Below, one piece after another: positions 1 to 64,000 of a stretch of DNA of 64,000 nucleotides. The position numbers were made by a program, and so were the translations under genes. The notes below the pieces were generated by a model. That model saw nothing but the letters and a program-made list of their open reading frames with translations. It searched no databases and was not told the origin of the DNA. The stretch is from Escherichia phage phiWec181: the sequence record LC739534.1; one strand, written 5' to 3'. Positions within the stretch are counted from its first letter, which is position 1, and the number at the start of each line of letters is the position of its first letter.

Positions 1-2
1 CC

Positions 3-194
3 TTAATACACATCACCTACAAACCAGATTTCTGGATCGCCATACTGATCCTTCTCGTAAGATTTGTAGACACTACAGCAATATTTCAAAACACCGTCCA
101 CAAGGATTGTTGATCTTTCTTCTGGAATCTCTGTGATCTCCCCTTTGCGGGTTTCGAAGATGGTATCACCCTTTTCAATTAGTCGGATTTTCAT
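3..194 (-). CDS. hypothetical protein (63+ aa, 3' end beyond window start)
   Basis: ATG at 194 preceded by GAGGGAGG RBS; ORF runs off window edge without stop. Confidence 0.45.
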   Translation of the reverse strand: MKIRLIEKGDTIFETRKGEITEIPEERSTILVDGVLKYCCSVYKSYEKDQYGDPEIWFVGDVY

Positions 195-195
195 A

Positions 196-393
196 TCATA
201 CCTCCCTCAATGCGATTAGTGCGTTCACCAGATTATCAACACCTTGAGCATCCAGGGCAATAACATCAAAGTTAAACCCTGTATCAGTTGGGACTTTACG
301 TGTTATGGTGTAATAATCCTCTGCATGACGTTCAACATATGCGTATGGGTAACTGGTGTTCGGATCATGTTTTACGCGAATAGATGTTTTCAT
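196..393 (-). CDS. hypothetical protein (65 aa)
   Basis: ATG at 393 with AAGAGGAG RBS; tightly packed with neighbours. Confidence 0.5.
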   Translation of the reverse strand: MKTSIRVKHDPNTSYPYAYVERHAEDYYTITRKVPTDTGFNFDVIALDAQGVDNLVNALIALREV

Positions 394-863
394 GTTTTGT
401 TCTCCTCTTTAGTTGCAACACGGAACTTATTAGCTTCTCTCACCTGGAACATGAAGTCTTTCTTCTTCATAATCCCGATGGACATTTCATCCAGTTCTTC
501 TGGATGGATCTGGAGATTACGGCGATCGGACAGGAACCAAGATTTCTCCCACCAGAAGCGTTGATCCTCCTCCTTGTGGTGCTTGTATTCCTCTTTTTCT
601 TTTTCTGTGAGGATCTTGAAGCGATTCTTTCCTTCCCAACGCATTGCTGTGTTAAAAGGAATACCGTTATCCCCATTATACACTGCGGAAGTAGGAAGGC
701 AATAGCCAGTTTCTGCGTCGATCATTTGGTAGTGAAATTCACATTCCAGTTCAACGTACTCTAAATCCCCATAAAAATCACTGATCAAGAAAGCAATGTA
801 AGTTTCACCATGTTCGGGAACAAATTCTTGCTTTGTCAACATCTCCAGTTTCAAACCTGCCAT
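390..863 (-). CDS. hypothetical protein (157 aa)
   Basis: ATG at 863 with AAAGGAGAAAG RBS; stop overlaps next start as ATGA. Confidence 0.6.
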   Translation of the reverse strand: MAGLKLEMLTKQEFVPEHGETYIAFLISDFYGDLEYVELECEFHYQMIDAETGYCLPTSAVYNGDNGIPFNTAMRWEGKNRFKILTEKEKEEYKHHKEEDQRFWWEKSWFLSDRRNLQIHPEELDEMSIGIMKKKDFMFQVREANKFRVATKEENKT

Positions 864-875
864 TGCTTTCTCCTT

Positions 876-1109
876 TTAGTCGAACCAGTTATATTCAGAA
901 GGGTAACGCGCATAGTTTGGCTTATACCCCAGCCTTTTCATCTTAACAGACATACGAGTGAAGCCAAAGGTTTTTTTGCCCTTAGACATAAACTTCTTCC
1001 CACTCTTCATTGGCTTCTTAGGGTCTTTGATCGCCTGGTTTAACGCTCGCGCAAGCCACAAAGTGTATGCGCTCGGTGCTTGGTTAACTTTCATCTTGTT
1101 ACCCTTCAT
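876..1109 (-). CDS. lysine-rich basic small protein (77 aa)
   Basis: ATG at 1109 with AGAGGAG RBS; very K/R-rich translation. Confidence 0.55.
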   Translation of the reverse strand: MKGNKMKVNQAPSAYTLWLARALNQAIKDPKKPMKSGKKFMSKGKKTFGFTRMSVKMKRLGYKPNYARYPSEYNWFD

Positions 1110-1120
1110 ACGATCTCCTC

Positions 1121-1333
1121 TTATAAAATTTCAAGTTCTTCGAGTGTTTCTTTCAGGGAAACTGGCAAATCACACTCCACATCCAGCATCGAAACCAACC
1201 AAGAGGTGGCTTCGGCTAACTTCTGGTAATCATCATACAACACATAACCCCCTTCGTCAACCTCTACGATGCAACGATAAGATGCAAAAGGGTTTTTGCT
1301 CATTTCTTCAATGTCATAACGTTCAACAACCAT
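1121..1333 (-). CDS. hypothetical acidic protein (70 aa)
   Basis: ATG at 1333 with GAGGTGA RBS (ORF-track TTG start at 1351 judged over-extended); start overlaps upstream stop. Confidence 0.5.
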   Translation of the reverse strand: MVVERYDIEEMSKNPFASYRCIVEVDEGGYVLYDDYQKLAEATSWLVSMLDVECDLPVSLKETLEELEIL

Positions 1334-1635
1334 TATTTCACCTCTGACCAATCAACAGTAATACATTGATAAGCTTGATGATTTATGTCCAATTCAATAT
1401 AAACCACAAGCCCACGCTCGCGGAGTGCTGTTACCACCATATACATTAACTCGCGCTGTCTGGCGATCCCATCTTGGGAAAGAGGACGATTACAGAAGCC
1501 AAAATCAGAGGGCGTGAAATCCCGTTGGTAATTTCCCGCCCGTGCTTCTGAAAAACACGTCTCAATAACCTCTTCAATAGGAAAACCGATGGAAGCTTCT
1601 TTGGCAATACTGCGTAACTGTTCGGTCAAATTCAT
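1333..1635 (-). CDS. hypothetical protein (100 aa)
   Basis: ATG at 1635 with GAGAGGAG RBS. Confidence 0.55.
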   Translation of the reverse strand: MNLTEQLRSIAKEASIGFPIEEVIETCFSEARAGNYQRDFTPSDFGFCNRPLSQDGIARQRELMYMVVTALRERGLVVYIELDINHQAYQCITVDWSEVK

Positions 1636-1700
1636 TTCATTTCTCCTCTCGTCTGTGTATGCAAAGATTATCTACCAACGTGATCCTTATGTCAAGCTAT

Positions 1701-2213
1701 TTATTCAAAATAAACTTTAACTTGTGCCGTGCTGTAGCGATTGTAAATCTCGACCACGGCTTTAGCATTATCTTCTTTATAGGATTCTGCCAGATCTTCC
1801 GCATCTCGGATATTTCCGGCAACACCTACGAGAACAAGATCCACCATTACAAGATATTTTTTATCTTCTGGACTCTCTTGAGAAGGCTCTTGCACTGGTT
1901 CTTCCTTTGGTTCTGGTGGCAAACCAACCTCTGCCTCAACATAAGAGTCAAACCAAGTGATATCGTTAAAATGCTTTAACTCGTGTTTGGACAGCAGCAT
2001 ACCACAATCAACGAAAGCACCTGCATCAGCTTCAAAGACATGCCCTTCAAATGTTTGGAACTTAACCACATCCCCTTTTTCTGTTGTCTCCAACACCAGG
2101 AAGTGTTTTGGCCCCAGCAGATCTGAAATCTTTCGGTTCAGATTGACAGCTTCACGGAACGCATTGTACTCTTTTGTATTTTTGAATTTATAAGAATGCC
2201 CTTGAATAAACAT
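1701..2213 (-). CDS. hypothetical protein (170 aa), paralog of 2226-2744
   Basis: Long ORF; shares domain order and C-terminal KxxVEIYxxxSTAxxKV motif with neighbour. Confidence 0.6.
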   Translation of the reverse strand: MFIQGHSYKFKNTKEYNAFREAVNLNRKISDLLGPKHFLVLETTEKGDVVKFQTFEGHVFEADAGAFVDCGMLLSKHELKHFNDITWFDSYVEAEVGLPPEPKEEPVQEPSQESPEDKKYLVMVDLVLVGVAGNIRDAEDLAESYKEDNAKAVVEIYNRYSTAQVKVYFE

Positions 2214-2225
2214 AGTAGTCTCCTC

Positions 2226-2744
2226 TTAGTCAAATATCACATTACTTACGAGTTTCGCTGTGCTACGCAGAGTATAAATCTCCACAAGCTTCCCTGGACT
2301 CTCTTTCTTCGCTTTCGTGGCTCTTTCTTGTGCCTCTGAAAAAGATGATACAGTATGCACTACTACGTAGTCAACAATAACTGCAAACTTTTTAGGCACA
2401 ATATCGGCATCAGGACGATCGTCGTGCGCAGAAACATCCTTACCTGGCTGTGGTGCCAGCGGCGGCAAGCCTGTCATTAACAGTGCACCTCCATCAAAGA
2501 AATATCCGATTTCATCGTGTGCAATAAGGAAGCGATCCATTTGAGCATCACCTACTCCCTGATCCCAGAACACTTTCCTATCTTCTACGAAGATGATAAG
2601 GGACAGGACATTCCCATGAACATCCGTGTTAACTGGTTGGAACCAGTGATCCCCAATCGCTTCAGCCAATTGTTTAGAGATTGATTGAAACAACTCTTGG
2701 TACGTGCCTTGTCTGAAACGATATACATTATTTGTTTTAAACAT
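2226..2744 (-). CDS. hypothetical protein (172 aa), paralog of 1701-2213
   Basis: Long ORF; Pro-rich linker and conserved C-terminal motif shared with neighbour. Confidence 0.6.
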   Translation of the reverse strand: MFKTNNVYRFRQGTYQELFQSISKQLAEAIGDHWFQPVNTDVHGNVLSLIIFVEDRKVFWDQGVGDAQMDRFLIAHDEIGYFFDGGALLMTGLPPLAPQPGKDVSAHDDRPDADIVPKKFAVIVDYVVVHTVSSFSEAQERATKAKKESPGKLVEIYTLRSTAKLVSNVIFD

Positions 2745-2766
2745 TAGTGTCTCCTCTTGTATTAAA

Positions 2767-3225
2767 TTATTGTTCTACTTCACGCAGCCACGCTAAAGCC
2801 TCTTCTGGGGATTTATCGAAGTCGTTGAGCAGTTCCTGCTCCAACTCCTCTTTCATTTCATTCAGCACTTGTAGTTGACGTGCCTTTTTCCACAAGGCTA
2901 CACGATAATCAACACCTTGTGGTGCTTCTTCTGCCACTTTTACATTACCTGTCGGGCAGCGAGGAAGATAGTCTTCAATATCTTCCAAGGCACGGCGATA
3001 ATTGGGGTCCATGTAGTTCACACGAACACGATTACATTCTAACAAAGTGGCACGGAACACTTCATAACGTGTTTCGGATAGAATGTGTTTCACACAGACA
3101 GCACCAGTATCTTCTGAAATTACGCTATACACTTCCAGTAGGCTGGAGTTTCTCTTGACATAATCTGTAACGCATTGCACATATGCTCCCAATATTGTGG
3201 AAGCTCTCGCTGGTTTTTCGCTCAT
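2767..3225 (-). CDS. hypothetical protein (152 aa)
   Basis: ATG at 3225 overlapping upstream stop (ATGA). Confidence 0.6.
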   Translation of the reverse strand: MSEKPARASTILGAYVQCVTDYVKRNSSLLEVYSVISEDTGAVCVKHILSETRYEVFRATLLECNRVRVNYMDPNYRRALEDIEDYLPRCPTGNVKVAEEAPQGVDYRVALWKKARQLQVLNEMKEELEQELLNDFDKSPEEALAWLREVEQ

Positions 3226-3461
3226 TTTCTACCTCCCCATAATGCCACCATTTTATTAAAGATGGAAGCGCGTCGTGCACGAGATGCTAACATACGATTG
3301 GCTTCTTCGTAGCCATAGAACAAACGATCTGTCAATACCAACGCCAGTGTCTTCTCTTGCAGAGACTGGCAATTATGTTCAGGACGACAGTCGTGCCCTG
3401 CATCGAAGTACAGATTGTTCAGATAGTTGTTTGCTCTCTCATTCTGCTTTGCAGTGATCAC
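3222..3461 (-). CDS. hypothetical protein (79 aa)
   Basis: GTG start at 3461 with AAGGAGGG RBS 4 nt upstream. Confidence 0.45.
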   Translation of the reverse strand: MITAKQNERANNYLNNLYFDAGHDCRPEHNCQSLQEKTLALVLTDRLFYGYEEANRMLASRARRASIFNKMVALWGGRK

Positions 3462-3470
3462 GATCCCTCC

Positions 3471-3701
3471 TTAATGAACAATTTCATATTCGTGAGGAAG
3501 GAAAACATAATCTTCCCCTTCACCTGCATCTTCTTCATCCCAGAAGAAACCTGGTATCTCAATCATCTTCGAAAAGCGCACATGCGCCAACCCACTATAC
3601 CCTATCTGTGCATTCAGCACAACGGGTAACTCTGCACCAATCAGACCTACATACCCGCAAGCGGTTTCAATACGAATTTTCATACGTTTTATGTTATGCA
3701 T
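3471..3701 (-). CDS. hypothetical protein (76 aa)
   Basis: ORF with ATG at 3701; weak RBS. Confidence 0.45.
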   Translation of the reverse strand: MHNIKRMKIRIETACGYVGLIGAELPVVLNAQIGYSGLAHVRFSKMIEIPGFFWDEEDAGEGEDYVFLPHEYEIVH

Positions 3702-3903
3702 CTTTCATATTCTCCACGAAGTGACGAGCAACAGGATTCCCGTAGAAATATTCATTGATGAAATCGATCACACAGGTTTCACTGCCTGTCACAACGGACG
3801 GTGCGAAGTTTCGGAACTGCACGAGTACACGACTTGCGTTAGCAAGGGCGTTCACACGATCAGTATTAGCTAAATACAAGGATACAGTTTTCATATTCGA
3901 CAT
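3694..3903 (-). CDS. hypothetical protein (69 aa)
   Basis: ATG at 3903 with GAGGAG RBS. Confidence 0.5.
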   Translation of the reverse strand: MSNMKTVSLYLANTDRVNALANASRVLVQFRNFAPSVVTGSETCVIDFINEYFYGNPVARHFVENMKDA

Positions 3904-3974
3904 TTCAATCTCCTCATTGGCTATCTGTTATGCGCGGTATTGCGCCTCTCATGCAAACAAGTATACAGACATTT

Positions 3975-4343
3975 TTATTCAATGCAAGCATTATTTGCAT
4001 CTTCGATGCGATCTTTCACCCATTGAAGACGTAACGTGTTGGTATGACACGCCAAGTCTATACACTCTGAAAGGTAATCCATGCAATCTGCATTGAACGG
4101 AAGATTGTAGTCCAGTTTTGCACATGTAAATTGTTTCCTCATTTCGTATTTCAAACTATCCAACAAACGATCACGCCATCTTTTATCTTCTTCTCTAATT
4201 ACCTCACCAACAAAATCATCTACATAATCTACCAGACAACCACACAAGCCACTCGTTGTGCGATTCATTGCCGGATGGTTGGCAATCCATGCTTTATAGA
4301 ATCGTATTAATGTTGCACTGCTCAACGGAATGTTACTTTTCAT
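3975..4343 (-). CDS. hypothetical protein (122 aa), member of tandem 3-paralog family
   Basis: ATG at 4343 with AAGGAGG RBS; shares PLSSxxLxxFYxxWxxxxxxxxxxxGLCxCL motif with two neighbours. Confidence 0.6.
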   Translation of the reverse strand: MKSNIPLSSATLIRFYKAWIANHPAMNRTTSGLCGCLVDYVDDFVGEVIREEDKRWRDRLLDSLKYEMRKQFTCAKLDYNLPFNADCMDYLSECIDLACHTNTLRLQWVKDRIEDANNACIE

Positions 4344-4698
4344 TATTGCCTCCTTCACAATCCTGGATACGATCTTCTACCCATTGCACACGCAGTCGGT
4401 TGAGATGACATTTTCTGTTTTCACATTCTTCCTCGTAGTCGAAGAAGTTGGTATTGAAAGGTGTGGTTTTAGACAACCCTGCATACATAAACTGTACCAG
4501 CATTTCATCAGCTAAAGCTTCACGCATCTCCCAAAACTGATCCACATCGGCACCATGTATCGGACACAATACGTCCCATGCAAAATTGCCTAAACATACG
4601 CACAAGCCATTCGCTGTGTTCACCAACTCACTACGGTGAGCCATCCAATTCTTATAGAACATCAGAAGAGTATCACTACTCAAGGGAATATTTTTCAT
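4333..4698 (-). CDS. hypothetical protein (121 aa), member of tandem 3-paralog family
   Basis: ATG at 4698 with AAGGAG RBS; conserved PLSS/GLCVCL motif. Confidence 0.6.
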   Translation of the reverse strand: MKNIPLSSDTLLMFYKNWMAHRSELVNTANGLCVCLGNFAWDVLCPIHGADVDQFWEMREALADEMLVQFMYAGLSKTTPFNTNFFDYEEECENRKCHLNRLRVQWVEDRIQDCEGGNNEK

Positions 4699-4699
4699 A

Positions 4700-5080
4700 T
4701 CAGGCTCCTTTACGATTATGGAAACAATCTTTCACTCGCTCTTGCACCCACTCTACACGAAGCTTGTTTTCATGCGCTCTGTTGTGGTTATGCTCTTGCA
4801 CATAGTCTTCGTAGTTCACATTAAAGGGAACACTGACAGACAATCCTGCACAACGAAATTGTTTCTTCATTTCTTTTAATGTCGCATCACTTAGGGCACA
4901 AAGCTGATTTGCCTGTTCCTCACTGAAGTTACTGTCCCACATCTCATCCCAGATAAAACTATCCAAGCATACACATAACCCATGCCTTGTGCGCTCTTTA
5001 GTATGATGATCAGCAAGCCAACTTTCATAGAAAGCTAACAACACCGGACTACTCAACGGAACATTTTTACTCTCTTGCAT
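4700..5080 (-). CDS. hypothetical protein (126 aa), member of tandem 3-paralog family
   Basis: ATG at 5080 with AGAGGAG RBS (ORF-track start 5167 judged over-extended); conserved motif. Confidence 0.6.
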   Translation of the reverse strand: MQESKNVPLSSPVLLAFYESWLADHHTKERTRHGLCVCLDSFIWDEMWDSNFSEEQANQLCALSDATLKEMKKQFRCAGLSVSVPFNVNYEDYVQEHNHNRAHENKLRVEWVQERVKDCFHNRKGA

Positions 5081-5169
5081 GATAATCTCCTCTCTTGGTT
5101 TCATGACAAACATCCTAATTCTCAACGAGGAACATCTTACGATCAATCCTCGGCAATTACAATTCATTT

Positions 5170-6581
5170 ATCATCGCTTTTCCCTATCAATTATTCTATA
5201 TATACCTGTTATTTTTGACACCCCCTTTGGTCAAATATTAATCGGCAAAATATCTGGGGGTACTCTATAAAATGATGCCCCCTGTTCCTGCAATTTATCG
5301 AGGAGAATATCATTCGACTATCATCGGCAAAGAGACAGAAAAGCCTTTGGTAGCAAGGATTTATGGCGAGTACGTCAGGACTGCTTAACGCGAATTTTTC
5401 GGCCCCTCCACTTCTGCGAGCCGGAATCCTCAAATATCAATGAGAATAATTATCATTATCATTCGTATTCAATAACTTAGGCGATCTTTTCCCCTGCTAT
5501 AAGGTCGGGCCTAACTTAACCATCACTTTTCAAACAATCCTTTATCAATCAACTACTTAACAACCTAAACATATGATTACTACGGTGTAAAGGTGCCGCC
5601 CATAACAGACTACCTATAAAATAGATGAGAATGATTATTATTCAGACAATTCTTACAACAAATCGACCAACAAATCAAGAATTTTCTTATTTTTATTCAC
5701 GTTTAAGAGAACGTGCTCAACATTCCGCTACGCGTAACGGTTCGCCCCCAAAAGATTAGCCTTTGCTTTCCTGTATATTTATACACTATGTGCAAGGTGT
5801 CGCTACACGCTCGCCTTGCCCCGCATAATCCTTCACTGTGCTAATGATTTCATAGTGCAACAATAACACTTATTATTATATTACGCTTAATTATTCTTAC
5901 ATACAATGCTAATAATAAGCCAGCGTAATTAGTGTAAGCGTAATACGCTTGCAATAATTGCAAGCTACATAATCACAAGAAATAACTATCACCGATAGTT
6001 ATGATTGTGGGGGTGTAGTTGGCTTATTATTAGCTCGCTACGTGTCCGGCGTAGCGTGCTAATGATGAGGCTTGGAATGATTCATTTTGCAATTATTACA
6101 GTCTTCACTATTTTGATAATAGTTGTTCTTTTAATGGTTTCATTTGTTATCGTTAGTTAGTTGGTTGTTTTGTAGTGTTATCGTTATCTTGCTTAGTATT
6201 CATCACGGTTTGATTGTTTGTCGTTATCAATCATCTTTCTATTATTCCTTTGATTATGATTAGTTTGCTTATTGTTTTAGGTTGTTGGTTGGTTAGTTGT
6301 TGCGAACTATTATCAACATTATAGTTATGCACTTATATTGCATAGATACGCAAGGGTAGATGATAATGGTTATCATTGCACTGGAAAGGAAGAAAACAGC
6401 CTTTTTCGGTTGTTTGTTGTTGGTTGTTGATCTATTTTAACCGCTCTAAATAGCTCTCTAACAGCCTGTTTACCTGGGGTGTATGGTTATTCGTTTGCTG
6501 GTTGATTAGCTCGATACCGCGATTTATTCAGTTTTGTTCTGTGTCGGTTTTTCATAGGCGGAATCTATCAACATTGTTCGG
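5170..6581. other. 1.4 kb non-coding region rich in palindromes and G/T-skewed short repeats
   Basis: No credible ORF; perfect inverted repeats (ATAACTATCACCGATAGTTAT, TTGCAATAATTGCAA, AGCGTAAT/ATTACGCT) and GTTATCGTTA-type repeats on one strand. Confidence 0.6.
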
Positions 6582-6621
6582 GCAAAAAGAAAGGGCGCTT
6601 GGTGCGCCCCTTGTTTTGTTG
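6582..6621 (-). terminator. intrinsic terminator (GGGCGC-N5-GCGCCC hairpin with U-run)
   Basis: GC hairpin 6593-6609 followed on minus strand by TTTCTTTTT; lies just 3' of gene 6626-7045. Confidence 0.6.
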
Positions 6622-6625
6622 TCGA

Positions 6626-7045
6626 TTATAACGCTTCATAGATTGAGTAGATCCGGTTCGCCAGGTCATTACGAAAGCGGAATTTTTCATCACGTTTAAT
6701 CATCAGATCCTTAAAACCGCATTCTTTCAAGGCTTCATTAACTTTACTGCGGCATACTTTCATATTGTCCTGCGCGTCACCAATAAACTTATTGCTATGA
6801 TGCATTGCTTTGATCTCTTCCTCCAGGACCAGGGCAACTACACGGATCGGATCAAGCTGATACGCGGTAACATCCATGCGGCATTGTAAACGGCTTTTAA
6901 CATCGTTTACCGGATACACTGCAACCTCTTCCCCGTCAACGTTCACGATAACCAGTTTGCCATCAATTTCGAAGCCTTTAGCGGCGCTACCGTGACAAAA
7001 AGCGTTATCGAAGGAGTAAGCCGGATTATTTGATTTAATGTTCAT
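6626..7045 (-). CDS. hypothetical protein (139 aa)
   Basis: ATG at 7045; promoter upstream, terminator downstream. Confidence 0.6.
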   Translation of the reverse strand: MNIKSNNPAYSFDNAFCHGSAAKGFEIDGKLVIVNVDGEEVAVYPVNDVKSRLQCRMDVTAYQLDPIRVVALVLEEEIKAMHHSNKFIGDAQDNMKVCRSKVNEALKECGFKDLMIKRDEKFRFRNDLANRIYSIYEAL

Positions 7046-7087
7046 GTTGTTGTCCTTTGTTTGGTTGCGTTGTTTGCTGCCAGTGAG

Positions 7088-7122
7088 TTAAATATAATAT
7101 AACGCCGATCCCCTGTCAATAG
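7088..7122 (-). promoter_or_regulatory. sigma70-like promoter (TTGACA, ~18 nt spacer, TATATT) inside CCCCTATTGACAGGGG palindrome
   Basis: Hexamers read on minus strand upstream of gene 6626-7045. Confidence 0.45.
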
Positions 7123-7154
7123 GGGATAGCGTATTATTTACATTTCTTTACGTT

Positions 7155-7178
7155 AAAGGGCGCTTAGTGCGCCCTTGT
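7155..7178 (-). terminator. terminator/attenuator-like hairpin (GGGCGC-N5-GCGCCC)
   Basis: Hairpin directly 3' of gene 7185-7553; only a short U tract follows. Confidence 0.35.
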
Positions 7179-7184
7179 ATAATC

Positions 7185-7553
7185 TTACTTTGTGCGGTTG
7201 TGAACGTTATCGCGTTCAACCATCAAGGCAAGGCGGATCAGTTGATCAGTTGTATCGCGTAAGCTGTCAGGCCATGTCTTATAGTTCCAGCTATCCAGGT
7301 TTGATTGTATATAGGTTTCAATCGCTTGATCCATATTATCAAACAAGTTTTCCTCCAAGCTCTCGGCTGTTTCACACTGGAAAGCATCAGCGACACTATT
7401 AATCAATAAGCAAGCCAGTAAATCAGCGTTGCGCCAATTTTTACGGATAGTTTCATCTGTCAGATAACCAACGAGATTAACCTTTGCGCCAGTGGTGGAC
7501 GTTGCGATCACTTCTTGCGCTTTTTCAACTGCTTTAATTGCTGATTTGCTCAT
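7185..7553 (-). CDS. hypothetical protein (122 aa)
   Basis: ATG at 7553 with AAGAGGAAAAG RBS. Confidence 0.6.
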   Translation of the reverse strand: MSKSAIKAVEKAQEVIATSTTGAKVNLVGYLTDETIRKNWRNADLLACLLINSVADAFQCETAESLEENLFDNMDQAIETYIQSNLDSWNYKTWPDSLRDTTDQLIRLALMVERDNVHNRTK

Positions 7554-7631
7554 CTTCTTTTCCTCTTTGTGGGCTTGCTGTATTGCTTGCCCTACGCAAT
7601 AACTATAAGTTAACAGGGTGTATAAAGCAAG

Positions 7632-7865
7632 CTATTTTTTATAAAATTTTTCTGCTGTGATATTCTTCCCTGTAGGCTTAACCGCTTGCAAAATCTTATC
7701 ATGTGCCGAACGTCCAAAGGAATAAGATCCGTAAACGGTAAACCAATAATCGCCATTGGGTTGCACGGTTACGGCGGCGTATGGTGTACCTCTCTCATTA
7801 TCACCGATAAAGTGTGAAACATTGCCGTTAACGTTCGATTTAGTGCTTTTAATTTGTCCGATCAT
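7632..7865 (-). CDS. hypothetical protein (77 aa)
   Basis: ORF with promoter-hairpin cassette upstream. Confidence 0.5.
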   Translation of the reverse strand: MIGQIKSTKSNVNGNVSHFIGDNERGTPYAAVTVQPNGDYWFTVYGSYSFGRSAHDKILQAVKPTGKNITAEKFYKK

Positions 7866-7945
7866 GGTGTTATTCCTATATTAGACGGGAAACATTCCCG
7901 CCCTACGTGATAAATAATAATATAAGCGTGATCCGGTGTCAATAG
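7866..7945 (-). promoter_or_regulatory. promoter + 5'-UTR hairpin cassette (GGGAA-loop-TTCCC variant)
   Basis: -35 TTGACA, -10-like hexamer, GC hairpin, GA-rich RBS, all read on minus strand. Confidence 0.5.
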
Positions 7946-8081
7946 GTAGAATTGTAAAGATTTGATAGTTTGTCTCTTTGTTGTTTTGTTGTTTGATAGA
8001 TGTTAGCTATCAATATATAGCGGGGTCGTCCGGTGATTACCTCCCCCGTTGCCAGTGCCGCCCGTTCAATAAGCATAACAA

Positions 8082-8112
8082 AAAACAGGACAAAAGCAAG
8101 CCCTGTTTTGTA
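8082..8112 (-). terminator. candidate intrinsic terminator
   Basis: ACAGG/CCTGT hairpin followed by TTTTTGTT on minus strand, 3' of gene 8117-8320. Confidence 0.35.
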
Positions 8113-8116
8113 AAGA

Positions 8117-8320
8117 TTAGATGATCTGCATATCCTCCACGATAATTTCTAATTTCCAAACAAGATGATCTAAGCTCCCTGATAAAAATGATTCCGATAC
8201 ATAACCGCCATCGGACACCGTAGCAAGGATCTCGCCATTTGCTTGCTCTTTGATTTGAACATCCAGGCGGTTAGCCTTTGCTTTGTTCAGGACGGCGATC
8301 AGGCGGTTAGCTGTAGTCAT
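8117..8320 (-). CDS. hypothetical protein (67 aa)
   Basis: ORF with cassette upstream. Confidence 0.5.
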   Translation of the reverse strand: MTTANRLIAVLNKAKANRLDVQIKEQANGEILATVSDGGYVSESFLSGSLDHLVWKLEIIVEDMQII

Positions 8321-8404
8321 GGTGTTTTCCTTTCAGTTGTGAGCGGCACCATTGCCGCCCTACGTGATACATCTTACACTATCAGATACATTGTGCAAGC
8401 TATT
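8321..8404 (-). promoter_or_regulatory. promoter + 5'-UTR hairpin cassette (GCGGCA-CCAT-TGCCGC)
   Basis: Minus strand reads TTGCAC, 16 nt, TAAGAT, hairpin, GGAAAACACC, ATG. Confidence 0.55.
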
Positions 8405-8596
8405 TTAGATCTCGTCACCTATATAATCAGATCTGTTCTTCTCTGTCATACGTTTTAATAATTCTTGCATATCGCTTATAGCTTGCAATGTGTCTTCTTC
8501 CAGGCTTGAATCCACATAGTCAGGATCATTCTTTACCTTGCTATGGTTATGATAGCGCAACGCTGCTAATACCTTTCTAACTTGTTCCACGTTCAT
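8405..8596 (-). CDS. hypothetical protein (63 aa)
   Basis: ATG at 8596. Confidence 0.5.
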   Translation of the reverse strand: MNVEQVRKVLAALRYHNHSKVKNDPDYVDSSLEEDTLQAISDMQELLKRMTEKNRSDYIGDEI

Positions 8597-8605
8597 GATG
8601 TACCC

Positions 8606-8740
8606 TTAAAATAGTGTGCCGATGGAAGATAGCAGGTCACTAATAACCAGGACCAGATCTACTATCACATATCTAATCAGGAAGGGGATTAGCGCCAGCG
8701 TCGCTACTATGATCCCCATTGTCATGATTACCTTTCTCAT
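8606..8740 (-). CDS. small hydrophobic peptide (44 aa, predicted membrane)
   Basis: Below ORF-track cutoff; ATG overlaps upstream stop as ATGA; hydrophobic core IIVATLALIPFLI. Confidence 0.4.
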   Translation of the reverse strand: MRKVIMTMGIIVATLALIPFLIRYVIVDLVLVISDLLSSIGTLF

Positions 8741-9027
8741 TGTTGGCGGTTTACATAAGCTTTACCGTTTACGGTCATCGGTATGGCCTCAAGGTCTGGA
8801 TCTTCCTTAAGGTCGCGTGCAAGCTCACCGCACCGGACACCCTCGAATCCGTGGTATTCTGTTTCCCCGTTCTTAAAAGTTTTAGCGGCAAGGCATAGGC
8901 GATAATTAACACCGATCCGGTTTACTGCGTTGATATCGGTTAACGTGATCGATTCCGGCAAATCGTTAGCCATTACAGGCGCGTTAATACCAACAACCAG
9001 GGCAACTACTGCGATCATCTTTTTCAT
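8737..9027 (-). CDS. secreted/periplasmic protein (96 aa, N-terminal signal peptide)
   Basis: N-terminus MKKMIAVVALVVGINAPVMA is a typical Sec signal peptide. Confidence 0.6.
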   Translation of the reverse strand: MKKMIAVVALVVGINAPVMANDLPESITLTDINAVNRIGVNYRLCLAAKTFKNGETEYHGFEGVRCGELARDLKEDPDLEAIPMTVNGKAYVNRQQ

Positions 9028-9062
9028 GTGTCTATCCTCTTCCTATTGCGTTTAATGGGGCG

Positions 9063-9299
9063 TTATTGATTGATGTTATGATGAAAGTTATTTTCTTCAA
9101 CGGCTTTTAAAATAAAGGCTGTTACCGCTTTCGTGTCTACTTGTTCGAACGTATCAGAATAAGCCCAATAATAATCATCCCCTACTTTAGGCGGGTAAAC
9201 CTGGACAAGGAGATCGCCACCTGGTTGATCTATAAGCTCAACATGTAAGCCGGATGATTCAGCGGTTTTAACGGCGTTTAATACTGTTGCAATACTCAT
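9063..9299 (-). CDS. hypothetical protein (78 aa)
   Basis: ATG at 9299 with AAAGGAAAAG RBS. Confidence 0.5.
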   Translation of the reverse strand: MSIATVLNAVKTAESSGLHVELIDQPGGDLLVQVYPPKVGDDYYWAYSDTFEQVDTKAVTAFILKAVEENNFHHNINQ

Positions 9300-9343
9300 A
9301 ATCTTTTCCTTTCTAATGTGGGGCGTTGCCGCCCCTTTGTTGA

Positions 9344-9643
9344 TTAGATCGCTGTTTCCAGTAGTTCGGCTAACGTCTTACCGCCTGATAGTTGGTCTAA
9401 CGTTTGCTCTTCTGACAAGAAATTAGCGGATATTAAACCGACCTGGTTCCCTTTGTGCCAGTTAGCCTGGCGGGTGATTCCATCCTTTAAGGATTTTACC
9501 GCCATTGTGCAACCATCACCAAATGATTCATTTTTATGGTCCATCACTTCATAAGCGCCCAGCTTGCTGCTGTTAGGCACCATTAACGCGAATACATCAC
9601 CAACAACCAGTTTTTCTACGGTAACAATAGCGATAGTTTCCAT
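9344..9643 (-). CDS. hypothetical protein (99 aa)
   Basis: ATG at 9643 with GAGGAAAAC RBS; cassette upstream. Confidence 0.55.
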   Translation of the reverse strand: METIAIVTVEKLVVGDVFALMVPNSSKLGAYEVMDHKNESFGDGCTMAVKSLKDGITRQANWHKGNQVGLISANFLSEEQTLDQLSGGKTLAELLETAI

Positions 9644-9724
9644 TTTGTTTTCCTCATTATCGGCGGCACCATTGCCGCCCTACGTGGTAAATATTATCAC
9701 ACTGGCGATCTGTGTCAATACTTT
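9644..9724 (-). promoter_or_regulatory. promoter + 5'-UTR hairpin cassette (GGCGGCACCATTGCCGCC)
   Basis: TTGACA -35 and hairpin ahead of gene 9344-9643. Confidence 0.55.
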
Positions 9725-10111
9725 TTATTCAATATAAATCAAATTATCTTCACCAATGTAAGCCGACACGTCCGGCATGAATTTAGCGGCATTTGTTAGG
9801 CGGTTGGCTGTGTTAGTAGTGTATATTTCAGGGCGATCCCAAAATCCTACGCCGTGACCGTTACGGGTAAAATGTAAATCATTCCCGATCTGGTTGGCTG
9901 TAGCGCCGTCGCTCATTGCTTCCGCAATAGCGGCAACGTTAGCATTACAAAATGATGTAACATCGTCCGCGATACGGTCCAGGGCTTGAGAAGAAAAATC
10001 ATAATCGTCTAAGTTATCAATAAAATCACCTTCGTGATCCCTGGCTGATTCAGCAAAAATAAAAACGTCTTTATAACCGTTGATGATTTCGTTAATGATT
10101 TCTGTTTTCAT
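9725..10111 (-). CDS. hypothetical acidic protein (128 aa)
   Basis: ATG at 10111 with GA-rich RBS. Confidence 0.55.
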   Translation of the reverse strand: MKTEIINEIINGYKDVFIFAESARDHEGDFIDNLDDYDFSSQALDRIADDVTSFCNANVAAIAEAMSDGATANQIGNDLHFTRNGHGVGFWDRPEIYTTNTANRLTNAAKFMPDVSAYIGEDNLIYIE

Positions 10112-10125
10112 GTTGTGTCTCTCTT

Positions 10126-10230
10126 TTAACCGATACCGTGGGAAGATAGGATCATATTAGCCATAGTTGCAACCACTCCAACCGATAACGCCAGGCCAAC
10201 TACTGCAACCGTGAAAATTTTCTCTAACAT
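10126..10230 (-). CDS. small hydrophobic peptide (34 aa)
   Basis: Below ORF-track cutoff; has its own cassette upstream (10233-10311); hydrophobic translation. Confidence 0.4.
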   Translation of the reverse strand: MLEKIFTVAVVGLALSVGVVATMANMILSSHGIG

Positions 10231-10232
10231 GA

Positions 10233-10311
10233 TGCTACCCTCATTAATGGGCGTTGCCTTATTGCCCCGCCCTACGTAATACAGTTTACCCGATTTATAA
10301 TTGTTGTCAAA
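10233..10311 (-). promoter_or_regulatory. promoter + 5'-UTR hairpin cassette (imperfect GGGCGGGGC variant)
   Basis: TTGACA, 17 nt, AAACTG, then GC hairpin, read on minus strand. Confidence 0.45.
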
Positions 10312-10581
10312 TTATTTTTTCAAGCTTGACCACTCAAAACACGGCGGGATCTCGTTAAAACTTGCACCCTGTAAAGCACATAATTTTTTAGCAATAGCCG
10401 CCGTAACCTGGCGTTGTACGCGCGGATCTGCTACTGATTGGAGAAAGTAGGCGGCTTTATATGTGATCATGCTTTCGCCTGTTTCCTTGTTAACGTGGTG
10501 CACTATTTTAGCCTTATCATCTTTAACCAGGGTGTAACCGGATTCGATGGCCTTGATTGCAACGTCCAATGATATTTTCAT
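10312..10581 (-). CDS. hypothetical protein (89 aa)
   Basis: Second in-frame ATG (10581) has GA-rich leader; ATG at 10593 abuts the hairpin. Confidence 0.5.
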   Translation of the reverse strand: MKISLDVAIKAIESGYTLVKDDKAKIVHHVNKETGESMITYKAAYFLQSVADPRVQRQVTAAIAKKLCALQGASFNEIPPCFEWSSLKK

Positions 10582-10593
10582 GATTTGTCTCAT

Positions 10594-10665
10594 CTGATAA
10601 GCGGGGCGGTTGTCGCCCCTGTAAAATGAATACTACGCGCTTATTTTGCTGTTGTCAACAACGGG
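10594..10665 (-). promoter_or_regulatory. promoter + 5'-UTR hairpin cassette (GGGGCGGTTGTCGCCCC)
   Basis: Cassette; -35 overlaps the 3' end of upstream gene. Confidence 0.5.
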
Positions 10666-10823
10666 CGAAAAAACTTTTTGATCTGGTTTGCTGTTAGGCG
10701 CATATCTGCTTTGAGCGTTGCCAGGCGATAAGCTTTACCCTTGATCAGTTTATGGTGTCCGGTGCCGTTGCCGATGATAACATCGATTTCACACAATACG
10801 CGGGAAGCATCAATCTTTTTCAT
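10641..10823 (-). CDS. hypothetical protein (60 aa)
   Basis: ATG at 10823 with AAAGGTAA RBS. Confidence 0.5.
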   Translation of the reverse strand: MKKIDASRVLCEIDVIIGNGTGHHKLIKGKAYRLATLKADMRLTANQIKKFFRPLLTTAK

Positions 10824-10905
10824 GTTGTTACCTTTCGTGTTATGGGGCGCTTGTCGCCCCCTGTCTGATAAAGATAATCCCTTTCGGGATATCTGTCAAC
10901 TATTT
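10824..10905 (-). promoter_or_regulatory. promoter + 5'-UTR hairpin cassette (GGGGCGCTTGTCGCCCC)
   Basis: TTGACA -35 and hairpin. Confidence 0.5.
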
Positions 10906-11091
10906 TTATTGTACGGTGTGGCGATCGCTGTATTCAGCGTAAAACTCACATCCATCGTCACGGCTATCAAGTTTAACGATGTACCCGCTATTCCAACGTT
11001 CAACTGATACTACCGGATAATACTTCCCGTTAAGGATATTTTTCACCAGGTCGCCTTTTACCAGTTCTTTCGTTTTCTTGTAAGTAGTCAT
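10906..11091 (-). CDS. hypothetical protein (61 aa)
   Basis: ATG at 11091 downstream of cassette (ORF-track start 11172 runs through the promoter). Confidence 0.5.
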   Translation of the reverse strand: MTTYKKTKELVKGDLVKNILNGKYYPVVSVERWNSGYIVKLDSRDDGCEFYAEYSDRHTVQ

Positions 11092-11175
11092 GATGTTTTC
11101 TCTTCTGTTTTGCGGTGGACCGTTCCGCCGCCCTATGTAATAAACTATACGCGCCAACGTTCCAGGCGTCAAGTA
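11092..11175 (-). promoter_or_regulatory. promoter + 5'-UTR hairpin cassette (GGCGGCGGAACGGTCCACCGC)
   Basis: TTGACG, 17 nt, TATAGT, hairpin, GA-rich RBS. Confidence 0.5.
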
Positions 11176-11289
11176 TATTTTTAAAATTATTTTCTACAAC
11201 GTAAAACGCCCCAGCATAAGCCAGGGCGCACTAATTAAATCAGGTAGGGGATTGCATTGCCTTACACCTTTTAGGCTGTTAGCTGGCGA

Positions 11290-11517
11290 TTAGTAGCGTA
11301 GGATGTTTACACGCTCATCCCGCCCCAAGATATCTTCATATCTGTTTCCCCTTCCTTCGTACCAGATGATCACGGTGTCAGGATCAAACGGATTGTTTTC
11401 GATAGCCGTTACCTTACAAAAATCATAAAACGGGAACGGATAAACGCCAACCTGTAAACGCGCCCGATCTCCTGGGCGAATGGTAGCGGCACGATCTGCA
11501 ATGACATTGTTATACAT
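11290..11517 (-). CDS. hypothetical protein (75 aa)
   Basis: ATG at 11517 with AAGGGG RBS. Confidence 0.5.
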   Translation of the reverse strand: MYNNVIADRAATIRPGDRARLQVGVYPFPFYDFCKVTAIENNPFDPDTVIIWYEGRGNRYEDILGRDERVNILRY

Positions 11518-11527
11518 AGTAAGCCCC

Positions 11528-11806
11528 TTAACGATTATAAACATTGTGGATGGCATCGAAAGCAAGCCGACCATAAGCCGCCAAATCGGGATTGATCCAG
11601 GCGTTATCTAACATCGTTTCAAGGACTGTGGAATCATCGTATAAAGCATCATAAAAATCTGCACGGATGATCGTTTCAATATCGTCCGGTGTTAGTTCCC
11701 TGTTAAGGTTGCAAACCGCTAAAACGTCCACCAATAATTTCCAATCTTGCAAATTAGTGGTTAATACTGTTTTCATTTCTTCGGTTGTGAGTTTAACGAT
11801 GGTCAT
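11528..11806 (-). CDS. hypothetical protein (92 aa)
   Basis: ATG at 11806; cassette upstream. Confidence 0.55.
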   Translation of the reverse strand: MTIVKLTTEEMKTVLTTNLQDWKLLVDVLAVCNLNRELTPDDIETIIRADFYDALYDDSTVLETMLDNAWINPDLAAYGRLAFDAIHNVYNR

Positions 11807-11883
11807 GATTTTATCTCTCTGTTAGGCGGGGCGCTTGTCGCCCCTATGTGATACACTTTATCAGATTGGTTGGGCTTGTCAAA
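11807..11883 (-). promoter_or_regulatory. promoter + 5'-UTR hairpin cassette (GGGGCGCTTGTCGCCCC)
   Basis: TTGACA -35 and hairpin. Confidence 0.5.
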
Positions 11884-11994
11884 CTATTTTTTCTTTTTCT
11901 TTGCTTCCAACCGTCTAAGGTTACGGCTTGACTTATTGCGCAAGGCGCTTAGATCGTCGTACCCTTTCCATGCTTGCATATCTTTCGGATTCAT
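11884..11994 (-). CDS. small basic protein (36 aa)
   Basis: ATG at 11994 with AAGGGGG RBS; K/R-rich. Confidence 0.35.
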   Translation of the reverse strand: MNPKDMQAWKGYDDLSALRNKSSRNLRRLEAKKKKK

Positions 11995-12004
11995 GTTAGC
12001 CCCC

Positions 12005-12211
12005 TTAACGCGTTGCGTAAATAATATGACTTGCCGGACTACTGCAAACCAGGTTAAGCGGCTTGCTGTTATATTGCATCTTGTCGGCTTGTTTGCTTGC
12101 TGCGATGATTCCATCTATTACACGTTGCAAACTAACCTTTACCGCCTTTTTTGCCAACCGTTGACGCTTTACCAGTGCCTGGATCTTTTTCTTGTCTGCG
12201 TTGCTTAACAT
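12005..12211 (-). CDS. basic protein (68 aa)
   Basis: ATG at 12211 with AAGGGCG RBS. Confidence 0.5.
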   Translation of the reverse strand: MLSNADKKKIQALVKRQRLAKKAVKVSLQRVIDGIIAASKQADKMQYNSKPLNLVCSSPASHIIYATR

Positions 12212-12220
12212 GGTGCGCCC

Positions 12221-12400
12221 TTACTTGTTAGCCGGATTGTATGCCAGGATCGCGCCGCTTGCTTTCACGCTTTCATCTTCATAGTTGCGCAGATCGTTTT
12301 CTGTAAGATTGAGCGCGATCACTTCCTCGATCTCAATGCCAGTGGCAAGGGCGATCTCTTTAATGATGTTTGATGATCTGATAACGTTTACTGTTTTCAT
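12221..12400 (-). CDS. hypothetical protein (59 aa)
   Basis: ATG at 12400 with AAGGTG RBS. Confidence 0.45.
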   Translation of the reverse strand: MKTVNVIRSSNIIKEIALATGIEIEEVIALNLTENDLRNYEDESVKASGAILAYNPANK

Positions 12401-12410
12401 GGTGTGCACC

Positions 12411-12530
12411 TTATAAGATGATTGATAAGATAGTGATAACGAAAGCGATAACACCAACGGCGATCGTAGTCTTACGCCCTTCGGATACTGCCGGATTCTC
12501 TACCGTGTATTCTACTGTGTATTTGTTCAT
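12411..12530 (-). CDS. small peptide with C-terminal transmembrane segment (39 aa)
   Basis: Below ORF-track cutoff; cassette upstream; hydrophobic C-terminus. Confidence 0.4.
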   Translation of the reverse strand: MNKYTVEYTVENPAVSEGRKTTIAVGVIAFVITILSIIL

Positions 12531-12629
12531 TGTGTTATCCTCTCGCTTGCTTTGAGAACTATTCCCGCCGCCCTATGAATTAAATATACACTATCCCAAA
12601 ATGATTGCAAGCCTTTTTCTAAATTATTT
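12531..12629 (-). promoter_or_regulatory. promoter + 5'-UTR hairpin cassette (GC hairpin variant)
   Basis: Hairpin and promoter hexamers between genes. Confidence 0.45.
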
Positions 12630-12914
12630 TTATGCAGTAAACAGACCATCATTTACAACGGCGGCGATGATCTCCCGTGCCATTGATTCAGGGAACGGGG
12701 CGCTATAGTCCTGGCTTGTCTCGTCGCTGTCTGTTACCCAATGATAAGCCAACGAGTAAAAGCCTTTACTCCCTGTTTTCAGTGAAACGATGATCACTCG
12801 GTTAAGTCCATCGGTAAACGTTGCCGTTAATGTGTTATCATCTTGCGTCATGTTGGACAAGTAAGCGGCATCATTAACCAGGGAAAACAGTAGCACCGTG
12901 TTAGCTTTAACCAT
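12630..12914 (-). CDS. hypothetical protein (94 aa)
   Basis: ATG at 12914 with GAGGATC RBS; ORF-track start at 12944 is an ATG inside the cassette hairpin. Confidence 0.5.
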   Translation of the reverse strand: MVKANTVLLFSLVNDAAYLSNMTQDDNTLTATFTDGLNRVIIVSLKTGSKGFYSLAYHWVTDSDETSQDYSAPFPESMAREIIAAVVNDGLFTA

Positions 12915-12944
12915 GATTTGATCCTCAAACGGGCGCGGCACCAT

Positions 12945-13015
12945 TGCCGCCCTACGTAATACACTTTACCTTATTTCTTCCAAAAAGCAAGTTTATTTGC
13001 AATTGGTGACAAATA
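12945..13015 (-). promoter_or_regulatory. promoter + 5'-UTR hairpin cassette (GCGGCACCATTGCCGC)
   Basis: -35 TTGCTT lies inside the last codons of upstream gene. Confidence 0.5.
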
Positions 13016-13171
13016 ACGTTTACCCGCGTAAAACAGTACAGCGACACTAACCACGGCGGCGATCTCATGCATAGCCGACGGGAAACGAGTATCATAATAA
13101 GATCCAATAATAGCAATAGCGGCAACGGCTGCAACGTCGATAATGATTTTTTCTTGTTTTGCGGTGATCAT
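12971..13171 (-). CDS. small membrane protein (66 aa)
   Basis: Two hydrophobic segments; ATG at 13171. Confidence 0.55.
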   Translation of the reverse strand: MITAKQEKIIIDVAAVAAIAIIGSYYDTRFPSAMHEIAAVVSVAVLFYAGKRYLSPIANKLAFWKK

Positions 13172-13259
13172 AATATTTACCTTTTTGTATGGTGGGGGGA
13201 ACTATTCCCCGCCCTGATGTAATACAGTTTAACAGATCCGGTTATAGTGTCAACCACTT
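13172..13259 (-). promoter_or_regulatory. promoter + 5'-UTR hairpin cassette (GGGGGGAACTATTCCCCGCC)
   Basis: TTGACA -35 and hairpin. Confidence 0.5.
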
Positions 13260-13445
13260 TTAAAGATATTTTATACTGATAACATTTTCCGGTTTAACCT
13301 GGTTGTGATAAGCATCAATGTAAATCAAACCATCGTTAGAAACGCCCAGGATCACGCCTTGCGCAATAAAACCGTATCGGTCGCGGTAACGTGCCGCCAC
13401 TTTGTTCGCTGCGTTGTAGGCTGTTTTAATCTCGTTTAAGGTCAT
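13260..13445 (-). CDS. hypothetical protein (61 aa)
   Basis: ATG at 13445 with GAGAGG RBS. Confidence 0.5.
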   Translation of the reverse strand: MTLNEIKTAYNAANKVAARYRDRYGFIAQGVILGVSNDGLIYIDAYHNQVKPENVISIKYL

Positions 13446-13469
13446 GTGCTGTTATCCTCTCGTTAGATA

Positions 13470-13500
13470 TAAGAAAGGGCGCTATTTGCGCCCTTGATTT
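13470..13500 (-). terminator. candidate intrinsic terminator (GGGCGC-N5-GCGCCC)
   Basis: Hairpin 13476-13494 followed on minus strand by TTTCTT. Confidence 0.45.
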
Positions 13501-13503
13501 GTT

Positions 13504-13650
13504 TTAGTCTTCCAGGTCCATCCATGCACGTTTCTCGGTGCGGTCGCGCTTAGTTTTGTTGCGCTTGTCGCCCTTGCGGATCACTTCTTCATTCCACGCT
13601 GCGCGTGTTTTAGAAGATTGGATTTTTTCGGCGCGATTAGATGTATTCAT
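13504..13650 (-). CDS. small basic protein (48 aa)
   Basis: Below ORF-track cutoff; ATG at 13650 with cassette upstream; K/R-rich. Confidence 0.4.
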   Translation of the reverse strand: MNTSNRAEKIQSSKTRAAWNEEVIRKGDKRNKTKRDRTEKRAWMDLED

Positions 13651-13748
13651 GATGTTTCCTCTTTTTAGTTGTGAGCGGCACCATTGCCGCCCTACGTGTT
13701 TTAATTTACTTTATTGTTTGATGCCTGTCAACTACTTTTAAAAACTTT
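13651..13748 (-). promoter_or_regulatory. promoter + 5'-UTR hairpin cassette (GCGGCACCATTGCCGC)
   Basis: TTGACA -35 and hairpin. Confidence 0.5.
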
Positions 13749-14102
13749 TTATTCGTGGGAAAGTGTAAGGATCACACCTGCAATATATAACCAATAGTTT
13801 TCCCTTTCTTTCTGGATCTTGTTTTCGCTACTACGCTCGTTAATGTACCCCCAGGATGTTAACAACCGATCTACTTCCCAATACTCGAAAGCTATATTAA
13901 TATTTGACGGTAAACCTTGTAACCATGATGCTATTGCTCTGATAATGTTATGATCGTAACGTTTTTGATTATCGGTGTACCAATATTCAGATTTAAAACA
14001 GCGCATCAATTCCGCGATCTTCTCTTTCTCTTCTGTGATGCCATACTCGCTATAATCAATTGAGGCCAGAATATAAAGTTTAATTGCATTTTGTGCTTTC
14101 AT
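13749..14102 (-). CDS. hypothetical protein (117 aa)
   Basis: ATG at 14102; cassette upstream. Confidence 0.6.
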   Translation of the reverse strand: MKAQNAIKLYILASIDYSEYGITEEKEKIAELMRCFKSEYWYTDNQKRYDHNIIRAIASWLQGLPSNINIAFEYWEVDRLLTSWGYINERSSENKIQKERENYWLYIAGVILTLSHE

Positions 14103-14179
14103 GGTGTCTCTCTTCTGTTGTGAGCGGCACCATTGCCGCCCTATGTGTTACATCTTACCGGATTTTTAAAACTTGTCAA
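14103..14179 (-). promoter_or_regulatory. promoter + 5'-UTR hairpin cassette (GCGGCA-CCAT-TGCCGC)
   Basis: -35 TTGACA (+ strand tgtcaa 14174-14179), 16 nt, -10 TAAGAT (14152-14157), hairpin 14124-14139. Confidence 0.6.
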
Positions 14180-14402
14180 TCATTTTTCTACTATCATTTG
14201 ATAACCTGTTTCAAGGTTAGTAAACACCGTGATCCCGTCCTGGCGTTCACTCATAAGCAAGCAAGGCGCTAACATCCTTCCTACTTCCTTGCACTCGTTA
14301 TAAGCGGCGGTAATGTCTCCCGCTGCTTTGTCTTCTGTGGTGAATGTATCGTTTACGTAAACTTTACCAGCGACAACGGCGACAATAGCAAAAGTGATCA
14401 TG
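14180..14402 (-). CDS. hypothetical protein (74 aa)
   Basis: ATG at 14402 with AAGAGGAAAAC RBS (ORF-track start 14473 judged over-extended). Confidence 0.5.
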
Positions 14403-14479
14403 ATGTTTTCCTCTTTGTGTTTTTCGTTTTGATTAGTTGATAATACAGCAATTCGCAGATTAGTCTTTAGCAATTCATG

Positions 14480-14698
14480 CTATTTACTCACAACAGTATC
14501 GAAAACAAATTTTTCTTTGTTGTCGAAGCTAACATATCCGATTCGACCACGCAAGCCGCCAGTAGTGCCGTATTCGTAACCATCAAGGCCTTTAACCTTC
14601 CAATCCGTACCCATTAAAACCGCATTATATTTCTGACCAACTACAAACGCGCCACCAGTTGATTCAATGCAAACAACTTTAATTTTACGGATTGCCAT
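14480..14698 (-). CDS. hypothetical protein (72 aa)
   Basis: ATG at 14698; promoter TTGACT-TATAAT with hairpin upstream. Confidence 0.5.
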   Translation of the reverse strand: MAIRKIKVVCIESTGGAFVVGQKYNAVLMGTDWKVKGLDGYEYGTTGGLRGRIGYVSFDNKEKFVFDTVVSK

Positions 14699-14776
14699 TT
14701 TCTTTCTCTCTTTGTGGTGATTGGTTTCTCTTCTCTATAGCGCCCATTATAAGGCGCTATAACGAAAAGTCAACGA

Positions 14777-14944
14777 TTATTTTTTACGGCTTAAGGTGCC
14801 CAAGTTATCAGCGTGACGCAGACCAGGGAAGATCCAAGCGCCGGATTCATCTTTTACAGGTGCCTTAACACTTGCGCCCAGGTTGGCGGCGTTAACTTTA
14901 CGTGCTACGTTGCGAGCGGCTTCACGGGTAGTAAAAGTAATCAT
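14777..14944 (-). CDS. small basic protein (55 aa)
   Basis: Below ORF-track cutoff; ATG at 14944 with GAGAAGAGGAAAAC leader; cassette upstream. Confidence 0.45.
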   Translation of the reverse strand: MITFTTREAARNVARKVNAANLGASVKAPVKDESGAWIFPGLRHADNLGTLSRKK

Positions 14945-15016
14945 GATGTTTTCCTCTTCTCTTTGTTAGGCGGTGGACCATTCCGCCGCCTTGATGTAAT
15001 ACAGTTTACTCTATTT
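14945..15016 (-). promoter_or_regulatory. promoter + 5'-UTR hairpin cassette (GGCGGCGGAATGGTCCACCGCC)
   Basis: TTGCAA, 16 nt, TAAACT, hairpin. Confidence 0.5.
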
Positions 15017-15175
15017 TTATTTCTTTGCAACTACTTTTATATTTTCTTTCTTTGCCTCTTCCACCTGGTCCGCCCACTGCTTACCCCACGTTTGAGCGTT
15101 ATAGTGATATTGACAAAGAGCAACACCACGTTTTAAACCAGCGATAGACTTTTTACCACATTGACAAGTTTTCAT
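15017..15175 (-). CDS. small Cys-containing protein (52 aa, possible zinc-binding)
   Basis: Below ORF-track cutoff; translation MKTCQCGKK...LCQYHY has spaced Cys/His. Confidence 0.4.
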   Translation of the reverse strand: MKTCQCGKKSIAGLKRGVALCQYHYNAQTWGKQWADQVEEAKKENIKVVAKK

Positions 15176-15186
15176 TTTGTGATCCC

Positions 15187-15399
15187 TTAGTTGATGATAG
15201 TCAGTGTAAAATTATAATCACCATTCTTATATAACACCATATTACCGAAGGTGCCGACTCGACGCATATCCATACGGATACCTATAACATCTTTAACGTC
15301 TTTAATGTTTTTAACGCCCGTGATATCTTTATTAAAATATTCCTCGTCTGAAAATAAAACTTGACTTGCATTTTTTAACAGTGTGCGGATATTAGCCAT
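15187..15399 (-). CDS. hypothetical protein (70 aa)
   Basis: ATG at 15399; cassette upstream. Confidence 0.5.
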   Translation of the reverse strand: MANIRTLLKNASQVLFSDEEYFNKDITGVKNIKDVKDVIGIRMDMRRVGTFGNMVLYKNGDYNFTLTIIN

Positions 15400-15488
15400 C
15401 GTGATAATCTCTCTTCTGTTGTGAGCGGCACCATTGCCGCCCTACGTAATACAGTTTACTCTTTTTCTTTCCGGTGTCAACAATCTTT
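15400..15488 (-). promoter_or_regulatory. promoter + 5'-UTR hairpin cassette (GCGGCACCATTGCCGC)
   Basis: TTGACA -35 and hairpin. Confidence 0.5.
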
Positions 15489-15716
15489 TTAGATTAATTC
15501 GTCCAGGCATAACAGGCGATCAACGTTGAGATCGGTCAGGCTGATGGTTGGCACCTGATAAGATTCGATGTACTCGACGCTTGCATATTCCCCAAAGTTA
15601 GCAATAGCCCACTTATTCAAGATCTCACATACATCATTAATCTTTTTGTTTGTTACAACTGCAATAACCTGGGAAGTGCCAACGGTGCCGGATACGCGAA
15701 CAATATTGATAGCCAT
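15489..15716 (-). CDS. hypothetical protein (75 aa)
   Basis: ATG at 15716; cassette upstream. Confidence 0.5.
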   Translation of the reverse strand: MAINIVRVSGTVGTSQVIAVVTNKKINDVCEILNKWAIANFGEYASVEYIESYQVPTISLTDLNVDRLLCLDELI

Positions 15717-15795
15717 GATTTTTCTCTCTTCTGTTAGGCGGGGCGCTTGTCGCCCCTATGTGATACATCTTACACTAATTTAAAACTTTGTCAAA
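15717..15795 (-). promoter_or_regulatory. promoter + 5'-UTR hairpin cassette (GGGGCGCTTGTCGCCCC)
   Basis: TTGACA, 16 nt, TAAGAT, hairpin, AGAAGAGAG RBS. Confidence 0.55.
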
Positions 15796-15889
15796 TTATT
15801 TTCTATTTCTTCCGTAATAGCCCAATTTATGATCTAAGCTAAAACGTTTTGTGAGATAGGTCGAACGATGTTTCATTTTTATGTCTCCT

Positions 15890-16129
15890 TTACATTCCAA
15901 CCATAGCGGCGCGGATCGCGGTAGTGCTATACTTGAAACCGTCTGGAGTTTTATCTTGTCCAGTCTGTTCCAGAAAGAGCATCATATCACGCGCCGCATC
16001 GTTACGGTTAGAATTATAACTAATAAATTCTTTCGCGGTGCGGTATAATGATTCATCGTTATTAATCCAAAGGCTTACATTCCAATGAGTTTTGTTTTTG
16101 TGACCTAAGAACATTTTTGATTTAGCCAT
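15890..16129 (-). CDS. hypothetical protein (79 aa)
   Basis: ATG at 16129; cassette upstream. Confidence 0.5.
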   Translation of the reverse strand: MAKSKMFLGHKNKTHWNVSLWINNDESLYRTAKEFISYNSNRNDAARDMMLFLEQTGQDKTPDGFKYSTTAIRAAMVGM

Positions 16130-16218
16130 GATGTTAATCTCTTTTTCAGTGAGGCGGGAACTATTCCCGCGCCCTATGTAATACAGTTTACTCTTTTTAT
16201 TCGTGCTGTCAATGCTTT
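16130..16218 (-). promoter_or_regulatory. promoter + 5'-UTR hairpin cassette (GCGGGAACTATTCCCGC)
   Basis: TTGACA -35 and hairpin. Confidence 0.5.
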
Positions 16219-16572
16219 TTATAAATCTTTTTTACGTTTTACATCGCTTGCATGACTGTATACAGCGATCCCATTATCACGACAAAAACGGGTAAGGTAT
16301 GATCCGCGTGAAAACTCTTTCCCTTCCAGGTCAACAACCTTGCTAAATTCTTCCAGGGCAACGGTATCAAAATGATCACCATAACCATATTGAAACGGCA
16401 CGTTAACAACTTCAATCAATTTACCGCCGATCTCAACGTCCACGCTTAAAGAAAAATATGTGTTACCGTAGGACTGTTGAAACCAGCGACGGGCGCTAAT
16501 GTGAACGGCTTCAATCTCACCAATTTTAAATTGAGTGTTACCCAGGATCGCAACGTTGATATTTTTAGCCAT
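16219..16572 (-). CDS. hypothetical protein (117 aa)
   Basis: ATG at 16572; cassette upstream. Confidence 0.55.
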   Translation of the reverse strand: MAKNINVAILGNTQFKIGEIEAVHISARRWFQQSYGNTYFSLSVDVEIGGKLIEVVNVPFQYGYGDHFDTVALEEFSKVVDLEGKEFSRGSYLTRFCRDNGIAVYSHASDVKRKKDL

Positions 16573-16668
16573 GATTTTTTCTCTCTTTTTGGTTAGTGGG
16601 AAGTGTTCCCGATAAAAGTTATTATGCTTATACTATCGTTTTTTGTCAATAGTATAAGACTAAAACTT
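16573..16668 (-). promoter_or_regulatory. promoter + 5'-UTR hairpin cassette (GGGAACACTTCCC variant)
   Basis: TTGACA -35 and divergent hairpin sequence. Confidence 0.45.
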
Positions 16669-16848
16669 TTAACGATAATCATCGTAGGCTTTATTAACCT
16701 GGCGAATATAACATTCGAAAGCGAGATCAATAGAATCATATTCCCGCACATAATCCCCGTAAGAAACTACATACACACCTTTTTGATCCTCAAACGTCAT
16801 GATGATAGAATCCAGGCCGATGATTTCAGTTTTAGCGATGATAGTCAT
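16669..16848 (-). CDS. hypothetical protein (59 aa)
   Basis: Below ORF-track cutoff; ATG at 16848; cassette upstream. Confidence 0.45.
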   Translation of the reverse strand: MTIIAKTEIIGLDSIIMTFEDQKGVYVVSYGDYVREYDSIDLAFECYIRQVNKAYDDYR

Positions 16849-16936
16849 AATAATAACCTTTTTATTGTTGGCGGCACCATTGCCGCCCTACGTGATAAAC
16901 TATACCAGAATTTTAAACAGTGTCAAACGTTTTTTC
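16849..16936 (-). promoter_or_regulatory. promoter + 5'-UTR hairpin cassette (GGCGGCACCATTGCCGCC)
   Basis: TTGACA -35 and hairpin. Confidence 0.5.
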
Positions 16937-17182
16937 TTAGTTTGCGAAATATGGCGCGGCGGCTGATGCCGTTAATCTCCAAGTGATTTGGCTATCGATC
17001 AAGTATTCTTCATTCTTGATCCGCACGGTATCAATCGAGAAGTTACTGAAAGGCTTGCTCTTGATTTTACGAACAACCGTTACACGACGGTTATTTTTCA
17101 TCTCTTTTAACTGAATCCAGGCGTAACCTTTTTCATTGACAAATATTTCATTGTGATTGGTGATAGATGATAAGTGTTTCAT
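16937..17182 (-). CDS. hypothetical protein (81 aa)
   Basis: ATG at 17182; cassette upstream. Confidence 0.5.
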   Translation of the reverse strand: MKHLSSITNHNEIFVNEKGYAWIQLKEMKNNRRVTVVRKIKSKPFSNFSIDTVRIKNEEYLIDSQITWRLTASAAAPYFAN

Positions 17183-17273
17183 GATTTTTCTCTCTTCTGT
17201 TTTGAGCGGTGGACCATTCCGCCGCCCTATGTGTTACATCTTACTACTTTTTTAAACATTGTCAAGGATATTT
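17183..17273 (-). promoter_or_regulatory. promoter + 5'-UTR hairpin cassette (GGCGGCGGAATGGTCCACCGC)
   Basis: TTGACA -35 and hairpin. Confidence 0.5.
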
Positions 17274-17555
17274 TTAACTATATGATCCACATCGTTCGCA
17301 GTAGTGATCATCGTCGTCATCTGCTACCTGGCTGATAAAATGATCTACCTTTGCTTTCAAATTATTATAATTGCTTTCTACTTCCTGTAGTCGTCGTTGG
17401 TAGTATTCCAGGGCTTGCACATAGGCCATTTGTTCGGTTTTAGCTTGCATAGCTAAATTCATGCCACGCGTTTCATCGTATAACCAATAACCATCATTAC
17501 ATTCACTAATAGATAGTGTAGGGCTTAGTTTTTCGTGACGGATAACCTTGCTCAT
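17274..17555 (-). CDS. hypothetical protein (93 aa) with C-terminal CxxC
   Basis: ATG at 17555 with AAGGGGCAC RBS. Confidence 0.5.
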   Translation of the reverse strand: MSKVIRHEKLSPTLSISECNDGYWLYDETRGMNLAMQAKTEQMAYVQALEYYQRRLQEVESNYNNLKAKVDHFISQVADDDDDHYCERCGSYS

Positions 17556-17565
17556 AGTGTGCCCC

Positions 17566-17676
17566 TTACTTCAAAATGATTGTTGTGATAACTGCTACGG
17601 TGATCCAGAATGGAACAACTAAGATAATAGCGTTAATCGTTCCAACTGTCAAACTATTTTCTTTCTTGATCATCAT
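17566..17676 (-). CDS. small hydrophobic peptide (36 aa)
   Basis: ATG at 17676 with AAGGAAAAC RBS; hydrophobic translation; the 77-aa ORF-track call starts inside the cassette hairpin. Confidence 0.4.
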   Translation of the reverse strand: MMIKKENSLTVGTINAIILVVPFWITVAVITTIILK

Positions 17677-17683
17677 GTTTTCC

Positions 17684-17767
17684 TTACAGTGTCCAAAGAA
17701 TGATTTCAAGTGCAGCACGGAAACCAGGAATAAAATTGATTGCAAAAAACAGGGAAGTAGTAAACAT
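17684..17767 (-). CDS. small hydrophobic peptide (27 aa)
   Basis: ATG at 17767 directly downstream of cassette; hydrophobic. Confidence 0.3.
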   Translation of the reverse strand: MFTTSLFFAINFIPGFRAALEIILWTL

Positions 17768-17772
17768 TTTTC

Positions 17773-17841
17773 TATCCTTTCAGTTGTGAGCGGCACCATT
17801 GCCGCCTGATGAGTTAACTATAAGGGATCACGTTTTACCTG
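17773..17841 (-). promoter_or_regulatory. promoter + 5'-UTR hairpin cassette (GCGGCACCATTGCCGC)
   Basis: TTGACA -35 and hairpin. Confidence 0.5.
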
Positions 17842-18399
17842 TCAACCTAAATCATCAAAATAAAGATAATTTTTTTCGGCTTCTTTCTTCTCTTCCTGTG
17901 ATGCCTCAAAGACTGGGAGAAAGTGATCAAAGGCGACGCACTCAACCGCTTGATCGTCTTCCTCTTCCTGGTCTTCCTCCTGGGCTATGGCTGCAATTTT
18001 GGCTAATTTCCTTTCAGCCTGGATCAGCTTACCATCTAAAACGCTTTTAGCGGTGCTGTACGCCGTCCAAGTGATGCGCTTACTTTCCAGCGCGGCATCA
18101 AGCGCCGCTATCTTGCTGGGGTATTCATCCAGGACACGAAAAGCCGGATCTACCTTGTACAGCGGATTATCTTTCGCGCCGTCGCTATCATCTGCGGCGC
18201 TTGCAATGTCAGCGTTACCATTCGCCAGCCAACCAGGGCGATCGCTGCGTGTTTTGGTATTCCCATGACTACGCGCCGATCTGTTGCCTACTTGCTCGCC
18301 ACTATAGCCAGGAGCATGATCGATCATGTCGTCCGGTATAATGCGCGGATCATTAACGTCATGTTTTACCCAGGACTGGATCACATATTCGCGCCCCAT
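17842..18399 (-). CDS. hypothetical protein (185 aa) with acidic C-terminus
   Basis: ATG at 18399 with AAAGGGGTG RBS; no cassette of its own, so likely in operon with two genes upstream. Confidence 0.6.
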   Translation of the reverse strand: MGREYVIQSWVKHDVNDPRIIPDDMIDHAPGYSGEQVGNRSARSHGNTKTRSDRPGWLANGNADIASAADDSDGAKDNPLYKVDPAFRVLDEYPSKIAALDAALESKRITWTAYSTAKSVLDGKLIQAERKLAKIAAIAQEEDQEEEDDQAVECVAFDHFLPVFEASQEEKKEAEKNYLYFDDLG

Positions 18400-18659
18400 T
18401 ATACACCCCTTTTAACAATCATTTCACACACAAGAAATAAGCTGGCGGAATCACGGCAAGGATAGAAAGATGTACGATAATCTCTCACCCCTGCTTTTAT
18501 GATCTCCGTGGTTTTACCTGATAGCACATTGTAAATAGTGTAACTTGTCGGACTGTTTTTATATACCTTGCCAGGGTAGATCATAACATAACGAGCAAGG
18601 TTATAAAATTCCTCGTTACGAAAGGCTATGATCTTCCCGCATACCTTAAGAAAGTGCAC
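18399..18659 (-). CDS. hypothetical protein (86 aa)
   Basis: GTG start at 18659 with AAGGGGG RBS. Confidence 0.45.
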   Translation of the reverse strand: MHFLKVCGKIIAFRNEEFYNLARYVMIYPGKVYKNSPTSYTIYNVLSGKTTEIIKAGVRDYRTSFYPCRDSASLFLVCEMIVKRGV

Positions 18660-18669
18660 GTTAGCCCCC

Positions 18670-18942
18670 TTACAGCAAAAAGTTTACTTGTCTTGCTGTT
18701 AATGTAGTATCAACCATTTTCGGGCTTTTATAATTGACAAAACGCGCGGTTTTTTCAATAGCGAAGCCGAGATAATCTTGTTTGTTGAAATTACATTCTT
18801 TCTTAAATGTTTCCCGTGCAATGGCGATCGCTGCGTCCAGGGATAAACGCCCGTCAATATTGATATTTGCGAAAGATCCGCCACCGCTCATAGGTTTACC
18901 AGTGGTGCCCGTTACGATCATTGTTGCGCTATATGATGCCAT
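18670..18942 (-). CDS. hypothetical protein (90 aa)
   Basis: ATG at 18942 directly downstream of cassette. Confidence 0.5.
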   Translation of the reverse strand: MASYSATMIVTGTTGKPMSGGGSFANINIDGRLSLDAAIAIARETFKKECNFNKQDYLGFAIEKTARFVNYKSPKMVDTTLTARQVNFLL

Positions 18943-19032
18943 GATGATAATCTCTCTTAGTTGTGAGCGGTGGACCATTCCGCCGCTCTACGTGATACAT
19001 CTTATCAGGTTGTTGCCTGTTGTCAATACTTT
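18943..19032 (-). promoter_or_regulatory. promoter + 5'-UTR hairpin cassette (GCGGTGGACCATTCCGCCGC)
   Basis: TTGACA -35 and hairpin. Confidence 0.5.
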
Positions 19033-19230
19033 TTATTCAAGCCCTACGATATGTAAGACACGGCGATTAGCAATAGCGTGCTGGTCTTCTGTTATAACGC
19101 CCATTTCTACCAGTGAATCAAGAAAGGAAAGCACCGTGATATATTCGTCATCGGGTACACTCATTTCATTAGTACCGTTTACCACTACGTTGATTTGTCC
19201 TGCTTTCGCTACAATGTGCAATGTTGCCAT
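19033..19230 (-). CDS. hypothetical protein (65 aa)
   Basis: ATG at 19230 with GGAG RBS. Confidence 0.5.
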   Translation of the reverse strand: MATLHIVAKAGQINVVVNGTNEMSVPDDEYITVLSFLDSLVEMGVITEDQHAIANRRVLHIVGLE

Positions 19231-19504
19231 GATCTTAACTCCAGGTGATGAATGATGTTTTTTGTTGGTTGACGGTGGATTATGGAGATCCTCACCTTTG
19301 CCCGTCCTGCATTGCGCCCTCCTGTTGTTTATTGTCGTTGTGCCTCGCCCCCCTCGACAAGATTAATACTACGCTACCAGGTGCGGAACGTCAACGACTT
19401 TTTCAATCTTTTTTATTTTCTTTTTGCTTGCTATATATAAAGGAAAGGGCTATCATCTTTCTACCGCGCCAACCAGGGCGCACAACAGAAGAAAGGGCGA
19501 CACC

Positions 19505-19771
19505 ATGACAACTACTACATTACACCTTATGCACTCGTTAGGCTGGCAAGGCGGCACGGTCCACCAGGTAGCAAGCGCAACGGGCTTAAAGGTTGAAACA
19601 GTTCTCAACCTGGGCGATCATAAAGTGGAAGAGATAGACCATTTTGATCCGTTCGCTGATGGTTATCTCTGGGCTTGCAGTGGCGGCGGGGAAAGCAAGA
19701 TACCGCCAGCCGCGCGGGGCGATATGCATTTTTGGTTAGGTGTTCTCTCCTGGCAAGAAAACAAAAAATAA
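19505..19771 (+). CDS. hypothetical protein (88 aa) in GC-rich island
   Basis: Only plus-strand ORF here with ATG start; weak RBS. Confidence 0.35.
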   Translation: MTTTTLHLMHSLGWQGGTVHQVASATGLKVETVLNLGDHKVEEIDHFDPFADGYLWACSGGGESKIPPAARGDMHFWLGVLSWQENKK

Positions 19772-19774
19772 TCT

Positions 19775-19802
19775 TGACAAGCCCAGGGATCGGGCTTATA
19801 CT
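19775..19802 (+). promoter_or_regulatory. near-consensus sigma70 promoter (TTGACA, 16 nt, TATACT) with no downstream ORF
   Basis: Hexamers read directly; no plus-strand ORF over 30 aa for the next 6 kb. Confidence 0.55.
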
Positions 19803-20029
19803 GTTTTACATACAGAAGAGGAAGCGCCACCCCACGGCGTAAAGGCGGGGCTAACATACCAGGGGCACTGGTTGGAAGGTCGATCGCCGGGAGGCTGGGC
19901 GCTATATATTTGTAAAGAAATGTAAAGATAAAATAATCGCTTGCTTTCCTGGCTGGATCTGTTATTCTTATTACATGGCGAGGGGACACGGGAGCGCGAG
20001 ACAATCACCGGACCTGCCCGTCATTCTGC

Positions 20030-20150
20030 AAATGAGAAAAATTCTCATTTGCAAATAAGACTCATTCGCATTTAATAATTGAATGAGAATCATTCTCATT
20101 CTCATTCGTATTTCGATTTTAAGTGAGAATAATTCTCATTTCGGTAATTT
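20030..20150. repeat. three palindromic TGAGAAT-N-ATTCTCA sites (operator-like)
   Basis: TGAGAAAAATTCTCA, ATGAGAATCATTCTCAT, GTGAGAATAATTCTCAT read directly. Confidence 0.6.
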
Positions 20151-20151
20151 T

Positions 20152-20354
20152 CACGTAAACTTTAGAATTTGCTTTTCAACTTTCACTTTTGTAAAAGCAA
20201 AAAAACTTTAAATACCTGGTGCGCGCGACTTTTTAAAAAATTTTTCTCGGTTTTTTGCTTTGAAATCTGGCCCACCAATTTGAGATAGTGTACGTAAACT
20301 TTAGAATTTGGTTTTGGATTCTCACTTTTGTAAACTCGTAAAAAGTTTAAATAA
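20152..20354. repeat. two ~60 bp direct repeats (ACGTAAACTTTAGAATTTG...TTTGTAAA...TTTAAATA), iteron-like
   Basis: Copies at ~20152-20214 and ~20291-20354, ~85% identical, AT-rich; TTGAGATA repeated three times nearby. Confidence 0.6.
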
Positions 20355-20481
20355 TTGTAGGGATTTTGAGATAGTTTGCTTGTAAGGTTTGAGATAATCC
20401 TTCCCGAAGATGTTACGCAGCCTACAGCCTACCTGAATGCTCGTCTAACGAGATTAACTCTAAAAGATGAGTGTTGGTGTA

Positions 20482-20522
20482 GCTAAAGAGAAAAGGCTCT
20501 CTACGGTGTTGTAGGAGCCTTA
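20482..20522 (-). terminator. intrinsic terminator of minus-strand operon
   Basis: Hairpin AAGGCTC...GAGCCTT followed on minus strand by TTCTCTTT, 3' of gene 20592-21119. Confidence 0.5.
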
Positions 20523-20591
20523 TTTCTGTGGCACAAAGTTGACGTATTCTTTTTAAAAACGAATTTTTTCAAAATATCACGAATATCGCCT

Positions 20592-21119
20592 TTATGGTAT
20601 TTTGGCTGGGAACAGGATTTTAATCAGATTGTTGTGGTATTGTCCTAAAAGATTCTGCCCTTTCCAGTTGGCAGGATTAAGCACCCCTGGTTCGTACATA
20701 CCCATTCCAATTCCGTAAACCTTATCATAAGGACTCGCCTCAACGAACGTTTTGAATTGGTACAGTCGCAAGTCAGAATAAAGATCAGGGTTCTGTGTAT
20801 ACTTCAAGCATAAGCCTCGCATTACGATACGCTCTCGGTACTCTTCCCACATGTCATTATTAAAACCAGACACCGCTCGACCCATGCGCTTGTAGTATGC
20901 CTGTCCCTTCTCGTCGTCACGCTTCATTGAGTGATCAAGGATAGCTGCTGCGATTACCTGATCCTTGAACAGCAAAGCCTTACGCCACATCATGTATTGC
21001 TCTACACAACAGAAAGTTTCATTGTACCCTGGTTCCGTCTCTGTGAATGGTGCAATGTACCAATTGCTAAACACATCTTTATGTGAAAAGAAGAATACAT
21101 ATTCATTAGTTATTCGCAT
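20592..21119 (-). CDS. NADAR/YbiA-like domain protein (175 aa)
   Basis: Translation shows FFxxxxxFSNW, CxEQxMMxxKA and VEASPxDxVYGIG with NLLG, matching the YbiA/NADAR pattern as I recall it. Confidence 0.6.
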   Translation of the reverse strand: MRITNEYVFFFSHKDVFSNWYIAPFTETEPGYNETFCCVEQYMMWRKALLFKDQVIAAAILDHSMKRDDEKGQAYYKRMGRAVSGFNNDMWEEYRERIVMRGLCLKYTQNPDLYSDLRLYQFKTFVEASPYDKVYGIGMGMYEPGVLNPANWKGQNLLGQYHNNLIKILFPAKIP

Positions 21120-21330
21120 TTTTCATGCCTCTTAAGACTTCAGCTTGCCCGTCTTGAAAAGCTTTCATCAGAACTATCTTAAGATTGACTTCCAAGCGTT
21201 CTTCATCCTCTTTATAACAATCCAACACTGCCTTAAGTTCATCATAGTGGTTCAGAATAGGTTTAAAGATTTCATGATCTGCTAAACGTGCCATAGTTTC
21301 TCCTTTGTTAGTCCATCCACCAGTAGCCAT
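21106..21330 (-). CDS. hypothetical protein (74 aa)
   Basis: ORF overlapping neighbours, operon context. Confidence 0.5.
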   Translation of the reverse strand: MATGGWTNKGETMARLADHEIFKPILNHYDELKAVLDCYKEDEERLEVNLKIVLMKAFQDGQAEVLRGMKNANN

Positions 21331-21673
21331 AAACTGCGTCTGCGTCGATGAGTTTGTGTTTGTTGTTCCGCATGTAGTCTAAGATAAGTAGACGTTTATT
21401 GTATCTGGAGAGATTATGACCCTCTTTTCCGCCATAGTCAAAATATTTTGCAAGACTTTTACACTCAAACAAAATCAGTTCGGGAGTTTCTTCACATTGG
21501 TCTGTCTGGTACACTTGACGGATGATCATGTATACGTCATCGTCTTCCGCTAAGTGCTCTACTGGTCCACACCCAGCAGGAATAAATTCATAGTCCCATC
21601 GAATCAGATGTTTCTCTACTGCTTCAAAGAAATCCATTTTTTCGCTACGCATGATCTGAACATCAATTAACAT
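21308..21673 (-). CDS. hypothetical protein (121 aa)
   Basis: ORF, operon context. Confidence 0.55.
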   Translation of the reverse strand: MLIDVQIMRSEKMDFFEAVEKHLIRWDYEFIPAGCGPVEHLAEDDDVYMIIRQVYQTDQCEETPELILFECKSLAKYFDYGGKEGHNLSRYNKRLLILDYMRNNKHKLIDADAVYGYWWMD

Positions 21674-22679
21674 AATTTTCCTCCTGTCTCATTATTCCAC
21701 CTGCTTGGTTGATAGCACTTAAGACAACAGCCAAATCCTCACGCAGGAAGGTTTCACTATGACCGTCTTTCATGTGCAACGCTTCCACACAGCCGATAGA
21801 CGGTAGGATCTGATCAGTCTTAGATTTTAGCTTACTCTCTAACGCCCTGCAAGCCTGGTAGGACGGCAGATCAAACAATGCTACACGTTGCATAAAGTAG
21901 TTATTATTTGCATTCTGAATCTTCAAACGTATATCACTATCCTTTGCAATCCCCAGCTTGAAAGCTCCCGTATCTTCTCCATACTCATCAAGGATAACGT
22001 TGATGTAAAATTCTTGCTGTGATCTGCCTTTACATTCAGAACAACCATTCCCACTTAGATACTTATTAGGTGTTATCGTTTGTTCTCCGTGCTCACTACA
22101 TAAATATTTAAACTTAGACATGGTTCCCACCTTACCAACGAACCCTATAAACTGGTCCCCTCGTTCCTGGCAAGCTTCAGTCATACGGAAAATCCATTGC
22201 GCAGGAGTGTAACGATGGTTTTTAGAACAACGGCAAGCAAGCAGCCCATCTCTAAGACTGCTCCTCGTTACTTCAAACCTACCGTTACACACGCCAGCCT
22301 TTACATATTCGTCATGAGAACATACGGAACACTTAACTATCCAATAAGCCGCCCATCCTTTACTATCTAATCTATCACTACGATAATACTCACGCGGAAC
22401 GTTATCAGGACACGCTTTGTTAAAGGTTGTGATATGGATTGAATCATCAATTAAACATGTTTGCCTTATTGCTTCCACCCTACAACCTTTACAACCACTT
22501 CCTATTTTAGCATTATCTATAGAAGTTGTTCTCCATTCCCCATGTATAGAACATTCACAGGTTAGTTTAGTGCGTGCCCCCTTCCATTCACCATGCCACC
22601 CCGTAATGGTCCACGGTTTATCCTGGTAAGCTTGTTCTATTTCTTCCTGATATTCCTCCCAACTTTTAGCCCTCATCAT
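21663..22679 (-). CDS. zinc-ribbon repeat protein with C-terminal T5orf172/GIY-YIG-like domain (338 aa)
   Basis: Multiple CxxC/CxC pairs; C-terminal FKLGIAKDSDIRLKIQ...KDGHSETF shared with paralog 26247-27200. Confidence 0.55.
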   Translation of the reverse strand: MMRAKSWEEYQEEIEQAYQDKPWTITGWHGEWKGARTKLTCECSIHGEWRTTSIDNAKIGSGCKGCRVEAIRQTCLIDDSIHITTFNKACPDNVPREYYRSDRLDSKGWAAYWIVKCSVCSHDEYVKAGVCNGRFEVTRSSLRDGLLACRCSKNHRYTPAQWIFRMTEACQERGDQFIGFVGKVGTMSKFKYLCSEHGEQTITPNKYLSGNGCSECKGRSQQEFYINVILDEYGEDTGAFKLGIAKDSDIRLKIQNANNNYFMQRVALFDLPSYQACRALESKLKSKTDQILPSIGCVEALHMKDGHSETFLREDLAVVLSAINQAGGIMRQEENYVN

Positions 22680-22689
22680 CCCCCCTACA

Positions 22690-22716
22690 ACAAATGCCCC
22701 TTGCGGGGCATCTTTA
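22690..22716 (-). terminator. intergenic hairpin (attenuator/terminator-like)
   Basis: ATGCCCC-TTGC-GGGGCAT stem-loop between genes; modest U tract. Confidence 0.35.
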
Positions 22717-23856
22717 TTAGAACACGCTACTTAAGGTTGCAGATCGTGTAGTGGTTGGTTCCAGAACCACACGGAACGTATCCCCAGGTTTATCGCTCAC
22801 TACTACAATCTTACCACCTTCGATCAGGTCACACTTCAAACCTTCGGCAGTAGCTTTCAGGTCGATGCGTGGATCGCCATCATCATCCAGGATAACGTAG
22901 CTGCTATCTTCGAGAGGCTCCAGTTCTTCGTCTTTCACGGCTTCCAGGTAGATGTTCAGTTCACATGCACCAGACAAGAACTTGGTAGGAGTGAACTCAT
23001 GCCAGTTGTTGACCCAGTTAGGCTTGATAGCTTTACCGTTGACAACAATAGAGCTAATCGTCCAGCGTGCATCGTTACCCAGAGAGATACCCATCATCTC
23101 CAGACAGGTCTTGAACGTCATTTTCGGATAGAAGTTTAACTCTTCTACGATCCCTTGAATAACATCGAAAGACAGTTCAGTGCTAACATCCCACAAACGT
23201 TGGAAGCTTTCAACATGTTTGCGATTCTTCAGATTCTTGTCCAGGTAGTCCAGCATAGTTTCAATAGACAGTTTGTCGTAGTTGAAGCTATAGAAGATAC
23301 GGCTCGGACGGTTGACGAAGTATTCCGAGATGTATCCGCTGTTCTTTGTCAGCATGAACAGTTTGTTACCGCTACCTGTGCCATCCAGCAGAGTCAGCAG
23401 TGCTTCCTGATCTTCCTTCTTGGAATACACTTTGTCGAACTCATCGAACAGTACTACTGCGCGTTCAGAGATCTTACTCATGAACTCCAGGAAATTGGCA
23501 TCAGAATATGGCTGCGTTACCAGAATAGTTGGGATTCCCAGGTCTTCCGCTTCCAACAGAGTGTTACTGATCAGTTTTGCCAGCATTGTCTTGCCACTGC
23601 CTTTTGTACCCGACAACAGGACACCTGTGTTCTTACCTTCTTTACTACGACGAGCGAAGGTACGGATAACGTGGGCTGCACGTTCTTTGGTTTCCCCGTA
23701 CAGGCGATCAGGAATCGTGAACTTATCAGCGCGACTAAGAGAATAGTTACCATGTGGATCACAATTGACAGTCCAAACGCCAGCGGGGAGTTTATCAACC
23801 TCTACACCAAAATCTTTATTAACAATTGCAACATCCCCATAAACTGTGTATTTCAT
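22717..23856 (-). CDS. AAA+ family ATPase (379 aa)
   Basis: Walker A GTKGSGKT and Walker B VVLFDEFD in translation; RBS AGAAGAGGAGAAAG. Confidence 0.7.
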   Translation of the reverse strand: MKYTVYGDVAIVNKDFGVEVDKLPAGVWTVNCDPHGNYSLSRADKFTIPDRLYGETKERAAHVIRTFARRSKEGKNTGVLLSGTKGSGKTMLAKLISNTLLEAEDLGIPTILVTQPYSDANFLEFMSKISERAVVLFDEFDKVYSKKEDQEALLTLLDGTGSGNKLFMLTKNSGYISEYFVNRPSRIFYSFNYDKLSIETMLDYLDKNLKNRKHVESFQRLWDVSTELSFDVIQGIVEELNFYPKMTFKTCLEMMGISLGNDARWTISSIVVNGKAIKPNWVNNWHEFTPTKFLSGACELNIYLEAVKDEELEPLEDSSYVILDDDGDPRIDLKATAEGLKCDLIEGGKIVVVSDKPGDTFRVVLEPTTTRSATLSSVF

Positions 23857-23881
23857 TTACTTTCTCCTCTTCTGTTGGAAT

Positions 23882-23916
23882 AGACGTATTATCTCTTGTC
23901 TAATACGTCTTGTCAA
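23882..23916 (-). promoter_or_regulatory. promoter (TTGACA, 17 nt, GATAAT) overlapped by perfect 10 bp inverted repeat AGACGTATTA/TAATACGTCT
   Basis: Read directly; the IR spans the spacer and -10. Confidence 0.55.
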
Positions 23917-23924
23917 TACTTGTT

Positions 23925-24284
23925 TTAGATCCCTTCGCCTTTAGTGATGATAGCTTCCATCACCACAGCTTTCTTCTTACGTTGAACATCTTGACGGATC
24001 AGGAGGCTACCACCTTGATCATCCTTATACTGCTTCATGATGATGAAGTTGTTGCCACACACAGCGCCGATAGCCACGTATGGGCGATTAGAATTATCCA
24101 CATCCGCAGATGGGGTTACATCCGTGCAAGTAAAGAACTTGCCATCAGGATCAGTATAAGCAAAGTGGCCTTTAGCAGTTACTGCAACTTCTCCGGTGCT
24201 TGTGGACTGTGCAGCCACAAACGGTGCAGCAGATGCTACGAAACTTGCAGACAGCAGGGCTACAGCTAAAATAATCTTTTTCAT
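23925..24284 (-). CDS. secreted protein (119 aa, signal peptide)
   Basis: N-terminus MKKIILAVALLSASFVASA. Confidence 0.6.
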   Translation of the reverse strand: MKKIILAVALLSASFVASAAPFVAAQSTSTGEVAVTAKGHFAYTDPDGKFFTCTDVTPSADVDNSNRPYVAIGAVCGNNFIIMKQYKDDQGGSLLIRQDVQRKKKAVVMEAIITKGEGI

Positions 24285-24296
24285 GGTGATCTCCTC

Positions 24297-24458
24297 TTAT
24301 TCCAACAACATACACAATGCAGCTACAACCAAGAACAGAGTAGCCACGCTTAAAGCGATAAACATTCCTAATTGAGAATGAAATTCGCCTATGATAGGTG
24401 CAGACAACGCACTTAGCAAACAACCTGTCAAACTTGCTTTGATAATAAGATCTAACAT
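24297..24458 (-). CDS. small membrane protein (53 aa)
   Basis: Below ORF-track cutoff; GGAGGTAAT RBS then ATG; two hydrophobic segments. Confidence 0.45.
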   Translation of the reverse strand: MLDLIIKASLTGCLLSALSAPIIGEFHSQLGMFIALSVATLFLVVAALCMLLE

Positions 24459-24466
24459 ATTACCTC

Positions 24467-24718
24467 CTACAATTCCACAATAGTTTTATCTAAGTGGTGT
24501 GCCTCAACTTGAGATAAGGTTAGCACTTCAACCAAACCTCTGTCAATACCTAATTTGATCACTTGCAAATAATCACCGAAAAGATCAGAGATTTCAATCT
24601 GGTGTTCAGTAACCACCACGACCTCGTTACCCTTGGTATACTCTCTCCAGATTCGTCCACACTTATAAATGAAATCTTTCTGGTCTTCACTGATCATCTT
24701 AGGCTTAACGCTTAACAT
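24467..24718 (-). CDS. hypothetical protein (83 aa)
   Basis: ORF, operon context. Confidence 0.5.
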   Translation of the reverse strand: MLSVKPKMISEDQKDFIYKCGRIWREYTKGNEVVVVTEHQIEISDLFGDYLQVIKLGIDRGLVEVLTLSQVEAHHLDKTIVEL

Positions 24719-25086
24719 TACATACTCCCGTAGTCTGGTTCAATATGGTGTTTACGACAAATAGCATCCCAACGTTCACTACCGAAACCCCGTCCGTGTA
24801 GTGCATCGTATGCGAAATGTTCTGCCAACCACAATACTACACCATCTGGTTCAGTGTCAAGCGGAATTCGAAATTCTCGATCATAACGCATACGGAGAAC
24901 AAACTCATTACCGTCTTCCAGGAGATGCATGTGACTTTTCGCTCGTGATGCCAAGTCAAAGAAAGGTGCCTCGTCTTTCCAAACCTGGCGCTCAACCTCA
25001 ATACCGTGATCAACTACCAGGGTAGCAATCACATCTTTCATTTCTTTACTAAACATATTCCCTCCTAATAATGTTTTAAAGTCCAC
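24718..25086 (-). CDS. hypothetical protein (122 aa)
   Basis: ORF, operon context. Confidence 0.55.
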   Translation of the reverse strand: MDFKTLLGGNMFSKEMKDVIATLVVDHGIEVERQVWKDEAPFFDLASRAKSHMHLLEDGNEFVLRMRYDREFRIPLDTEPDGVVLWLAEHFAYDALHGRGFGSERWDAICRKHHIEPDYGSM

Positions 25087-25310
25087 TCAATACCTGACGG
25101 GTAACTGCCTCGACAAATCTTACCATCGGAATGCCAGTTAATGCTATCAGGGAAAGTATGATTTAGTGTTTTTTCATGAGGAAGCCATTCTGTAGGCTTC
25201 TCTCCACCATTGATCCATACAAAACCTTCGTCTTCCAGTAAACCTAAAGCAAACTCCATCTCTTCTGCATCGTGAACCGTTACTTTCTGACCTTTCTGTA
25301 ATTTAATCAT
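25065..25310 (-). CDS. hypothetical protein (81 aa)
   Basis: ORF, operon context. Confidence 0.5.
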   Translation of the reverse strand: MIKLQKGQKVTVHDAEEMEFALGLLEDEGFVWINGGEKPTEWLPHEKTLNHTFPDSINWHSDGKICRGSYPSGIEWTLKHY

Positions 25311-25319
25311 ATTACCCCC

Positions 25320-25505
25320 TTAACCAATTAGTTGGACTGCCTTGCAGATGTAAATCCAAACAGGACTAAGCATAAGTGCTACAATACTGGGGTAAATCCC
25401 TTTTGGCTCTATCTCAATTATTGATAAGATTAAGGTGACAGCACTGATAAACATATAAGCTCCCAAGAAAGCCAGCGTCAAGAATTCAGACATAATTAGC
25501 TCCAC
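25320..25505 (-). CDS. small membrane protein (61 aa)
   Basis: Two hydrophobic helices in translation. Confidence 0.5.
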   Translation of the reverse strand: MELIMSEFLTLAFLGAYMFISAVTLILSIIEIEPKGIYPSIVALMLSPVWIYICKAVQLIG

Positions 25506-25828
25506 AAGTTATGAAAATATTCAGCAAACAGGCAACGACCTTCGATTTTATCCGTTTTGGTCATAACGGATTCAGGTTTAAAACCTTCAATCATTTGATC
25601 AATAATGGATAACCACTCCACTGTAGCTTCCCGCTCCTGCTCTTCTGTTAGTTTACGGTAATCTGACACATATTTAGCCCAAATCTTAGATGGGATAAGG
25701 ATATCCCCTCGTTCCACAATACGTGCCTTGAACGCGTACAGTCCAGCACAGATAATCGCGGAGAACGTATCATCCAGGTCTTGCAGATCTTCTACGCCAA
25801 ATTGTAATTCATCATGGATAATTTTCAT
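25496..25828 (-). CDS. hypothetical protein (110 aa)
   Basis: ORF, operon context. Confidence 0.55.
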   Translation of the reverse strand: MKIIHDELQFGVEDLQDLDDTFSAIICAGLYAFKARIVERGDILIPSKIWAKYVSDYRKLTEEQEREATVEWLSIIDQMIEGFKPESVMTKTDKIEGRCLFAEYFHNLWS

Positions 25829-26112
25829 TTTGTTTCTCCCCGCTCTGCGTCTAATTTCAATAAGAAGGCTGCATACTCTTCCGAACCTTTGTGTAAGAAC
25901 ATACGATAAGAACTCACCAGTTTCTTCGTTGTTGTATAACGCTCCATTCCGCCGACAACCCCTGTACCGAGAGTGTAGAGAACAACACCTTCAACCCCAA
26001 CATGGGTTACGACTTCAACCATGTCCGTGTTATCCCAGTGATATTTAGGGGATACAATAAGATCGCCAACTGCTAATTTGATGTTTGCCGCTTCGTCTTG
26101 TGAATAGTACAT
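25825..26112 (-). CDS. hypothetical protein (95 aa), first gene of minus operon
   Basis: ATG at 26112 with GAGAGGAGAAC RBS; promoter upstream. Confidence 0.55.
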   Translation of the reverse strand: MYYSQDEAANIKLAVGDLIVSPKYHWDNTDMVEVVTHVGVEGVVLYTLGTGVVGGMERYTTTKKLVSSYRMFLHKGSEEYAAFLLKLDAERGETK

Positions 26113-26152
26113 TTTGTTCTCCTCTCACATTAGGACACGTTTTGTGTCGATG

Positions 26153-26187
26153 GGTGTAGATTACGTGAGCACAAAGGGGTTGTCAAC
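26153..26187 (-). promoter_or_regulatory. sigma70-like promoter (TTGACA, 17 nt, TAATCT) for minus operon
   Basis: Read on minus strand; -35 is one arm of TTGTCAA-N7-TTGACAA inverted repeat. Confidence 0.5.
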
Positions 26188-26193
26188 TACTTA

Positions 26194-26222
26194 TTGACAA
26201 AAATTTCTAAACGTTGTAAATT
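26194..26222 (+). promoter_or_regulatory. sigma70-like promoter (TTGACA, 17 nt, TAAATT) for plus block
   Basis: Read directly; back-to-back with the minus promoter. Confidence 0.55.
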
Positions 26223-26246
26223 AAAAACATCTACAAAGGAGGAAAC

Positions 26247-27200
26247 ATGAAATACGAAGATTTTAAACAAATAGTTAAAGACGATGTGGTATTTGAGAAC
26301 TTACAGGAAGGTTGTGAAGTCTTAGGTTGGACAGAAAGAGATAGAAACTTTGCAAAAATATACGTAATACGTTGTAGTGTTTGTGCCAAAGACCCCGAAA
26401 TGTATGGAGATGGTCTTTTTACAGCTACAAAAGGGCGTTTAGTGAAAGGTCAGAAATGTTGCGCGTGCGCTGTATCCTTTAAATACAGTCAAAACCAACA
26501 CCTAATTCTGCTAAACAGGCATTTAAGTGTCGCAGGGTACAGCATAGTTTCTATTGGTGCTTGGGAGTGTTCTAAGACGAGAATAGAGTTTAGTTGTGAG
26601 AATGGACACACGAAGAACAGAACCCTGGCTCAAGCAAAGGTAGTAGAACCTTGTAAACAGTGTCTTGAAGAAGGCTGTACAAAACACAAACAAGATGAGG
26701 CAGAGGCAAAAATTATGAAGATAATAGAAGATAAATGTTTACCTTATGTATTTGTAGGGTGGGATACTTCTTACAAGAATGTAACTTCAAAATTCAACCT
26801 CATCTGTTCGGATCACGGTTTAAAAACAATAAGATACGCTTGTTTCCTAAATGGTCATTTTTGTAACGAGTGTTCTGGTAGAAATTGCCTAAGTCTTTAT
26901 TTATTAGGAGTTTATGATAGAGACTTGTTGGTAGGTTTAAAATTTGGCATCTCTCAGAGTCCAGTAAGAAGGGTTCAACAGTTAAATAAAAGGAACTTAT
27001 TTAAATGTAAAATACTACAGATTTGGACTTTTACATCACATGATCAAGCTGTACGGATGGAAACATTATTAAAGAACACATTGCGAACTGGAATATTTAC
27101 TAAAAGAGAGATGAAAGATGGTCATACAGAAACCACAGAAGTTACTAATTTAGAAACCATAATGGACCTTATGACCTCATCTCATGGATTGGTTAGTTAA
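26247..27200 (+). CDS. zinc-ribbon repeat protein with C-terminal T5orf172/GIY-YIG-like domain (317 aa)
   Basis: RBS AAGGAGGAAAC; Cys pairs; LKFGISQSPVRRVQQL...KDGHTETT, paralog of 21663-22679. Confidence 0.6.
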   Translation: MKYEDFKQIVKDDVVFENLQEGCEVLGWTERDRNFAKIYVIRCSVCAKDPEMYGDGLFTATKGRLVKGQKCCACAVSFKYSQNQHLILLNRHLSVAGYSIVSIGAWECSKTRIEFSCENGHTKNRTLAQAKVVEPCKQCLEEGCTKHKQDEAEAKIMKIIEDKCLPYVFVGWDTSYKNVTSKFNLICSDHGLKTIRYACFLNGHFCNECSGRNCLSLYLLGVYDRDLLVGLKFGISQSPVRRVQQLNKRNLFKCKILQIWTFTSHDQAVRMETLLKNTLRTGIFTKREMKDGHTETTEVTNLETIMDLMTSSHGLVS

Positions 27201-27495
27201 CAAAAACCTTAACATTTCCGATGTTCTTGCTGACTTCTTGTGAGAACATTGAAAGTACCTTGTCAAGCAGTTTTACTAATTCATTTGTAATTTGTTCCTC
27301 TGAACGAGAAGAAGTAAGTACCTTACTCTCACCAACGATGTGCATCACCTTGATAGGAGCATTCAGGATAACATTGTGCTTTTCATCTTCTTCGAAAGAT
27401 GCTAACCACTTCTCATTATTCCCGTGCAAAGCCACGATAACACCAAAACCGTTAATAGTTTGTGAAATGTTCTTAGTTGCTAATGTAATGTTCAT
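27193..27495 (-). CDS. hypothetical protein (100 aa), convergent
   Basis: ATG at 27495 with AGAGAGGTG RBS. Confidence 0.5.
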   Translation of the reverse strand: MNITLATKNISQTINGFGVIVALHGNNEKWLASFEEDEKHNVILNAPIKVMHIVGESKVLTSSRSEEQITNELVKLLDKVLSMFSQEVSKNIGNVKVFVN

Positions 27496-27554
27496 TGTTC
27501 ACCTCTCTTAATAATGTAGGGCTATTGTACACTAAAAATATTTCAGGTCAAGTG

Positions 27555-27582
27555 TTGACAAGCTTTTTGGTTCTGTTATGAT
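27555..27582 (+). promoter_or_regulatory. sigma70-like promoter (TTGACA, 16 nt, TATGAT)
   Basis: Read directly upstream of 27613. Confidence 0.55.
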
Positions 27583-27612
27583 TAGCTCATACTAAATGAG
27601 AGGAGAAAACAA

Positions 27613-28050
27613 ATGCAAAACATCAAACTGACTTGGACCGAAGCTAAAGAAGCAATGAAGGAAGGTAGACGTGTTAAACACGAGTATTTCTGTGGTGGGG
27701 AATGGTTTGAGATGCAATATGGTGTTATTCTGGACGAACATGGTTATAATATGACTGATTGGTATCGTGACGAAGCTTGGCAGGATGATGGTTGGTCTGT
27801 GGTTGAGAAAGAAGGTAATGAGGAAGAAGGACTGTTGTCTAATGTAGAGCGCGAAATGCGGGAAACAAAGGTGCCCGAACTGGACTACCATCACCTGGAA
27901 CTTCTTGTGGCAGCATCTTTCGCTACTGGAGATACAATGTGGCAAACTCCGGTGTCCCGTGTCGATAACCAAAATAAACCGTCTGCCCGTAATCACAAGC
28001 TTTACAAAGGTAAAGGTCATAACAAACTGAAGAAAGGAAAGAAGAAATGA
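27613..28050 (+). CDS. DUF2829-like protein (145 aa)
   Basis: RBS GAGAGGAG; N-terminus TWTEAKEAMKEGRRVKHEY...GEW resembles DUF2829 as I recall it; Lys-rich tail. Confidence 0.5.
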   Translation: MQNIKLTWTEAKEAMKEGRRVKHEYFCGGEWFEMQYGVILDEHGYNMTDWYRDEAWQDDGWSVVEKEGNEEEGLLSNVEREMRETKVPELDYHHLELLVAASFATGDTMWQTPVSRVDNQNKPSARNHKLYKGKGHNKLKKGKKK

Positions 28051-28193
28051 TCTACAAAAACAAGTTCACTGGTTGTCTACGTAAGTTTGTCGATAAAAAA
28101 GGTTATGTTTCGCTTGACAACGGGACTACATGGGTGCAGAATGGGACTTCAGAACAATTGATCAAGGCTCTGCCTTACTACGAGGAGGTTTAA

Positions 28194-28517
28194 ATGTCCA
28201 ACAATCTGTTTAGCGTGTCAATCGCACCGCGTGTTAATATTCGCTGTCAGTTTGTTACCTTGCCAGGCGTGACACACATTACTTTAGAGTATGATCCTCG
28301 TTCACGAGAGAACCCAATTACAGGCAAGATTGATTCAGCCTACGGCGACTTCCTAATGGATCACCAAGCGATCTTATGTTGTGTGCAACGCTTACAGGCA
28401 GGGTCTTTATACATCTTTAAGAAGTCTGTGTTCCAAGAGATTGCTCAAGCAGTTGAAAGCGGTATGGAGACTCTTAACGCTATGATTGAAGCAGCCAACA
28501 AGAAGGAGGTTTTATGA
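28194..28517 (+). CDS. hypothetical protein (107 aa)
   Basis: RBS GGAGG; overlapping stop/start with next genes. Confidence 0.55.
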   Translation: MSNNLFSVSIAPRVNIRCQFVTLPGVTHITLEYDPRSRENPITGKIDSAYGDFLMDHQAILCCVQRLQAGSLYIFKKSVFQEIAQAVESGMETLNAMIEAANKKEVL

Positions 28518-28771
28518 CACTCTATCACGTAACCACTGAAGGCGATACCGAAGGTCGTACTACAAAAGACTTAGGGTATGTTGAAGCAGATTCGCCTGAA
28601 CATGCAATCAAGTATCTGCACTCTATAGGGAAGTATGCAGGGTATAAATATGACATTCAAGAAGTTGAAGTCAACCCTGTACAAGTGGCAACACCTATGG
28701 TAGAGTTGCAGTATCTTAAAGCCAAGGTTACACCTGGGCCTTTGGGCGGTTATAAGGGAGAGGTAAAATGA
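28514..28771 (+). CDS. hypothetical protein (85 aa)
   Basis: ATGA overlap with previous stop. Confidence 0.55.
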   Translation: MTLYHVTTEGDTEGRTTKDLGYVEADSPEHAIKYLHSIGKYAGYKYDIQEVEVNPVQVATPMVELQYLKAKVTPGPLGGYKGEVK

Positions 28772-28977
28772 GCGGTTGGATTAAGGTATCTGGCACCGAA
28801 GATGTTCCTGTAGGAGAGTGGCTTGTCATCATGGCAGACGGCAAGAAGGGCTTCTGTGAGGTGCACAAAGCCGCAAAAGGGACAATAGCAGTCATTAACC
28901 GTTTATTTTACTTTGACTGTGAACCTGTAATAGCGTATCATGCATTACCAACTTATGAAGAGGAGACTAACAAATGA
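28768..28977 (+). CDS. hypothetical protein (69 aa)
   Basis: ATGA overlap. Confidence 0.5.
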   Translation: MSGWIKVSGTEDVPVGEWLVIMADGKKGFCEVHKAAKGTIAVINRLFYFDCEPVIAYHALPTYEEETNK

Positions 28978-29270
28978 GCCTTACCACTATGCACAAAACA
29001 CTGCTCAAACTATTTAACAATCAACGTAATCTTTTGATCGAAGATTTCCGTAGCTTTAAACGTAACAAGGTCAATCGTGCCTACATGCCTCATTCAGCCT
29101 TTGATGCCACGTTAAAAGAGTTTCGTAACCGTATCTCTGAAATGGATGCTTACATCCGTGGCACAAAGCTTGCACGCACAGTAACTATCCAAACAGGATT
29201 GTTGCACTTTTATGATGGAACTACCGGATCGATCTACAATCCAGACAGCATAGAGAATTATTTAAAATAG
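28974..29270 (+). CDS. hypothetical protein (98 aa)
   Basis: ATGA overlap. Confidence 0.55.
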   Translation: MSLTTMHKTLLKLFNNQRNLLIEDFRSFKRNKVNRAYMPHSAFDATLKEFRNRISEMDAYIRGTKLARTVTIQTGLLHFYDGTTGSIYNPDSIENYLK

Positions 29271-29472
29271 TTGTTGACTTTGATATACGAAGTATGCTAC
29301 CCTACCCACGAAGTGCCGAGCGGGAGCGAGGTATAAGTGTTACCCTCCCGTTAGGGTAGAGGGTAGTAATTATAGTTTCTATCGTTAGATTGTTCGAAGA
29401 ACAGAAACTTAGATCTTGTTCTTATCGTTAGATGATCGTAAGATCAAGAACATAATATAGAGGAGATAAAGA
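29271..29472 (+). promoter_or_regulatory. 200 bp structured leader with nested inverted repeats
   Basis: CTACCCTACC...GGTAGAGGGTAG and GAACAGAAACTTAGATCTTGTTC repeats, then AGAGGAG RBS. Confidence 0.4.
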
Positions 29473-30009
29473 ATGAAATTGTTAGACTATGCGATGGTTA
29501 TGGATCTTAGTGTGCTTCGTGACGATGCTCAATACATGACACAGAACCAGGATGGCACCTTAAACCTGTATTCTGCCTATCCACGTAATCATGGTCCAGT
29601 TACAACTTACGGTTGGGGTGATAGCAACTTCCTGGATTACTACCCAGCACCACGTAGCCTGGAAACTGCTGAAGATTGGTTCCACTCTATTATCAACTTG
29701 CAAGCAATCCGTGACTACCAAGAGAGTGGGTCAGATAGCAACCTGGCAAATACATTGGGAACGTTGAATACCATCTCTTACAAAGAGAAGCCGCCTAAGC
29801 TTTACTTCCTGCGGGATATTCCAGAAGGCACTTTCTTTGTCTATGGCGGTGCTGACGCTTCTGGTGAGCCTCCTATCTGGCAGAAAGTAGATGGCGGTTT
29901 AGCAGTTATGTTTGATACAGGGATCACTTCTCCGCAAGATACTTTCTCTCAAGATCGTGTGTGGAAAATCTTGAAAGCGCATCTGACTGTTAGCCCAATC
30001 CGAGAATAA
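29473..30009 (+). CDS. hypothetical protein (178 aa)
   Basis: Strong RBS; long ORF. Confidence 0.65.
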   Translation: MKLLDYAMVMDLSVLRDDAQYMTQNQDGTLNLYSAYPRNHGPVTTYGWGDSNFLDYYPAPRSLETAEDWFHSIINLQAIRDYQESGSDSNLANTLGTLNTISYKEKPPKLYFLRDIPEGTFFVYGGADASGEPPIWQKVDGGLAVMFDTGITSPQDTFSQDRVWKILKAHLTVSPIRE

Positions 30010-30087
30010 TCTTAATCTGCAAATAAGTCTTGATCACAAGGTTGTATTCTGATAGAATGCAATCTCACTAAACAAAAGGAGATTTAA

Positions 30088-30285
30088 ATGGCTACGAAGA
30101 AACAAAAAATGAAATGTCTGTCACTAACTCAACTGGGACACAGTGCAGGTTGTGTGACGATCGGTAAAACCTACTCCACCACTTTGAATAAAGAGAACAA
30201 CAGCTTTACATTCAAAGATGACAATGGTAACATGCAGGTGGGGATTTACCCTGAGTGTGCATTCGGTACTTGGGAAAAAGTTTAA
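30088..30285 (+). CDS. hypothetical protein (65 aa)
   Basis: RBS AAAGGAG. Confidence 0.5.
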   Translation: MATKKQKMKCLSLTQLGHSAGCVTIGKTYSTTLNKENNSFTFKDDNGNMQVGIYPECAFGTWEKV

Positions 30286-30304
30286 TTAACTGATCGGAGG
30301 GAGT

Positions 30305-30478
30305 ATGCAAGACAAGAAAAACAATGTTCGTTATGCTTTGTACGGACGTATGGGCGTAGACTGCGAATGGAGACTTCTGTTACAGCGTATTCCCTCTTAT
30401 CAAGAAGCTATGACGAAGCGAGAACATTATAAGAAGACGTGGAGACACGTTGTTTGCAAACATTACGAGGAGGCATAA
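30305..30478 (+). CDS. hypothetical protein (57 aa)
   Basis: Below ORF-track cutoff; RBS GGAGGGAG; stop overlaps next ATG. Confidence 0.45.
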   Translation: MQDKKNNVRYALYGRMGVDCEWRLLLQRIPSYQEAMTKREHYKKTWRHVVCKHYEEA

Positions 30479-30786
30479 TGAGCACATTATCAACAGCAGT
30501 CAAGTTCCACCAGGATTATGAAGAAGCTGTCAAAGATGCTGACAATCCTTCCTCGTTAGTGTTTGAGGATCGTACAGGTTTGAAGTGGGTTAAATCTTTC
30601 GATGAGATCTATTTCTGGTATCCGCAGGGAGCCACAAGCAATAGTTCTCTGTATAGCTACGAACTGGAATACCGTGGCCCTGTAGATGAAGATGAAAACT
30701 TTATCATGTATTTCGTAAATAATGGTTGCGGTGAAACGTTTAATGTTGTATTCTCTAAAGCAGATGAGTCTGACGAGGAGGTGTAA
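30478..30786 (+). CDS. hypothetical protein (102 aa), paralog of next gene
   Basis: RBS GAGGAGG; shares YELEYRGP..FIMYFV..G.GE..V.F with neighbour. Confidence 0.6.
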   Translation: MSTLSTAVKFHQDYEEAVKDADNPSSLVFEDRTGLKWVKSFDEIYFWYPQGATSNSSLYSYELEYRGPVDEDENFIMYFVNNGCGETFNVVFSKADESDEEV

Positions 30787-31091
30787 TGCAGTACAATACG
30801 ACTTTAAGTTTGGCAGTTGCAGCCCACATGCTGTACAATGATTCTGTGAAGGATGAGTTGTCGCCTGTGAGTTTAGCTTTCTATCTGATAGAAAGGGATT
30901 GGATGTTCTCTGGTGAGGACGAAATCTACTACGTAAATTCGCGCGGTTTTATTGAAAGTTTTGAACTTGAACATCGCGCACCAACAGCAGAAGATGATCG
31001 TTTTATTATGTTCTGTGTAAGTGATGGTTACGGAGAGGTATATGATGTAGTATTCTTCAAAAACCGACAGAAGATTGAAGAGGAATTCTAA
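30786..31091 (+). CDS. hypothetical protein (101 aa), paralog of previous gene
   Basis: ATG overlapping previous stop; conserved motif. Confidence 0.6.
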   Translation: MQYNTTLSLAVAAHMLYNDSVKDELSPVSLAFYLIERDWMFSGEDEIYYVNSRGFIESFELEHRAPTAEDDRFIMFCVSDGYGEVYDVVFFKNRQKIEEEF

Positions 31092-31454
31092 ATGAAAAAG
31101 CTACTTTGTGTCCTGATGTTGATGATTGCCACCAATGCTACAGCCGCCCGTGACGGTTTCAAGATTGGGGTGGAAGGTAGCCAATTCTTCACTTGGTACG
31201 GTGGTGAAGCTGTCTACCAGGTGGATGATAAAAAGTATAACTGTAAGTTTGATCGTATAGATCGTGGAGTAGATAATTGGGGCGACGCTTATAAAGCAAC
31301 AGGTTTTTATTGCACCAAAGAAATCTACATTACGGTCAAAGAACCACAAGACAACAGAAAGGTGTTGTTTATTGTGATAAACCCTGCTAAATTTGAAGAA
31401 CGTAAAGCTTACTATGCAGATATGTTCATTGAATACAAAAAGGAGGAAAAATGA
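31092..31454 (+). CDS. secreted protein (120 aa, signal peptide)
   Basis: N-terminus MKKLLCVLMLMIATNATAA. Confidence 0.6.
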   Translation: MKKLLCVLMLMIATNATAARDGFKIGVEGSQFFTWYGGEAVYQVDDKKYNCKFDRIDRGVDNWGDAYKATGFYCTKEIYITVKEPQDNRKVLFIVINPAKFEERKAYYADMFIEYKKEEK

Positions 31455-31813
31455 GAGAAACAATCGTAGATGTTGTTATTAATGGACAACGTTATGTACC
31501 TGTTATAGAGAAAGCTGAACCAGACGCTTTAGATGTTGTCTTTGAAGATGATGATCTTGGCACTGTTACTGTACGTGAATATTTCAGACGACTACTCTCT
31601 ACACTTTGGGAAGAAGAAGACAGTTTTAGTGGAAAACGACCTTTTGGTAACTCTTGCTGGCAGTTCGATTTGATTATCGGTTTGATCGATGCTGGCTACC
31701 TGGAGGGTAAAGTTTATCGTGACGAAGATGGAGGTATAGAAGATACCGACTATGATCGTGAAGAAGCAGATAAACTCATTCAAGGTCTAATTTCACGTAT
31801 GTGTTTGGGGTAA
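31451..31813 (+). CDS. hypothetical acidic protein (120 aa)
   Basis: ATGA overlap; RBS AAGGAGGAAAA. Confidence 0.55.
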   Translation: MRETIVDVVINGQRYVPVIEKAEPDALDVVFEDDDLGTVTVREYFRRLLSTLWEEEDSFSGKRPFGNSCWQFDLIIGLIDAGYLEGKVYRDEDGGIEDTDYDREEADKLIQGLISRMCLG

Positions 31814-31814
31814 T

Positions 31815-32183
31815 ATGAAAGTCTTGAACTTCTACCATTTAGGTAAAGTTGTTCCCGACACTGCAATATACATTGGACGCGCGATGCCCCACTTCGGGTT
31901 GAAAGCGTCAAAGTTTGCCAACCCGTTCAAACTGAAAGAGGATGAACCAAGAGGTGCTACCATTCAAAGATACAAAGAGTGGTTGTGGGATCAGATCCGT
32001 TCTGGTAAGATAACTCTTGAAGATTTGTTGGAGTTGGAAGGTAAAGATGTAGTCTGCTTTTGCTCGCCCCAGAAATGTCATGGAGATGTGCTCGTTGCAG
32101 CCGTGGCATGGGCGCGAAGGGAATACGATAGACGTAATCCACCGTTTACGGATGGGTATTGGAACTGGGAGGAAAATCTATGA
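31815..32183 (+). CDS. DUF4326-like small protein (122 aa)
   Basis: Motifs YIGR, FANPF, CFCSPQKCHGD resemble DUF4326 as I recall it. Confidence 0.5.
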   Translation: MKVLNFYHLGKVVPDTAIYIGRAMPHFGLKASKFANPFKLKEDEPRGATIQRYKEWLWDQIRSGKITLEDLLELEGKDVVCFCSPQKCHGDVLVAAVAWARREYDRRNPPFTDGYWNWEENL

Positions 32184-32533
32184 AGAATATTATTGCGGTG
32201 GATGTATTTGGTGCAAGCGTCTTGCAAGACAAGCAAGCTATGCTGTACCACTATGAAGAAGATAAGCTTACGTACATTTATGTCGGGTCAGAAAAGTATC
32301 GTATCTTTGATTTGGCTTTGTTGAAAGAGGGTGATCTCCCTTTAACAGAGAAGCTATATGGCTTCAAATTCAGACGAGATGTAAAGCTTGATGGGAAGAT
32401 TGCAGTGATTCAAGTTGACGCGTATTATATCATTACCTTTGTCACCCCTGTGTTCAGCGATCTGAACGGAGAAGGTGCTATTAATGATGTGATCGTCCTG
32501 AAAGTAGGTAATGCATTGCACGATGTGAAATAA
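32180..32533 (+). CDS. hypothetical protein (~117 aa)
   Basis: ATG 32180 with GGGAGG RBS (ORF-track start 32159). Confidence 0.5.
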   Translation: MKNIIAVDVFGASVLQDKQAMLYHYEEDKLTYIYVGSEKYRIFDLALLKEGDLPLTEKLYGFKFRRDVKLDGKIAVIQVDAYYIITFVTPVFSDLNGEGAINDVIVLKVGNALHDVK

Positions 32534-32544
32534 CAGGAGGTAGT

Positions 32545-33054
32545 ATGTTCTTTGACGTAGATTCCTTATTCGTTGCCACTGCTGGACAATCTGCGGTTAA
32601 CGCAGAGTTTGAAGAAAGGGAGGCGTGGATTGATGCTCATAACTATGATCCTACAAACCTAAACTGGTGCTGTATGGATATCAAAGGTATGAGCAGGGAT
32701 AGTGCGTTTAGGGCATACTACGCTGTATATACTCTTGACAATCTTTATCAGTATTTTGTATTCCGTAATATGATTGTCAACCTTAATCTTGCTGGGAGAC
32801 TAAAGAACAAAAAAGAGTTTACTTTAGGGCACTACATACCGTTCAAAAAAGGTGGTGAACATTTTCCTTCCAACTGGACAGTGCAAATAAGAGTTGAAAA
32901 TAACAACGCAGGTGATACAATACCAAAAGTCAAAACAAAATGGTCATGGGAGAAACAGGAACGTTATATACGTTCCCATCTCCCACCAAACCTGAGAGAG
33001 CCGTATGCGAGTCGGGCCTTTCATTTAATGAATATTGTCAAGAGTTTTTACTAA
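32545..33054 (+). CDS. HNH endonuclease-like protein (169 aa)
   Basis: C-terminal H-x5-GGEH-x4-N...N pattern typical of HNH nucleases. Confidence 0.5.
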   Translation: MFFDVDSLFVATAGQSAVNAEFEEREAWIDAHNYDPTNLNWCCMDIKGMSRDSAFRAYYAVYTLDNLYQYFVFRNMIVNLNLAGRLKNKKEFTLGHYIPFKKGGEHFPSNWTVQIRVENNNAGDTIPKVKTKWSWEKQERYIRSHLPPNLREPYASRAFHLMNIVKSFY

Positions 33055-33064
33055 GGAGGATTTA

Positions 33065-34666
33065 GTGTCTAATACTTTGAGTTTCACTCCAACCGAAGAG
33101 CAATTTGCTATTGAGCGTGCTTTCGGGGAAAACCGTTTTGTAACTATTCAAGCAAAATCTGGTTCGGGGAAAACATCTACTCTATACATGTTGGCAAATG
33201 GCACAGACAAGAGCATCCTGTACCTGGCATTCAATAAGAGCATGGCGGAAGAGGCGCGTCGCAAGATGCCGCACAATGTAGAGTGTCGAACTCTGCACTC
33301 AATCTGCTATCAGAAGCTTCCACAAAACTTACGTCACAAACTCTCGCGTCCTGAAGGGAAGTATGTGAATGTGGCGGGAACAGGTAGCGAAATTGCCAAG
33401 AAGTTTAAGATCCAAAACCTTATTGATAAAAACGGAAAGACTTTGGTCACTCGTGCTATGATCGGTTTAATGGTTAAACAAACTTTGGCTAAATATGAGT
33501 TTTCAGATGATGAGCATATCTCTTTGAAACACTTCCCTAAAATGCACATCTCTGATCTGAAACGTAAGAATGTGAATGAGAATAAGCTGATCGCAGAAGT
33601 CGTTAAATATGCAAAACAATTGTGGCGTGAGCGTATTGATCCTAACTCGGAAACGATCATGACTCATGACACCTATGTGAAACTGTTCGAACTATCGGGC
33701 GAAGATTTAGGGTATGATATCATCTTTGGTGATGAGTTCCAGGATGTTAACCCTGCATTCCTGTCTATCCTACGTAACGCAGAAAAGGCCAGTCGTATTG
33801 TGGTTGTAGGCGATGAGTTCCAGAGTATTTATCAGTTCCGAGGTAGTCAGAACATGATGAAAGAGACGGCTCAATATGGTGTAGAATTACCATTGACAGC
33901 ATGTTTCCGTTTTGGTCCTAAAGTGGCAGACATTGCTAATGCGATCCTTAGCGATAAAACTCCACTGGCCCATCCACTGGTAGGGAAAGGGTATAACACG
34001 GTGACAGGTAGCTTCCACTCGGATATAGTGGACTTCTCCAAACCGTACACAATCATCTTCCGTAAAAACCTGACGTTGCTTATGGATGCAATGGATCGTA
34101 TTGCGAACGGAGAAGATATCAATATTAACGTTGACACCAAAGATTTTATTGCTATGGTGGACAGTGTGAATGCGTTGCGTCGAGGAGATATTGACAAAGT
34201 GAAGCATGAAACCGTTCTACCGTATGCAGACTGGCAGGAGTTTGTGGATTGTGCGGAATCAGATCCAGACGCTAAACGTCTACTGAATATTGTTGTTTCA
34301 GGTAAGGCTAACAACATTGCGTACACACTCCGTATGCACCGTAACTCACCTACAGCAAAGGTGACACTGACCACAGCACACAAATCGAAAGGTTTGGAAT
34401 GGGACCAAGTTATTGTTGCAAATGACTTCCCTTCGAACTATGATAAGAAGACACGCGAGTGGGTAGGGCTGGAAGAATCTGAACGTAACCTTCTATATGT
34501 TGCTCACACACGTTGTATTAAATGTTTGCAGTGGAATGAGACAGTGCATGAGATCTTAACCATGCAGCAATTAGGAGGAGACACATCTCCTAAAATGACG
34601 GAAGAAGATGAGATGGTTGCAGCATTGGCTCGTAAGATCAAGCAGATTCGATGCGAGGAGTATTAA
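33065..34666 (+). CDS. SF1 (UvrD/Rep/PcrA-like) DNA helicase
   Basis: GTG start with AAGGAGGA RBS; motifs AKSGSGKT, GDEFQD, VVGDEFQSIYQFRG, TAHKSKGLEWD. Confidence 0.8.
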   Translation: MSNTLSFTPTEEQFAIERAFGENRFVTIQAKSGSGKTSTLYMLANGTDKSILYLAFNKSMAEEARRKMPHNVECRTLHSICYQKLPQNLRHKLSRPEGKYVNVAGTGSEIAKKFKIQNLIDKNGKTLVTRAMIGLMVKQTLAKYEFSDDEHISLKHFPKMHISDLKRKNVNENKLIAEVVKYAKQLWRERIDPNSETIMTHDTYVKLFELSGEDLGYDIIFGDEFQDVNPAFLSILRNAEKASRIVVVGDEFQSIYQFRGSQNMMKETAQYGVELPLTACFRFGPKVADIANAILSDKTPLAHPLVGKGYNTVTGSFHSDIVDFSKPYTIIFRKNLTLLMDAMDRIANGEDININVDTKDFIAMVDSVNALRRGDIDKVKHETVLPYADWQEFVDCAESDPDAKRLLNIVVSGKANNIAYTLRMHRNSPTAKVTLTTAHKSKGLEWDQVIVANDFPSNYDKKTREWVGLEESERNLLYVAHTRCIKCLQWNETVHEILTMQQLGGDTSPKMTEEDEMVAALARKIKQIRCEEY

Positions 34667-34667
34667 T

Positions 34668-34919
34668 ATGGCGGGTTATCATTTAATAGATATTGAGAAA
34701 CAACCTTACGGCAGTATTGAAAAGATTCAGGAAGAAGTTTATGAACTTTTTGATGCTGTCGAACAGGATTGCAAAGTTATGCAATTGGTTGAATTGTCTG
34801 ATATTGTGGGTGCTGTTGAAGGTGTGCTGGAGACACAGTTTCCTGGGATGACGTTGCAAGATTTGATCACCATGTCAGACATTACCAAACGTGCTTTCCG
34901 CACAGGAGGAAGATCATGA
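34668..34919 (+). CDS. small acidic protein (83 aa), possibly MazG-like pyrophosphohydrolase
   Basis: ATG right after helicase stop; EExYELxDAVEQ helix pattern only. Confidence 0.3.
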   Translation: MAGYHLIDIEKQPYGSIEKIQEEVYELFDAVEQDCKVMQLVELSDIVGAVEGVLETQFPGMTLQDLITMSDITKRAFRTGGRS

Positions 34920-35479
34920 ATGGGGAAGTCATTGCCAATGCGATCCACTATTACGGACGCTATGCACAAATGATTCAAGTACCTTACCTGGTAGATGCAG
35001 ATATTCTTGCATACACACTACCAGAAGGTAAAGAGGATCGCCCTTTGGGGCATCCTAATGGGAGATTCTATGTTGCCAGCGCAGAACAATCCTTCCTCCA
35101 GATGGAGAAAGATGGTTTTGAGTTTGTAGCAGAGCATCCTTATATGGCATTGACACCATGTTACCGCACAGAAGATGTTCTTGATGAAAGTCATTTTAAC
35201 ATCTTTCTGAAACTGGAACTAATTGAGTTTTATCCGAAACATGGGCCTATAGCATATGCAAAGGATATGTGTAATTTTCTTTGGACCTATTATAGTCTGG
35301 AAACACGTATAGTAAAAACTGAAATAGGGTTTGACGTGGAAGACAAATATGGGTTAGAATTAGGATCATTCGGGATGAAGAATTCTCCGAAAGGTCATCC
35401 GTACATGTATGCCACAGGCATAGCAGAACCACGAGCATCTATTGCTCTTAACCACAGAGAGGGGTTTATTTATGAATAA
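34916..35479 (+). CDS. hypothetical protein (187 aa)
   Basis: ATGA overlap; YRTED and GIAEPR motifs; fold assignment uncertain. Confidence 0.55.
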   Translation: MNGEVIANAIHYYGRYAQMIQVPYLVDADILAYTLPEGKEDRPLGHPNGRFYVASAEQSFLQMEKDGFEFVAEHPYMALTPCYRTEDVLDESHFNIFLKLELIEFYPKHGPIAYAKDMCNFLWTYYSLETRIVKTEIGFDVEDKYGLELGSFGMKNSPKGHPYMYATGIAEPRASIALNHREGFIYE

Positions 35480-36971
35480 GTCGATGGAAGAATTAGTTAA
35501 ATATTATGTCCACACAGAAGACCTGACAGACGCAGAGTTTACCAAGATTTATGATCTGTGCGAACAGCTTCAACCTGGCCCGTGGAACAGTGAAGAAGAC
35601 TTCCGTGCCGATGTTAATCAAGATACAGGGTTTTTGTTCTTCGATCCTGCTAATGGCATTGATGCCGTACACAACGAAGATTATATCCCAGCAGGTCTTT
35701 CTGTTACCACTACAGAGCATTTCGTTGATCTGCTTTTGGAGACAGCTTGGTGTGATTCCAAACCAATCTACTACTGCATGAAGGATACGCTACGTATGGC
35801 AGCAAGTCGCCTGTATGACGGGAACTCTCGCTTATATACGGCTGTAGCCGAGCTTTATGGTAATGGTTGGACTGCCGATCAACTCCAAAAAGCTTGGGAA
35901 GAAGGGCGTGGTGGGCGTGACGTTGTTATTTTCTCTGAAGTTTTAGGGGTGGATTCTATCGCTTATGAAAATATTCCACGCTTAGGGACAAAACCAGAAA
36001 TCATTGATGGAGAAGAAATGTTAGATCTTATTTTAGCTAAAGTGGCAGGGCGATCTATTCACGAAGTGTGCGTATCTACCAGAAAGATCTCCACAAGTCA
36101 AATGGAATCTCTTTTAAAGATTTTCACCCTGGTGACTGGTGAAGGGTATTGGAAAGATGCTGAACATTTTCTGATGTATAGTCGTGGTCTGTCTGAACAC
36201 TACTCTTTCTATAGTTCTAAGTCGGGGATTGATGGTCACAACAGTCCACAAGGATTAGAAATAGGTGTTGACGAATTTATCAAACTGTTTTTGAAGCATT
36301 TAGGTATTGACAATACCGAGAAATCATTGGAAGATATCCTTGCTGACTTAACAAAAGAAGGAGAAGAAGTGGAAGAGAATACTTTTGAAGTTGAAGAATA
36401 TGTGGAAGAATACCTTCCGAACCCTGGGTTCCCTCCAGAGGGTAATCCTTATGTGAAGATCGTCTGCCGTAACGGGCAAACTTTCACAGGTCCAGCCGAC
36501 GATATGGGTTGGAGGGTCGATGAGAACCATCCCCATGATCTGGATATGGTGAAATATATGATTGTTCCGCGTGTAGCCAAAGTGGAGGCTGCTCCAGATG
36601 AGGTAGTTGCTCCGGTATATGCACCGAAGCCACGTTATCGTAAGACGCGCCAAAAGCCTCCTGTAGGTAAGAAGCCAGTTGTGCGTATTCTCTACACTAC
36701 ACAACAAACGTACATGTTTAAGAATGTGGACAGTGTGCAGGTTACAGGTGAGAAAGTGTATATCCAGTATGCTCGTAATATTGCAGAAGGTATTGTTGAG
36801 TCTGTTGTTTCCGAGATCGACAGCAATCTGCTTCTCGCAGTGGTGATTGAAGAGAATGGACACCGTGATAATTTCTTAGCTAACATCGACGGTTCTTGGG
36901 ATTACCAAGGGCATGATGGTACTGCCGTTAAAGGTGGTAAGCTGATGGGACGACAGTTCCTTTCTAAATAA
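35472..36971 (+). CDS. hypothetical protein (499 aa)
   Basis: Long ORF with RBS GAGGGG; terminator follows. Confidence 0.7.
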   Translation: MNKSMEELVKYYVHTEDLTDAEFTKIYDLCEQLQPGPWNSEEDFRADVNQDTGFLFFDPANGIDAVHNEDYIPAGLSVTTTEHFVDLLLETAWCDSKPIYYCMKDTLRMAASRLYDGNSRLYTAVAELYGNGWTADQLQKAWEEGRGGRDVVIFSEVLGVDSIAYENIPRLGTKPEIIDGEEMLDLILAKVAGRSIHEVCVSTRKISTSQMESLLKIFTLVTGEGYWKDAEHFLMYSRGLSEHYSFYSSKSGIDGHNSPQGLEIGVDEFIKLFLKHLGIDNTEKSLEDILADLTKEGEEVEENTFEVEEYVEEYLPNPGFPPEGNPYVKIVCRNGQTFTGPADDMGWRVDENHPHDLDMVKYMIVPRVAKVEAAPDEVVAPVYAPKPRYRKTRQKPPVGKKPVVRILYTTQQTYMFKNVDSVQVTGEKVYIQYARNIAEGIVESVVSEIDSNLLLAVVIEENGHRDNFLANIDGSWDYQGHDGTAVKGGKLMGRQFLSK

Positions 36972-36977
36972 TAAATA

Positions 36978-37004
36978 AGAAGGCGCTAAGTGCGCCTTTT
37001 TTGA
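36978..37004 (+). terminator. intrinsic terminator
   Basis: AAGGCGC-TAAGT-GCGCCTT hairpin followed by TTTTTT. Confidence 0.7.
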
Positions 37005-37072
37005 TCCTGAACAAAGTCTTTCGATGGATAAATGGTAAAATAGAATCTCAATCTATTAAATAAGGAACCCAC

Positions 37073-38887
37073 ATGCATAATTTATATCAGGACGTATTTT
37101 CTTTTTTGGATAAAACTTGTGACACATATACACGAGAGAACGCAAACAAACCCTCTCACCTCGTTAACACACATAGGGACTTACTGGCGGGGATTTTAAG
37201 TAAGCACATGGCAATGACTCAGATATTACCAAAGAACCTCGCAGAATGGCATACAGAAGGTTTTGGACATATCCATGATCTTGATTATCTGTTGTCTCCT
37301 CTTACGAATTGTTGTCTGGTAAACTACCAAGATATGCTGGAGAATGGCTTTAAAATCGGTGCTGCATATATTGAGAAACCTAAGTCCATTGGTGTAGCCA
37401 CCACAGTGTTGACGCAAATCATCCAGGCTGTTGCTTCAAGCCAGTATGGGGGACAAACTTGTGCTCATATTGATCAGGGGTTAAGTCAGTATGTTGAAGC
37501 TACCTACCTTAAGAATTTGAGAGAAACAGAACTACGTTACGGATACCCAGCCTGTAACGAAGCTTTAGCAGCAACAGATAAGGCTGTATATGATGCTATG
37601 CAGACATTGCTGTACCAGGTGAATACACTGATGAGCGTCAATGGACAATCTCCTTTCATCACTATCAGTATGGGATTAGATACAACAGTTTTTGGGAGAA
37701 TGATCACTAAGAACTATCTTAAGGTACACAGTGAAGGGTTAGGGAAAGATCATGTCACACCTGTGTTCCCTAAAGTTGTGTTCTTCCTGGAGGAAGGTGT
37801 TAACATGGCAACTGAAGATCCTAATTACGATCTGAAAAAACAAGCTTTAGAGTGTTGTGCAGATCGAATCTATCCTGACTTCATTTCTGTGCCTCTTAAC
37901 AAGGAAGTGACAGGCTCTACGAAAGGAAATGTTACCAGTATGGGGTGCCGTTCGTTCCTGTCTTACTACACTACAGAACAGGGAGAGAAGTATGATGGAC
38001 GTTTTAATTTAGGAGTTGTGTCAATAAACTTACCATTAATTGCAGCTAAAGCAAAAACAGAAGGATATTGTTTCTCTGACCTACTTGATGAACATATGCG
38101 TCTGGCTTACGATGCTCATATGCTTCGGGTGGAACGCCTACGTCATACACGCGCATCAGAGAACCCTATCCTGTTTATGGAAGGGGCTTTAGCACGTCTC
38201 AATGCTGACGATGAGATTGGAGTTTTGTTTGAGGGTGGGTATGCTTCAATCAGTATTGGGTATGTAGGATTGTCCGAAGCTTTGGAGATCTTATACTCTG
38301 AAGAAGCGGATAAGAAAGAGATGGGCAAAGCTATTCTGCAATACATGAAAGACACTTGTGCAGAGTTTAAAGAGTTGTCTAATCTGCCTTTCAGTTTGTA
38401 TGGCACTCCTGCGGAATCCTTGTGCTACAAGTTTGCCACAGCTTTAAATAAAAATTATCCTAATCTGCATGTACGGGATTACCTGACCAACTCGTTCCAT
38501 CAACCTGTTTGGGAGGTTACAAATCCTTTTGAGAAGTGGGACTACGAAACAGGTTTTGCTCAAATCAGTAATGGCGGGAATATTAGTTATGTAGAAACTC
38601 CCAACCTGAAGAACAACTTGGAAGCTTTAGAAGCTTTGGTCGATTATGCTTATGAGCGCATCCATTACTTTGGCATCAATCAACCAGTGGATCAATGTTT
38701 CAAATGCAACTTTCATGGGGAGTTTAAAGCTACAGCAAAAGGTTTTGAATGCCCTTCGTGCGGGAATAATGAAGAAGAAACTATCTCCGTTATTCGTCGT
38801 GTTTCCGGTTATCTGTCTGCCCCTAACTCGCGCCCTTACAACAAAGGGAAAATGCAGGAAGTGTTACAAAGGGAGAAACATCTTTGA
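37073..38887 (+). CDS. nrdD: anaerobic ribonucleoside-triphosphate reductase, class III (NrdD)
   Basis: 604 aa; C-terminal zinc ribbon CFKC...CPSCGN and glycyl-radical motif RRVSGYL. Confidence 0.9.
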   Translation: MHNLYQDVFSFLDKTCDTYTRENANKPSHLVNTHRDLLAGILSKHMAMTQILPKNLAEWHTEGFGHIHDLDYLLSPLTNCCLVNYQDMLENGFKIGAAYIEKPKSIGVATTVLTQIIQAVASSQYGGQTCAHIDQGLSQYVEATYLKNLRETELRYGYPACNEALAATDKAVYDAMQTLLYQVNTLMSVNGQSPFITISMGLDTTVFGRMITKNYLKVHSEGLGKDHVTPVFPKVVFFLEEGVNMATEDPNYDLKKQALECCADRIYPDFISVPLNKEVTGSTKGNVTSMGCRSFLSYYTTEQGEKYDGRFNLGVVSINLPLIAAKAKTEGYCFSDLLDEHMRLAYDAHMLRVERLRHTRASENPILFMEGALARLNADDEIGVLFEGGYASISIGYVGLSEALEILYSEEADKKEMGKAILQYMKDTCAEFKELSNLPFSLYGTPAESLCYKFATALNKNYPNLHVRDYLTNSFHQPVWEVTNPFEKWDYETGFAQISNGGNISYVETPNLKNNLEALEALVDYAYERIHYFGINQPVDQCFKCNFHGEFKATAKGFECPSCGNNEEETISVIRRVSGYLSAPNSRPYNKGKMQEVLQREKHL

Positions 38888-39354
38888 ATTGTTCAGGCTA
38901 TGAAGCAACAGACATGCTTAACGGAGAAGGGGTGAGATGCTCTCTATGGGTCAGTGGATGTAGCCACGGATGCAGAGGATGTTTCAATCAGAAAGCCTGG
39001 TCATACTCTTACGGCGCAGCTTTCACAGAAGCAGATGTAGAACGTGTGTTAGCAGATTTGGCACGACCTTTCATTAAAGGTGTAACAATCTTAGGGGGAG
39101 AACCTTTAGACCCACAGAATATTGATGAAGTTTATAAGTTGATACTCCGAATCAAGGAAGTGTACGGGGAAGATAAGGATGTGATGGTGTATACAGGATA
39201 TTTGTTTGAAGACATTCCTTCCCACATCAAGAATGTTGTGGATACAATCATGGATGGTAAATATGATTTAAATCAACCAACAGCAAAGCCATTCAGAGGT
39301 TCTGATAATCAGAGATTATGGAACAAGAAGAATGGTATTTGGCAAGCAGATTAA
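38884..39354 (+). CDS. nrdG: anaerobic RNR activating enzyme, radical SAM (NrdG)
   Basis: CSHGCRGC = CxxxCxxC near N-terminus; directly follows nrdD; start may be TTG 38884 or ATG 38914. Confidence 0.85.
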   Translation: MNCSGYEATDMLNGEGVRCSLWVSGCSHGCRGCFNQKAWSYSYGAAFTEADVERVLADLARPFIKGVTILGGEPLDPQNIDEVYKLILRIKEVYGEDKDVMVYTGYLFEDIPSHIKNVVDTIMDGKYDLNQPTAKPFRGSDNQRLWNKKNGIWQAD

Positions 39355-39367
39355 TACAGGAGATAAT

Positions 39368-39559
39368 ATGGTTACGTATTTTGCAGTTAAAAACGAAGTA
39401 GGGACGGCTGGGAAGCTGATTCTGGACAGCGATCGAGATACCCGTGAGGTTATTTGTACCCTGATTGATATTTTACAAAGAAAAGAGTTGCTTTCTGATC
39501 GGGACATTGCTAATCTATTGGATATCGGCGGTGACGAACTCGAACGACTGCCATTCTAA
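39368..39559 (+). CDS. hypothetical acidic protein (63 aa)
   Basis: ATG 39368 with AGGAGA RBS. Confidence 0.45.
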   Translation: MVTYFAVKNEVGTAGKLILDSDRDTREVICTLIDILQRKELLSDRDIANLLDIGGDELERLPF

Positions 39560-39571
39560 AGGAGACTAACA

Positions 39572-40174
39572 ATGCAACAACTGATCGTTAATATGCCTCG
39601 CACTGGTAATGAAGTTTTTGGCTCACCAGTAGACAAAGTTTGGAAAGCACACTTTCATCTGACCTTAGCCGAGGTAAGTAGTAAAGAGCTTATGCGAGCA
39701 GCAAAGATTATCGGTGCAAAATGCACAACTATCGATCTACATCGGGACACGCAATCACAGCGCGATCGTATGTTAACTAAGTATCAGGGTGGCATTGACA
39801 CAGGCTTAATGTTGGAATGTGTGGCAAAGTTAAAAGCGGCTGGCTTCAAAGTGTTACGCTATAAACTGGAACAAATGTTCAAGGACGTAGAACACGTAAT
39901 GCAGATGAACCTAAGCAAAGAACATTACGGAGAAGTACACATCAAGACTCCTGCCTCTATGCCGGAGATTGATACTGGCTTCTTCCGTATCTCTTCTAAT
40001 GCCGAAGAGGTGGATTATCGTTTCTATAATGCCCGTCTGTATACCGAAGAAGATAAGTTGCAGTTCAAGAAAGCTTATGATATGCTTCTGGCAAATGATG
40101 TTGAAATAAAGGGCTACCATGTAGAACAAGTGGTAGTAGACAGTAATCTTAACTTAGACGCATGGTGGGCTTAA
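39572..40174 (+). CDS. hypothetical protein (200 aa)
   Basis: RBS AAAGGAG. Confidence 0.65.
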   Translation: MQQLIVNMPRTGNEVFGSPVDKVWKAHFHLTLAEVSSKELMRAAKIIGAKCTTIDLHRDTQSQRDRMLTKYQGGIDTGLMLECVAKLKAAGFKVLRYKLEQMFKDVEHVMQMNLSKEHYGEVHIKTPASMPEIDTGFFRISSNAEEVDYRFYNARLYTEEDKLQFKKAYDMLLANDVEIKGYHVEQVVVDSNLNLDAWWA

Positions 40175-40175
40175 T

Positions 40176-40832
40176 ATGACTATTAAACATATCTCTTTTG
40201 ATGTATGGAACACACTGATCACAGCAAACCCCAATTACGCAGATATGCGAGCGTGGACTATCGCAAAATACGGGGATATTACGGAAGTAGAAGCAAGAGC
40301 AGCTTACAAGAAGATCAAAAAGGAACTGGACAATGCCGCACTTCAGGGAACAGCCGAGTGTGCAGCATATGCCTGGGAAAGACTTGGTTACGAACTTGGG
40401 ATAACACCTTTGAAGTCTGCAAAGCTTCGTTTCGAGTGTGAACAGTGGTTCCTTAAGTTTCCACCGCATGTGGCTGTGGATTTACCGATGCACTTGCTGT
40501 ATCTTTCGGGGCGTTATGATTTGAGCATCAAGAGTAATACCAACTTCATATCAGGAGATATCTTGCGACGTGCCTGTAAGTTTGAAGGTTGGAATTGTTT
40601 TGAGTTCACACATTTCTCGGATGAAGCTTTACTTTGTAAACCAGATCCGCGATTCTTTGCTCGCACGATCACTTATTCTCCAATCCCTCTGGTAGGGCAG
40701 GAAGTGTTGCACGTAGGTGATAGTGAAGAATATGATGGAAAATGTGTTGACGTAGGATTTAACTTCTGTCATATTAAGAACCCTAACGACTTGTTAGATA
40801 AACTTGCTAAAGGAGAACTTGTTAATGCGTAA
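40176..40832 (+). CDS. HAD-superfamily hydrolase-like protein (218 aa)
   Basis: N-terminal FDVWNTL resembles HAD motif I; C-terminal HVGDSEEYD resembles motif IV. Confidence 0.55.
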   Translation: MTIKHISFDVWNTLITANPNYADMRAWTIAKYGDITEVEARAAYKKIKKELDNAALQGTAECAAYAWERLGYELGITPLKSAKLRFECEQWFLKFPPHVAVDLPMHLLYLSGRYDLSIKSNTNFISGDILRRACKFEGWNCFEFTHFSDEALLCKPDPRFFARTITYSPIPLVGQEVLHVGDSEEYDGKCVDVGFNFCHIKNPNDLLDKLAKGELVNA

Positions 40833-41652
40833 TCAAACTCAAATCTTTGCTCACAAATTCGATAGTCTGGAAACTGCTCGCTTTGATATTCGTGACTATT
40901 CCAAACTGAAGTTTGGCAGCAACCAGGCGGCTCGCCGTATGGGGCGAACGCTGGCAGTCTCTTTCTATGACTTGGTAGTCAAGAATATGCCGGAAGAAGA
41001 ATTTGTGGTGATTCCTTCACCTTACAACCATGTGCATAACGCAGCAACCATGATGACCAATCAGTTCATCAACTTCCTGAACCTGTTGCTGTTGAATCAC
41101 AAGGGTAGCCGTGCAGTAGAATTGGATACGATCCACCGCAAGGTGAGTTACATTAACGATTATGGTTTCCTGGACAAAGCGAGCCGTAAGAAACTGATTG
41201 ATGGTGACACCTTCTATTGCAACAAAGATTTTTGGGGCAACAAGAAGCTGATCTTCATTGATGATGTGAACATCACGGGAACTCATGAAGACAAACTGAT
41301 TGAGATCCTGGATGAAAATAAAGTTACGAATGATGTTTACTTCCTGTATTTTGCGAAGTATACTGGTAATCAAGCAGACACAGAGGCTAAACTGAACTTC
41401 AACCATATTAACACGACAGATGCTTTTGTTAAGATGATCAATGAAGAATGTGATGCGCAGTGTCTTGTTCGTCCTATCAAGTATTTGATGGGACAAACAC
41501 CGGAAGAGTTTAAAATCATTCTTTCCCGTTTGCCGCACCAATACGTAGAAGCACTGTTCTTTGGGTGTCTTGGGGAAGGTTATGATAAGATCGAGAAGTA
41601 TTCTGAAAACTTCGTCTTCCTGAACCGTTACTTTAACCAGCATATCCTGTAA
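40825..41652 (+). CDS. phosphoribosyltransferase (PRTase)-fold protein (275 aa)
   Basis: ATG 40825 with AAGGAGAAC RBS; KKLIFIDDVNITGTHED matches PRPP-binding loop. Confidence 0.6.
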   Translation: MRNQTQIFAHKFDSLETARFDIRDYSKLKFGSNQAARRMGRTLAVSFYDLVVKNMPEEEFVVIPSPYNHVHNAATMMTNQFINFLNLLLLNHKGSRAVELDTIHRKVSYINDYGFLDKASRKKLIDGDTFYCNKDFWGNKKLIFIDDVNITGTHEDKLIEILDENKVTNDVYFLYFAKYTGNQADTEAKLNFNHINTTDAFVKMINEECDAQCLVRPIKYLMGQTPEEFKIILSRLPHQYVEALFFGCLGEGYDKIEKYSENFVFLNRYFNQHIL

Positions 41653-41661
41653 GGAGGGAAA

Positions 41662-42144
41662 ATGTTGAAGGTTGTTACTGGGAATCTGATCGATGCCGCC
41701 AAGAATGGGAAAGTGAACGTTATAGCCCACTGTTGTAACTGTATGTGTAATATGGGTGCAGGGATTGCTCCGCAAATTAAACGAGCATTTCCTTATGCAT
41801 ATGCAGCCGACTTGGATACAGCGGCAGGTGATCAAAGCAAACTGGGTTCTTTTAGTTTAGGGGTGCCGGAGGAAGTGTCTGACCCACTGGTTTATAACCT
41901 GTACGGACAGTACCGTTACGGGTATAACGGTAAAGGTCGTCAGTTGGACTATGATGCCCTGTACGATGCTCTTGAGGCTATGGCAAAGGATCTCCACAAA
42001 TGGGTGAACACATCTGCCAAACATAAGATTGGTCTACCTATGATCGGAGCAGGGTTGGCAGGAGGTAATTGGGCTATCATTGAAGTGATGATTGAAGAAA
42101 CTTTAGTAAAAACAGGTCACGATGTGACTATTTATAAACTTTAA
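41662..42144 (+). CDS. macrodomain protein (160 aa)
   Basis: N-terminus VVTGNLIDAAKNGKVNVIAHCCNCMCNMGAGIA matches macrodomain GDI...AIVNAAN...GGGV pattern. Confidence 0.7.
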   Translation: MLKVVTGNLIDAAKNGKVNVIAHCCNCMCNMGAGIAPQIKRAFPYAYAADLDTAAGDQSKLGSFSLGVPEEVSDPLVYNLYGQYRYGYNGKGRQLDYDALYDALEAMAKDLHKWVNTSAKHKIGLPMIGAGLAGGNWAIIEVMIEETLVKTGHDVTIYKL

Positions 42145-42157
42145 GAGGAGAAATAAT

Positions 42158-42379
42158 ATGGGTGTTGTTGCAGGTGTTCTGGCAGTAGTTATCGTGTTTG
42201 TTCTGGCTTTCCTGATTAGTATGATTCCAGCATGGCTTCTGCTGCTGGCTTATAACTACGTTGTTGAAATGATGGGTCACACAGATATCACTGTTCCTAT
42301 CACCTTCTGGACTGTGGTGTGTGTGGCATTTATCATGGCTGTACTACGTGGGATCTTTTCCTCAAGTTCTTCAAAATAA
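42158..42379 (+). CDS. small membrane protein (73 aa)
   Basis: Two hydrophobic helices; RBS AAGAGGAG. Confidence 0.6.
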   Translation: MGVVAGVLAVVIVFVLAFLISMIPAWLLLLAYNYVVEMMGHTDITVPITFWTVVCVAFIMAVLRGIFSSSSSK

Positions 42380-42460
42380 GTGTTGACAAGGTTTTAGAAT
42401 AGAGTAAGATGTATCACATGAGGCGGGGAGTGGTTCCCCGCAAAGAGAAAGGAGAAAATA

Positions 42461-43435
42461 ATGCAACTTGGTTTTCCAATCATTGATGTAGTGGTGTTGG
42501 TAGGTATTCTTGTTCTGTCGATCTGTGTTGACTTTTTTGGTCATCGTGAAAACAAGGAGATCTCTTTCAAATCCGCTGTGGCTTGGTCAGTATTCTGGAT
42601 TGGTGTGTCTTTAGCCTACTACGGTTTTGTATACTTCCAGCACGGCGCAGCTTTTGCAAACTTATTCTTGAGTGGATATGTGTTAGAGAAGTCGCTCTCG
42701 GTAGATAACTTGGTAGTGTTTGTAGCAGTGTTCTCCAGTTTCGGGATTAAGAGCACACACTTACAACACAAAATTCTACTCTGGGGTATTGCAGGTGCGA
42801 TTGTCTTCCGAGGTGTGTTTGTAGCAGCAGGGACTTATCTGCTAAGTTTGGGTTGGTTTGTTAATATCATCTTCGGTGCTGTTATCCTGTTCTGTGCTTT
42901 TAAAATGGTAATGGCTGGCGGTGATGATGAAGAAGTGGATTACTCTAAACATTGGGCGACACGCTTTGTACGTAAACTATTCCCAGTATCGGATCAGATG
43001 GATGGCGAGAAGTTCTTCACAATTAAGAATGGTGTTCGTGTAGCAACTCCGGCTCTGGTTTGTGTGTTCGTGATGGAAATGGTGGATGTGATCTTTGCAG
43101 TAGACTCGGTTCCGGCTGTAATTGCAGTGACACAAGAACCACTGCTTGTATTCTCTTCGATGCTCTGTGCAATCTTAGGCTTACGTGCTCTGTTCTTTGT
43201 TCTTAGTGTGGCCCTGAAGTATCTGGTTCACCTGGAAAAAGCAGTTATCGCAGTCCTGGTGTTTGTTGGTGTGAAACTGATGTATCACCCGTTTGCAGAA
43301 ACGCTGCACGCAAAAGTGAGCTTCCTGCCAGCGCATATTGACCCGACGATCAGCATGTATATCGTGCTTGGTACTCTGACCCTGGGCGTGATTGCAAGTT
43401 TCATCTTCCCTGAAAAAGAAGAAGCTACCGCTTAA
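42461..43435 (+). CDS. TerC-family integral membrane protein (324 aa)
   Basis: Multi-pass hydrophobic translation with YVLEKSLSVDNLVVF, which I recognise as the TerC signature. Confidence 0.7.
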   Translation: MQLGFPIIDVVVLVGILVLSICVDFFGHRENKEISFKSAVAWSVFWIGVSLAYYGFVYFQHGAAFANLFLSGYVLEKSLSVDNLVVFVAVFSSFGIKSTHLQHKILLWGIAGAIVFRGVFVAAGTYLLSLGWFVNIIFGAVILFCAFKMVMAGGDDEEVDYSKHWATRFVRKLFPVSDQMDGEKFFTIKNGVRVATPALVCVFVMEMVDVIFAVDSVPAVIAVTQEPLLVFSSMLCAILGLRALFFVLSVALKYLVHLEKAVIAVLVFVGVKLMYHPFAETLHAKVSFLPAHIDPTISMYIVLGTLTLGVIASFIFPEKEEATA

Positions 43436-43443
43436 TACCAATG

Positions 43444-43468
43444 AACCTCCTTCGGGAGGTTTCTTACT
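43444..43468 (+). terminator. candidate intrinsic terminator
   Basis: AACCTCC-TTCG-GGAGGTT hairpin followed by TCTT. Confidence 0.5.
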
Positions 43469-43483
43469 AACATAGGAGGAATT

Positions 43484-43834
43484 ATGTCTGTATATTTTGA
43501 CGATGTTCAGGAATATGTTTGGTGTCTTTCTGGCACAATCTCGGAAGTAGAAGCTGCGATTCAAGAGGTTTTTCCTTACGCTTATGTAGAAGTTAAACAG
43601 GCACCTCCTATGGATCTTCCCCCTAATGTGGAAGCTTGTTGTGGTTCCGGCGAGGGTACAGTCATCCCAGTTCTGCGTTACGAACTACAAGCAGCAAGTG
43701 CAAATGTCGATGATATTATTACAGAAATTAAGGCGTATGGTTTCTGGACCTCTCCTTACGCTAAATGGGATAACTCTGACACTTGGGATTTATTCTTCTG
43801 GGATAATGAGACAGATGACGAGGTATTTCTGTAA
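43484..43834 (+). CDS. hypothetical acidic protein (116 aa)
   Basis: RBS AGGAGG. Confidence 0.6.
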   Translation: MSVYFDDVQEYVWCLSGTISEVEAAIQEVFPYAYVEVKQAPPMDLPPNVEACCGSGEGTVIPVLRYELQAASANVDDIITEIKAYGFWTSPYAKWDNSDTWDLFFWDNETDDEVFL

Positions 43835-44076
43835 TGAAAGTTGTTTGGGTTGTGTTTGAAAATATTTGTTTTGCAATAGGTTTGTTCGTCATACTTTTTG
43901 TGTTGACAAACGTGATCAATGGTAGTAAAGTATCCCTATACAAAGACGGGGAGCAGATTTACTGCTTCTCTGGAGATTTCAAACACACCTGTGTTAATAT
44001 GCAGAAAGAAGAAACTCCACACCAGAAGTCAAGAGAAGATTTTGATTGGTGGTCACTACTTAATAACTTAAGATGA
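43834..44076 (+). CDS. membrane-anchored small protein (80 aa)
   Basis: N-terminal hydrophobic helix. Confidence 0.5.
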   Translation: MKVVWVVFENICFAIGLFVILFVLTNVINGSKVSLYKDGEQIYCFSGDFKHTCVNMQKEETPHQKSREDFDWWSLLNNLR

Positions 44077-44085
44077 GGAGAAAAT

Positions 44086-44955
44086 ATGAAAAATATTCAG
44101 CCATTACCTGTAGTTGGGGATTTGTATTTCTTATCTGGTACGGGTTATTCCCCAGAAGCATTAGAAGTTAACAAGAACGTCTTCCGAGTGAAAGAAATAA
44201 GAGAAGAATGTAATGAAATTGTTTTCGAAGGTATTACTAATGGAGTTCTTCAGTATGCAGAGATGCGTAGCTGCTTCCAGCAACCTTTCCGCCCGTTGGC
44301 AGACGAGTATAAGATTGCGGTAAATATTGATGATCTTAAAAAAGAACCAGGGTTCGAAGCGTTCTCTACTTTTATGGAAGATACGTATGTGGATGTAAAG
44401 AGATCTAACCTTTTCGCGGGGGATAATTTCCCTCACTTTGTGTCAGAGAAAAGTGATGGTTTTTCCGACTACGTGGATGCTGTAAACTATGATGTTTCTG
44501 AATTGACAGGAGAGCAGGATTATCTTCTGCTGTCTCCTAAAGATTTCATGCGCGTAATGTATGCCGTAGCCGAACAGAAAAAGAAGAAAGAAAAGCTTGT
44601 AGCCAAAAAAGTTAAAAAGGTTAAAGGTAAACGTGCCAAAGGTGTTCCAGAACGTAAGCGCACCGTAAATAAGGCGACAGTCTTCTTTACCAGCGGTGAG
44701 CAATATACGATCAAAGGTTTTAAAGAAGTGGGTTACACTGCTGGCGGAAACCTTCTGTTCTTCACAGTTGCAGAAGAAGGAGAAACTTTTATCCGTTTTT
44801 CCAATATGTGGGAAATGTCTGTAGAAGATATTAAAAGTGTTGTTGTTTTAGGTGTACATAAGAGTTTCATTATTAATCAAATCTCTGATTTCAGTGCACA
44901 CTTGACAGCACCAGATTTCGAAACTACCACAACAAGCTTTAACTTCAAGGTGTAA
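44086..44955 (+). CDS. hypothetical protein (289 aa) with Lys-rich segment
   Basis: RBS GAGGAG; internal KKKKEKLVAKKVKKVKGKRAK. Confidence 0.65.
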   Translation: MKNIQPLPVVGDLYFLSGTGYSPEALEVNKNVFRVKEIREECNEIVFEGITNGVLQYAEMRSCFQQPFRPLADEYKIAVNIDDLKKEPGFEAFSTFMEDTYVDVKRSNLFAGDNFPHFVSEKSDGFSDYVDAVNYDVSELTGEQDYLLLSPKDFMRVMYAVAEQKKKKEKLVAKKVKKVKGKRAKGVPERKRTVNKATVFFTSGEQYTIKGFKEVGYTAGGNLLFFTVAEEGETFIRFSNMWEMSVEDIKSVVVLGVHKSFIINQISDFSAHLTAPDFETTTTSFNFKV

Positions 44956-44958
44956 TGC

Positions 44959-45549
44959 ATGAATACCGAGAGAGATTTAAAACTCTTGTGGTGGGAAGTG
45001 ATGCAGGAGATCAAGGAGGATTTCCCTGTTTACTACAACATGCTACGTGAAGCTGGATATACGGCTTGCGTTAGGAACAAAGTGAATAACTCTTTCGGTT
45101 GGTGCAACTACCGAGAAAAGATTGTTGTTGTGAATTGGCACTTGCATAAAAACTCCACAAGGGATATGATAGTGGACACAATGAAGCATGAGATTGCTCA
45201 TGCGATCGACGGTTGTATGGGTAAGTTCAGTCGTCATGGACCACACTGGCAAAAGCTGGCAGCAGAGTTGGGAGCCAATCCTAAAGCTACTTCCAAAGAA
45301 CCGTTAAACCATGAGTACAAATATGTTCTTGTTTTGGTGGACAGATTTGCCACAAGATGTGTTAGAGGGTATAATCGTAAACCTAACCGTATGACTCCAG
45401 GGAAACAACCACATATTTGGTTGAAGAGTGATAAAGAGGGGACAGAAGGAAAAATATGGTTGTATAAATGGGAAGATTGGGTTAAAGTAGCTAAAGAATA
45501 TGGTGTTTCACCTTACACAAGAGAAATAGAAGAGGAGAATGAAGAATGA
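44959..45549 (+). CDS. SprT-like zinc metalloprotease-motif protein (196 aa)
   Basis: HEIAHAI (HExxH) preceded by conserved Cys/Trp region. Confidence 0.5.
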   Translation: MNTERDLKLLWWEVMQEIKEDFPVYYNMLREAGYTACVRNKVNNSFGWCNYREKIVVVNWHLHKNSTRDMIVDTMKHEIAHAIDGCMGKFSRHGPHWQKLAAELGANPKATSKEPLNHEYKYVLVLVDRFATRCVRGYNRKPNRMTPGKQPHIWLKSDKEGTEGKIWLYKWEDWVKVAKEYGVSPYTREIEEENEE

Positions 45550-46658
45550 CAAGTCCATTTTTGAAAGCGGCAACTGGTGGTCAAAAGAAATCTGAAACGA
45601 GTGTACTGACTGCTACTACAGATGCAAGCAAGTCCGTGTTCGCTCCGAGTGTCCTGGATGCAAGTCCAGTGTATGCTCCAGCAGCGCCAAAAGCTGTGCC
45701 TACCTTGCCAACAATGTCTCGTAAAGAGATTGAAGAAGTGGGTGCAGAAGCAGGTTTAACTCTCCGCACGCTGAATGCCGAAGTGTTAAAGCACCAACGT
45801 AGCAATCAAGGCGATGAAATGAGCCAACGCCTTACCGCGCTGATTAAACAAGCCAAACAGCTTGATCCTGCTTCTATCAAGCAGAGCAAAGGTGTAGGCA
45901 AACTTATCAAGAAACTGATGGGTATGAAGGAAGATCTGTTCGGGGAATTCGATAATGTGAACAACCGTATCGAAGAACTCGTTAAGAATCTTCAGATGGA
46001 TATTCGTAAAGAAGAAGATTCTCTGGTGTACCTGGAGAAGCTGCACCAGGCGATCGGACAGTACGCCGCAAGCCTGAATCGTGATATGGAATTACTCACA
46101 GCAGCTTATGAGCAAGAACTGGCTAACTTTGAAGCTACGCCAGAAGATGACGTAGAAGCCCGTCAACGCGTCCGTGACACGCTTGATCTTCTGGAGATAC
46201 GTATTGCTGACTTGAAGGCATTACGCTTGCTGTGCGTGCAAATGGGGCCGCGTGTATTGGGTATGCAGAAAGTATCTGCCAGCCTCATGCGTTCTGCTCG
46301 TAATATTGTGAACAATGTGATTCCTGCTTACTCGGCAAACTTCTCGATGTATATTGAAAGTCTGCGCCAGAAGAAAGCAGCAGAAACACAGAACAACGTT
46401 CTGGACGAGTTCAACCTGGCAATCAAACTGGGTAGCGATCTTGCCACACAGAACCAGATCGAAGCAGCAGCACTGGCTAACCGCCAAGTGTTGGATATCG
46501 AAACTCTGCGTCACGATCAGGAGAACTTGGTTAAGATGTTGGAAGAAACTAACCGCATCAATACGGAAGCCCGTGCTGCCCGTGTTGATTACATCAATGA
46601 AGTTCAATCTCTCGAAGATGGGATGGTTGACGCTGTTAAGAAGGGGTTGGGTAAATGA
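45546..46658 (+). CDS. coiled-coil protein (370 aa), possibly TelA-like
   Basis: Long helical, heptad-rich translation; TelA guess rests on size and Ter neighbourhood only. Confidence 0.6.
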   Translation: MTSPFLKAATGGQKKSETSVLTATTDASKSVFAPSVLDASPVYAPAAPKAVPTLPTMSRKEIEEVGAEAGLTLRTLNAEVLKHQRSNQGDEMSQRLTALIKQAKQLDPASIKQSKGVGKLIKKLMGMKEDLFGEFDNVNNRIEELVKNLQMDIRKEEDSLVYLEKLHQAIGQYAASLNRDMELLTAAYEQELANFEATPEDDVEARQRVRDTLDLLEIRIADLKALRLLCVQMGPRVLGMQKVSASLMRSARNIVNNVIPAYSANFSMYIESLRQKKAAETQNNVLDEFNLAIKLGSDLATQNQIEAAALANRQVLDIETLRHDQENLVKMLEETNRINTEARAARVDYINEVQSLEDGMVDAVKKGLGK

Positions 46659-46861
46659 GAATCCGTGTATACATGCTTGACGAACAAGCTGGAGAAATAG
46701 GTGTTCGTTATGATGAAGAGAAACGCTTTGCCCCAATGACCCAGCTACAAACTCCAGATATTTTTGCAGCTTGTCGTGACGGATATATCTATGAAGGTTG
46801 TCGCAACTTTGGCAGATTTAAAGTTATTTCTGATGTGGAATTTAACGAGGAGGAAGAATGA
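46655..46861 (+). CDS. hypothetical protein (68 aa)
   Basis: ATGA overlap. Confidence 0.5.
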   Translation: MRIRVYMLDEQAGEIGVRYDEEKRFAPMTQLQTPDIFAACRDGYIYEGCRNFGRFKVISDVEFNEEEE

Positions 46862-47028
46862 AAACATTGCGTGTGAACATCGAAACTACCTGGCGAGATT
46901 TCGAGGTTGTTGATATTGAGATTGAAGACGATATGTCTCAAGAAGATATCGAAGATCTTGCAAAAGAAACATTTCAGGACTATTGTAATTACGGGTTCCA
47001 TATTTTAGGGGAGGAAGAAGATGTTTAA
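46858..47028 (+). CDS. hypothetical acidic protein (56 aa)
   Basis: Below ORF-track cutoff; ATG overlaps previous stop; RBS GAGGAGG. Confidence 0.4.
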   Translation: MKTLRVNIETTWRDFEVVDIEIEDDMSQEDIEDLAKETFQDYCNYGFHILGEEEDV

Positions 47029-47419
47029 ACACACAAACGTAAACTTGAAATTAACAGTAACAGATCCGACTCTTTTCATCAATCTTACAAGCGGGGAAGT
47101 TTATGAAGTTATCACAGACGAGGATGGTTCTTGCTTCCTTAAAGGTTATTATCTCTGTGAATCTGATGAGTTGGTATCTATTATCACCTTGGGAGAATAC
47201 GAAGAACCAGGCTTCCGTGTGGAGGTTGTTAAGAATCCCGATATTATCCAGTTGACTCGCCAAGAACTGATCACAATCATGGAAGACGCTTTTATTGATG
47301 GATGGAAGACTCAAAACTATGATTGGAGTGGCCCAGAAGACTTCCTGCGTCTTCATAAAGAGTATGACGATTCCAGCGAAACTACTATTGCCATTGATAG
47401 TATTAAGGCTGGTGTGTAA
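47021..47419 (+). CDS. hypothetical protein (132 aa)
   Basis: RBS GGAGGAAGAAG. Confidence 0.6.
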   Translation: MFKHTNVNLKLTVTDPTLFINLTSGEVYEVITDEDGSCFLKGYYLCESDELVSIITLGEYEEPGFRVEVVKNPDIIQLTRQELITIMEDAFIDGWKTQNYDWSGPEDFLRLHKEYDDSSETTIAIDSIKAGV

Positions 47420-47488
47420 TGAAAAGTGTTGACAACAATCTCCATAAGATGGATAATACCTCCATCGAAAAAACGGGAGGAGATAAGA

Positions 47489-47761
47489 ATGTTTGATTTT
47501 AAAATAAAGGATTCAAAACCCCAAGATGTAGCAGTTCGTTTCGAAGAGTTGGGGATTGGTGAAACTTTCATGTATTATTCAGCATATGAAGAAAATGGTT
47601 TGGATACATTTGCAAACTTAGTATTCCTTAAAAGCGGCGGCGCGACTGCTGTTTGTTTGAATAGTTCATCAAGAGGGAGTGTCCATACCGTATCCCCAGA
47701 TGTGCCGATGGTTGCAGTTCGTTTAGTAGTTACTGATATTACACTTACAGAGGAGAAATAA
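47489..47761 (+). CDS. hypothetical protein (90 aa), paralog of 48783-49064
   Basis: ATG 47489 with GGGAGGAG RBS; both paralogs sit immediately upstream of a TerD-type gene. Confidence 0.55.
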   Translation: MFDFKIKDSKPQDVAVRFEELGIGETFMYYSAYEENGLDTFANLVFLKSGGATAVCLNSSSRGSVHTVSPDVPMVAVRLVVTDITLTEEK

Positions 47762-47762
47762 T

Positions 47763-48563
47763 ATGTCCAATAAAATTAGCCTGAAGAAACGCCAAGACAC
47801 CCTGACCATTTCACTGAAGAAAAAGAAAATTGTCAACGAAGATCAAAAGATCGTTCTGCGTGTTGCAAGCGCACTGGATATCTCCGGCAGCATGTCCAGC
47901 CTGTATCGTAACGGTACTGTAAGTGAGTTTGTTGGTAAGCTGCTTCCGTTTGGTATGCTGTTCGATGATAACGCGCAGATCGATATGTGGGCTTTCAACA
48001 ATAGCTCTCGTGAAATCACTCCAGCAACTGCTGATGTGTATGATGATTACGTTGGTAAATGCATTAATGGTCGTGTAACAGTCCAGGGTGGCACAAGCTA
48101 TGCACCTGTTATGCAGGATATTTACGATTCCTACTTCGGTAGCACCACTAAATATGAAACTGTAGAAACCCCTGTAACCAAAGAAGTTCCTAAGAAAGGT
48201 TTCTTCAACCGTTTACTGGGTAAAACCGAAACTGTAGAAGCTATTGTAGAAAAAACTGTAGCCGTTGCTGTGCCTGGTGTAGACGTTACTCCGGCAGTTG
48301 TGTTCTTCCAGACAGATGGAGAGAACGATGATCCGAGCCGTGTACTCTCCGTACTGGAAAAGAACAAGGGTAAACCTATTTACTGGTTCATGGTGGGTGT
48401 TGGTAGTGCTCGTTTCTCTTTCCTGAAAGATTTGGCTGAAGCTTACGACAACGTAGCATTCATTGGTCTGAACGATCTTTCCTTGACAGACGAGCAGCTT
48501 TACGATAAACTCTTGTCTGAAGAGTTCGGTGAGTGGGTTGAAAAGGTTGGTGCTAAGAAATGA
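47763..48563 (+). CDS. vWA-domain protein with TerD-like N-terminal leader (266 aa)
   Basis: MIDAS-like DISGSM; GGTSYAPV; VVFFQTDGEND; N-terminus KISLKK...ISLKKK like the TerD gene. Confidence 0.65.
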   Translation: MSNKISLKKRQDTLTISLKKKKIVNEDQKIVLRVASALDISGSMSSLYRNGTVSEFVGKLLPFGMLFDDNAQIDMWAFNNSSREITPATADVYDDYVGKCINGRVTVQGGTSYAPVMQDIYDSYFGSTTKYETVETPVTKEVPKKGFFNRLLGKTETVEAIVEKTVAVAVPGVDVTPAVVFFQTDGENDDPSRVLSVLEKNKGKPIYWFMVGVGSARFSFLKDLAEAYDNVAFIGLNDLSLTDEQLYDKLLSEEFGEWVEKVGAKK

Positions 48564-48802
48564 TCGACACGCTGATCTCTCAAACGGTGTTGCAAGTGAT
48601 GCGTGAGAGAGAAGCTTTCATCATGAAGGGTCTTAAAGATTATTTTGGGACTCTTTCTTTGGAAGAACTCAAACTACGCGTTGAGATCCATGCGTATCCT
48701 TCTTATGAAGAATGGATTGACAAAGCAAATAAAGCTGTTATAATGCGTATCAACAAACCAGAAATCACGACAGGAGGACAAGATGTTAAATTTCGCCATT
48801 AA
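48560..48802 (+). CDS. hypothetical protein (80 aa)
   Basis: ATGA overlap. Confidence 0.5.
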   Translation: MIDTLISQTVLQVMREREAFIMKGLKDYFGTLSLEELKLRVEIHAYPSYEEWIDKANKAVIMRINKPEITTGGQDVKFRH

Positions 48803-49064
48803 GAAAGATAGCAAACCAAAGATTCAGACTTGTCGCATTGCAAATCTTACACATGGTGATTTGTTTGTTCTGAAAAGTGCCTACGACGAAGACGGTCTTG
48901 ATCCAGAAGCAGTCGTCGTTTATATGGTGTTGCGGCGAGATGAAGACACCAAGCACCCATACAATGCGGTAGAGATGAATTACAATGCAATGTTGTGCTC
49001 AATACACTATACGGCAGAGTTGGTGCAGGTAGAGTTAACAGTTAACGAAATTAAACTTAAATAA
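48783..49064 (+). CDS. hypothetical protein (93 aa), paralog of 47489-47761
   Basis: RBS CAGGAGGA. Confidence 0.55.
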   Translation: MLNFAIKKDSKPKIQTCRIANLTHGDLFVLKSAYDEDGLDPEAVVVYMVLRRDEDTKHPYNAVEMNYNAMLCSIHYTAELVQVELTVNEIKLK

Positions 49065-49079
49065 TAGAGGAGACACATA

Positions 49080-49682
49080 ATGAGCGATAAAATTTCCCTG
49101 AAAAAAGGTTCCACCGAGAAGATTTCCCTGAAGAAAGTTGCTCCGGCACTGAAAGAACTGCGTCTGGAGTTCTCCTGGAAATCAAACTCTAAACTGGATC
49201 TGGATGTAAGCGCACTTGTATGCCGACACAACGCCTCTGGCAACCCTGAAATGCTGTCTGCACGTCATCTGGTTTGTTATGCTAACAAGTTTGATCCAGA
49301 ACGTTCTGTATTCGCAGGTGATGATGTTCGTGACGGTACTGGTCAAATGGAACAAATCGATGTAACCTTGGCTAAGATCTCCGATAAAGCCGAAGAGATT
49401 GCTTTTGTCCTAACTATTGATGATGAAACGGGTCAGAAACGTCTGGGTCACGCTACTGAAGGTATGCTGAAGATCTTTGATGCCGAGCGTAACGTTGAGA
49501 TCCTGGACTTCGACTTCTTGGCTCCTGAAGTGGCTGGTAATACCATCTGCCACGTAGCTTCCCTGGTTCGTGAAGACGGTGAATGGAAACTGAAAGCTTA
49601 CGGTGTTGGTAAAGCAGGTATGGATATCTGTGATGTGGTTATGGCCTTCGGTGGTCAGAAAGAATGGTACGATTGCCCGTAA
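49080..49682 (+). CDS. TerD-domain protein (200 aa)
   Basis: Translation aligns by eye to E. coli TerD: ISLKKG, DLDVSAL, GDDVRDGTG, IAFVLTIDD, REDGEWKLKAYGVG. Confidence 0.8.
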   Translation: MSDKISLKKGSTEKISLKKVAPALKELRLEFSWKSNSKLDLDVSALVCRHNASGNPEMLSARHLVCYANKFDPERSVFAGDDVRDGTGQMEQIDVTLAKISDKAEEIAFVLTIDDETGQKRLGHATEGMLKIFDAERNVEILDFDFLAPEVAGNTICHVASLVREDGEWKLKAYGVGKAGMDICDVVMAFGGQKEWYDCP

Positions 49683-49779
49683 GATTTAACTGAAATGTTG
49701 TTGGGGGAGAAATCCCCCATTGCAAAAACGCCTCTCATGTGTTATACTGGTAGTTCATTCACCCAAAAGGAGGCAAAAT

Positions 49780-50301
49780 TTGCTGATAAAAAACTTTGTA
49801 ACAGTTGCGTTACTATCCTTAACTGCTTTTACATTTACACCTGTCACGGCAACCGCCGAAGCTGCAAACGTAAAGACTGCTAAAGTAGTTCACAAATGTG
49901 CAAAGCAAGATACTAAAGAAAATCTCTTGGCTTGTGCAATTTACGCTGAAAGTCGTAATCAGGGTAAACGTGGGATGTATGCTGTAGGTAATGTAGTATT
50001 GAACAGGAAAGGTGATGATTACTTCCCTGATAATATTAAAGATATTCTCTTCCAACGAGGACAATTCTCTTACAGGAAGAAGTTTAACGTTACCGAAGCA
50101 GAGCGATGGAAAGAAGCTAAAGCTATCGCAAAACGACTTATATACCTGGATACACACTTCCCTACACTTAGAGAAGCCCAGGACATGACAAAAGGTGCGA
50201 CATTTTTTAAGAAAGTAAAAACCCGTGCACACTGGACAAAAGATATGGTCTTAGTGTATCGTTATAAAGAACATCAGTTCTACCTACCGACAAGGAGCTA
50301 A
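49780..50301 (+). CDS. SleB/CwlJ-like cell-wall hydrolase with signal peptide (~173 aa)
   Basis: LLACAIYAESRNQG...AVGNVVLNR motif; TTG start 49780 after AAAGGAGG gives a signal peptide, whereas ATG 49720 has no RBS. Confidence 0.65.
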   Translation: MLIKNFVTVALLSLTAFTFTPVTATAEAANVKTAKVVHKCAKQDTKENLLACAIYAESRNQGKRGMYAVGNVVLNRKGDDYFPDNIKDILFQRGQFSYRKKFNVTEAERWKEAKAIAKRLIYLDTHFPTLREAQDMTKGATFFKKVKTRAHWTKDMVLVYRYKEHQFYLPTRS

Positions 50302-50302
50302 T

Positions 50303-50587
50303 ATGCGAGAAGATAATACTGTTGTTGTTGCGAGCTATCTCGTTATCGGTTTAACCGAAGAAGATGTGTACTACATTCGTAAAGGTTTGGAAGCTTACGC
50401 TACCCTCTTCATGGAAGACGAAAGCGATGTTGATAAATATTCCGTGGAGTTGATCAACGACAGTATTTATCCTTGCATAGCTCTTAAAGTAGATGCTGTT
50501 CTGTGGGAGCGTTTTGCAAGAAGTCACGATGCTATTGAATCTTCAATGGTTATGACACAAAACAACATTTTGGGGGTGATTCACTAA
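50303..50587 (+). CDS. hypothetical acidic protein (94 aa)
   Basis: RBS AAGGAG. Confidence 0.55.
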   Translation: MREDNTVVVASYLVIGLTEEDVYYIRKGLEAYATLFMEDESDVDKYSVELINDSIYPCIALKVDAVLWERFARSHDAIESSMVMTQNNILGVIH

Positions 50588-50817
50588 TGGCAGATATCAT
50601 TGAGGTAAACTTCCGTACTCGGAAGAAAGTAGAGAAATATACAATATTGAAAAGTGTTTGCGTTGTTTGTTTCAATAGTGTAATCTACGATTCAAGAAAG
50701 GGCGAAGACGGTAATGAGCCGTATATCGAACTGTCAAAGGGCAACGGTAGTTGCATTTGTAAAGCTTGTGCTGTTCAGATTAAGGGGGTTGTTGATGAAA
50801 ACGAATGGGATAAATAA
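50587..50817 (+). CDS. small zinc-ribbon protein (76 aa)
   Basis: CVVC...CICKAC Cys pairs. Confidence 0.5.
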   Translation: MADIIEVNFRTRKKVEKYTILKSVCVVCFNSVIYDSRKGEDGNEPYIELSKGNGSCICKACAVQIKGVVDENEWDK

Positions 50818-50989
50818 TACAGGGGAACTTTCTCTTGAGAACGTAACAAACGACAAACTGATTAAAATGCGAGATGTAGCTTTGGATCATCTCCAAGACT
50901 CCTTCAAGGAATATATGGAAGCACGGGATCGTGTGCTTGAGATTCGTCAAGCAATGGTTAAACGCGGAATGGTGGTGGATTCTAAATAA
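50795..50989 (+). CDS. hypothetical protein (64 aa)
   Basis: ATG 50795 with AAGGGGG RBS (ORF-track 50714 start judged over-extended). Confidence 0.4.
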   Translation: MKTNGINNTGELSLENVTNDKLIKMRDVALDHLQDSFKEYMEARDRVLEIRQAMVKRGMVVDSK

Positions 50990-50998
50990 GGGGTCAGT

Positions 50999-51562
50999 AT
51001 GATTTATTATATTACCCCCTATCTAAGTGGAGATATCGGCAAAGCAATTAACGATGCTATTGCCGTTCTTCACGAAGATAGTTGGGTCTGTTTACGTGAT
51101 ATCGATACCATGTTCTTACTGCCAGACCAACCTTCTATGTTGGAAGATTTGGTAGCAACCAATCCACCGTTTGATGTGATCGGTGCGTCTTGTAATCGTT
51201 TAGGTAGTGGTTATCAACTTCTCGGTGGAAAGATTGATGATGATCCTAACATTCTGAACCATATTTCTCATGCCAAAGTTGCTCGTGATTACTATGGTGA
51301 TGAAATTGAAGAAGTCCCACAAGGCACTCCCTTAGCAGGTTTCTTTCTATTGTTCAGGAAATCATTATGGAAGGAGATCCCTTTTGAAGAACGTACCATC
51401 CAGTTCGATATAATCTTCTCAAACACTTTACATGAACGAGGAAAAAGGTTAGGATTGATGCGTGGGATGTATCTCTTCCATATTTACCGTTTAGGTCAAA
51501 AAGATCCTCAACGGGCAATATCACACCTTATGCATTGTCATGATCACCGGAAAACTATTTAG
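50999..51562 (+). CDS. glycosyltransferase-like protein (187 aa)
   Basis: DxD-like CLRDIDTMF; tandem with three other glycosyltransferases. Confidence 0.45.
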   Translation: MIYYITPYLSGDIGKAINDAIAVLHEDSWVCLRDIDTMFLLPDQPSMLEDLVATNPPFDVIGASCNRLGSGYQLLGGKIDDDPNILNHISHAKVARDYYGDEIEEVPQGTPLAGFFLLFRKSLWKEIPFEERTIQFDIIFSNTLHERGKRLGLMRGMYLFHIYRLGQKDPQRAISHLMHCHDHRKTI

Positions 51563-51570
51563 GGGGAAAG

Positions 51571-52254
51571 ATGGAAAATATTAAAATTGGGGTTGGCGTT
51601 ATCACTGTAGGTGTTCGTCCACTTAAAGATTACATGGTTGCACCTGGTGTAGACTTCAAAGTGTTTCACGATCCCGATCGTAAAGGTGTAGCTTATGCTC
51701 GCAACCAATTAATGAAACAGTTCTACGATGAAGGTTTTGACTACTGGTTCATTTTTGACGATGATTGCTATCCGGTTAAACGTGGCTGGGAAGAATACTT
51801 CGTTAACCAGGCTGTCGAGAATGGTTGGGACTTCTTCGGTATGCCAGAATACTTCAAAGATACTGTGATAGGTTGTTCTGGAGAAGTAGTCTTCTGGGAA
51901 TTGGCTATGTGTCAGTTTGCAATGTATTCTCGTGCAACTGTTGAGACGATGGGTTATTTCCGTCCTTATACACACGGATATGGTTTCGAAGATGCAGAAT
52001 GGACTAATCGTCTGAAAGCTTCAGGTTTGAATAAAGGACTCCAGGGCGTACCTTGTCCGATGCGCATTATGGCGTACATTCACCCCGACGATGTTTTCGG
52101 TGATAACCCTTTACCTTTTGCTAATCTGACAAAAGAAGAGAAAGAATCAGCAATCGGGATCAATTGGGAAGAATACAAACTGTCTTTGGAGGATATTAAT
52201 AATGGCAAAACACACATCTCTTTTGAAGAGGCTGAAGGATATGGCGTTAAATAA
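51571..52254 (+). CDS. GT-A (family 2-like) glycosyltransferase (227 aa)
   Basis: FIFDDDCYP DxD motif. Confidence 0.55.
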   Translation: MENIKIGVGVITVGVRPLKDYMVAPGVDFKVFHDPDRKGVAYARNQLMKQFYDEGFDYWFIFDDDCYPVKRGWEEYFVNQAVENGWDFFGMPEYFKDTVIGCSGEVVFWELAMCQFAMYSRATVETMGYFRPYTHGYGFEDAEWTNRLKASGLNKGLQGVPCPMRIMAYIHPDDVFGDNPLPFANLTKEEKESAIGINWEEYKLSLEDINNGKTHISFEEAEGYGVK

Positions 52255-53188
52255 GAAACCAACCCTACTGTGTGACAACAAATTCAACAGTGGTTGTGAT
52301 TACCATCGCATTGTCATGCCATTTTCTAACACAGAGATCAAGCCACGTACTGATGTACTGGTCTTTAACCGCATCTTCTCGAAGGGTGCTGATGAAGTAG
52401 CCAAACTTAAGCGCCAAGGTGTTAAGATTGTTGTAGATTTGGATGATTTCTATCAATTGAATCCAGAACACTACCTGGCGCATCTGTACGCGCCAAACAC
52501 CCGCACAATCGTGGAAATGGTTAAAATAGCAGATATTGTCATTGTCACAACCGAATACCTGGCGTACAAAGTTCGTCACTTAAACTCTAACGTTGTTGTG
52601 ATCCGAAATGCTCTACCGTTTGATGATGGTCAATTCACTCTCTCGAATGATCGTACTTCGGGTACGCCTATCATTTGGGCTGGAGGTGCGAGTCATGAAC
52701 CGGATTTACGTTTGCTTTCAAACACTTTTGATGATAGTTTATTGTCTATCGCAGGGTATGAAGCGAGCAGCACAGTGACAGGGCAAGAGTGGGTTAAGAT
52801 CCGCCGTAGTTTGCCTAATGCGCAGTATAAACCTGCTGTAGATTCTTTGAATCATTATATGTCTGCATACGATGGTCATGCTATGGCTGTAGCTCCGTTA
52901 GTAGATAACGACTTCAACCATTGCAAGAGCAACCTGAAAGTATTAGAAGCTGGTGCTAAAGGCATTCCAATCGTTTGTTCTAAGGTATTACCTTACTACA
53001 ACCCGATCGATGCCCGTGCAGTAACCTTCGCAGATAGCAAAGCAGAGTGGCACTATGAAGTTGTAAAACTACTTCGTAATCCAAACTACCGCGAAGATCG
53101 TGGACTGTTCTTGGCTGAACATGTTCGTACTCACTACAACTTGAAGGATGCAAACGAATTGCGTCGTCAAGTGATCGAAAGTCTGTAG
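52241..53188 (+). CDS. GT-B glycosyltransferase (315 aa), paralog of next gene
   Basis: C-terminal KSNLKVLEAGAKGIPIVCS resembles GT1/GT4 nucleotide-sugar-binding motif; shared CDYHR N-terminus. Confidence 0.6.
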   Translation: MALNKKPTLLCDNKFNSGCDYHRIVMPFSNTEIKPRTDVLVFNRIFSKGADEVAKLKRQGVKIVVDLDDFYQLNPEHYLAHLYAPNTRTIVEMVKIADIVIVTTEYLAYKVRHLNSNVVVIRNALPFDDGQFTLSNDRTSGTPIIWAGGASHEPDLRLLSNTFDDSLLSIAGYEASSTVTGQEWVKIRRSLPNAQYKPAVDSLNHYMSAYDGHAMAVAPLVDNDFNHCKSNLKVLEAGAKGIPIVCSKVLPYYNPIDARAVTFADSKAEWHYEVVKLLRNPNYREDRGLFLAEHVRTHYNLKDANELRRQVIESL

Positions 53189-53194
53189 GTGTTT

Positions 53195-54139
53195 ATGGGA
53201 CAAATTATTCTTGACAATCGTGGTGGAAAAGAATATAGTGTCTGTGATTATCACCGAGTAATGCTGCCTTACACAAGGCAGTTCTCGGCCCAACCGTCAC
53301 AGAACGTATATGTCTTTAACGGTGTCCCTACGAAAGGGAAACAAGGCTTCATAGCCCTTAAGAGCATGGGCTTTAAGATGGTAATGGATTTGGATGACTC
53401 TTTAAACATTCCCCAAGGCCATATGCTGGAAGACATTTTTGATGCAGGTATTCGAGAAGACTTGCAATGGTTCCTCGAACGCAGTGATCTTGTAACGACA
53501 ACAACCCCTGCTCTCCAGGTGGAATTGTCCCAGTACAATCCTAACGTGCATATTATCCCAAATGGTTTACCGTTTGACGAGGATCAGTTTACGTTAACTC
53601 GTGATCGCTACTCCAAGTCCCCTGTAGTTTGGGCTGGAAGTGAAACACACAAGCAAGACCTGGCTCTACTACCGAACTTCGGGAGTGACTTAACGATTTG
53701 CGGATTCCGCAGAGATAGTGAAGTGTTAAGTAGTCAGCAATGGACCGATATACGTGAAAAGGTGGCTCCAAGCTGCAAATATGAGGCTGTTAGACCATAT
53801 GAGAGCTATATGGAATCTTACGACGGTCATCAGATAATGCTTGCACCTCTAACAGATAACATGTTTAATAACGCTAAGAGTAACCTGAAGATTCTGGAAG
53901 CAGGTGCCAAGGGTTTACCTTTAGTGTGTTCTCCCCGTGAAAACTACTTCACCGAAGAGTTTAAAGATTTGTTGTTCTTTGCAGAAACAAAAAGCGAGTG
54001 GGAAGATATTGTTAATTACCTGATCCAGTGTCCTGATGTGGGTATTGAAAAGGGATTAGCTTTAGCTAAGTATGTTCGTAAGCATTACCATATTGATGTG
54101 CTGAATGAACGCCGTAGATTATTATTTGAGGAGTTATAA
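53195..54139 (+). CDS. GT-B glycosyltransferase (314 aa), paralog of previous gene
   Basis: KSNLKILEAGAKGLPLVCS; CDYHRVMLPY. Confidence 0.6.
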   Translation: MGQIILDNRGGKEYSVCDYHRVMLPYTRQFSAQPSQNVYVFNGVPTKGKQGFIALKSMGFKMVMDLDDSLNIPQGHMLEDIFDAGIREDLQWFLERSDLVTTTTPALQVELSQYNPNVHIIPNGLPFDEDQFTLTRDRYSKSPVVWAGSETHKQDLALLPNFGSDLTICGFRRDSEVLSSQQWTDIREKVAPSCKYEAVRPYESYMESYDGHQIMLAPLTDNMFNNAKSNLKILEAGAKGLPLVCSPRENYFTEEFKDLLFFAETKSEWEDIVNYLIQCPDVGIEKGLALAKYVRKHYHIDVLNERRRLLFEEL

Positions 54140-54417
54140 TGCTGAATACTTTTGATTTTGAATACACTACGAAAAGTGGTTTTAATGTTGTGGTGGAGGT
54201 TGACTATTACTACGAAGAGCCTGATCCACACTCACGGGAAAGTGATTGGGATTACCACGGCGGGTTACTGATCGACGGTATCCGTTTCTATGCGGGTCTG
54301 GAACAGATTAATGCGGAAGACATTAACGTCACCGTAACAGAAATCGCATACCAATTCAAAAAACATATGGAGGCATTAGAAGCCGAGTACATGATGGAAA
54401 CTAACGAATCATTTTAA
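54139..54417 (+). CDS. hypothetical acidic protein (92 aa)
   Basis: ATG overlapping previous stop. Confidence 0.5.
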   Translation: MLNTFDFEYTTKSGFNVVVEVDYYYEEPDPHSRESDWDYHGGLLIDGIRFYAGLEQINAEDINVTVTEIAYQFKKHMEALEAEYMMETNESF

Positions 54418-54426
54418 CAGGAGAGG

Positions 54427-55071
54427 ATGACCATGAGGTTAGTACAAGGTTGGGGGATTAATGATATAGGTAGTATCCCTAAAACAGGTTTTATCCGAGT
54501 AGCTTACAGGTGTTGGTCAAGAGTTTTAGAAAGATCTCACAGTAAAGCTTGGAAGAATAAGTATCCTACATACAAGGATGTAACATGTTGCGAAGACTGG
54601 AAATATTTTTCAGTATTCATGGACTGGATGGAGACACAACCTTGGGAAGGAAACGATTTGGATAAGGATTTGTTAGGAGATGGTAGCTTATACTCCCCTC
54701 AAACTTGTGTTTTTATACCTCCTGAAATAAATAAAGCTTTAGCTGCAAATAAAAAACAAGGAGAATTCTTATCTGGAGTCTGGTTTCAAACAAAGTCTAA
54801 AACTATGGTTAATAGTTTAAAACGTCCTTGGGCTGTTAAAGCCCATAGACAGGGTAGTAAAAAACCTGTATATTTAGGAAACTATTATTCAGAACAAGAA
54901 GCCCATAATGTGTGGTTGACTACACGCGCAGAGGATATGTTATGGTGGTGCGACCAATGGGAAAACAACGAGAAGTATAATAAATCTTGGAAACCTGTGT
55001 TTAAAGAAGCTTTTAATAAGAAAGCTGAAGCTTATAGAGGGAGGATAAAAAATGTCATACATTGTCACTAA
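54427..55071 (+). CDS. HNH/AP2-type homing endonuclease-like protein (214 aa)
   Basis: W..RC...Y..V..CEDWKxFSxFxxW...YSPxTC then AP2-like Y.SEQEAH..W; paralog of 59542-60138. Confidence 0.6.
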   Translation: MTMRLVQGWGINDIGSIPKTGFIRVAYRCWSRVLERSHSKAWKNKYPTYKDVTCCEDWKYFSVFMDWMETQPWEGNDLDKDLLGDGSLYSPQTCVFIPPEINKALAANKKQGEFLSGVWFQTKSKTMVNSLKRPWAVKAHRQGSKKPVYLGNYYSEQEAHNVWLTTRAEDMLWWCDQWENNEKYNKSWKPVFKEAFNKKAEAYRGRIKNVIHCH

Positions 55072-56833
55072 GTATGGTTTTGATGTAGATTTAAGCAAAG
55101 AGGGGCACACAGGGTGTCCCCGTTGTATGAAGAACGGAAAAGATAGATCGAAGAATAACTTGATGTGTTATGGGTTGGATTCTAACGATGAGCATAAAGG
55201 AGCAAAATGCTTCGCGTGTGAGTACACAATCCCCAGCGTTGAATGGTTACGAGAGAATGGTGAAGTTTTAGAAGAAGAGGAGGATATTGTGGGTTCGGAA
55301 TTTAATAAAGAGATTCATCGTAAGATTGTAGAAGAAACAGGCACTAACCCACGAGGCTACCGTGGGATCAAGGAAGAATATTCTAAATTCTACGGTGTAC
55401 GTTACCAGTACAAACAAGAAGAATCTGGTGTTGTTGTGGAACATACTTTGTATCCAACAACTATCGGTAAAGAACTGGTAGGTTTTAAGCGTCGTATCCA
55501 CCCTAAAGACTTCTCCAAGCCCATTGGTCAAGTAGGTAAAGATGTAGATTTGTTTGGACAAGTTCGTTTCCTTGAGCGTTCCCACACCGTAATCATTACT
55601 GGTGGTGAACATGATGCCTTGGCAGCATATCAAATGTTGGCAGAAGGTCTTGACAGGAAATATGAATTACCAGCAGTAGTTAGTGGCACAACTGGTGAAA
55701 CCAGTATGTACAAACAGGTACAGGCACAGTACCCTTTCTTTGAGAAGTTCAAGAAGATCATCGTCTGCATGGATAATGATAAGGCAGGTAAAGAAGCTTT
55801 TGAGAACATTGTGAAGGTGTTGCCTCGTAATAAAGTTTACCTGATGAAGATGGAACTGAAAGATGCTAATGAATACCTGGTGCAAGATAAAGCAAAAGAT
55901 TTTGTGAAAGCTTATTGGGGTGCAAAACTTTATACCCCAGCGGGTGTTTATGCTTCGAACGAACTTTATGAAGCTGCAATGGACTGTCTGGATGCACAAG
56001 TGATCACCCTCCCTCCGTTCATGCGTACTGCTGCGAACATGTTGGGTGGTGGTCTGGTAGAAGAAGAGATCACAGTTATTCTGGCTAAAACGAGTATCGG
56101 TAAGACGTTGATGGTCAATGAGATCACCAAACACATTATCGTGGCTCATCCAGAACATGTGCTGGGTATTCTGTCTCTGGAGGCAACGTATAAGAAATAC
56201 TCCCGTAACCTTCTTTCTTCGTTCCTGCATATTCCTTTGCATCGTAAGACTAAGGAAGAAAAGGCTGCGATCCTGGAAGAGAACAAGGAAGCTATCAATA
56301 ACTTCTACGTTCGTGAAGATGGTTCTCCTCGCTTCTTTGTTTGTGATGATCGTGGTGCAGACATTGATTCAATCAAGGAGAAAGTGCTGGAGATGATCAT
56401 CTACTTCGGCATTACCATCCTGGTAATTGACCCATACTCGGATCTGTTGTCGGGGATGAGTGTTCAGGAACAAGAAGAGTTGGCAACGTGGTTGAAGCGC
56501 ATCATGAAAGAATACGGCATCACGATCATTGTAATCTCGCACGTTAAGAAAGCTGCCAACAATGGTAACGAACACTTAACAGAAGATGATGCAATGGGTA
56601 GTAGCTTCTTGGCTAAAGGCGCAGGTATTACACTGGCACTGGAACGAGATAAGGCTAACGATGACCCCGTACTTAGAAACACAACTTTTTGTTATATTCT
56701 CAAAAACCGAGAGTTTTCAGAAACTGGTCCGGCTGGGGAGTTTTATTACGATATTAAAACTGCCACGCTACACGACAAAGCACAGTATTTTGCTAACCCT
56801 GATAATGCAGGTGGTGCAGAAGGCGCGTATTGA
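55052..56833 (+). CDS. DNA primase/helicase (593 aa)
   Basis: N-terminal zinc ribbon CPRC...CFAC; TOPRIM (GGEHD, DNDKAG); DnaB-like Walker A AKTSIGKT and Walker B LVIDPYSD. Confidence 0.85.
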   Translation: MSYIVTKYGFDVDLSKEGHTGCPRCMKNGKDRSKNNLMCYGLDSNDEHKGAKCFACEYTIPSVEWLRENGEVLEEEEDIVGSEFNKEIHRKIVEETGTNPRGYRGIKEEYSKFYGVRYQYKQEESGVVVEHTLYPTTIGKELVGFKRRIHPKDFSKPIGQVGKDVDLFGQVRFLERSHTVIITGGEHDALAAYQMLAEGLDRKYELPAVVSGTTGETSMYKQVQAQYPFFEKFKKIIVCMDNDKAGKEAFENIVKVLPRNKVYLMKMELKDANEYLVQDKAKDFVKAYWGAKLYTPAGVYASNELYEAAMDCLDAQVITLPPFMRTAANMLGGGLVEEEITVILAKTSIGKTLMVNEITKHIIVAHPEHVLGILSLEATYKKYSRNLLSSFLHIPLHRKTKEEKAAILEENKEAINNFYVREDGSPRFFVCDDRGADIDSIKEKVLEMIIYFGITILVIDPYSDLLSGMSVQEQEELATWLKRIMKEYGITIIVISHVKKAANNGNEHLTEDDAMGSSFLAKGAGITLALERDKANDDPVLRNTTFCYILKNREFSETGPAGEFYYDIKTATLHDKAQYFANPDNAGGAEGAY

Positions 56834-56838
56834 TTCAG

Positions 56839-56866
56839 AAGGGGCGCAAGCCCCTCTTGACTTTTG
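56839..56866 (+). terminator. candidate terminator/processing hairpin
   Basis: AGGGGC-GCAA-GCCCCT hairpin followed by CTTGACTTTTGATTG. Confidence 0.45.
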
Positions 56867-56916
56867 ATTGAGGAATGTGATACCCTTCAGGTTGAGTTAC
56901 ATAATATGGAGGACTA

Positions 56917-59514
56917 ATGAGTAAGTTTACATGGGATATTGAAGCAACCGCATTACTGAACAATGACACAATTGATTACCTGGCAAGCCCTTATCGATTG
57001 AAAGACACTTTTGGTATGCATTGTATTTGTCTGGAAAACCACGAAACAGGAGAGATCATTGCTTTTCACGATGGTCCTAAGTACATTTTCGATGGTCGTC
57101 CTTATGAAGAGTCTGACGGTAAGTACACTTATGTACTGAAGGAGTATGTGGCACAAGAATACACACACTTTCCTCTGTCAGATTTTCCAGATTTTGTCAA
57201 CCATACAGGCAAGTTCGCAGATAAGCCTGAATACCTCGTAGAAATGGCTGTAGCCCACAACGGCATCAACTATGACCACTTGGCAGTTAAGCTTTACTAC
57301 GGGCTGAATTACAGCGTTAAATACAATACTTGGGGTGATTCGAAAGTTAAGATTATTGATACCCTGATCCTTAGTAAAGTATTGAACCCTGATCGCAAGG
57401 TTGATGGTAAACCTGGGCACAACTTGAATGCTCTTTCTAAAAAAGCTGGCGGTGATGTTAAGATTGATTTCCGTAAAGAGCTTCCAGAAGGAGAACGATT
57501 CAAGACTTTCGCAGCAGATATGTTGTACTACTGTATCTACGACAACAAGGCAACTACAGCAGTATATTATTACCTCATGGAAGAATGGGGCGATTATAAG
57601 AAGTGGCAAGAGCCGTTCGACTTGGAGCAACGTATTGCGGATATCATCACCCGTCAAGAACACCGTGGCTTTAAGTTCAACATGCAACAAGCTGAACAGA
57701 ACCTGGAATTCTTGGACAAAGAAATGGAACGTCTACGTTTGTTGGTAGAGCCTATTCTTCCACCTAAGCCAGCGACTAAAGGTTATCTGAAAGATTTTAT
57801 TCCGCCGAAACTTCAAATCAAGAAGAACGGTGAGCCAACAAACCATATCATCAGGTTTGCGGAGAAACATGGCGGTAGCCTTGAAGAACGTGAAGGTGAT
57901 TGGTGGCTGCTTGTTTTAGATAAAGAGTTTAAGTTACCGATCTCAAGTGAAGAACCTATTTGTGAACCTACCATTCCGTCTACGCTGAATGATACGACAC
58001 ACATTAAAAACTGGCTTGTAGGTTTAGGTTGGGTTCCGTCTGAATATAAAGACAAGGATTTGACGCTTAAATCTGGTTCGAAGATCAAGAAAGATCCTGA
58101 CGACTTAGAGAAAGGTATTCTGTCTTATGTCAAACAGACCTTGGAAAGCAATTTCTGTAATGACCGTTGCGAACACTTACAAGCCGATGCTGAAACACTG
58201 GAGCTTAGAATCCGTGAACGTCTGGCTAAAGGGAAAGGTCGTGGTCTTAAAGTGCTGACCAACCCATGCTTCACGAAGGGGCAGGAGAAAGAGATTTGTC
58301 CTAATCTTGAAGCACTGGGCGAGAAGTTCCCGTATGCCACACAGATTGTGCAGTACCTGACGTACAAACATCGTCGAAACTCTATTTTGGGCGGTGGTGC
58401 AGATTGGGAAGACGATGAGGAAGATCAAGAATACGACAAAGGTTTCTTGGCAGCAGTTCGTGCCGATGGTCGTATAGCGACTCCAGCGGCTACATGTGAC
58501 GCTGCAACATCTCGTATGAAGCATCGCTCTGTTGCTAACGTTCCTCGCGTTACATCGTTGTTTGGGTACGAAATGCGTAACTTGTTTGGGGTAGAAACAC
58601 CGCGTTACTTCCAGATCGGTTATGACTTTGACTCCTTGGAAGCAAAGATTGAGTCGCATTATTGTTGGCGCTACGAACCGGAGCCTCATGAATACTGTAA
58701 CGCTCTCTTGTTGGAGAAGCCTAACGATGTTCATACCATGATGGCAAGACGTATCACAGAAACTATTGGACGTAAGTTTGAACGTAGTCCAGCTAAATCT
58801 GTTAAATACGGGATTACATATGGAGCACAGGCAGACAAAGTTGCTAAGACAATTGGTAGTGATAAGTACACAGGACAACTGGTATTTGATGCGTTCTGGG
58901 AAGCAGCTTTCCCGTTAGCACAACTGAAAGAGAAGTTGAATGCTTTCTGGGTTAACACTGGCAAGCAGTATGTTCTCGGTATTGATGGACGTAAAGTTCC
59001 AACACGATCTGCACATGCAATCTTAAACTCCTTGTTCCAAAGTGGCGGGGTTATCTGTGCCAAGCGTGCAATGGTAATCTATGACGATATGATTGAAGAG
59101 GAAGGTTTAGCTGTTGACTTCTTCGTAGATGACTGGAAGAATAAAGAGTTCGTTCAGCAAATGATTGCTTACCACGATGAAGCGCAGCTTGAAGTATCTC
59201 GTAACTTGGTGGAATTTAAATGGTTCTCCAAAGAGTCTTTAGGTTGGGTTAAAGTGGATGACGAGAAAGAGCAGAAGAAAATAGATGCGGAATGTCTTGC
59301 AAAAGCTAATGAATGGAAGCATAATAAAGAGAAAGAGACAGGGCAGATTTGGGCTAACGTTCACGAATCACCTAAAGGTGGTTGGTTTACCGCTTATAGT
59401 CGTGCCGGAGAACTTGCTTCTCTTGCTGTTATCAAAGCTGGGGAATATTACAAACTAAACGTTCAGCTTACCGCTGGATACGATGTTGGTAGTTCCTGGG
59501 CCAGTTGTCATTGA
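56917..59514 (+). CDS. family A DNA polymerase with 3'-5' exonuclease domain (865 aa)
   Basis: Exo motifs DIEATAL, NGINYDH, YYCIYD; polymerase motif A GYDFDSLE, motif B KSVKYGITYG, motif C YHDE. Confidence 0.9.
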   Translation: MSKFTWDIEATALLNNDTIDYLASPYRLKDTFGMHCICLENHETGEIIAFHDGPKYIFDGRPYEESDGKYTYVLKEYVAQEYTHFPLSDFPDFVNHTGKFADKPEYLVEMAVAHNGINYDHLAVKLYYGLNYSVKYNTWGDSKVKIIDTLILSKVLNPDRKVDGKPGHNLNALSKKAGGDVKIDFRKELPEGERFKTFAADMLYYCIYDNKATTAVYYYLMEEWGDYKKWQEPFDLEQRIADIITRQEHRGFKFNMQQAEQNLEFLDKEMERLRLLVEPILPPKPATKGYLKDFIPPKLQIKKNGEPTNHIIRFAEKHGGSLEEREGDWWLLVLDKEFKLPISSEEPICEPTIPSTLNDTTHIKNWLVGLGWVPSEYKDKDLTLKSGSKIKKDPDDLEKGILSYVKQTLESNFCNDRCEHLQADAETLELRIRERLAKGKGRGLKVLTNPCFTKGQEKEICPNLEALGEKFPYATQIVQYLTYKHRRNSILGGGADWEDDEEDQEYDKGFLAAVRADGRIATPAATCDAATSRMKHRSVANVPRVTSLFGYEMRNLFGVETPRYFQIGYDFDSLEAKIESHYCWRYEPEPHEYCNALLLEKPNDVHTMMARRITETIGRKFERSPAKSVKYGITYGAQADKVAKTIGSDKYTGQLVFDAFWEAAFPLAQLKEKLNAFWVNTGKQYVLGIDGRKVPTRSAHAILNSLFQSGGVICAKRAMVIYDDMIEEEGLAVDFFVDDWKNKEFVQQMIAYHDEAQLEVSRNLVEFKWFSKESLGWVKVDDEKEQKKIDAECLAKANEWKHNKEKETGQIWANVHESPKGGWFTAYSRAGELASLAVIKAGEYYKLNVQLTAGYDVGSSWASCH

Positions 59515-59541
59515 CATTTACTTGATTTTAAAGGAGTTTTT

Positions 59542-60138
59542 ATGCTTACTGTATATGGTGAAGGTATTAATGATCTGGAGGGTGAGAGCACTCTACCTGG
59601 TAGTAAGAAACTGACTCCTCATTATATGAAATGGATGGCTATGTTGGGGAGGTGTTACTCCCCTTGCCAACAAGAACGTGATCCTTGTTATCATGGGGTG
59701 CTGGTCTGTGAAGAATGGAAGCTGTTTTCCAACTTCTATGCTTGGTTAAAAACTTGGGAAGAGTGGGAGAAATTAGAATTAGACAAGGATATTATTGGAG
59801 GGGGAGTTTACTCCCCTAACACCTGCCTTTTAGTAACAGGAGATCTTAACAAGTTCTTAGCTTATAGAGTGAGTAAAAGATCTCATGGAACTATGGTAGG
59901 TTTACATTACGAAAAAGATCGTAAGAAGTATAAAGCCAATATTAAAACAGGCTCACGCATGGTAACACTTGGACGTTTTGATACTGAACTTGAGGCGCAT
60001 CTTTGTTGGTTGAAAGCTAAAGCAGAACAACTTACAAAGTTTTTTGAAACAGAAGACAAAAGAGTTGTTCCACATCTTAAAGCATTGTATAATGATATGC
60101 TTGAACATATTGAACAACGTAAGGAGTGGACACGATAG
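59542..60138 (+). CDS. HNH/AP2-type homing endonuclease-like protein (198 aa)
   Basis: Paralog of 54427-55071; AP2-like GRFDTELEAHLCW. Confidence 0.6.
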   Translation: MLTVYGEGINDLEGESTLPGSKKLTPHYMKWMAMLGRCYSPCQQERDPCYHGVLVCEEWKLFSNFYAWLKTWEEWEKLELDKDIIGGGVYSPNTCLLVTGDLNKFLAYRVSKRSHGTMVGLHYEKDRKKYKANIKTGSRMVTLGRFDTELEAHLCWLKAKAEQLTKFFETEDKRVVPHLKALYNDMLEHIEQRKEWTR

Positions 60139-60341
60139 GAGGGTATATGCGTTACGATTTAGATTACTTTGGTATGCCTTACCTACCCGATGAGTTCGCA
60201 GATGAGGCGGAAGATCGTGAGTGGGATGATGGGGATATCCGTTGTTGGTCTTGTGGTAAAGACATGTCTTACGAACAACACATGCACAACGATGGCTTCT
60301 GTCCGCACTGTCAGAATGAAATAGATTTAGAGGAGGACTAA
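60126..60341 (+). CDS. small zinc-ribbon protein (71 aa)
   Basis: CWSCGK...CPHCQNE. Confidence 0.5.
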   Translation: MDTIGGYMRYDLDYFGMPYLPDEFADEAEDREWDDGDIRCWSCGKDMSYEQHMHNDGFCPHCQNEIDLEED

Positions 60342-60343
60342 TA

Positions 60344-60511
60344 ATGACTTCCGGTATTATGATCTGTTATAAGATCGTTCGTATTGTTGGGGATGAAGTT
60401 ACTACTCGCCACTTTATGATTGAAAATCATGCTGATGAGGTGTATAATGATTGGCTGGAACAAGGCGGATACGACTTCGTATCTAAAGAAACTTTCCACT
60501 TAGAAGTATAA
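60344..60511 (+). CDS. hypothetical protein (55 aa)
   Basis: Below ORF-track cutoff; RBS GAGGAGGA. Confidence 0.4.
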   Translation: MTSGIMICYKIVRIVGDEVTTRHFMIENHADEVYNDWLEQGGYDFVSKETFHLEV

Positions 60512-60520
60512 GGAGAAGAA

Positions 60521-60739
60521 ATGCGTAAATTAGTGAGTTTTAATGTTTCAATTCTGATTGATGAACAAAATGAAGATGTTATTAAAGGTCTTGCAAATAA
60601 GATTGAAGGTGGAATGACGGAAGCAGAAGTATGGGAAGAATGTGCTCGACTTTATGAAGCAGGTGTTCTTGAAGTCTTGGAAGATGAGATTAATATGGAT
60701 GATGTTGTTAAAGTAACTGTGGAGCGTATCAATGACTAA
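60521..60739 (+). CDS. hypothetical acidic protein (72 aa)
   Basis: RBS AAGGAGAAG. Confidence 0.5.
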   Translation: MRKLVSFNVSILIDEQNEDVIKGLANKIEGGMTEAEVWEECARLYEAGVLEVLEDEINMDDVVKVTVERIND

Positions 60740-61337
60740 ATCAAGCCAGATTACCCTTGCCCGTGAGATCCTTACTGTTCTTAAGATTGCTGATCCTCGT
60801 TCAATCCTGGCAGGTGGCGCGGTCCGTGATTGGTACATGCTGGACATTGCAGGGCGAGATCTGGACTTCTATACATCATTCCAGCCACACCGAAACATAG
60901 ATCAGGTGATTACGTTTATCAAAGAGAATCTTAAAGGCACCAATGTAACCGTGTTAGGTCAGGAGGAAATGGGTGACAACTATGAGTCTATGATCGGACT
61001 GAAACATGTGTTTGAGTTTATCCGTGATGATCAGGTTTGCAATCTCATGATCATGGAACCATGCTACATGAGCAACATCCTGAAAAACTTTGATCTTTCT
61101 GTTTGCAAAGCTTCGTTTGATGGTGTAGAATATTACTTCGATCCTGACTTCCTGGTAACAGATGCAACAAATATTTGCTTCGTGCATAAGGATGTTAAAG
61201 TGGATGCGAAACACGTCCGTAAGATCGCGGATCGCTTCCCGCACATGCGTTTTGTACGTGACTTGGATGTGCAGCGTCGCACGCAAGATAAGGCTCTACC
61301 AAAGTTCGAAGATACTGATGAAGATATTCCTTGGTAA
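60732..61337 (+). CDS. Pol-beta-type nucleotidyltransferase, CCA-adding-enzyme head-like (201 aa)
   Basis: ILAGGAVRDWYMLDIAGRDLDF matches GGxVRD...DxD signature. Confidence 0.55.
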   Translation: MTKSSQITLAREILTVLKIADPRSILAGGAVRDWYMLDIAGRDLDFYTSFQPHRNIDQVITFIKENLKGTNVTVLGQEEMGDNYESMIGLKHVFEFIRDDQVCNLMIMEPCYMSNILKNFDLSVCKASFDGVEYYFDPDFLVTDATNICFVHKDVKVDAKHVRKIADRFPHMRFVRDLDVQRRTQDKALPKFEDTDEDIPW

Positions 61338-61381
61338 TAAAGCTTGACTTTCACTAATCTTTTATGATAGGATGACAATCA

Positions 61382-61777
61382 ATGACTGAACGTTCAAAAG
61401 TAAGTGTTGAAACTGAATACAGCGAATACCTGAACAGTTTGATACTTGTTGAAAAAGATGTAATAGGTCTGGATAACTCGTTCTTCTTTCAAATCCTGAT
61501 AGGTAAGGGTGGACACCGAAAGTTATTCTCTCGCGTGGAAGACTCTGACCTATCCGAAACTGAAATAACGGTTAAAGAACTTATTAGCCTACAGGATAAC
61601 ATCCGAAAAGTTATTGACACAGCCGGGAACGCTGTTACAATAAAACTCGACATGCATTCTGTGCAATTTGTTCATTTTCCGAATGGAGAAATTGGAGTTG
61701 GAATAGGTAAAGGTAAGTACCTTTTAGAAAAAGAAAACGCAGAGCTTCTTCGTGAGTTCTGTGCAAAAACAATGTGA
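61382..61777 (+). CDS. hypothetical protein (131 aa)
   Basis: ORF. Confidence 0.55.
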   Translation: MTERSKVSVETEYSEYLNSLILVEKDVIGLDNSFFFQILIGKGGHRKLFSRVEDSDLSETEITVKELISLQDNIRKVIDTAGNAVTIKLDMHSVQFVHFPNGEIGVGIGKGKYLLEKENAELLREFCAKTM

Positions 61778-61794
61778 ATATAGAGGAGATAATA

Positions 61795-62703
61795 ATGTCC
61801 GTAATTAATACTGAAACTGATCGTAAAGGCAAAACTGTAACTTATGCAACTGGTGTTGTAGACTACGTTAAACTGGATAAATTCGCAGAGCCTAAAACCT
61901 TCCAATGGGATGGTAAGTCGATTGTTTCTACTCACCGTGCTTCACTCGTTCTGAAAGAAAAGGGTGCCAAGCAGGATGCAAAAGGGACGTGGATTAGCCT
62001 GGGTGATATTGAACTGAAAGAAGGTTACGAAAATCTTCAGGTTAAAGATGGTGATACTTGGATCACTATCGAAAAAGGTGTTGAAGTTAGTATTGATATC
62101 GACAAAGTTGATACCAAAGGCGACAAAACTTACTACAATACCAAGAAATCTCGTATCACTGTTCTTTCTACTGAAGGTGTTCAGAAGAAAGAAAATAAAT
62201 CTGGTGGGACTGGCGTTTCAGGTAATACTGGAAACAAACAATCCTTCAAAAAACGTGATACCGTAGGTCTTGAGACTGGTCATGCAGTTAACGGAGCTTT
62301 GGAACTGATTCGTAATGGTGTGAAAGGTGAAGCGTTTGATATTGCAGGTGTGGTTCAGTCTGCTACTGTGACTCTGAAAGCTGAAGTGGCTAAAGAGCGT
62401 GGCGTAGATATCAGTGATTATGATCTGGGGGCTTCTGTTGGTCACGCTGTTCTGAATGCCTGTAAAGATCATTCCGGTAAGACTGTTTCGGTAGAAGATT
62501 TGATTGAAACTGCTCGTGAAGTTCTGGCACTTTCTGACAAGGTAGCTAATGCCATTCGTGGCGCAGCAGAACAACCTAAGAAAGAAGAAGCCAAGAAAGA
62601 GCCTAAGAAGGAAGAACCGAAGCAGGAGCCTAAACAAGAACCTGCTCCTCAACAAAATCCAGAAGAACCTCCAATGGACTTCGATGATGATATTCCATTC
62701 TGA
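61795..62703 (+). CDS. ssb: single-stranded DNA-binding protein (302 aa)
   Basis: ATG 61795 with AGAGGAG RBS; Lys/Glu/Pro-rich linker and acidic tail ending DFDDDIPF. Confidence 0.75.
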   Translation: MSVINTETDRKGKTVTYATGVVDYVKLDKFAEPKTFQWDGKSIVSTHRASLVLKEKGAKQDAKGTWISLGDIELKEGYENLQVKDGDTWITIEKGVEVSIDIDKVDTKGDKTYYNTKKSRITVLSTEGVQKKENKSGGTGVSGNTGNKQSFKKRDTVGLETGHAVNGALELIRNGVKGEAFDIAGVVQSATVTLKAEVAKERGVDISDYDLGASVGHAVLNACKDHSGKTVSVEDLIETAREVLALSDKVANAIRGAAEQPKKEEAKKEPKKEEPKQEPKQEPAPQQNPEEPPMDFDDDIPF

Positions 62704-62730
62704 TCTTATTGATTTATAAAGAGTTTTTAT

Positions 62731-62766
62731 AAAAGAAAAGGGAACCTTTGCGGGTTCCCTTTTTTA
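62731..62766. terminator. bidirectional intrinsic terminator
   Basis: A-run, GGGAACC-TTTGC-GGGTTCCC hairpin, T-run, between convergent genes. Confidence 0.8.
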
Positions 62767-64000
62767 TTAGTCGTAATATTTCAAACCTGTAATAAACTTC
62801 GATCCCCAATCCGCACTTGCGGCGGTGAACGTCAACATCCAAGTTGTAGCTGTACCAGTGAAGACCTCTCGTTGCACAGTACCATCAGTGTGGTAAATGT
62901 CCACGCCAGTATGTCCATTCTTAGGAATAGTGAAGGTAACAGCACTGGTAGTGTCTCGTGCATAAGAACAAACAAATGGTGTCCCCGCCCAGACTGGATT
63001 TGTCAAATCACCCATCTCAAGTTGTGGAACCCAAGCAATAAGACCTGCCGTACCATCTCCTGCGAAAGTGTCTGATCCACTTGCATTCAAAGCTATAATC
63101 TCATAGGTTATAGATGCTTGTTTGGCAACTGTCACTTTGTGTAGAATTACACGATACCAACCATTCCCCATATCGATTATGTTTGCATCTGCACCTGTAA
63201 ATGTTCCAGCTACAAGATCATAAGTCCCTTCGTTAATCTCATCTCCTGAAGTCAATTTGAGTTTCACTTTAGTGATCCCGTCTGGCTTCAAGAATACGGA
63301 TGCCGCCCAGTGCTTACCTGCTGTAATATCAGAAGCTGTATTCACTGCTGATAAAATATGTTGTCCTGAAGTTGTAGAAGGTGTTAACTTGTAAGTGTTA
63401 GCCGTAGTTCCAATCGGAGAGTTGATTGTTGATGCTGTGACTGTCAAGTTCGTCTTCAACCACGGGGAAGCTGTTGTCAAGTTATTGTTGATAAAGATAT
63501 GTGTACGGTTGGCTGCTACAACACGTCTACCTTGTGGAGTTGTACCAACATATTCTAAAGGTGCTACGGGAGCAGAACTCTCTGTAGGTACAAGGATATC
63601 TCCAGAAGTCCTGGCATAACGGTTACTCCTGTTGACCTTTACATCCACCGGAATAGTTTCTTGCGTCAAATCATAGTCCATCACAATCACCACAGCATTC
63701 ACTGCGAGATAAGAACTATCTTCGGCAGTTACCACGCCTTGATAAGTTGCTCTACAACCAATACGACAATCTCCATCAGTAACCGCTGTAATAACGCCTG
63801 TAACGGGGTCAACTGTTGCTACTGTAGGGTCGTTAGAGAAATACTCAACAACCATACCAGGGAGGTTTTCTGCCCCTGCTGGGGTTATTTCTGCCACCAA
63901 TGTTTGCGTTGTCCCTTCATCCATAGCTGAAAGACTTGGAGTATACACTTCCAACGTTGAAGCATAACCTCCAGAGCTATCTGATAAAGTTGTTCCTGCT
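62767..64000 (-). CDS. tail fibre-like structural protein with Ig-like (Big_2-type) domain; 5' end beyond window
   Basis: Open frame continues to window edge; Thr/Ser/Gly-rich beta-type sequence; TVDPVTGVITAVTDGD. Confidence 0.6.
   Translation of the reverse strand, partial: AGTTLSDSSGGYASTLEVYTPSLSAMDEGTTQTLVAEITPAGAENLPGMVVEYFSNDPTVATVDPVTGVITAVTDGDCRIGCRATYQGVVTAEDSSYLAVNAVVIVMDYDLTQETIPVDVKVNRSNRYARTSGDILVPTESSAPVAPLEYVGTTPQGRRVVAANRTHIFINNNLTTASPWLKTNLTVTASTINSPIGTTANTYKLTPSTTSGQHILSAVNTASDITAGKHWAASVFLKPDGITKVKLKLTSGDEINEGTYDLVAGTFTGADANIIDMGNGWYRVILHKVTVAKQASITYEIIALNASGSDTFAGDGTAGLIAWVPQLEMGDLTNPVWAGTPFVCSYARDTTSAVTFTIPKNGHTGVDIYHTDGTVQREVFTGTATTWMLTFTAASADWGSKFITGLKYYD

Follow-up and report, generated by a model that had tools for sequence, protein, structure and literature searches.

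What does a stretch of some 800 bp do in a virulent phage when it carries strong promoters, palindromes and direct repeats and no credible gene? The question is raised by a locus at about 20 kb of a 64,000-nucleotide stretch of Escherichia phage phiWec181 (LC739534.1), referred to below as the window. A preliminary description had proposed a control hub or a replication origin. The analysis favors the control hub, on account of tandem promoters and of Fur-type operators found in reciprocal scans, and an origin is a less probable reading. We prefer, with a probability of about one half, to see here an early non-coding control region, conserved in rV5-like and phi92-like phages, in which Fur would gate transcription into a set of repeats.

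The window belongs to a Phapecoctavirus (Stephanstirmvirinae). Its positions 19400-20600 are 100% identical to Escherichia phages phiWec179 and phiWec186 and approximately 84% identical to most other Phapecoctavirus members. The locus itself (19774-20591) is ORF-free and is predicted to be transcribed opposite to all neighboring genes. Around it extends a long series of small early genes on the minus strand, for each of which annotated records show a sigma-70 promoter and a terminator. The sole plus-strand unit of this 26-kb minus-strand block consists of a gene for an 88-aa protein and the next ~800 bp, and it closes at a terminator (20495-20529) just before a minus-strand NADAR-domain gene (20592-21119). 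Proteins encoded nearby comprise NADAR, a CapR-domain protein, an AAA ATPase and the 88-aa protein. Homologues of the latter were found in related phages and metagenomes only; its AF2 model (pLDDT 94) has five helices and gave no informative match to the PDB. Mydovirus and Seunavirus carry an unrelated DUF7170 gene at the position of the 88-aa gene. A scan of the window for tRNA and tmRNA found no genes. GC skew in the window tracks gene orientation. The features discussed below are the following.

19505-19771, plus strand: 88-aa gene, annotated CDS in phiWec179
19774-19802, plus strand: predicted promoter P1, TTGACA-17-TATACT, hexamers conserved in relatives
19809-19915, plus strand: RNA1, a GC-rich segment of ~105 nt, candidate structured non-coding RNA from conservation and pairing
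19912-19926, plus strand: GTAAAGAAATGTAAA, GTAAA-N5-GTAAA direct repeat (CpxR-type) upstream of the P2 -35
19941-19968, plus strand: predicted promoter P2, TTGCTT-16-TATTCT, conserved across subfamilies
19975-20030, plus strand: RNA2, a leader of ~55 nt with the invariant GAGACAATCACC at 19998-20009
20031-20140, no strand assigned: array of Fur-box-like operators, matrix scores 15-33 bits, with operators at 20031-20049, 20054-20072 (weak), 20082-20100, overlapping 20088-20106, and 20122-20140
20033-20047: palindrome 1, TGAGAAAAATTCTCA
20054-20072: palindrome 4, degenerate
20084-20098: palindrome 2, TGAGAATCATTCTCA
20124-20138: palindrome 3, TGAGAATAATTCTCA
20153-20214, plus strand: direct repeat copy 1, 62 nt
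20219-20247, no strand assigned: GGTGCGCGCGAC followed by the A/T palindrome TTTTTAAAAAATTTTT, between the repeats, conserved in the genus
20279-20396, plus strand: span of three TTTGAGATA motifs at 20279, 20365, and 20388, the only copies in 64 kb
20280-20307, plus strand: promoter-like TTGAGA-16-TAGAAT, running into repeat copy 2
20292-20353, plus strand: direct repeat copy 2, 62 nt, 84% identical to copy 1
20495-20529, no strand assigned: bidirectional intrinsic terminator, GGCTC(T)CTAC / GTAGGAGCC, with T-runs on both strands

Every element of the preliminary description was found again. It had overlooked P2 (19941-19968), the GTAAA-N5-GTAAA site (19912-19926), the bidirectional terminator (20495-20529), and the conservation of the entire layout well outside the genus. 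The stretch said to follow the promoter without a credible ORF corresponds to 19858-20591, one of just two gaps of at least 350 nt in the 64 kb that lack an ATG-started ORF of at least 50 aa. The GC-rich segment was confirmed at 19800-19899 (60% GC), as were three TGAGAAT-N-ATTCTCA palindromes, to which a degenerate fourth is added. The two direct repeats of ~60 bp placed ~140 bp apart measured 62 nt, with 84% identity and a distance of 139 nt, and the triplicated motif is TTTGAGATA, all copies of which in the window lie here. The near-consensus promoter was also present, with a spacer of 17 nt and not of 16 nt as first given. The lowest-GC 300 bp of the entire window are located at 20070-20369 (29.0%).

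P1, with TTGACA at 19774-19779 and TATACT at 19797-19802, scores 11/12 and is the best sigma-70 match of the window as well as its sole perfect match to TTGACA-N17-TATAMT. When one mismatch was allowed, this pattern had 13 matches in the window compared to 0.98 expected, and P1 is the only plus-strand member of this early-promoter family in the first 26 kb. The P1 spacer holds a hairpin (19779-19797) resembling a terminator for the upstream gene. Relatives keep the -35 and -10 hexamers, and their spacer is variable yet always contains a hairpin. P2 is located 165 bp downstream of P1. Across subfamilies its -35 keeps the TTG and its -10 the TA...T without change, with a spacer that is free to vary, and the P2 module is also retained in Vequintavirus. 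On comparative evidence we regard P1 as a real promoter, predicted to be one of two in tandem.

A sensitive blastn search returned 403 phage records with a match to the locus, and conservation was uneven along it. Positions 19805-20060 were 88% identical in Justusliebigvirus and 70-75% identical in Certrevirus (phiTE, CR3), Mydovirus (KB57), Seunavirus (4MG), and other Vequintavirinae. Vequintavirus proper retains 19931-20090, T5-like phages match over 20030-20115, and the AT-rich repeat part can be aligned within the genus only (~78%). The region forms a gap of 0.8-1 kb in the relatives, with no credible genes in any of them. Additional loci were collected from IMG/VR and metagenomes by means of an invariant 20-mer, and about 40 distinct loci were aligned. 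Five bacterial or other matches to the exact 20-mer had the 20-mer alone in common and were rejected as chance. In the alignment the modules follow each other in the order P1, RNA1, GTAAA site, P2, RNA2, palindromes, lineage-specific direct repeats, and terminator. The metagenomic relative L026 has P1-RNA1 intact and ~740 bp including an ORF inserted before the remainder of the locus. rV5 lacks RNA1 and carries two tandem units of promoter, RNA2-type leader, and palindromes. Since rV5 keeps this predicted module without RNA1, it is the most widely kept part of the locus. In the rV5 genome paper the region was drawn as a "non-coding" box with no function given (PMC3606486).

Could the locus nevertheless encode a protein, either from the minus-strand ORF 19663-20004 (113 aa, gp009 in phAPEC8) or from small plus-strand ORFs? 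CDSs are annotated here in several records, and one minus-strand frame through RNA1 is free of stops for 61-123 codons in 12 of 14 relatives, but an open frame is expected given the T-poor plus strand. The frame has stops in phi92 and in one IMG/VR relative, and a 1-nt indel between phiWec179 and ASO2A, which are of the same genus, alters the frame of the N-terminal half. Variable sites had no third-position excess or three-base periodicity. The 113-aa ORF furthermore overlaps the well-supported plus-strand 88-aa gene, and indels among members of the genus interrupt the small plus-strand ORFs of the AT-rich part. Because of the frame change by the indel, the stops in phi92, and the lack of codon periodicity, we read the minus-strand frame through RNA1 as non-coding, and a protein-coding role of the locus is hardly credible.

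The preliminary description had named a non-coding RNA as one alternative, and this gains support from the extreme conservation and one covarying hairpin of RNA1. The segment is almost invariant across Stephanstirmvirinae and most Vequintavirinae, with 53 of 118 alignment columns invariant among 29 distinct sequences from two subfamilies, and it is conserved also in predicted unpaired stretches, beyond the needs of short protein sites. A three-helix model had 93.8% of cells paired compared to 18-39% when the partners were slid, and the window sequence folds better than shuffles (z = -2.76). At pair 57-79, 15 sequences have AU, 14 have GC, and none is unpaired, and Serratia phage ChuuTotoro retains the bulged hairpin with a different sequence. 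The RNA1 hairpin is located at 19865-19889. RNA1 has a predicted promoter of its own, a non-coding nature and a conservation exceeding that of the neighboring proteins, as expected of a structured RNA, and its covariation comes from one strongly covarying pair and one divergent lineage. Because most columns never vary, the support for its structure is modest, and RNA1 is probably structured. No match was found in an Rfam 15 scan of 18500-21500 at E-values up to 1, and a blastn comparison of RNA1 and RNA2 with 5,426 complete E. coli genomes gave no similarity. RNA1 lacks an intrinsic terminator, and Vequintavirus proper lacks RNA1, having a second RNA2-type module in its place.

In RNA2 the alignment of relatives contains the invariant GAGACAAWCACC. 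The outer (closing) helix was 90% paired; its covariation was not significant, as shuffles often reach 90%. rV5 has two tandem copies of the RNA2 module with Fur boxes after each. A complementarity search for targets of the invariant 12-mer in the window gave none that was convincing. Equivalence of the locus to the pseudo-ToxI of phiTE was considered and rejected: pseudo-ToxI is at 106.7 kb of phiTE between genes 202 and 203, while the phiTE homologue of the locus is at 39.6 kb and has no match to tandem ToxI-like repeats of ~36 nt. A search of the literature on these phages for origins or non-coding RNAs brought up nothing of relevance.

Between RNA1 and P2 the relatives share the module TTTGTAAAGAAnTGTAAAGA. 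The direct repeat GTAAA-N5-GTAAA, which we take to be the CpxR consensus, occurs twice in the window compared to 0.26 copies expected. The copy at 19912-19926 lies upstream of a -35, as in a CpxR-type promoter, and the second copy (7137-7151, minus strand) is also located upstream of a TTGACA promoter. The site is kept in most relatives. In 138 kb of E. coli K-12 that were scanned, the sole GTAAA-N5-GTAAA was found in the cpxR-cpxP intergenic region, which checks the consensus against cpxP. The assignment to CpxR is a lead with a limited test behind it, and the protein may bind here.

With up to two mismatches the pattern of the palindromes has 5 matches in the window compared to 0.46 expected. 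The window sites agree with the 19-bp Fur consensus GATAATGATAATCATTATC at 14-17 of 19 positions, and half-sites in relatives are TGAGAAT or TGATAAT; in some relatives they form the perfect 7-1-7 Fur consensus TGATAATnATTATCA. A Fur matrix was derived from 56 distinct phage sites and applied to E. coli K-12. The six best matches in 595-644 kb were all in the fepB-entC, fepD-entS, and fepA-fes intergenic regions. In 3536-3585 kb the top rank (27.6 bits) went to the Fur box that covers the ryhB promoter, and ranks 3 and 4 were upstream of feoA. In the reverse direction, a matrix of six E. coli sites had its top 12 matches in the 64-kb window all in 20031-20140 and 5439-6377. Because the reciprocal scans succeed both ways, the palindromes are read as Fur boxes, that is, as sites of a host regulator rather than phage iterons, and Fur would be expected to bind them. 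A literature search found no paper linking Fur to rV5/phi92-like phages.

The window has at least 8 strong boxes, all of them in two non-coding regions. The second region, at 5.3-6.6 kb, is likewise ORF-free, AT-rich, and Fur-box-bearing, and within it positions 5625-5642 are identical to the ryhB box and -10 region. Among the relatives, neighboring boxes are exactly 29 bp apart in 27 of 45 pairs. At the locus the boxes extend from +55 to +165 relative to the predicted P2 start and do not overlap the promoter. The last box of KB57 and of 4MG is followed, after ~14 nt, by the -35 of a third promoter.

After the Fur array every lineage was found to carry 2-3 direct repeats of 62-75 bp, the sequence of which differs between subfamilies (phi92, 3 x 63 nt; KB57, 3 x 63 nt; CR3, 3 copies; rV5, 2; the window, 2). 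Both 62-nt copies of the window are kept within the genus. The repeat units of Vequintavirinae are built around a TCGATCGAGA core and contain clusters of GATC as well as phased A/T tracts, and in KB57 a AAAAAATTTTTTCGCG, similar to the sequence between the window repeats, opens each unit. The three copies of TTTGAGATA compare to 1.17 expected anywhere in the 64 kb. This motif can be read as an extended -10 (TG-n-GATAAT), and it occurs at the same offset in KB57 (Mydovirus), 4MG, and other relatives but not in phi92, CR3, and phiTE. The TTGAGATA motifs are absent in several lineages. The terminator at 20495-20529 is annotated as such in ASO2A and phAPEC8 and is kept in the genus.

Altogether, the conserved promoters, the non-coding nature of the locus, the covarying hairpin of RNA1, the Fur-box identity of the palindromes, and the repeat architecture suggest the following working. 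Host RNA polymerase would read the locus opposite to all neighboring genes. From P1 it would make RNA1, a highly conserved, probably structured and functional RNA of ~105 nt, and from P2, located behind the CpxR-type site, a short conserved leader. Both transcripts would run into an array of 3-5 Fur operators, beyond which the 62-75-bp lineage-specific repeats lie in AT-rich DNA, with the bidirectional terminator closing the unit. Iron-loaded Fur on the array may act as a roadblock that gates P1/P2 read-through into the repeat region, and in some relatives it may also gate the third promoter next to the array. The activity of the repeat region would thereby be tied to host iron status and, via CpxR, to envelope stress. 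The function served downstream would most plausibly be transcription-activated origin firing or a further non-coding RNA. The position of the boxes downstream of the P2 start is a non-classical geometry for repression, which counts against the gating model. Also to be weighed against the overall model are the largely invariant columns of RNA1, which leave its structure to one strongly covarying pair and one divergent lineage, the non-significant covariation of RNA2, the missing terminator of RNA1, its absence from Vequintavirus proper, and the lack of TTGAGATA motifs in several lineages.

The origin proposed in the preliminary description would be transcription-primed or transcription-activated, with transcripts from P1 and P2 invading or opening the AT-rich repeat DNA, the 62-75-bp repeats binding a phage initiator, and the Fur sites serving as accessory host-factor sites. 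This is a tentative possibility. The tandem promoters are aimed into the lowest-GC DNA of the window, which has no coding function, as in the layout of T7 and T4 oriF-type origins, and since the transcripts encode no protein, transcription should serve the DNA or the RNA itself. The 2-3 large direct repeats found in every lineage change in sequence with the lineage as iterons do, and GATC clusters and phased A/T tracts accompany them in Vequintavirinae. The authors of the rV5 genome paper had the non-coding box before them and could not place an origin by skew (PMC3606486). The cumulative GC-skew minimum of the window is however at 26036, where gene orientation switches, with no inflection at 20 kb. 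Consensus scans of the locus for DnaA, IHF, LexA, and CRP sites found nothing, and the lack of DnaA and IHF sites speaks against an origin, as does the lack of an identifiable initiator gene adjoining the locus. The window has just two repeat copies 139 bp apart, and the layout of an iteron origin (at least three iterons of 17-22 bp, DnaA/IHF sites, and an adjacent initiator gene) was not found. The strongest conservation is moreover in the RNA segments and Fur boxes and not in the AT-rich DNA, and the other AT-rich non-coding region with Fur boxes, at 5.3-6.6 kb, would do just as well as a candidate. The same repeats could instead form a packaging (pac) or genome-end recognition site, the other alternative of the preliminary description. 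The GATC-core repeats in Vequintavirinae recall the pac site of phage P1, and two public records (EC152, phiWec189) start inside the locus. Record starts are arbitrary for most relatives, though, and ~400 records should give ~3 starts per 1-kb locus by chance, with which the observed starts agree; nothing else supports packaging at a locus that is placed among early genes and has no link to terminase, and we consider it very improbable.

A purely trans-acting non-coding RNA locus, in which the DNA elements merely regulate synthesis, is conceivable and rather doubtful. RNA1, and perhaps RNA2 and an RNA of ~120 nt ending at the terminator, would act on host or phage targets in host takeover, in anti-defense, or as a decoy or sensor. 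Such a role would account for a conservation of RNA1 that exceeds the needs of short protein sites, for its covarying hairpin behind a strong predicted early promoter, and for the intact P1-RNA1 of L026 despite the insertion of ~740 bp. The pseudo-ToxI of phiTE is a precedent for a phage non-coding RNA that counters defense (PMC3475682). Against this, there is no terminator after RNA1, no complementary target of the invariant 12-mer in the window, and no similarity to a host RNA or Rfam family; Vequintavirus is without RNA1, and the conserved repeat architecture downstream is left unexplained. It is also unlikely that the boxes serve mainly as a decoy or sponge, in which replicating DNA with ~8 strong boxes per genome in two loci titrates Fur and derepressed host iron uptake, RyhB, and nrdHIEF feed phage nucleotide synthesis. 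The confinement of at least 8 strong boxes to two non-coding regions and their position away from promoters fit titration, and in the Fur titration assay multicopy Fur boxes reportedly derepress Fur-controlled genes. The same boxes are however present in T5-like phages, where derepression of the host could not help because these phages destroy host DNA within minutes, and there the boxes are in the first-injected terminal repeat, one of them immediately in front of a phage gene. A role in cis is favored by the constant placement of the boxes behind P2 and by their 29-bp phasing.

The preferred reading, a control locus gated by Fur, matters for several reasons. rV5/phi92-like phages are candidates for therapy with a broad host range, and their large conserved "non-coding box" has had no function assigned since the rV5 genome paper (PMC3606486). 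The analysis places in it predicted Fur operators, a CpxR-type site, and a candidate for a new structured RNA, nearly invariant in both subfamilies. Should Fur bind, the development of these phages would hinge on the iron status of the host, and so would that of the T5-like phages carrying the same boxes. This would be relevant to phage therapy as applied in the gut and the bloodstream, where iron is limited. It is conceivable, and at present doubtful, that two unrelated virulent groups, the rV5/phi92-like myoviruses and the T5-like siphoviruses, have wired host Fur arrays into non-coding regions, with RNA1 a new class of phage RNA and the program either iron-gated or a sink for Fur. RNA1 would then possibly be a sensor or pre-primer, and the early non-coding program would possibly include origin firing.

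Compared to known systems, the palindromes share their 19-bp motif with the E. coli Fur operators of ryhB, fepA-fes, fepD-entS, fepB-entC, and feoA (phage box AATGAGAATCATTCTCATT, ryhB AATAATAATCATTCTCATT), and as in natural E. coli operators the boxes are clustered or overlapping. The phage array differs in belonging to a virulent phage, in being located downstream of promoters and not over the -35 and -10, and in its 3-5 boxes, for the most part spaced at 29 bp and not followed by a gene. In E. coli, a Fur anti-silencing array upstream of ftnA is said to activate the gene. The phage locus likewise has several Fur boxes away from the core promoter that adjoin AT-rich, H-NS-prone DNA, whereas its array is placed between the promoters and the AT-rich repeats and not upstream of a gene to be activated. 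The T7 primary origin consists of tandem promoters 1.1A/1.1B and an AT-rich stretch, and T4 oriF and oriG of a promoter and an unwinding element. Two tandem promoters directed into non-coding AT-rich DNA resemble these origins; the promoters here are of the host sigma-70 type and not phage-specific or middle promoters, the locus adds a highly conserved, probably structured RNA, Fur and CpxR-type sites, and large repeats, and origin activity is putative. ColE1 RNA II is a sigma-70-driven, G-rich, structured pre-primer transcribed toward the DNA that is acted on. RNA1 is similar in being a G-rich, probably structured non-coding RNA, predicted to be sigma-70-driven and directed toward possible target DNA, and differs in lacking sequence or Rfam similarity and evidence of an antisense regulator and in belonging to a phage and not a plasmid.

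Another likeness is to Repeat Region 3, the injection-stop region, of T5-like phages, which has near-identical box units (window gaatgagaatcattctcattctcattcgtatttcg, Stitch aatgagaatcaatctcattctcattcgcatttcgg). In Stitch, four to five boxes occupy the non-coding end of the terminal repeat, adjoining DnaA boxes and CTGT-N8-ACAG, and one further box, identical to the ryhB box, precedes a pre-early gene. A survey of the T5 region by Davison lists palindromes and DnaA boxes with no mention of Fur (bioRxiv 10.1101/866236); the Fur reading, if true, would be the first functional clue to the long-unexplained palindromes of the injection-stop region. Repeat Region 3 differs from the window locus in its location in the terminal repeat, in its paired DnaA boxes and CTGT-N8-ACAG (LexA-type) site, and in being without RNA1, RNA2, and tandem promoters. 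What the two have in common is a large, conserved stretch that lacks ORFs and is rich in direct repeats and palindromes.

In the IMG/VR contig L026, a Mydovirus-like relative, promoter P1 and the candidate structured RNA that follows it (RNA1) are intact. An insert of about 740 bp, which has a ribosome-binding site and an ORF at its start, precedes the Fur-box part (stretch concerned, roughly 90-1000 nt downstream of the RNA1 motif). RNA1 is therefore separable in nature from the remaining 20-kb locus.

Other genes and ORFs of the window:

20592-21119, minus strand: NADAR-domain gene (PF08719 match, E = 1e-33)
19663-20004, minus strand: 113-aa ORF, gp009 in the phAPEC8 annotation (889-1230 in the comparison sequence L030)
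21663-22679 and 26247-27200: two proteins with CapR homology domains (PF21817)
22717-23856: AAA ATPase, between the two CapR-domain proteins

The NADAR-domain gene is called "GTP cyclohydrolase II" in several related records; this label is probably wrong. The gp009-type ORF overlaps a real plus-strand gene as well as P1, RNA1 and the downstream promoter P2. No coding signal was found in this ORF, and it is most likely a spurious call.

The cumulative GC-skew minimum was located at about 26036, where minus-strand genes give way to plus-strand genes. This divergent gene junction is another place where an origin could be sought.

The CpxR-type site GTAAAGAAATGTAAA upstream of P2 has a second exact copy:

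7091-7151, minus strand: GTAAAGAAATGTAAA with promoter TTGACA-17-TATATT

Here the site lies 17 nt upstream of the promoter, the -35 of which is within a stem-loop, with a terminator hairpin immediately before. This second copy suggests that the phage has a small group of CpxR-type early promoters.

Another large AT-rich stretch without ORFs, second to the 20-kb locus, was found at 5271-6625, with a GC content of 29.3% at 6076-6375 (second lowest within the window). It contains strong Fur-box-like sites:

5439-5463
5624-5642
6359-6377

The two regions have only the box unit in common (31 nt, 90% identity). At ryhB of Escherichia coli, the Fur box together with the -10 region has the same sequence as 5625-5642. 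A box identical to that of ryhB was also observed in the T5-like Salmonella phage Stitch (L029; regions concerned, 886-910 and 1265-1560), shortly upstream of pre-early gene 14. The terminal-repeat non-coding region of Stitch contains, in order, a CTGTATAAATATACAG (LexA-type) site, DnaA-type boxes and four to five Fur-type boxes.

Follow-up and report, generated by a model that had tools for sequence, protein, structure and literature searches.

An orphan NADAR protein of Escherichia phage phiWec181 as a probable AdfN-type counter to DarTG1

A 64,000-nt stretch of Escherichia phage phiWec181 (sequence record LC739534.1; hereafter, the window) was analyzed around the minus-strand gene at positions 20592..21119. 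The predicted product of this gene, a NADAR-domain protein, is most probably an AdfN-type DNA ADP-ribosylglycohydrolase, a single-domain orphan that resembles an antitoxin and would undo the action of the toxin DarT1. For this protein, referred to below as phiWec NADAR, the analysis established the family and fold, the conservation of the active site, the lack of an adjacent toxin gene, and orthology as well as synteny with AdfN-Bas60.

The NADAR gene and its annotation in related phages

The gene is a 175-aa open reading frame in the window ORF list, running from ATG to TAA. All motifs that the first-pass annotation had named were found in the translation: FSNW (F17–W20), EQYMMWRKA (E40–A48; the EQxMMxxKA motif), VYGIG (V134–G138), and NLLG (N156–G159). 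The HMM search that the same annotation had proposed as a check gave a clear match to the Pfam NADAR model PF08719 (E-value 1.2e-33, 117.1 bits vs. a gathering score of 35.1 bits; model positions 3–154 of 163). The NCBIfam model TIGR02464 was matched with 109.7 bits, above its cutoff of 73.7, and PHROG 1017, whose function is unknown, with an E-value of 2.4e-48. The score against NF053876, the model of the DS-32 NADAR anti-phage protein, was 13.8 bits, under the cutoff of 240.

Escherichia phages phiWec179 (LC739533) and phiWec186 match the window region with 100% identity, and Phapecoctavirus genomes match it with approximately 82%. The gene is labeled “hypothetical protein” both in LC739533 (BDU12204.1) and in phiWec186. 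The phiWec phages were assigned in a 2025 paper to a proposed new genus of Stephanstirmvirinae, “Wecvirus”; NADAR and ADP-ribosylation are not mentioned there. About 70 phage records contain an ortholog with at least 80% identity, and a detectable homolog is present in 718 records. A permissive pattern scan of IMG/VR yielded true homologs at 2 of 120 loci. Relatives in other phage records are labeled “GTP cyclohydrolase II,” “COG3236,” or “N-glycosidase”; these labels stem from the naming of RibA/RibD fusions (COG3236), not from any cyclohydrolase domain.

Active site and predicted fold

A phmmer search against PDB sequences returned a single match, the NADAR of Phytophthora nicotianae with ADP-ribose (PnNADAR; 8BAU; Schuller et al., 2023), with an E-value of 1e-13. 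A profile of 29 homologs reached 8BAU at 2.9e-37 and Escherichia coli YbiA (2B3W) at 7.4e-36, YbiA being itself a row of the alignment; the PDB structure of DarG1 was not reached by this profile. Among 39 homologs with 37–98% identity, E40, K47, G80, W91, and E127 were invariant, and K77, R81, and D132 were conserved in at least 90%. The catalytic residues, whose absence would have counted against the first-pass assignment, are thus all present, E40, K47, and E127 being invariant.

Residues were mapped by counting along the phmmer alignment with 8BAU, where the numbering of the paper equals the chain index minus 2, and residue roles were taken from Schuller et al. (2023; PMC11543638). E40 and K47 correspond to E43 and K50 of PnNADAR and form the E-x6-K motif; the equivalent E88 and K95 of DarG1 from E. 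coli C7 are both essential (PMC11543638). Further equivalents are K77 = K75, G80 = G78, R81 = R79, V83 = V81, F86 = Y84 (adenine stacking), W91 = W89 and R95 = R93 (diphosphate contacts), E127, located in VEASPYD, = E125, D132 = D130, and Y135 = W133. By this alignment, K77, R81, F86, W91, R95, and D132 are the predicted ADP-ribose-binding residues, with their individual roles putatively those of the PnNADAR counterparts. The third catalytic residue lies opposite the distal ribose and differs between types: YbiA/NADAR proteins have Glu here, DarG1 has Asp, and T4-type proteins have His. According to the alignment, this residue is Glu in phiWec NADAR (E127), which is of neither the DarG1 type nor the T4 type.

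The AlphaFold2 model, calculated with the 39-homolog alignment, had a mean pLDDT of 96.1 and a pTM of 0.89 and displayed an alpha-helical core with flanking small beta sheets, as in NADAR and YbiA proteins. Foldseek comparison of this model with the PDB gave only two significant matches, 8BAU (TM 0.80) and YbiA 2B3W (TM 0.70). PnNADAR, the closest solved structure, is a guanine-ADPr hydrolase that also has Glu as the third catalytic residue, and all classes of its ADP-ribose-contacting residues are kept in the phage protein. At the same time, PnNADAR is eukaryotic, shares approximately 27% identity, and has its core extended both N-terminally and internally. In the phage clade, Y135 and N88 replace W133 and D86, respectively, and seven residues (approximately residues 64–70) are inserted before the K77/R81 helix; in the alignment, this insertion distinguishes the Stephanstirmvirinae NADARs from all others.

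Orthology with AdfN-Bas60

Phage NADAR proteins that counter DarTG1 were named AdfN by Johannesman et al. (2025; PMC11825919), who tested AdfN-T4 (gp30.3), AdfN-Bas32, and AdfN-Bas60. AdfN-Bas60 alone neutralized DarT1 in uninfected E. coli and restored plaquing of the unrelated phages RB69, T5, and Bas25 on hosts with DarTG1; it had no effect on DarTG2 (PMC11825919). The BASEL phage Bas60 is Escherichia phage PaulScherrer (MZ501100), now placed in Justusliebigvirus, and belongs to the same subfamily as the window phage. Positions 1–150000 of its 150,425-bp genome were scanned in six frames with the NADAR HMM, and a single NADAR was found, bas60_0111 (QXV83846.1; “putative YbiA-like N-glycosidase”; E-value 8e-70). 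Since it is the only NADAR ORF of the Bas60 genome, bas60_0111 is taken to be AdfN-Bas60.

phiWec NADAR is 57% identical to bas60_0111 over 172 aa, i.e., its full length (E-value 4e-68), and the same HMM detected one NADAR ORF in the window, as in Bas60. The flanking genes are syntenic: the upstream ATPase and CapR-protein genes are 67% and 38% identical in their products to bas60_0109 and bas60_0110, respectively, and the convergent 88-aa gene on the other side is 93% identical to bas60_0113. Because of the full-length identity, the single NADAR per genome, and the syntenic flanks, the phiWec gene, judged by sequence, is an ortholog of a validated anti-DarTG1 factor. Both proteins have a Glu-type site (E47, K54, and E134 in Bas60 numbering), both are single-domain orphan NADARs with no toxin gene nearby, and both are encoded at the end of an ATPase/CapR-protein/NADAR operon facing the conserved convergent gene. 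They differ in that the Bas60 loop after residue 27 is seven residues longer and in that the CapR and NADAR genes of the window phage are separated by two additional small ORFs.

Operon organization

The first-pass annotation had placed the gene at the distal end of a minus-strand operon, and this was borne out, with both the promoter and the terminator being predictions. Four co-oriented genes precede the NADAR gene, back to a sigma70-like promoter, TTGACA-17-GATAAT, at 23888..23916 of the minus strand, identified as a consensus match only (11 of 12 positions). The first gene of the apparent operon (22717..23856, minus strand) encodes a 379-aa AAA ATPase (PF00004; PHROG 2376). It is followed on the same strand by the gene of a 338-aa protein with three CapR homology domains (21663..22679; PHROG 681, “endonuclease”), a 121-aa ORF (21308..21673; PHROG 24465, function unknown), and a small ORF at 21106..21330 (PHROG 22330, function unknown). 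The latter is 74 aa as the longest ORF and 62 aa (21106–21294) in LC739533, and its stop codon overlaps the start of the NADAR gene by 14 nt. Neither of these two ORFs has a counterpart at the Bas60 locus. The neighbors of phiWec NADAR are thus the AAA ATPase, the CapR protein, and small ORFs, and no ART or DarT domain was found by Pfam in the operon or among the scanned ORFs of the window.

Approximately 70 nt past the NADAR stop codon, a terminator-like hairpin with a U-rich tail is located at 20484..20521 of the minus strand (hairpin 20521–20493; 11-bp stem with one bulge). The 126-nt stretch that contains it (20470–20595, minus strand) folds at −29.4 kcal/mol with a z-score of −4.0. A simple terminator scanner missed this hairpin, which is probably the end of the operon. 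Past it, an ORF-free gap of approximately 820 bp separates the operon from the convergent plus-strand gene.

We also considered the ATPase, CapR, and NADAR genes as a general functional module and rejected this, since distant homologs were found among unrelated neighbors, namely AAA_28 and RNR, AbiEii and an AlkB-like gene, or, on a bacterial chromosome, QueF.

Comparison with other NADAR types

AdfN-T4 (gp30.3) is likewise an orphan phage NADAR that counters DarTG1, and the E-x6-K motif is shared. BLAST detected no similarity between the sequences (E-value 2.1), and the family HMM gave an E-value of 0.044 against gp30.3. NADARs of the T4 type group with DarG1, and their third catalytic residue is His. 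AdfN-T4 requires the context of T-even infection and does not neutralize DarT1 alone, whereas AdfN-Bas60 does.

The substrate of DarG1 from E. coli C7 and Geobacter lovleyi is guanine-N2-ADPr on single-stranded DNA, and phiWec NADAR would, by analogy, perform the same chemistry. Unlike the phage gene, the DarG1 gene adjoins that of DarT1. DarG1 carries a basic N-terminal extension of approximately 45 residues, and its third catalytic residue is Asp. The core of phiWec NADAR starts at approximately residue 4, its catalytic Glu being at position 40 vs. 88 in E. coli C7 DarG1, and the DarG1-type N-terminal beta1-beta2-alpha1 extension is absent.

E. coli YbiA shares the fold and the Glu-type site with the phage protein, which also exceeds the TIGR02464 cutoff. 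However, the two proteins are 28% identical over 82 aa, and YbiA lacks the 11-residue loop at 139–150. YbiA is encoded in a LexA-controlled host operon (rhlE-ybiA-dinG-ybiB) and did not protect cells from DarT1 in the experiments of Cihlova et al. (2024).

Proposed function and alternative explanations

The toxin DarT1 ADP-ribosylates the N2 of guanine in single-stranded DNA (Schuller et al., 2023; PMC11543638). During infection of E. coli carrying DarTG1, this modification of single-stranded phage DNA would block replication. The phage NADAR could then bind the adduct, with the diphosphate contacted by K47, R81, W91, and R95, F86 stacked on the adenine, and E40 and E127 flanking the distal ribose. 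Hydrolysis of the N-glycosidic bond between C1'' of the ribose and the guanine would release ADP-ribose and restore the base, so that replication may resume. In such a scheme, phiWec NADAR would act as a type IV-like orphan antitoxin that requires no contact with the toxin. It is probably expressed early, as suggested by the place of its gene at the end of an operon of five genes behind a predicted host-type promoter.

According to Cihlova et al. (2024), hydrolysis of guanine-ADPr in vitro is common to all NADAR subtypes but protection from DarT1 in the cell is not: YbiA and T4 gp30.3 failed to protect uninfected cells. Since not every NADAR subtype with this activity protects cells, family membership alone does not guarantee a role in counter-defense, and the functional assignment rests mainly on the orthology with AdfN-Bas60. 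By analogy with this ortholog, phiWec NADAR would neutralize DarT1 and rescue phages from DarTG1. Further points weigh against the assignment: 43% of the residues differ from the tested ortholog, the TIGR02464 cutoff that is exceeded belongs to the YbiA-type riboflavin N-glycosidase model, and bas60_0111 is equated with AdfN-Bas60 through its uniqueness in that genome. On the whole, the HMM match, the active site, and the orthology with AdfN-Bas60 support the first-pass view, namely a NADAR/YbiA-like protein with a plausible role in clearing ADP-ribose from guanine and opposing DarT.

The protein could also be a broader nucleic-acid de-ADP-ribosylase, perhaps active on C-ADPr and RNA and against other ART-based defenses or toxins, with a main natural target other than DarT1; this reading overlaps the AdfN explanation. 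A wider substrate range is possible because the Glu at position 127 places phiWec NADAR with the “NADAR” and “YbiA” families, and Mikolcevic et al. (2026) reported removal of C-ADPr from both DNA and RNA by these families, an activity not shared by DarG1 and T4 NADAR. The family profile, too, reaches PnNADAR and YbiA and not the DarG1 structure, and Johannesman et al. raised undiscovered ART defenses as possible targets. However, E. coli has no known anti-phage system that generates C-ADPr, and the only demonstrated phenotype of the ortholog is anti-DarTG1, so we regard a main target other than DarT1 as unlikely. Degradation of soluble ADP-ribose-derived immune signals or toxins, such as cADPR variants, instead of DNA adducts was predicted from genomic context for most phage NADARs by Iyer et al. 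(2022; PMC9503650), who also tied the Macro and DUF4326 domains, both encoded in the window, to the processing of soluble ADPr derivatives. This prediction is older than the biochemistry: every NADAR tested since then hydrolyzes guanine-ADPr on nucleic acids, cleavage of a signaling nucleotide has been demonstrated for no NADAR, and the toxin from which the ortholog protects cells and phages is one that modifies DNA. Action on soluble signals is thus very unlikely.

Another reading is a YbiA-like housekeeping N-glycosidase that destroys reactive intermediates of riboflavin biosynthesis, the function named in the title of TIGR02464 (“riboflavin biosynthesis intermediates N-glycosidase”; 109.7 vs. 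73.7 bits) and echoed in the “GTP cyclohydrolase II” and “N-glycosidase” labels of relatives in several phage records. The Pfam scan of the window revealed no riboflavin genes, and neither a RibA/RibD fusion or neighborhood nor genes of the rhlE-ybiA-dinG-ybiB locus were found there. The similarity to E. coli YbiA is weak, YbiA itself hydrolyzes G-ADPr in vitro, and the ortholog has a demonstrated anti-DarT1 phenotype; a housekeeping role of this kind is scarcely to be expected. An antidote to the phage's own ADP-ribosyltransferase is brought to mind by T4, where gene 30.3 and alt are a few genes apart, and by the joint occurrence of ARTs and NADARs in myoviruses (Iyer et al.; PMC9503650). Yet the careful annotation of the Bas60 genome lists no ART, and none was detected among the scanned ORFs of the 64-kb window, phiWec179 having approximately 90 kb more; self-immunity is extremely unlikely. 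The AdfN-type, anti-DarT1 function stays the preferred explanation.

Other candidate counters to ADP-ribosylation

The first-pass annotation had also suggested that the phage may carry several independent counters to ADP-ribosylation or NAD-based immunity, listing macrodomain, DUF4326-like, and DUF2829-like genes. This suggestion found partial support, from the macrodomain and DUF4326 genes and not from the DUF2829-like gene. The macrodomain protein (160 aa; 41662..42144, plus strand), encoded outside the NADAR operon, passes the Pfam Macro threshold barely (23.0 vs. 22 bits). It is 35% identical to T4 Tk.4 (E-value 6e-23), described in a 2025 preprint as AdfM, an anti-DarTG2 macrodomain, and 49% identical to the macrodomain protein bas60_0070 of Bas60. 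The gene immediately follows those of PRTase_3 and HAD-like proteins where a Ter-type cluster (TerC, TelA, vWA-TerF, TerD) begins, and because of this context a metabolic role is also possible. The DUF4326 domain was confirmed with 70.8 bits in a 122-aa protein (31815..32183, plus strand); its link to ADP-ribose is a published prediction (PMC9503650).

The DUF2829-like ORF at 27613–28050 had no Pfam match at E ≤ 1 and no Tad2-like match among PDB sequences, and its identity as DUF2829/Tad2 thus found no support in these sequence searches. DUF2829 was matched by no other scanned ORF of the window in Pfam.

We tentatively suggest, as a conjecture that is rather doubtful at present, that the Glu-type NADAR of Stephanstirmvirinae is a general eraser of base-linked ADP-ribose, acting on guanine and cytidine in DNA and RNA, and that it forms a layered toolkit with the AdfM-like macrodomain, for thymidine-ADPr, and DUF4326. 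If true, such a toolkit would cover every known defense based on nucleic-acid ADP-ribosylation, including some that are still undiscovered in enterobacteria.

A conserved non-coding element downstream of the NADAR gene

The stretch 19270–20067 of the window is 89.5% identical to Bas60, whereas the flanking genes are only approximately 68–70% identical at the DNA level. Its non-coding part (approximately 19805–20100) has matches of 70–80% identity in 358 phage records of Stephanstirmvirinae and Vequintavirinae, the latter represented by Certrevirus, Seunavirus, Mydovirus, Henunavirus, and Vequintavirus; in most of these records, the element is unannotated. Read rightward, the whole element (19772–20140) comprises a conserved promoter TTGACA-17-TATACT (19774–19802), a highly conserved block of approximately 95 nt, an A/T-rich repeat, TGTAAAGA, another promoter-like site, and a second conserved block. 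Partial copies of the second promoter-like site are found upstream of minus-strand genes at 8017–8107 and 12564–12622. Last come four tandem 7-1-7 palindromes, TGAGAATnATTCTCA, at 20033–20138, which resemble the Fur-box core TGATAATnATTATCA. Both patterns are enriched in the window, the phage palindrome occurring 14 times against an expectation of 5.5 and the Fur-box pattern 22 times against 6.2; a second cluster is located in the other ORF-free gap (5441–6375).

RNAalifold predicted a structure of −11.5 kcal/mol for the conserved non-coding block with a covariation term of +0.39, and fold energies were alike on both strands. Among 18 sequences, the candidate helices were either invariant or lacked compensatory changes, and Rfam gave no match at E ≤ 1; these results give a structured RNA no clear support. 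Replication origin was considered as a role of the block and found no support in GC skew, the minimum of which lies at approximately 26 kb, at the strand switch. The block is not host-derived as judged by 5,426 E. coli genomes, none of which gave a match. Linkage between NADAR genes and the element across subfamilies was rejected, since the gene of approximately 176 aa that adjoins the element in SSE121 is not a NADAR.

Implications

The phage orphan NADAR (AdfN) is already known as a kind, and the closest validated member is that of a sister genus; the phiWec copy has stood unannotated. The current understanding of NADAR biology is unchanged by this gene. What the analysis provides is a well-supported function for a “hypothetical protein” gene of phiWec179 and phiWec186, together with the recognition of “GTP cyclohydrolase II” as a misannotation in many Phapecoctavirus records. 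Since phages of this group are under development as therapeutics for pathogenic E. coli, a probable anti-DarTG1 enzyme and a possible anti-DarTG2 enzyme may help in the prediction of host range. The clade of the validated AdfN-Bas60 is hereby extended across Stephanstirmvirinae.

A conserved non-coding element downstream of the NADAR gene

The gap between the NADAR gene and the gene convergent with it contains a conserved, unannotated element (19772-20140, plus orientation), recognized by DNA similarity across phage records. With 70-93% identity at the DNA level, it recurs in 358 records of Stephanstirmvirinae and Vequintavirinae phages, and homologs were located, among other phage sequences, at 33001-33390 (minus strand) of L005 and in L008-L017, L106, L113, and L146-L165. 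The flanking genes are less conserved than the element itself. Two strongly conserved blocks were distinguished; neither contained a conserved ORF, and the ATG of block E is replaced by ATA in many copies. Searches with the element yielded no match in Rfam or in E. coli genomes. Two sigma70-like promoters, both in the same direction, were predicted inside it. Partial copies of its segment "TGTAAAGA ... TTG-N17-TATTAT" were observed at 8017-8107 and 12564-12622 (both on the minus strand). These copies sit 5' of small minus-strand genes, a placement that points to an early promoter type used repeatedly, preceded by an A/T-rich motif.

At the 3' end of the element lies a cluster of 7-1-7 inverted repeats, TGAGAATnATTCTCA. 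These repeats are clustered in the two large ORF-free gaps of the window (20033-20138 and 5441-6375), with 14 matches vs. 5.5 expected from shuffling. They resemble the Fur-box core, TGATAATnATTATCA, and the Fur-box pattern gave 22 matches vs. 6.2 expected. The repeats may serve as operators, bound by Fur or by a regulator of the phage, or may form RNA hairpins. The second ORF-free gap (5434-6625, approximately 1.2 kb) is A/T-rich and carries GTTGGTT-type repeats along with the palindromes, which are the sole feature that it has in common with the gap at 19.8-20.6 kb.

Genes surrounding the element and labels of related records

Convergent with the NADAR operon is an 88-aa ORF (19505-19771, plus strand; PHROG 19316), which shares 93% identity with bas60_0113 of phage Bas60, a member of a different genus. 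Neighbouring proteins share 38-67% identity with those of Bas60, far below this value. Two proteins with CapR homology domains (PHROG "endonuclease") were detected, one within the NADAR operon (21663-22679, minus strand) and the other at the divergent strand switch (26247-27200, plus strand); they look paralogous.

Many records of Phapecoctavirus and Staphylococcus phages label their orthologs of the NADAR protein (20592-21119) "GTP cyclohydrolase II", a propagated mis-annotation originating from RibA-fusion naming (COG3236). Region 19500-23900 was matched by "Pseudomonas phage PsgM04F" (OR584014.1, database match H23; 97.5% identity at 77% query coverage) and by "Campylobacter phage A145" (MG065645.1, matches H34 and H98). 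The latter carries the Justusliebigvirus-type NADAR, the one with 57% identity, and an 89% match to the non-coding element. Both records match a region from an E. coli phage; the hosts named in them appear questionable, or else these phages are polyvalent.

Other candidate ADP-ribose-related genes

The 145-aa ORF at 27613-28050 (plus strand; PHROG 22208/3474), considered DUF2829-like in the first-pass annotation, gained no support for this assignment: Pfam gave nothing at E ≤ 1, and its PDB sequence matches were only spurious. The DUF4326 protein (31815-32183, plus strand) was recognized with 70.8 bits, and a PDB sequence search with it gave no informative match. DUF4326 is predicted to be rhodanese-phosphatase-like, processing ribose-linked phosphates of ADPr derivatives (Iyer et al., 2022; PMC9503650).

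A Ter-type stress-response cluster occupies 40176-49682 (plus strand throughout). It begins with HAD-like, PRTase_3 (ComF-like; 40804-41652), and Macro genes and includes TerC (42461-43435), SprT-like (44959-45549), TelA (45546-46658), vWA-TerF-like (47763-48563), and TerD (49080-49682). The macrodomain protein (41662-42144), encoded directly after the HAD-like and PRTase_3 genes, shares 49% identity with the Bas60 macrodomain protein and 35% (E 6e-23) with T4 Tk.4, newly named AdfM and reported to be an anti-DarTG2 factor.

Follow-up and report, generated by a model that had tools for sequence, protein, structure and literature searches.

Two CapR-zinc-finger genes with T5orf172-like nuclease domains in an Escherichia phage: probable homing endonuclease genes at unrelated insertion sites

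Do two related cysteine-rich genes on opposite strands of a phage genome help to organise its divergent operons, or are they mobile genes that happened to settle in this region? The question was raised by a first-pass annotation of the window (the whole stretch of phage DNA analysed, 64,000 nucleotides), which described two open reading frames, here called ORF A and ORF B, as paralogous proteins with several cysteine pairs and a GIY-YIG-like C-terminus, flanking the strand-switch point in mirrored positions. Both reading frames were confirmed at the coordinates it gave (Table 1). The C-terminal motifs it quoted are present as well, only their order was swapped: LKFGISQSPVRRV and KDGHTETT belong to ORF B on the plus strand, FKLGIAKDSDIRL and KDGHSETF to ORF A on the minus strand. 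The GenBank start of ORF A is the second ATG, which gives a protein of 337 aa.

Table 1. Features of the ORF A and ORF B loci (positions in the window)
Feature	Position	Strand	Description
ORF A	21663-22679	minus	338 aa; three Zn-finger modules, then C-terminal T5orf172-like GIY-YIG domain
ORF A Zn module 1	22470..22616	minus	residues 22-70; C43-x2-H46...C63-x2-C66
ORF A Zn module 2	22224..22364	minus	residues 106-152; C117-x2-C120...C149-x-C151; top Pfam CapR stretch of A
ORF A Zn module 3	22026..22157	minus	residues 175-218; C194-x2-H197...C213-x2-C216
ORF A nuclease-like domain	21690..22016	minus	residues 222-330
Insertion A	21685..22691	none	1,007 bp versus 9 bp (GTATATGAG) in phiWec188
Palindromic GC-rich hairpin	22694..22711	none	ATGCCCCTTGCGGGGCAT; between ATPase gene and ORF A
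ORF B	26247-27200	plus	317 aa; three Zn-finger modules, then C-terminal T5orf172-like GIY-YIG domain
ORF B Zn module 1	26307..26471	plus	residues 21-75; C43-x2-C46...C72-x-C74; top Pfam CapR stretch of B
ORF B Zn module 2	26535..26669	plus	residues 97-141; C117-x3-H121...C136-x2-C139
ORF B Zn module 3	26742..26879	plus	residues 166-211; C187-x2-H190...C206-x2-C209
ORF B nuclease-like domain	26889..27182	plus	residues 215-312
ORF B promoter, sigma-70-like	26194..26222	plus	TTGACA, 17 nt, TAAATT; then AAGGAGG and ATG
Insertion B	26157..27244	none	1,088 bp: promoter, ORF B and 3' tail
Host gene, Pfam DUF7325	27193..27495	minus	interrupted by insertion B
Orphaned ancestral DUF7325 3' end	26117..26156	minus	encodes ...APIDTKRVLM and stop; moved to far side of insertion B
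True strand-switch region	27496..27612	none	back-to-back promoter-like sites

The kinship of the two proteins is far above chance. BLASTP aligns their C-terminal parts with 28% identity over 144 residues (E 2e-14) and their Cys-rich parts in a second HSP (E 4e-06), and within the window each is the sole significant tblastn match of the other. A third paralogue, found only in phiWec179 and phiWec186, lies elsewhere in the genome. The cysteine pairs are indeed shared, both proteins combining a CxxC/CxC module with modules of the type C-x2/3-H...CxxC. The Pfam CapR model (PF21817, gathering cut-off 24.2 bits) matches three stretches of A with 93.2 bits (E 1.1e-26) and two stretches of B with 73.6 bits (E 1.5e-20). 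The hallmark of the CapR domain is two conserved cysteine pairs, CxxC and CxC, about 24-26 aa apart (Netter 2021, PMC8096241); the corresponding pairs are separated by 28 aa in A and by 25 aa in B. The remaining two modules of each protein are of the C-x2/3-H...CxxC variant and resemble DUF723/DUF4379. These matches support the presence of zinc-ribbon-type, putatively DNA-binding modules in both proteins, in agreement with the initial proposal. Both proteins also match PHROG 681, annotated as 'endonuclease' (E 4e-57 and 6e-59). ICP1 Gp165, a 'putative homing endonuclease', can be aligned with the whole of ORF A (27% identity, E 9e-32), and ORF B matches a CapR protein of phage T5 (E 2e-14).

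Assignment of the C-terminal domain is less straightforward. Neither protein reaches the curated Pfam cut-offs of T5orf172 (PF10544, 20 bits) or MUG113 (PF13455, 22.3 bits); B scores 15.1 bits (E 0.034) and 19.4 bits (E 0.0016), respectively, and A has no match to either model. For a consensus built from 32 C-terminal domains the scores are 19.0 and 18.0 bits, and an accepted member, ICP1 Gp165, itself attains only 18.0 bits. No other Pfam family ranks above T5orf172 and MUG113 when B or the consensus is searched (E 0.002-0.03). Among the 149 relatives collected with the C-terminal profile, only a minority match T5orf172 (11) or MUG113 (12) at E<=1e-3, and 126 carry CapR. The AF2 models have pLDDT values of 91.6 and 91.5, and the C-terminal domain shows the alpha/beta GIY-YIG catalytic fold. 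All 32 diverse members share Y, K-x-G, R, E and DG-x-TET without exception; in A these are Y225, K241, G243, R251, E281, D305, G306, E309 and T310, in B Y218, K232, G234, R242, E272, D291, G292, E295 and T296. The residues Y218/Y225, R242/R251, E272/E281 and E295/E309 (B/A) follow, by alignment, the order expected for GIY-YIG catalytic residues, and the second tyrosine of the classical YIG is replaced by lysine (K232/K241). The T5orf172/Mug113 relationship suggested for these proteins thus falls below curated thresholds, but similarity and conserved residues are both there. Judged from sequence, it is best placed as a divergent sister branch beside T5orf172/MUG113 and not as a clear member. 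Judged by dN/dS (0.10 in B, 0.26 in A), both genes are under purifying selection, the C-terminal domain included.

The proposed mirrored placement did not survive closer examination. The leftward genes occupy 20592 to 26112 and 27193-27495, and with the rightward block beginning at 27613 the actual switch must lie in between, where promoter-like sites are found at 27551->27524 (minus) and 27555-27582 (plus). ORF B is embedded in the leftward block, antisense to its leftward neighbours, and one further leftward gene separates it from the switch. ORF A is a co-oriented, ordinary member of this block, 4.8 kb off the switch, and is probably transcribed together with the leftward operon. The change of GC-skew sign near 26 kb is due in part to ORF B itself. 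As the insertion sites of A and B are unrelated and the third paralogue resides among tail genes, a role in organising the divergent operons is not supported.

Mobility, on the other hand, was suspected rightly, for both genes are discrete presence/absence insertions in comparison with close relatives. Insertion B occupies the place of 8 unaligned bp (about 22 bp by eye) in phiWec188 and ZCKP1. The antisense strand of its 3' tail encodes a new C-terminus of the DUF7325 gene: the final 17 codons (27193-27244, ending in SQEVSKNIGNVKVFVN and a stop) are insertion-derived and replace the ancestral end, DNAPIDTKRVLM and a stop. The stop region of the DUF7325 gene overlaps ORF B by 8 nt. The insertion point is uninterrupted in 72 of 89 related records, and a comparison with 50,697 phage records found ORF B in phiWec179 and phiWec186 only. 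In a metagenome contig (L007), a B-type allele, P0002 (74% identity), occupies this very site in the same orientation, with the promoter retained (TTGACA, 17 nt, TAGATT). There an imperfect direct repeat of the target, 25 bp long, stands on either side of the insert; in the window the target copy left of B has decayed. A target remnant (GGTTGTCAAC) is kept just 5' of the -35 hexamer in both. Nucleotide identity between B and the contig allele is 76%, and the flanks are about equally diverged (81-88%), a pattern that, as far as these alignments tell, fits long vertical co-residence equally with repeated homing. We read insertion B as an independent cassette that brings its own promoter and lies antisense in a presumably dispensable 3' end of the DUF7325 gene. 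Because it is inserted at this place and in this orientation, its target is likely the sequence around CATTATCAAACATCCGAAGAACGTTGTCAAGCAG in phages lacking B.

Insertion A starts directly past the ribosome-binding site of the downstream gene and ends directly ahead of the hairpin located 3' of the ATPase gene; flanks of the site in phiWec188 are 96-98% identical. The hairpin is older than the insertion, because the phage with the empty site has the same hairpin. About 5 of 75 relatives have the site empty, and most have diverged alleles there (32-78% amino-acid identity, 327-486 aa). The junction between the AAA ATPase gene and a 121-aa gene is probably a long-standing endonuclease hot spot. 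Near-universal occupancy could also reflect fixation or domestication instead of ongoing mobility.

Taken together, we consider it likely, from sequence and comparative data, that A and B either are homing-endonuclease genes of the free-standing type or descend from such genes very recently, within a CapR-zinc-finger/T5orf172-like lineage of the GIY-YIG superfamily. This lineage is abundant in large lytic phages. The three-module zinc-finger array would recognise a long stretch of DNA as its target in phages without the gene, and the C-terminal GIY-YIG-type domain would cut close by; on co-infection, repair of the break from the gene-carrying genome would copy the gene into the empty site. Each of the two genes is present in some and missing from others of a set of otherwise similar genomes, at a defined site, and the same sites are occupied in independent lineages, site B in the metagenome contig and site A by diverged alleles across the genus. 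A point against this reading is that no sharp recombination boundary was found at A or B in the identity to phiWec188. The two genes are members of a known selfish phage gene type and not a new kind of system.

One could object that A, B or both have become domesticated regulators, whose zinc fingers bind promoters and control phage transcription while nuclease activity is lost or irrelevant, as in satellite CapR or in the autorepressor I-TevI. CapR is the strongest signal in both proteins, the A locus is filled in nearly all relatives as for a gene retained by its host, and the target remnant 5' of B's own -35 is shared with the contig allele. The proven repressor PLE CapR, moreover, stems from the CapR/T5orf172 homing lineage (PMC8096241). 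However, that repressor consists only of the DNA-binding domains of a homing endonuclease (Netter, Barth), whereas A and B retain the full C-terminal domain, with Y/K-G/R/E/DGxTET invariant in 32-149 relatives and under apparent purifying selection; B and the third paralogue are also rare presence/absence insertions, unexpected for core regulators. We therefore regard domestication as unlikely. Intact reading frames and purifying selection would be compatible with weapon nucleases that cut satellite, competitor-phage or host DNA for the benefit of phiWec179, in the manner of ICP1 Odn or the RepA_N-T5orf172 proteins of coliphages Inny, Muut and Mt1B1_P17. Yet the fingers of A and B are CapR-type and a RepA_N domain is absent, the gene at the A locus of Mt1B1_P17 is an ordinary CapR/T5orf172-like allele (38% identity) and not an Odn-like gene, defence-system models gave no match, and no candidate satellite target was found, which leaves such a role decidedly improbable.

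Least probable of all, and hardly credible in our opinion, is that A and B were inserted by a transposon-like or another non-homing route, or are pseudogenes in decay without current function. The 25-bp direct repeat around the contig insert superficially resembles a target-site duplication, and decay of the left-hand copy beside B might be read in the same way. Nevertheless, 25 bp far exceeds usual transposon duplications, and the repeat keeps host-gene coding, which suggests selection on the host gene and not a footprint of transposition; neither terminal inverted repeats nor a transposase were found, and both reading frames are intact with the low dN/dS given above. A bolder extension of the homing endonuclease reading, which we hold to be rather doubtful, is that the B cassette is more than a plain homing gene and has evolved to be harmless and self-regulating, in a nuclease branch missed by Pfam-based screens. 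The replacement C-terminus of DUF7325 (...NVKVFVN and stop) is conserved between the window and the contig. I-TevI is an autorepressor in T4, and the partial target copy 5' of the -35 could likewise, as a pseudo-target, let the B endonuclease repress its own promoter. If true, the diverged K-x-G-I ... DG-x-TET branch escapes such screens and T5orf172-type homing genes of coliphages are substantially under-counted.

Identification of three putative selfish nuclease genes in phiWec179 offers a partial explanation for sixteen adjacent GenBank 'hypothetical proteins' and has no bearing on operon organisation. It supplies two candidate target sites for this endonuclease family, the junction of the 121-aa and ATPase genes (A) and the 3' end of DUF7325 (B). 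Zinc-finger-array nucleases reading long sites are potential reagents, and genes of this type flag points of genetic exchange among coliphages considered as therapeutic candidates.

Among known systems, free-standing GIY-YIG homing endonucleases of T4-like phages (Seg proteins, with I-TevI as the archetype) share with A and B the superfamily fold, a separate DNA-binding region including a zinc finger, insertion between genes or at gene ends, and presence in some but not all related phages. In I-TevI and Seg proteins the nuclease is N-terminal, whereas in A and B the order is reversed; they differ further by the tyrosine of YIG, which is lysine in A and B, and by a zinc finger with helix-turn-helix in place of the triple zinc-finger array. 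The structure-specific GIY-YIG nucleases SLX1 and At-HIGLE are eukaryotic repair enzymes with 12-21% identity and without CapR fingers, so that they resemble A and B in fold alone. PLE CapR, which a satellite encodes to repress the capsid operon of ICP1, has the homologous zinc-finger domain (CxxC, ~24-28 aa, CxC), but it comprises the DNA-binding part only; A and B, by contrast, retain their nuclease domain and show the behaviour of insertions.

The closest counterparts are the T5orf172 homing endonuclease genes of ICP1. Gp165 is among the CapR-domain proteins predicted to be homing endonucleases (Netter 2021, PMC8096241) and was named a T5orf172 HEG (Barth 2023, PMC10448857), and CapR/DUF723/DUF4379 arrays occur in Gp165, Gp174, Gp121, Gp53 and Gp130 (PMC8096241; PMC10448857). 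Like A and B, these genes are free-standing, exist in several diverged copies per genome, vary in finger-repeat number by allele and encode N-terminal CxxC...CxC and C-x2-H...CxxC repeats followed by a C-terminal T5orf172-type nuclease domain. A and B differ in being hosted by the E. coli Phapecoctavirus group and in their flanks, an AAA ATPase gene and genes of small proteins, whereas Barth et al. stress terminase, nrd and capsid genes. Their C-terminal domain, moreover, is a diverged branch with the signature K-[FL]-G-I ... DG-x-TET; since it falls just below the Pfam cut-offs and below the E<=0.001 screen of Barth et al. (PMC10448857), A and B would have gone uncounted there.

Both open reading frames proposed in the first-pass annotation, ORF A (338 aa) and ORF B (317 aa), are present. 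All the peptides it quoted were found in them, with the attribution to the two ORFs swapped. Their proposed paralogy was confirmed by BLASTP (28% identity across the final 144 residues, E 2e-14; a second HSP in the Cys-rich region, E 4e-06), and each is the sole significant tblastn match to the other within the 64-kb window; A and B are therefore real, distant paralogues. A 7.5-kb query around them gave a 100% match to phiWec179 (LC739533.1; subtracting 74,325 from a record position gives the window position), which is a Phapecoctavirus (Stephanstirmvirinae). Throughout this stretch the GenBank label in LC739533.1 is 'hypothetical protein', and the paper describing phiWec179 makes no mention of endonucleases or mobile genes.

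Coordinates and properties of the features discussed (window positions unless stated)
Feature	Position	Strand	Remarks
ORF A	21663-22679	-	338 aa
Insertion A	21685-22691		1,007 bp
ORF B	26247-27200	+	317 aa
Insertion B	26157-27244		1,088 bp
CapR-type module cysteines	A C117/120/149/151; B C43/46/72/74		residue numbers
GC hairpin	22694-22711		after AAA ATPase gene; older than insertion A
A-site allele, ZCKP1			486 aa; 5 CapR stretches
A-site allele, PsgM04F			331 aa; 44.5% identity; flanks ~95% identical
Orphaned ancestral DUF7325 3' end	26117-26156		still present
B promoter	26194-26222		TTGACA, 17 nt, TAAATT
DUF7325 gene	27193-27495	-	3' end interrupted by insertion B
Leftward genes	20592 to 26112, then again 27193-27495	-	gene layout
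Rightward genes	from 27613	+	gene layout
Back-to-back promoter-like sites	27551->27524 and 27555-27582
NADAR-domain protein	20592-21119	-	E 1e-33; GenBank, hypothetical only
81-aa gene	25065-25310	-
'Phage_tudor' domain protein	25825-26112	-	E 1e-24; GenBank, hypothetical only
Third CapR/T5orf172-like paralogue	LC739533.1 2002-3015, outside window	+	337 aa; phiWec179

Each protein has three zinc modules, one of CapR type (CxxC...CxC) and two of C-x2/3-H...CxxC type. The CapR homology domain of Pfam was matched by A in three stretches (93.2 bits) and by B in two (73.6 bits; cut-off 24.2), PHROG 681 'endonuclease' was matched at E 4e-57 and 6e-59 for the two proteins, and NCBIfam returned nothing for either.

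At the C-terminus, a T5orf172-like signature had been proposed. In the Pfam search B gave matches below threshold (MUG113, 19.4 bits, E 0.0016; T5orf172, 15.1 bits, E 0.034), A matched neither family, and the curated cut-off was reached by neither protein. Run against 1.84 billion proteins, a profile built from both C-terminal domains retrieved 471 cluster representatives (E<=1e-3); the domain lies at the C-terminus or close to it in the 150 of these that were listed. When the two window proteins and 147 listed representatives were scanned with Pfam, CapR was found in 126 of the 149, DUF723 in 33 and DUF4379 in 18, only 12 reaching MUG113 and only 11 T5orf172 at E<=1e-3. The two best Pfam families for the consensus of 32 domains are T5orf172 (19.0 bits, cut-off 20) and MUG113 (18.0 bits, cut-off 22.3). 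ICP1 Gp165, a T5orf172 homing endonuclease gene (HEG) according to Barth 2023 (PMC10448857), likewise reaches only 18.0 bits. Since B and the consensus score below threshold and a minority of relatives reach these families, the domain is, by these profile comparisons, a diverged branch beside T5orf172 and a non-member by Pfam's curated threshold. The phage T5 homologue was discarded as an anchor for T5orf172 membership, Pfam showing in it only CapR and DUF4379.

Residues invariant in 32 diverse domains (B/A) are Y218/Y225, K232/K241, G234/G243, R242/R251 and E272/E281, together with D291/D305, G292/G306, E295/E309 and T296/T310. In their order, Tyr ... K-x-G ... Arg ... Glu ... Glu, they agree with the GIY-YIG/T5orf172 residue pattern used for comparison, a lysine apparently taking the place of the YIG tyrosine. 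AlphaFold2 models, computed from a 29-sequence alignment, had mean pLDDT of 91.6 (B) and 91.5 (A). Additional GIY-YIG proteins occur further down the fold-comparison lists, namely EF2693, PD-T4-3 and I-TevI for both proteins and UvrC for B only. A Foldseek search of viral models gave more than 200 matches (E<=0.001); those with a name carry the label 'CapR homology domain-containing', 'Zinc-ribbon domain-containing', 'GIY-YIG domain-containing', 'Homing endonuclease' or 'T5 Orf172 DNA-binding domain-containing'. A PDB sequence-profile search with the 32-member C-terminal alignment produced only spurious coiled-coil (TUP1) matches, which made it necessary to compare folds. We regard the architecture, family homology, GIY-YIG fold and conserved residues of A and B as established.

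Suspected mobility, to be followed through related phages, was borne out, as compared with phiWec188 both A and B are discrete insertions. In place of insertion A, phiWec188 has 9 bp, its flanks being 95.6% and 98.0% identical to the window, a small step. The insertion is bounded by a GC hairpin on one side and by the ribosome-binding site of a 121-aa gene on the other; this site and the start codon of the gene lie within the last codons of A. Because no promoter-like site was found directly upstream of A, the gene is likely transcribed by read-through from the ATPase operon. With a query spanning the empty site, the A site was uninterrupted in only ~5 of 75 related records and split in the remainder. 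Alleles residing there in relatives share 32-78% identity with A, are 327-486 aa long and vary in finger number. On sequence comparison, the A site is an old putative endonuclease hot spot with turnover of alleles.

Barth's idea of 'nucleases at boundaries of genetic exchange' was tested on the mosaic identity to phiWec188 (82-98%). Identity changes where an 81-aa gene has been replaced, at about 25.07-25.30 kb, and not at A or B, the step at A being small. DNA at 25067-25303 within this gene has no counterpart by DNA similarity in phiWec188, PsgM04F or ZCKP1, where another small gene, of 58 aa, takes its place; across this stretch, identity to phiWec188 falls from 98% to 91%.

Insertion B has no alignment in phiWec188 or ZCKP1, which have 8 unaligned bp there (about 22 by eye). 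The ancestral tail of the interrupted DUF7325 gene, ...DNAPIDTKRVLM (stop), is replaced by the insert-encoded ...SQEVSKNIGNVKVFVN (stop). The ribosome-binding site of B is AAGGAGG. A search around B in the window for terminal inverted repeats, or for direct repeats at its flanks, gave only short, chance-level matches, and a transposon was therefore rejected. The insertion point is uninterrupted in 72 of 89 related records. Only phiWec179 and phiWec186 carry B. Proteins exceeding 60% identity to B are absent from all other phage records, and a search of 5.8 billion proteins yielded only six relatives. A subset of the uninterrupted records has another cassette, of 520 bp, ~35 bp from the B insertion point, and the junction appears to be a hot spot for insertion. 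The 520-bp cassette (L001:5879-6398 in phiWec188, corresponding to window ~26117-26126) is found in PsgM04F, phAPEC8 and others too; ZCKP1 and the window lack it. Its 163-aa ORF in phiWec188 bears a CxxC...CxC motif (CAYC...CVC) and a weak DUF7337 match, with no Pfam match to CapR.

One of the six relatives of B, P0002 (74% identity), occupies the same site in the same orientation on L007, a 60-kb Phapecoctavirus-like metagenomic contig. Its promoter is conserved with that of B, and its replacement tail, ...NVKVFVN (stop), is identical. A 25-bp imperfect direct repeat of the target, CAAACATCCGAAGAA(G/C)(G/A)TTGTCAA, brackets the L007 insert; the left copy in the window has decayed save GGTTGTCAAC. 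Nucleotide identity between window and L007 is 76% for the B allele and 81-88% for adjacent genes, which is compatible with long co-residence. B has a dN/dS of 0.10 when paired with its L007 allele, and A one of 0.26 when paired with the ZCKP1 allele; these values indicate that both encode functional proteins. Discrete insertion, site conservation and purifying selection count as established for A and B. L007 also has, from 12780 onwards, a UvrD-type helicase of 876 aa, which gives weak Hint/intein-splicing matches. Its counterparts are a window ORF of ~543 aa (compare 33035-34666) and an annotated DNA helicase of 533 aa in phiWec188; this suggests that the helicase gene contains an intein in some members of the phage group and lacks it in others.

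The third paralogue, 33% identical to A, has CapR and a sub-threshold T5orf172 match; its neighbours, to which it is antisense, are a Dit-like tail gene and a 651-aa gene. phiWec179 and phiWec186 alone have it; it is missing from the closest relatives, phiWec188 and PsgM04F, whose flanks are about 99% identical. PsgM04F (OR584014.1), a 'Pseudomonas phage' with Pseudomonas coronafaciens as recorded host, shares 94-96% identity with these E. coli Phapecoctaviruses over the region, and further matching records bear Campylobacter or Acinetobacter phage labels. Such host labels seem doubtful, unless the phages are polyvalent.

The first-pass annotation had A and B flank the strand switch and suggested mobility or a role in organising two divergent operons. 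Leftward genes extend to 27495, rightward genes begin at 27613 and a promoter-like pair lies between, which places the switch at 27496-27612. Encoded on the plus strand, B lies antisense within the leftward block, and A, 4.8 kb away, is an ordinary gene oriented like that block; the flanking arrangement thus falls, and nothing observed supports the organising role. An Rfam scan of 18000-29000 gave no match. Within it, 19245-20590 (~1.3 kb) has higher GC (0.47) and no convincing ORF, is an annotation gap in relatives too and contains no Rfam match at gathering threshold.

In the best-supported reading, A and B are free-standing HEGs of a CapR / T5orf172-like lineage. The finger array would recognise the target, the nuclease would cut empty alleles, and homing would proceed through recombinational repair. 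It is less likely that they are domesticated regulators. Weapon nucleases resembling Odn are less likely too: neither protein matched the PADLOC defence models, and an Odn-like RepA_N-T5orf172 gene considered at the A locus of Mt1B1_P17 was rejected, this locus holding an ordinary CapR allele. Insertions that do not home are also less likely, given the lack of terminal inverted repeats and the dN/dS values of both genes. Read as HEGs, they are mildly noteworthy in two respects. The coliphage branch of the nuclease domain falls below Pfam thresholds and the E<=0.001 screen of the reference survey, and the B cassette gives the interrupted gene a substitute C-terminus and retains a target remnant by its own promoter.

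The family of A and B is already known, and these are additional members. ICP1 Gp165 ('putative homing endonuclease') aligns over the full length of A with 27% identity (E 9e-32), and a CapR protein of phage T5 aligns with B (E 2e-14). The CapR domain was defined, and tied to ICP1 T5orf172 homing endonucleases, by Netter 2021 (PMC8096241). Repeated CapR, DUF723 or DUF4379 zinc fingers occur in 87% of T5orf172 HEGs, which undergo repeat-number changes, domain swapping and neofunctionalisation (Barth 2023, PMC10448857). The architecture of A and B is exactly that of the T5orf172 HEGs with zinc-finger repeats described there.
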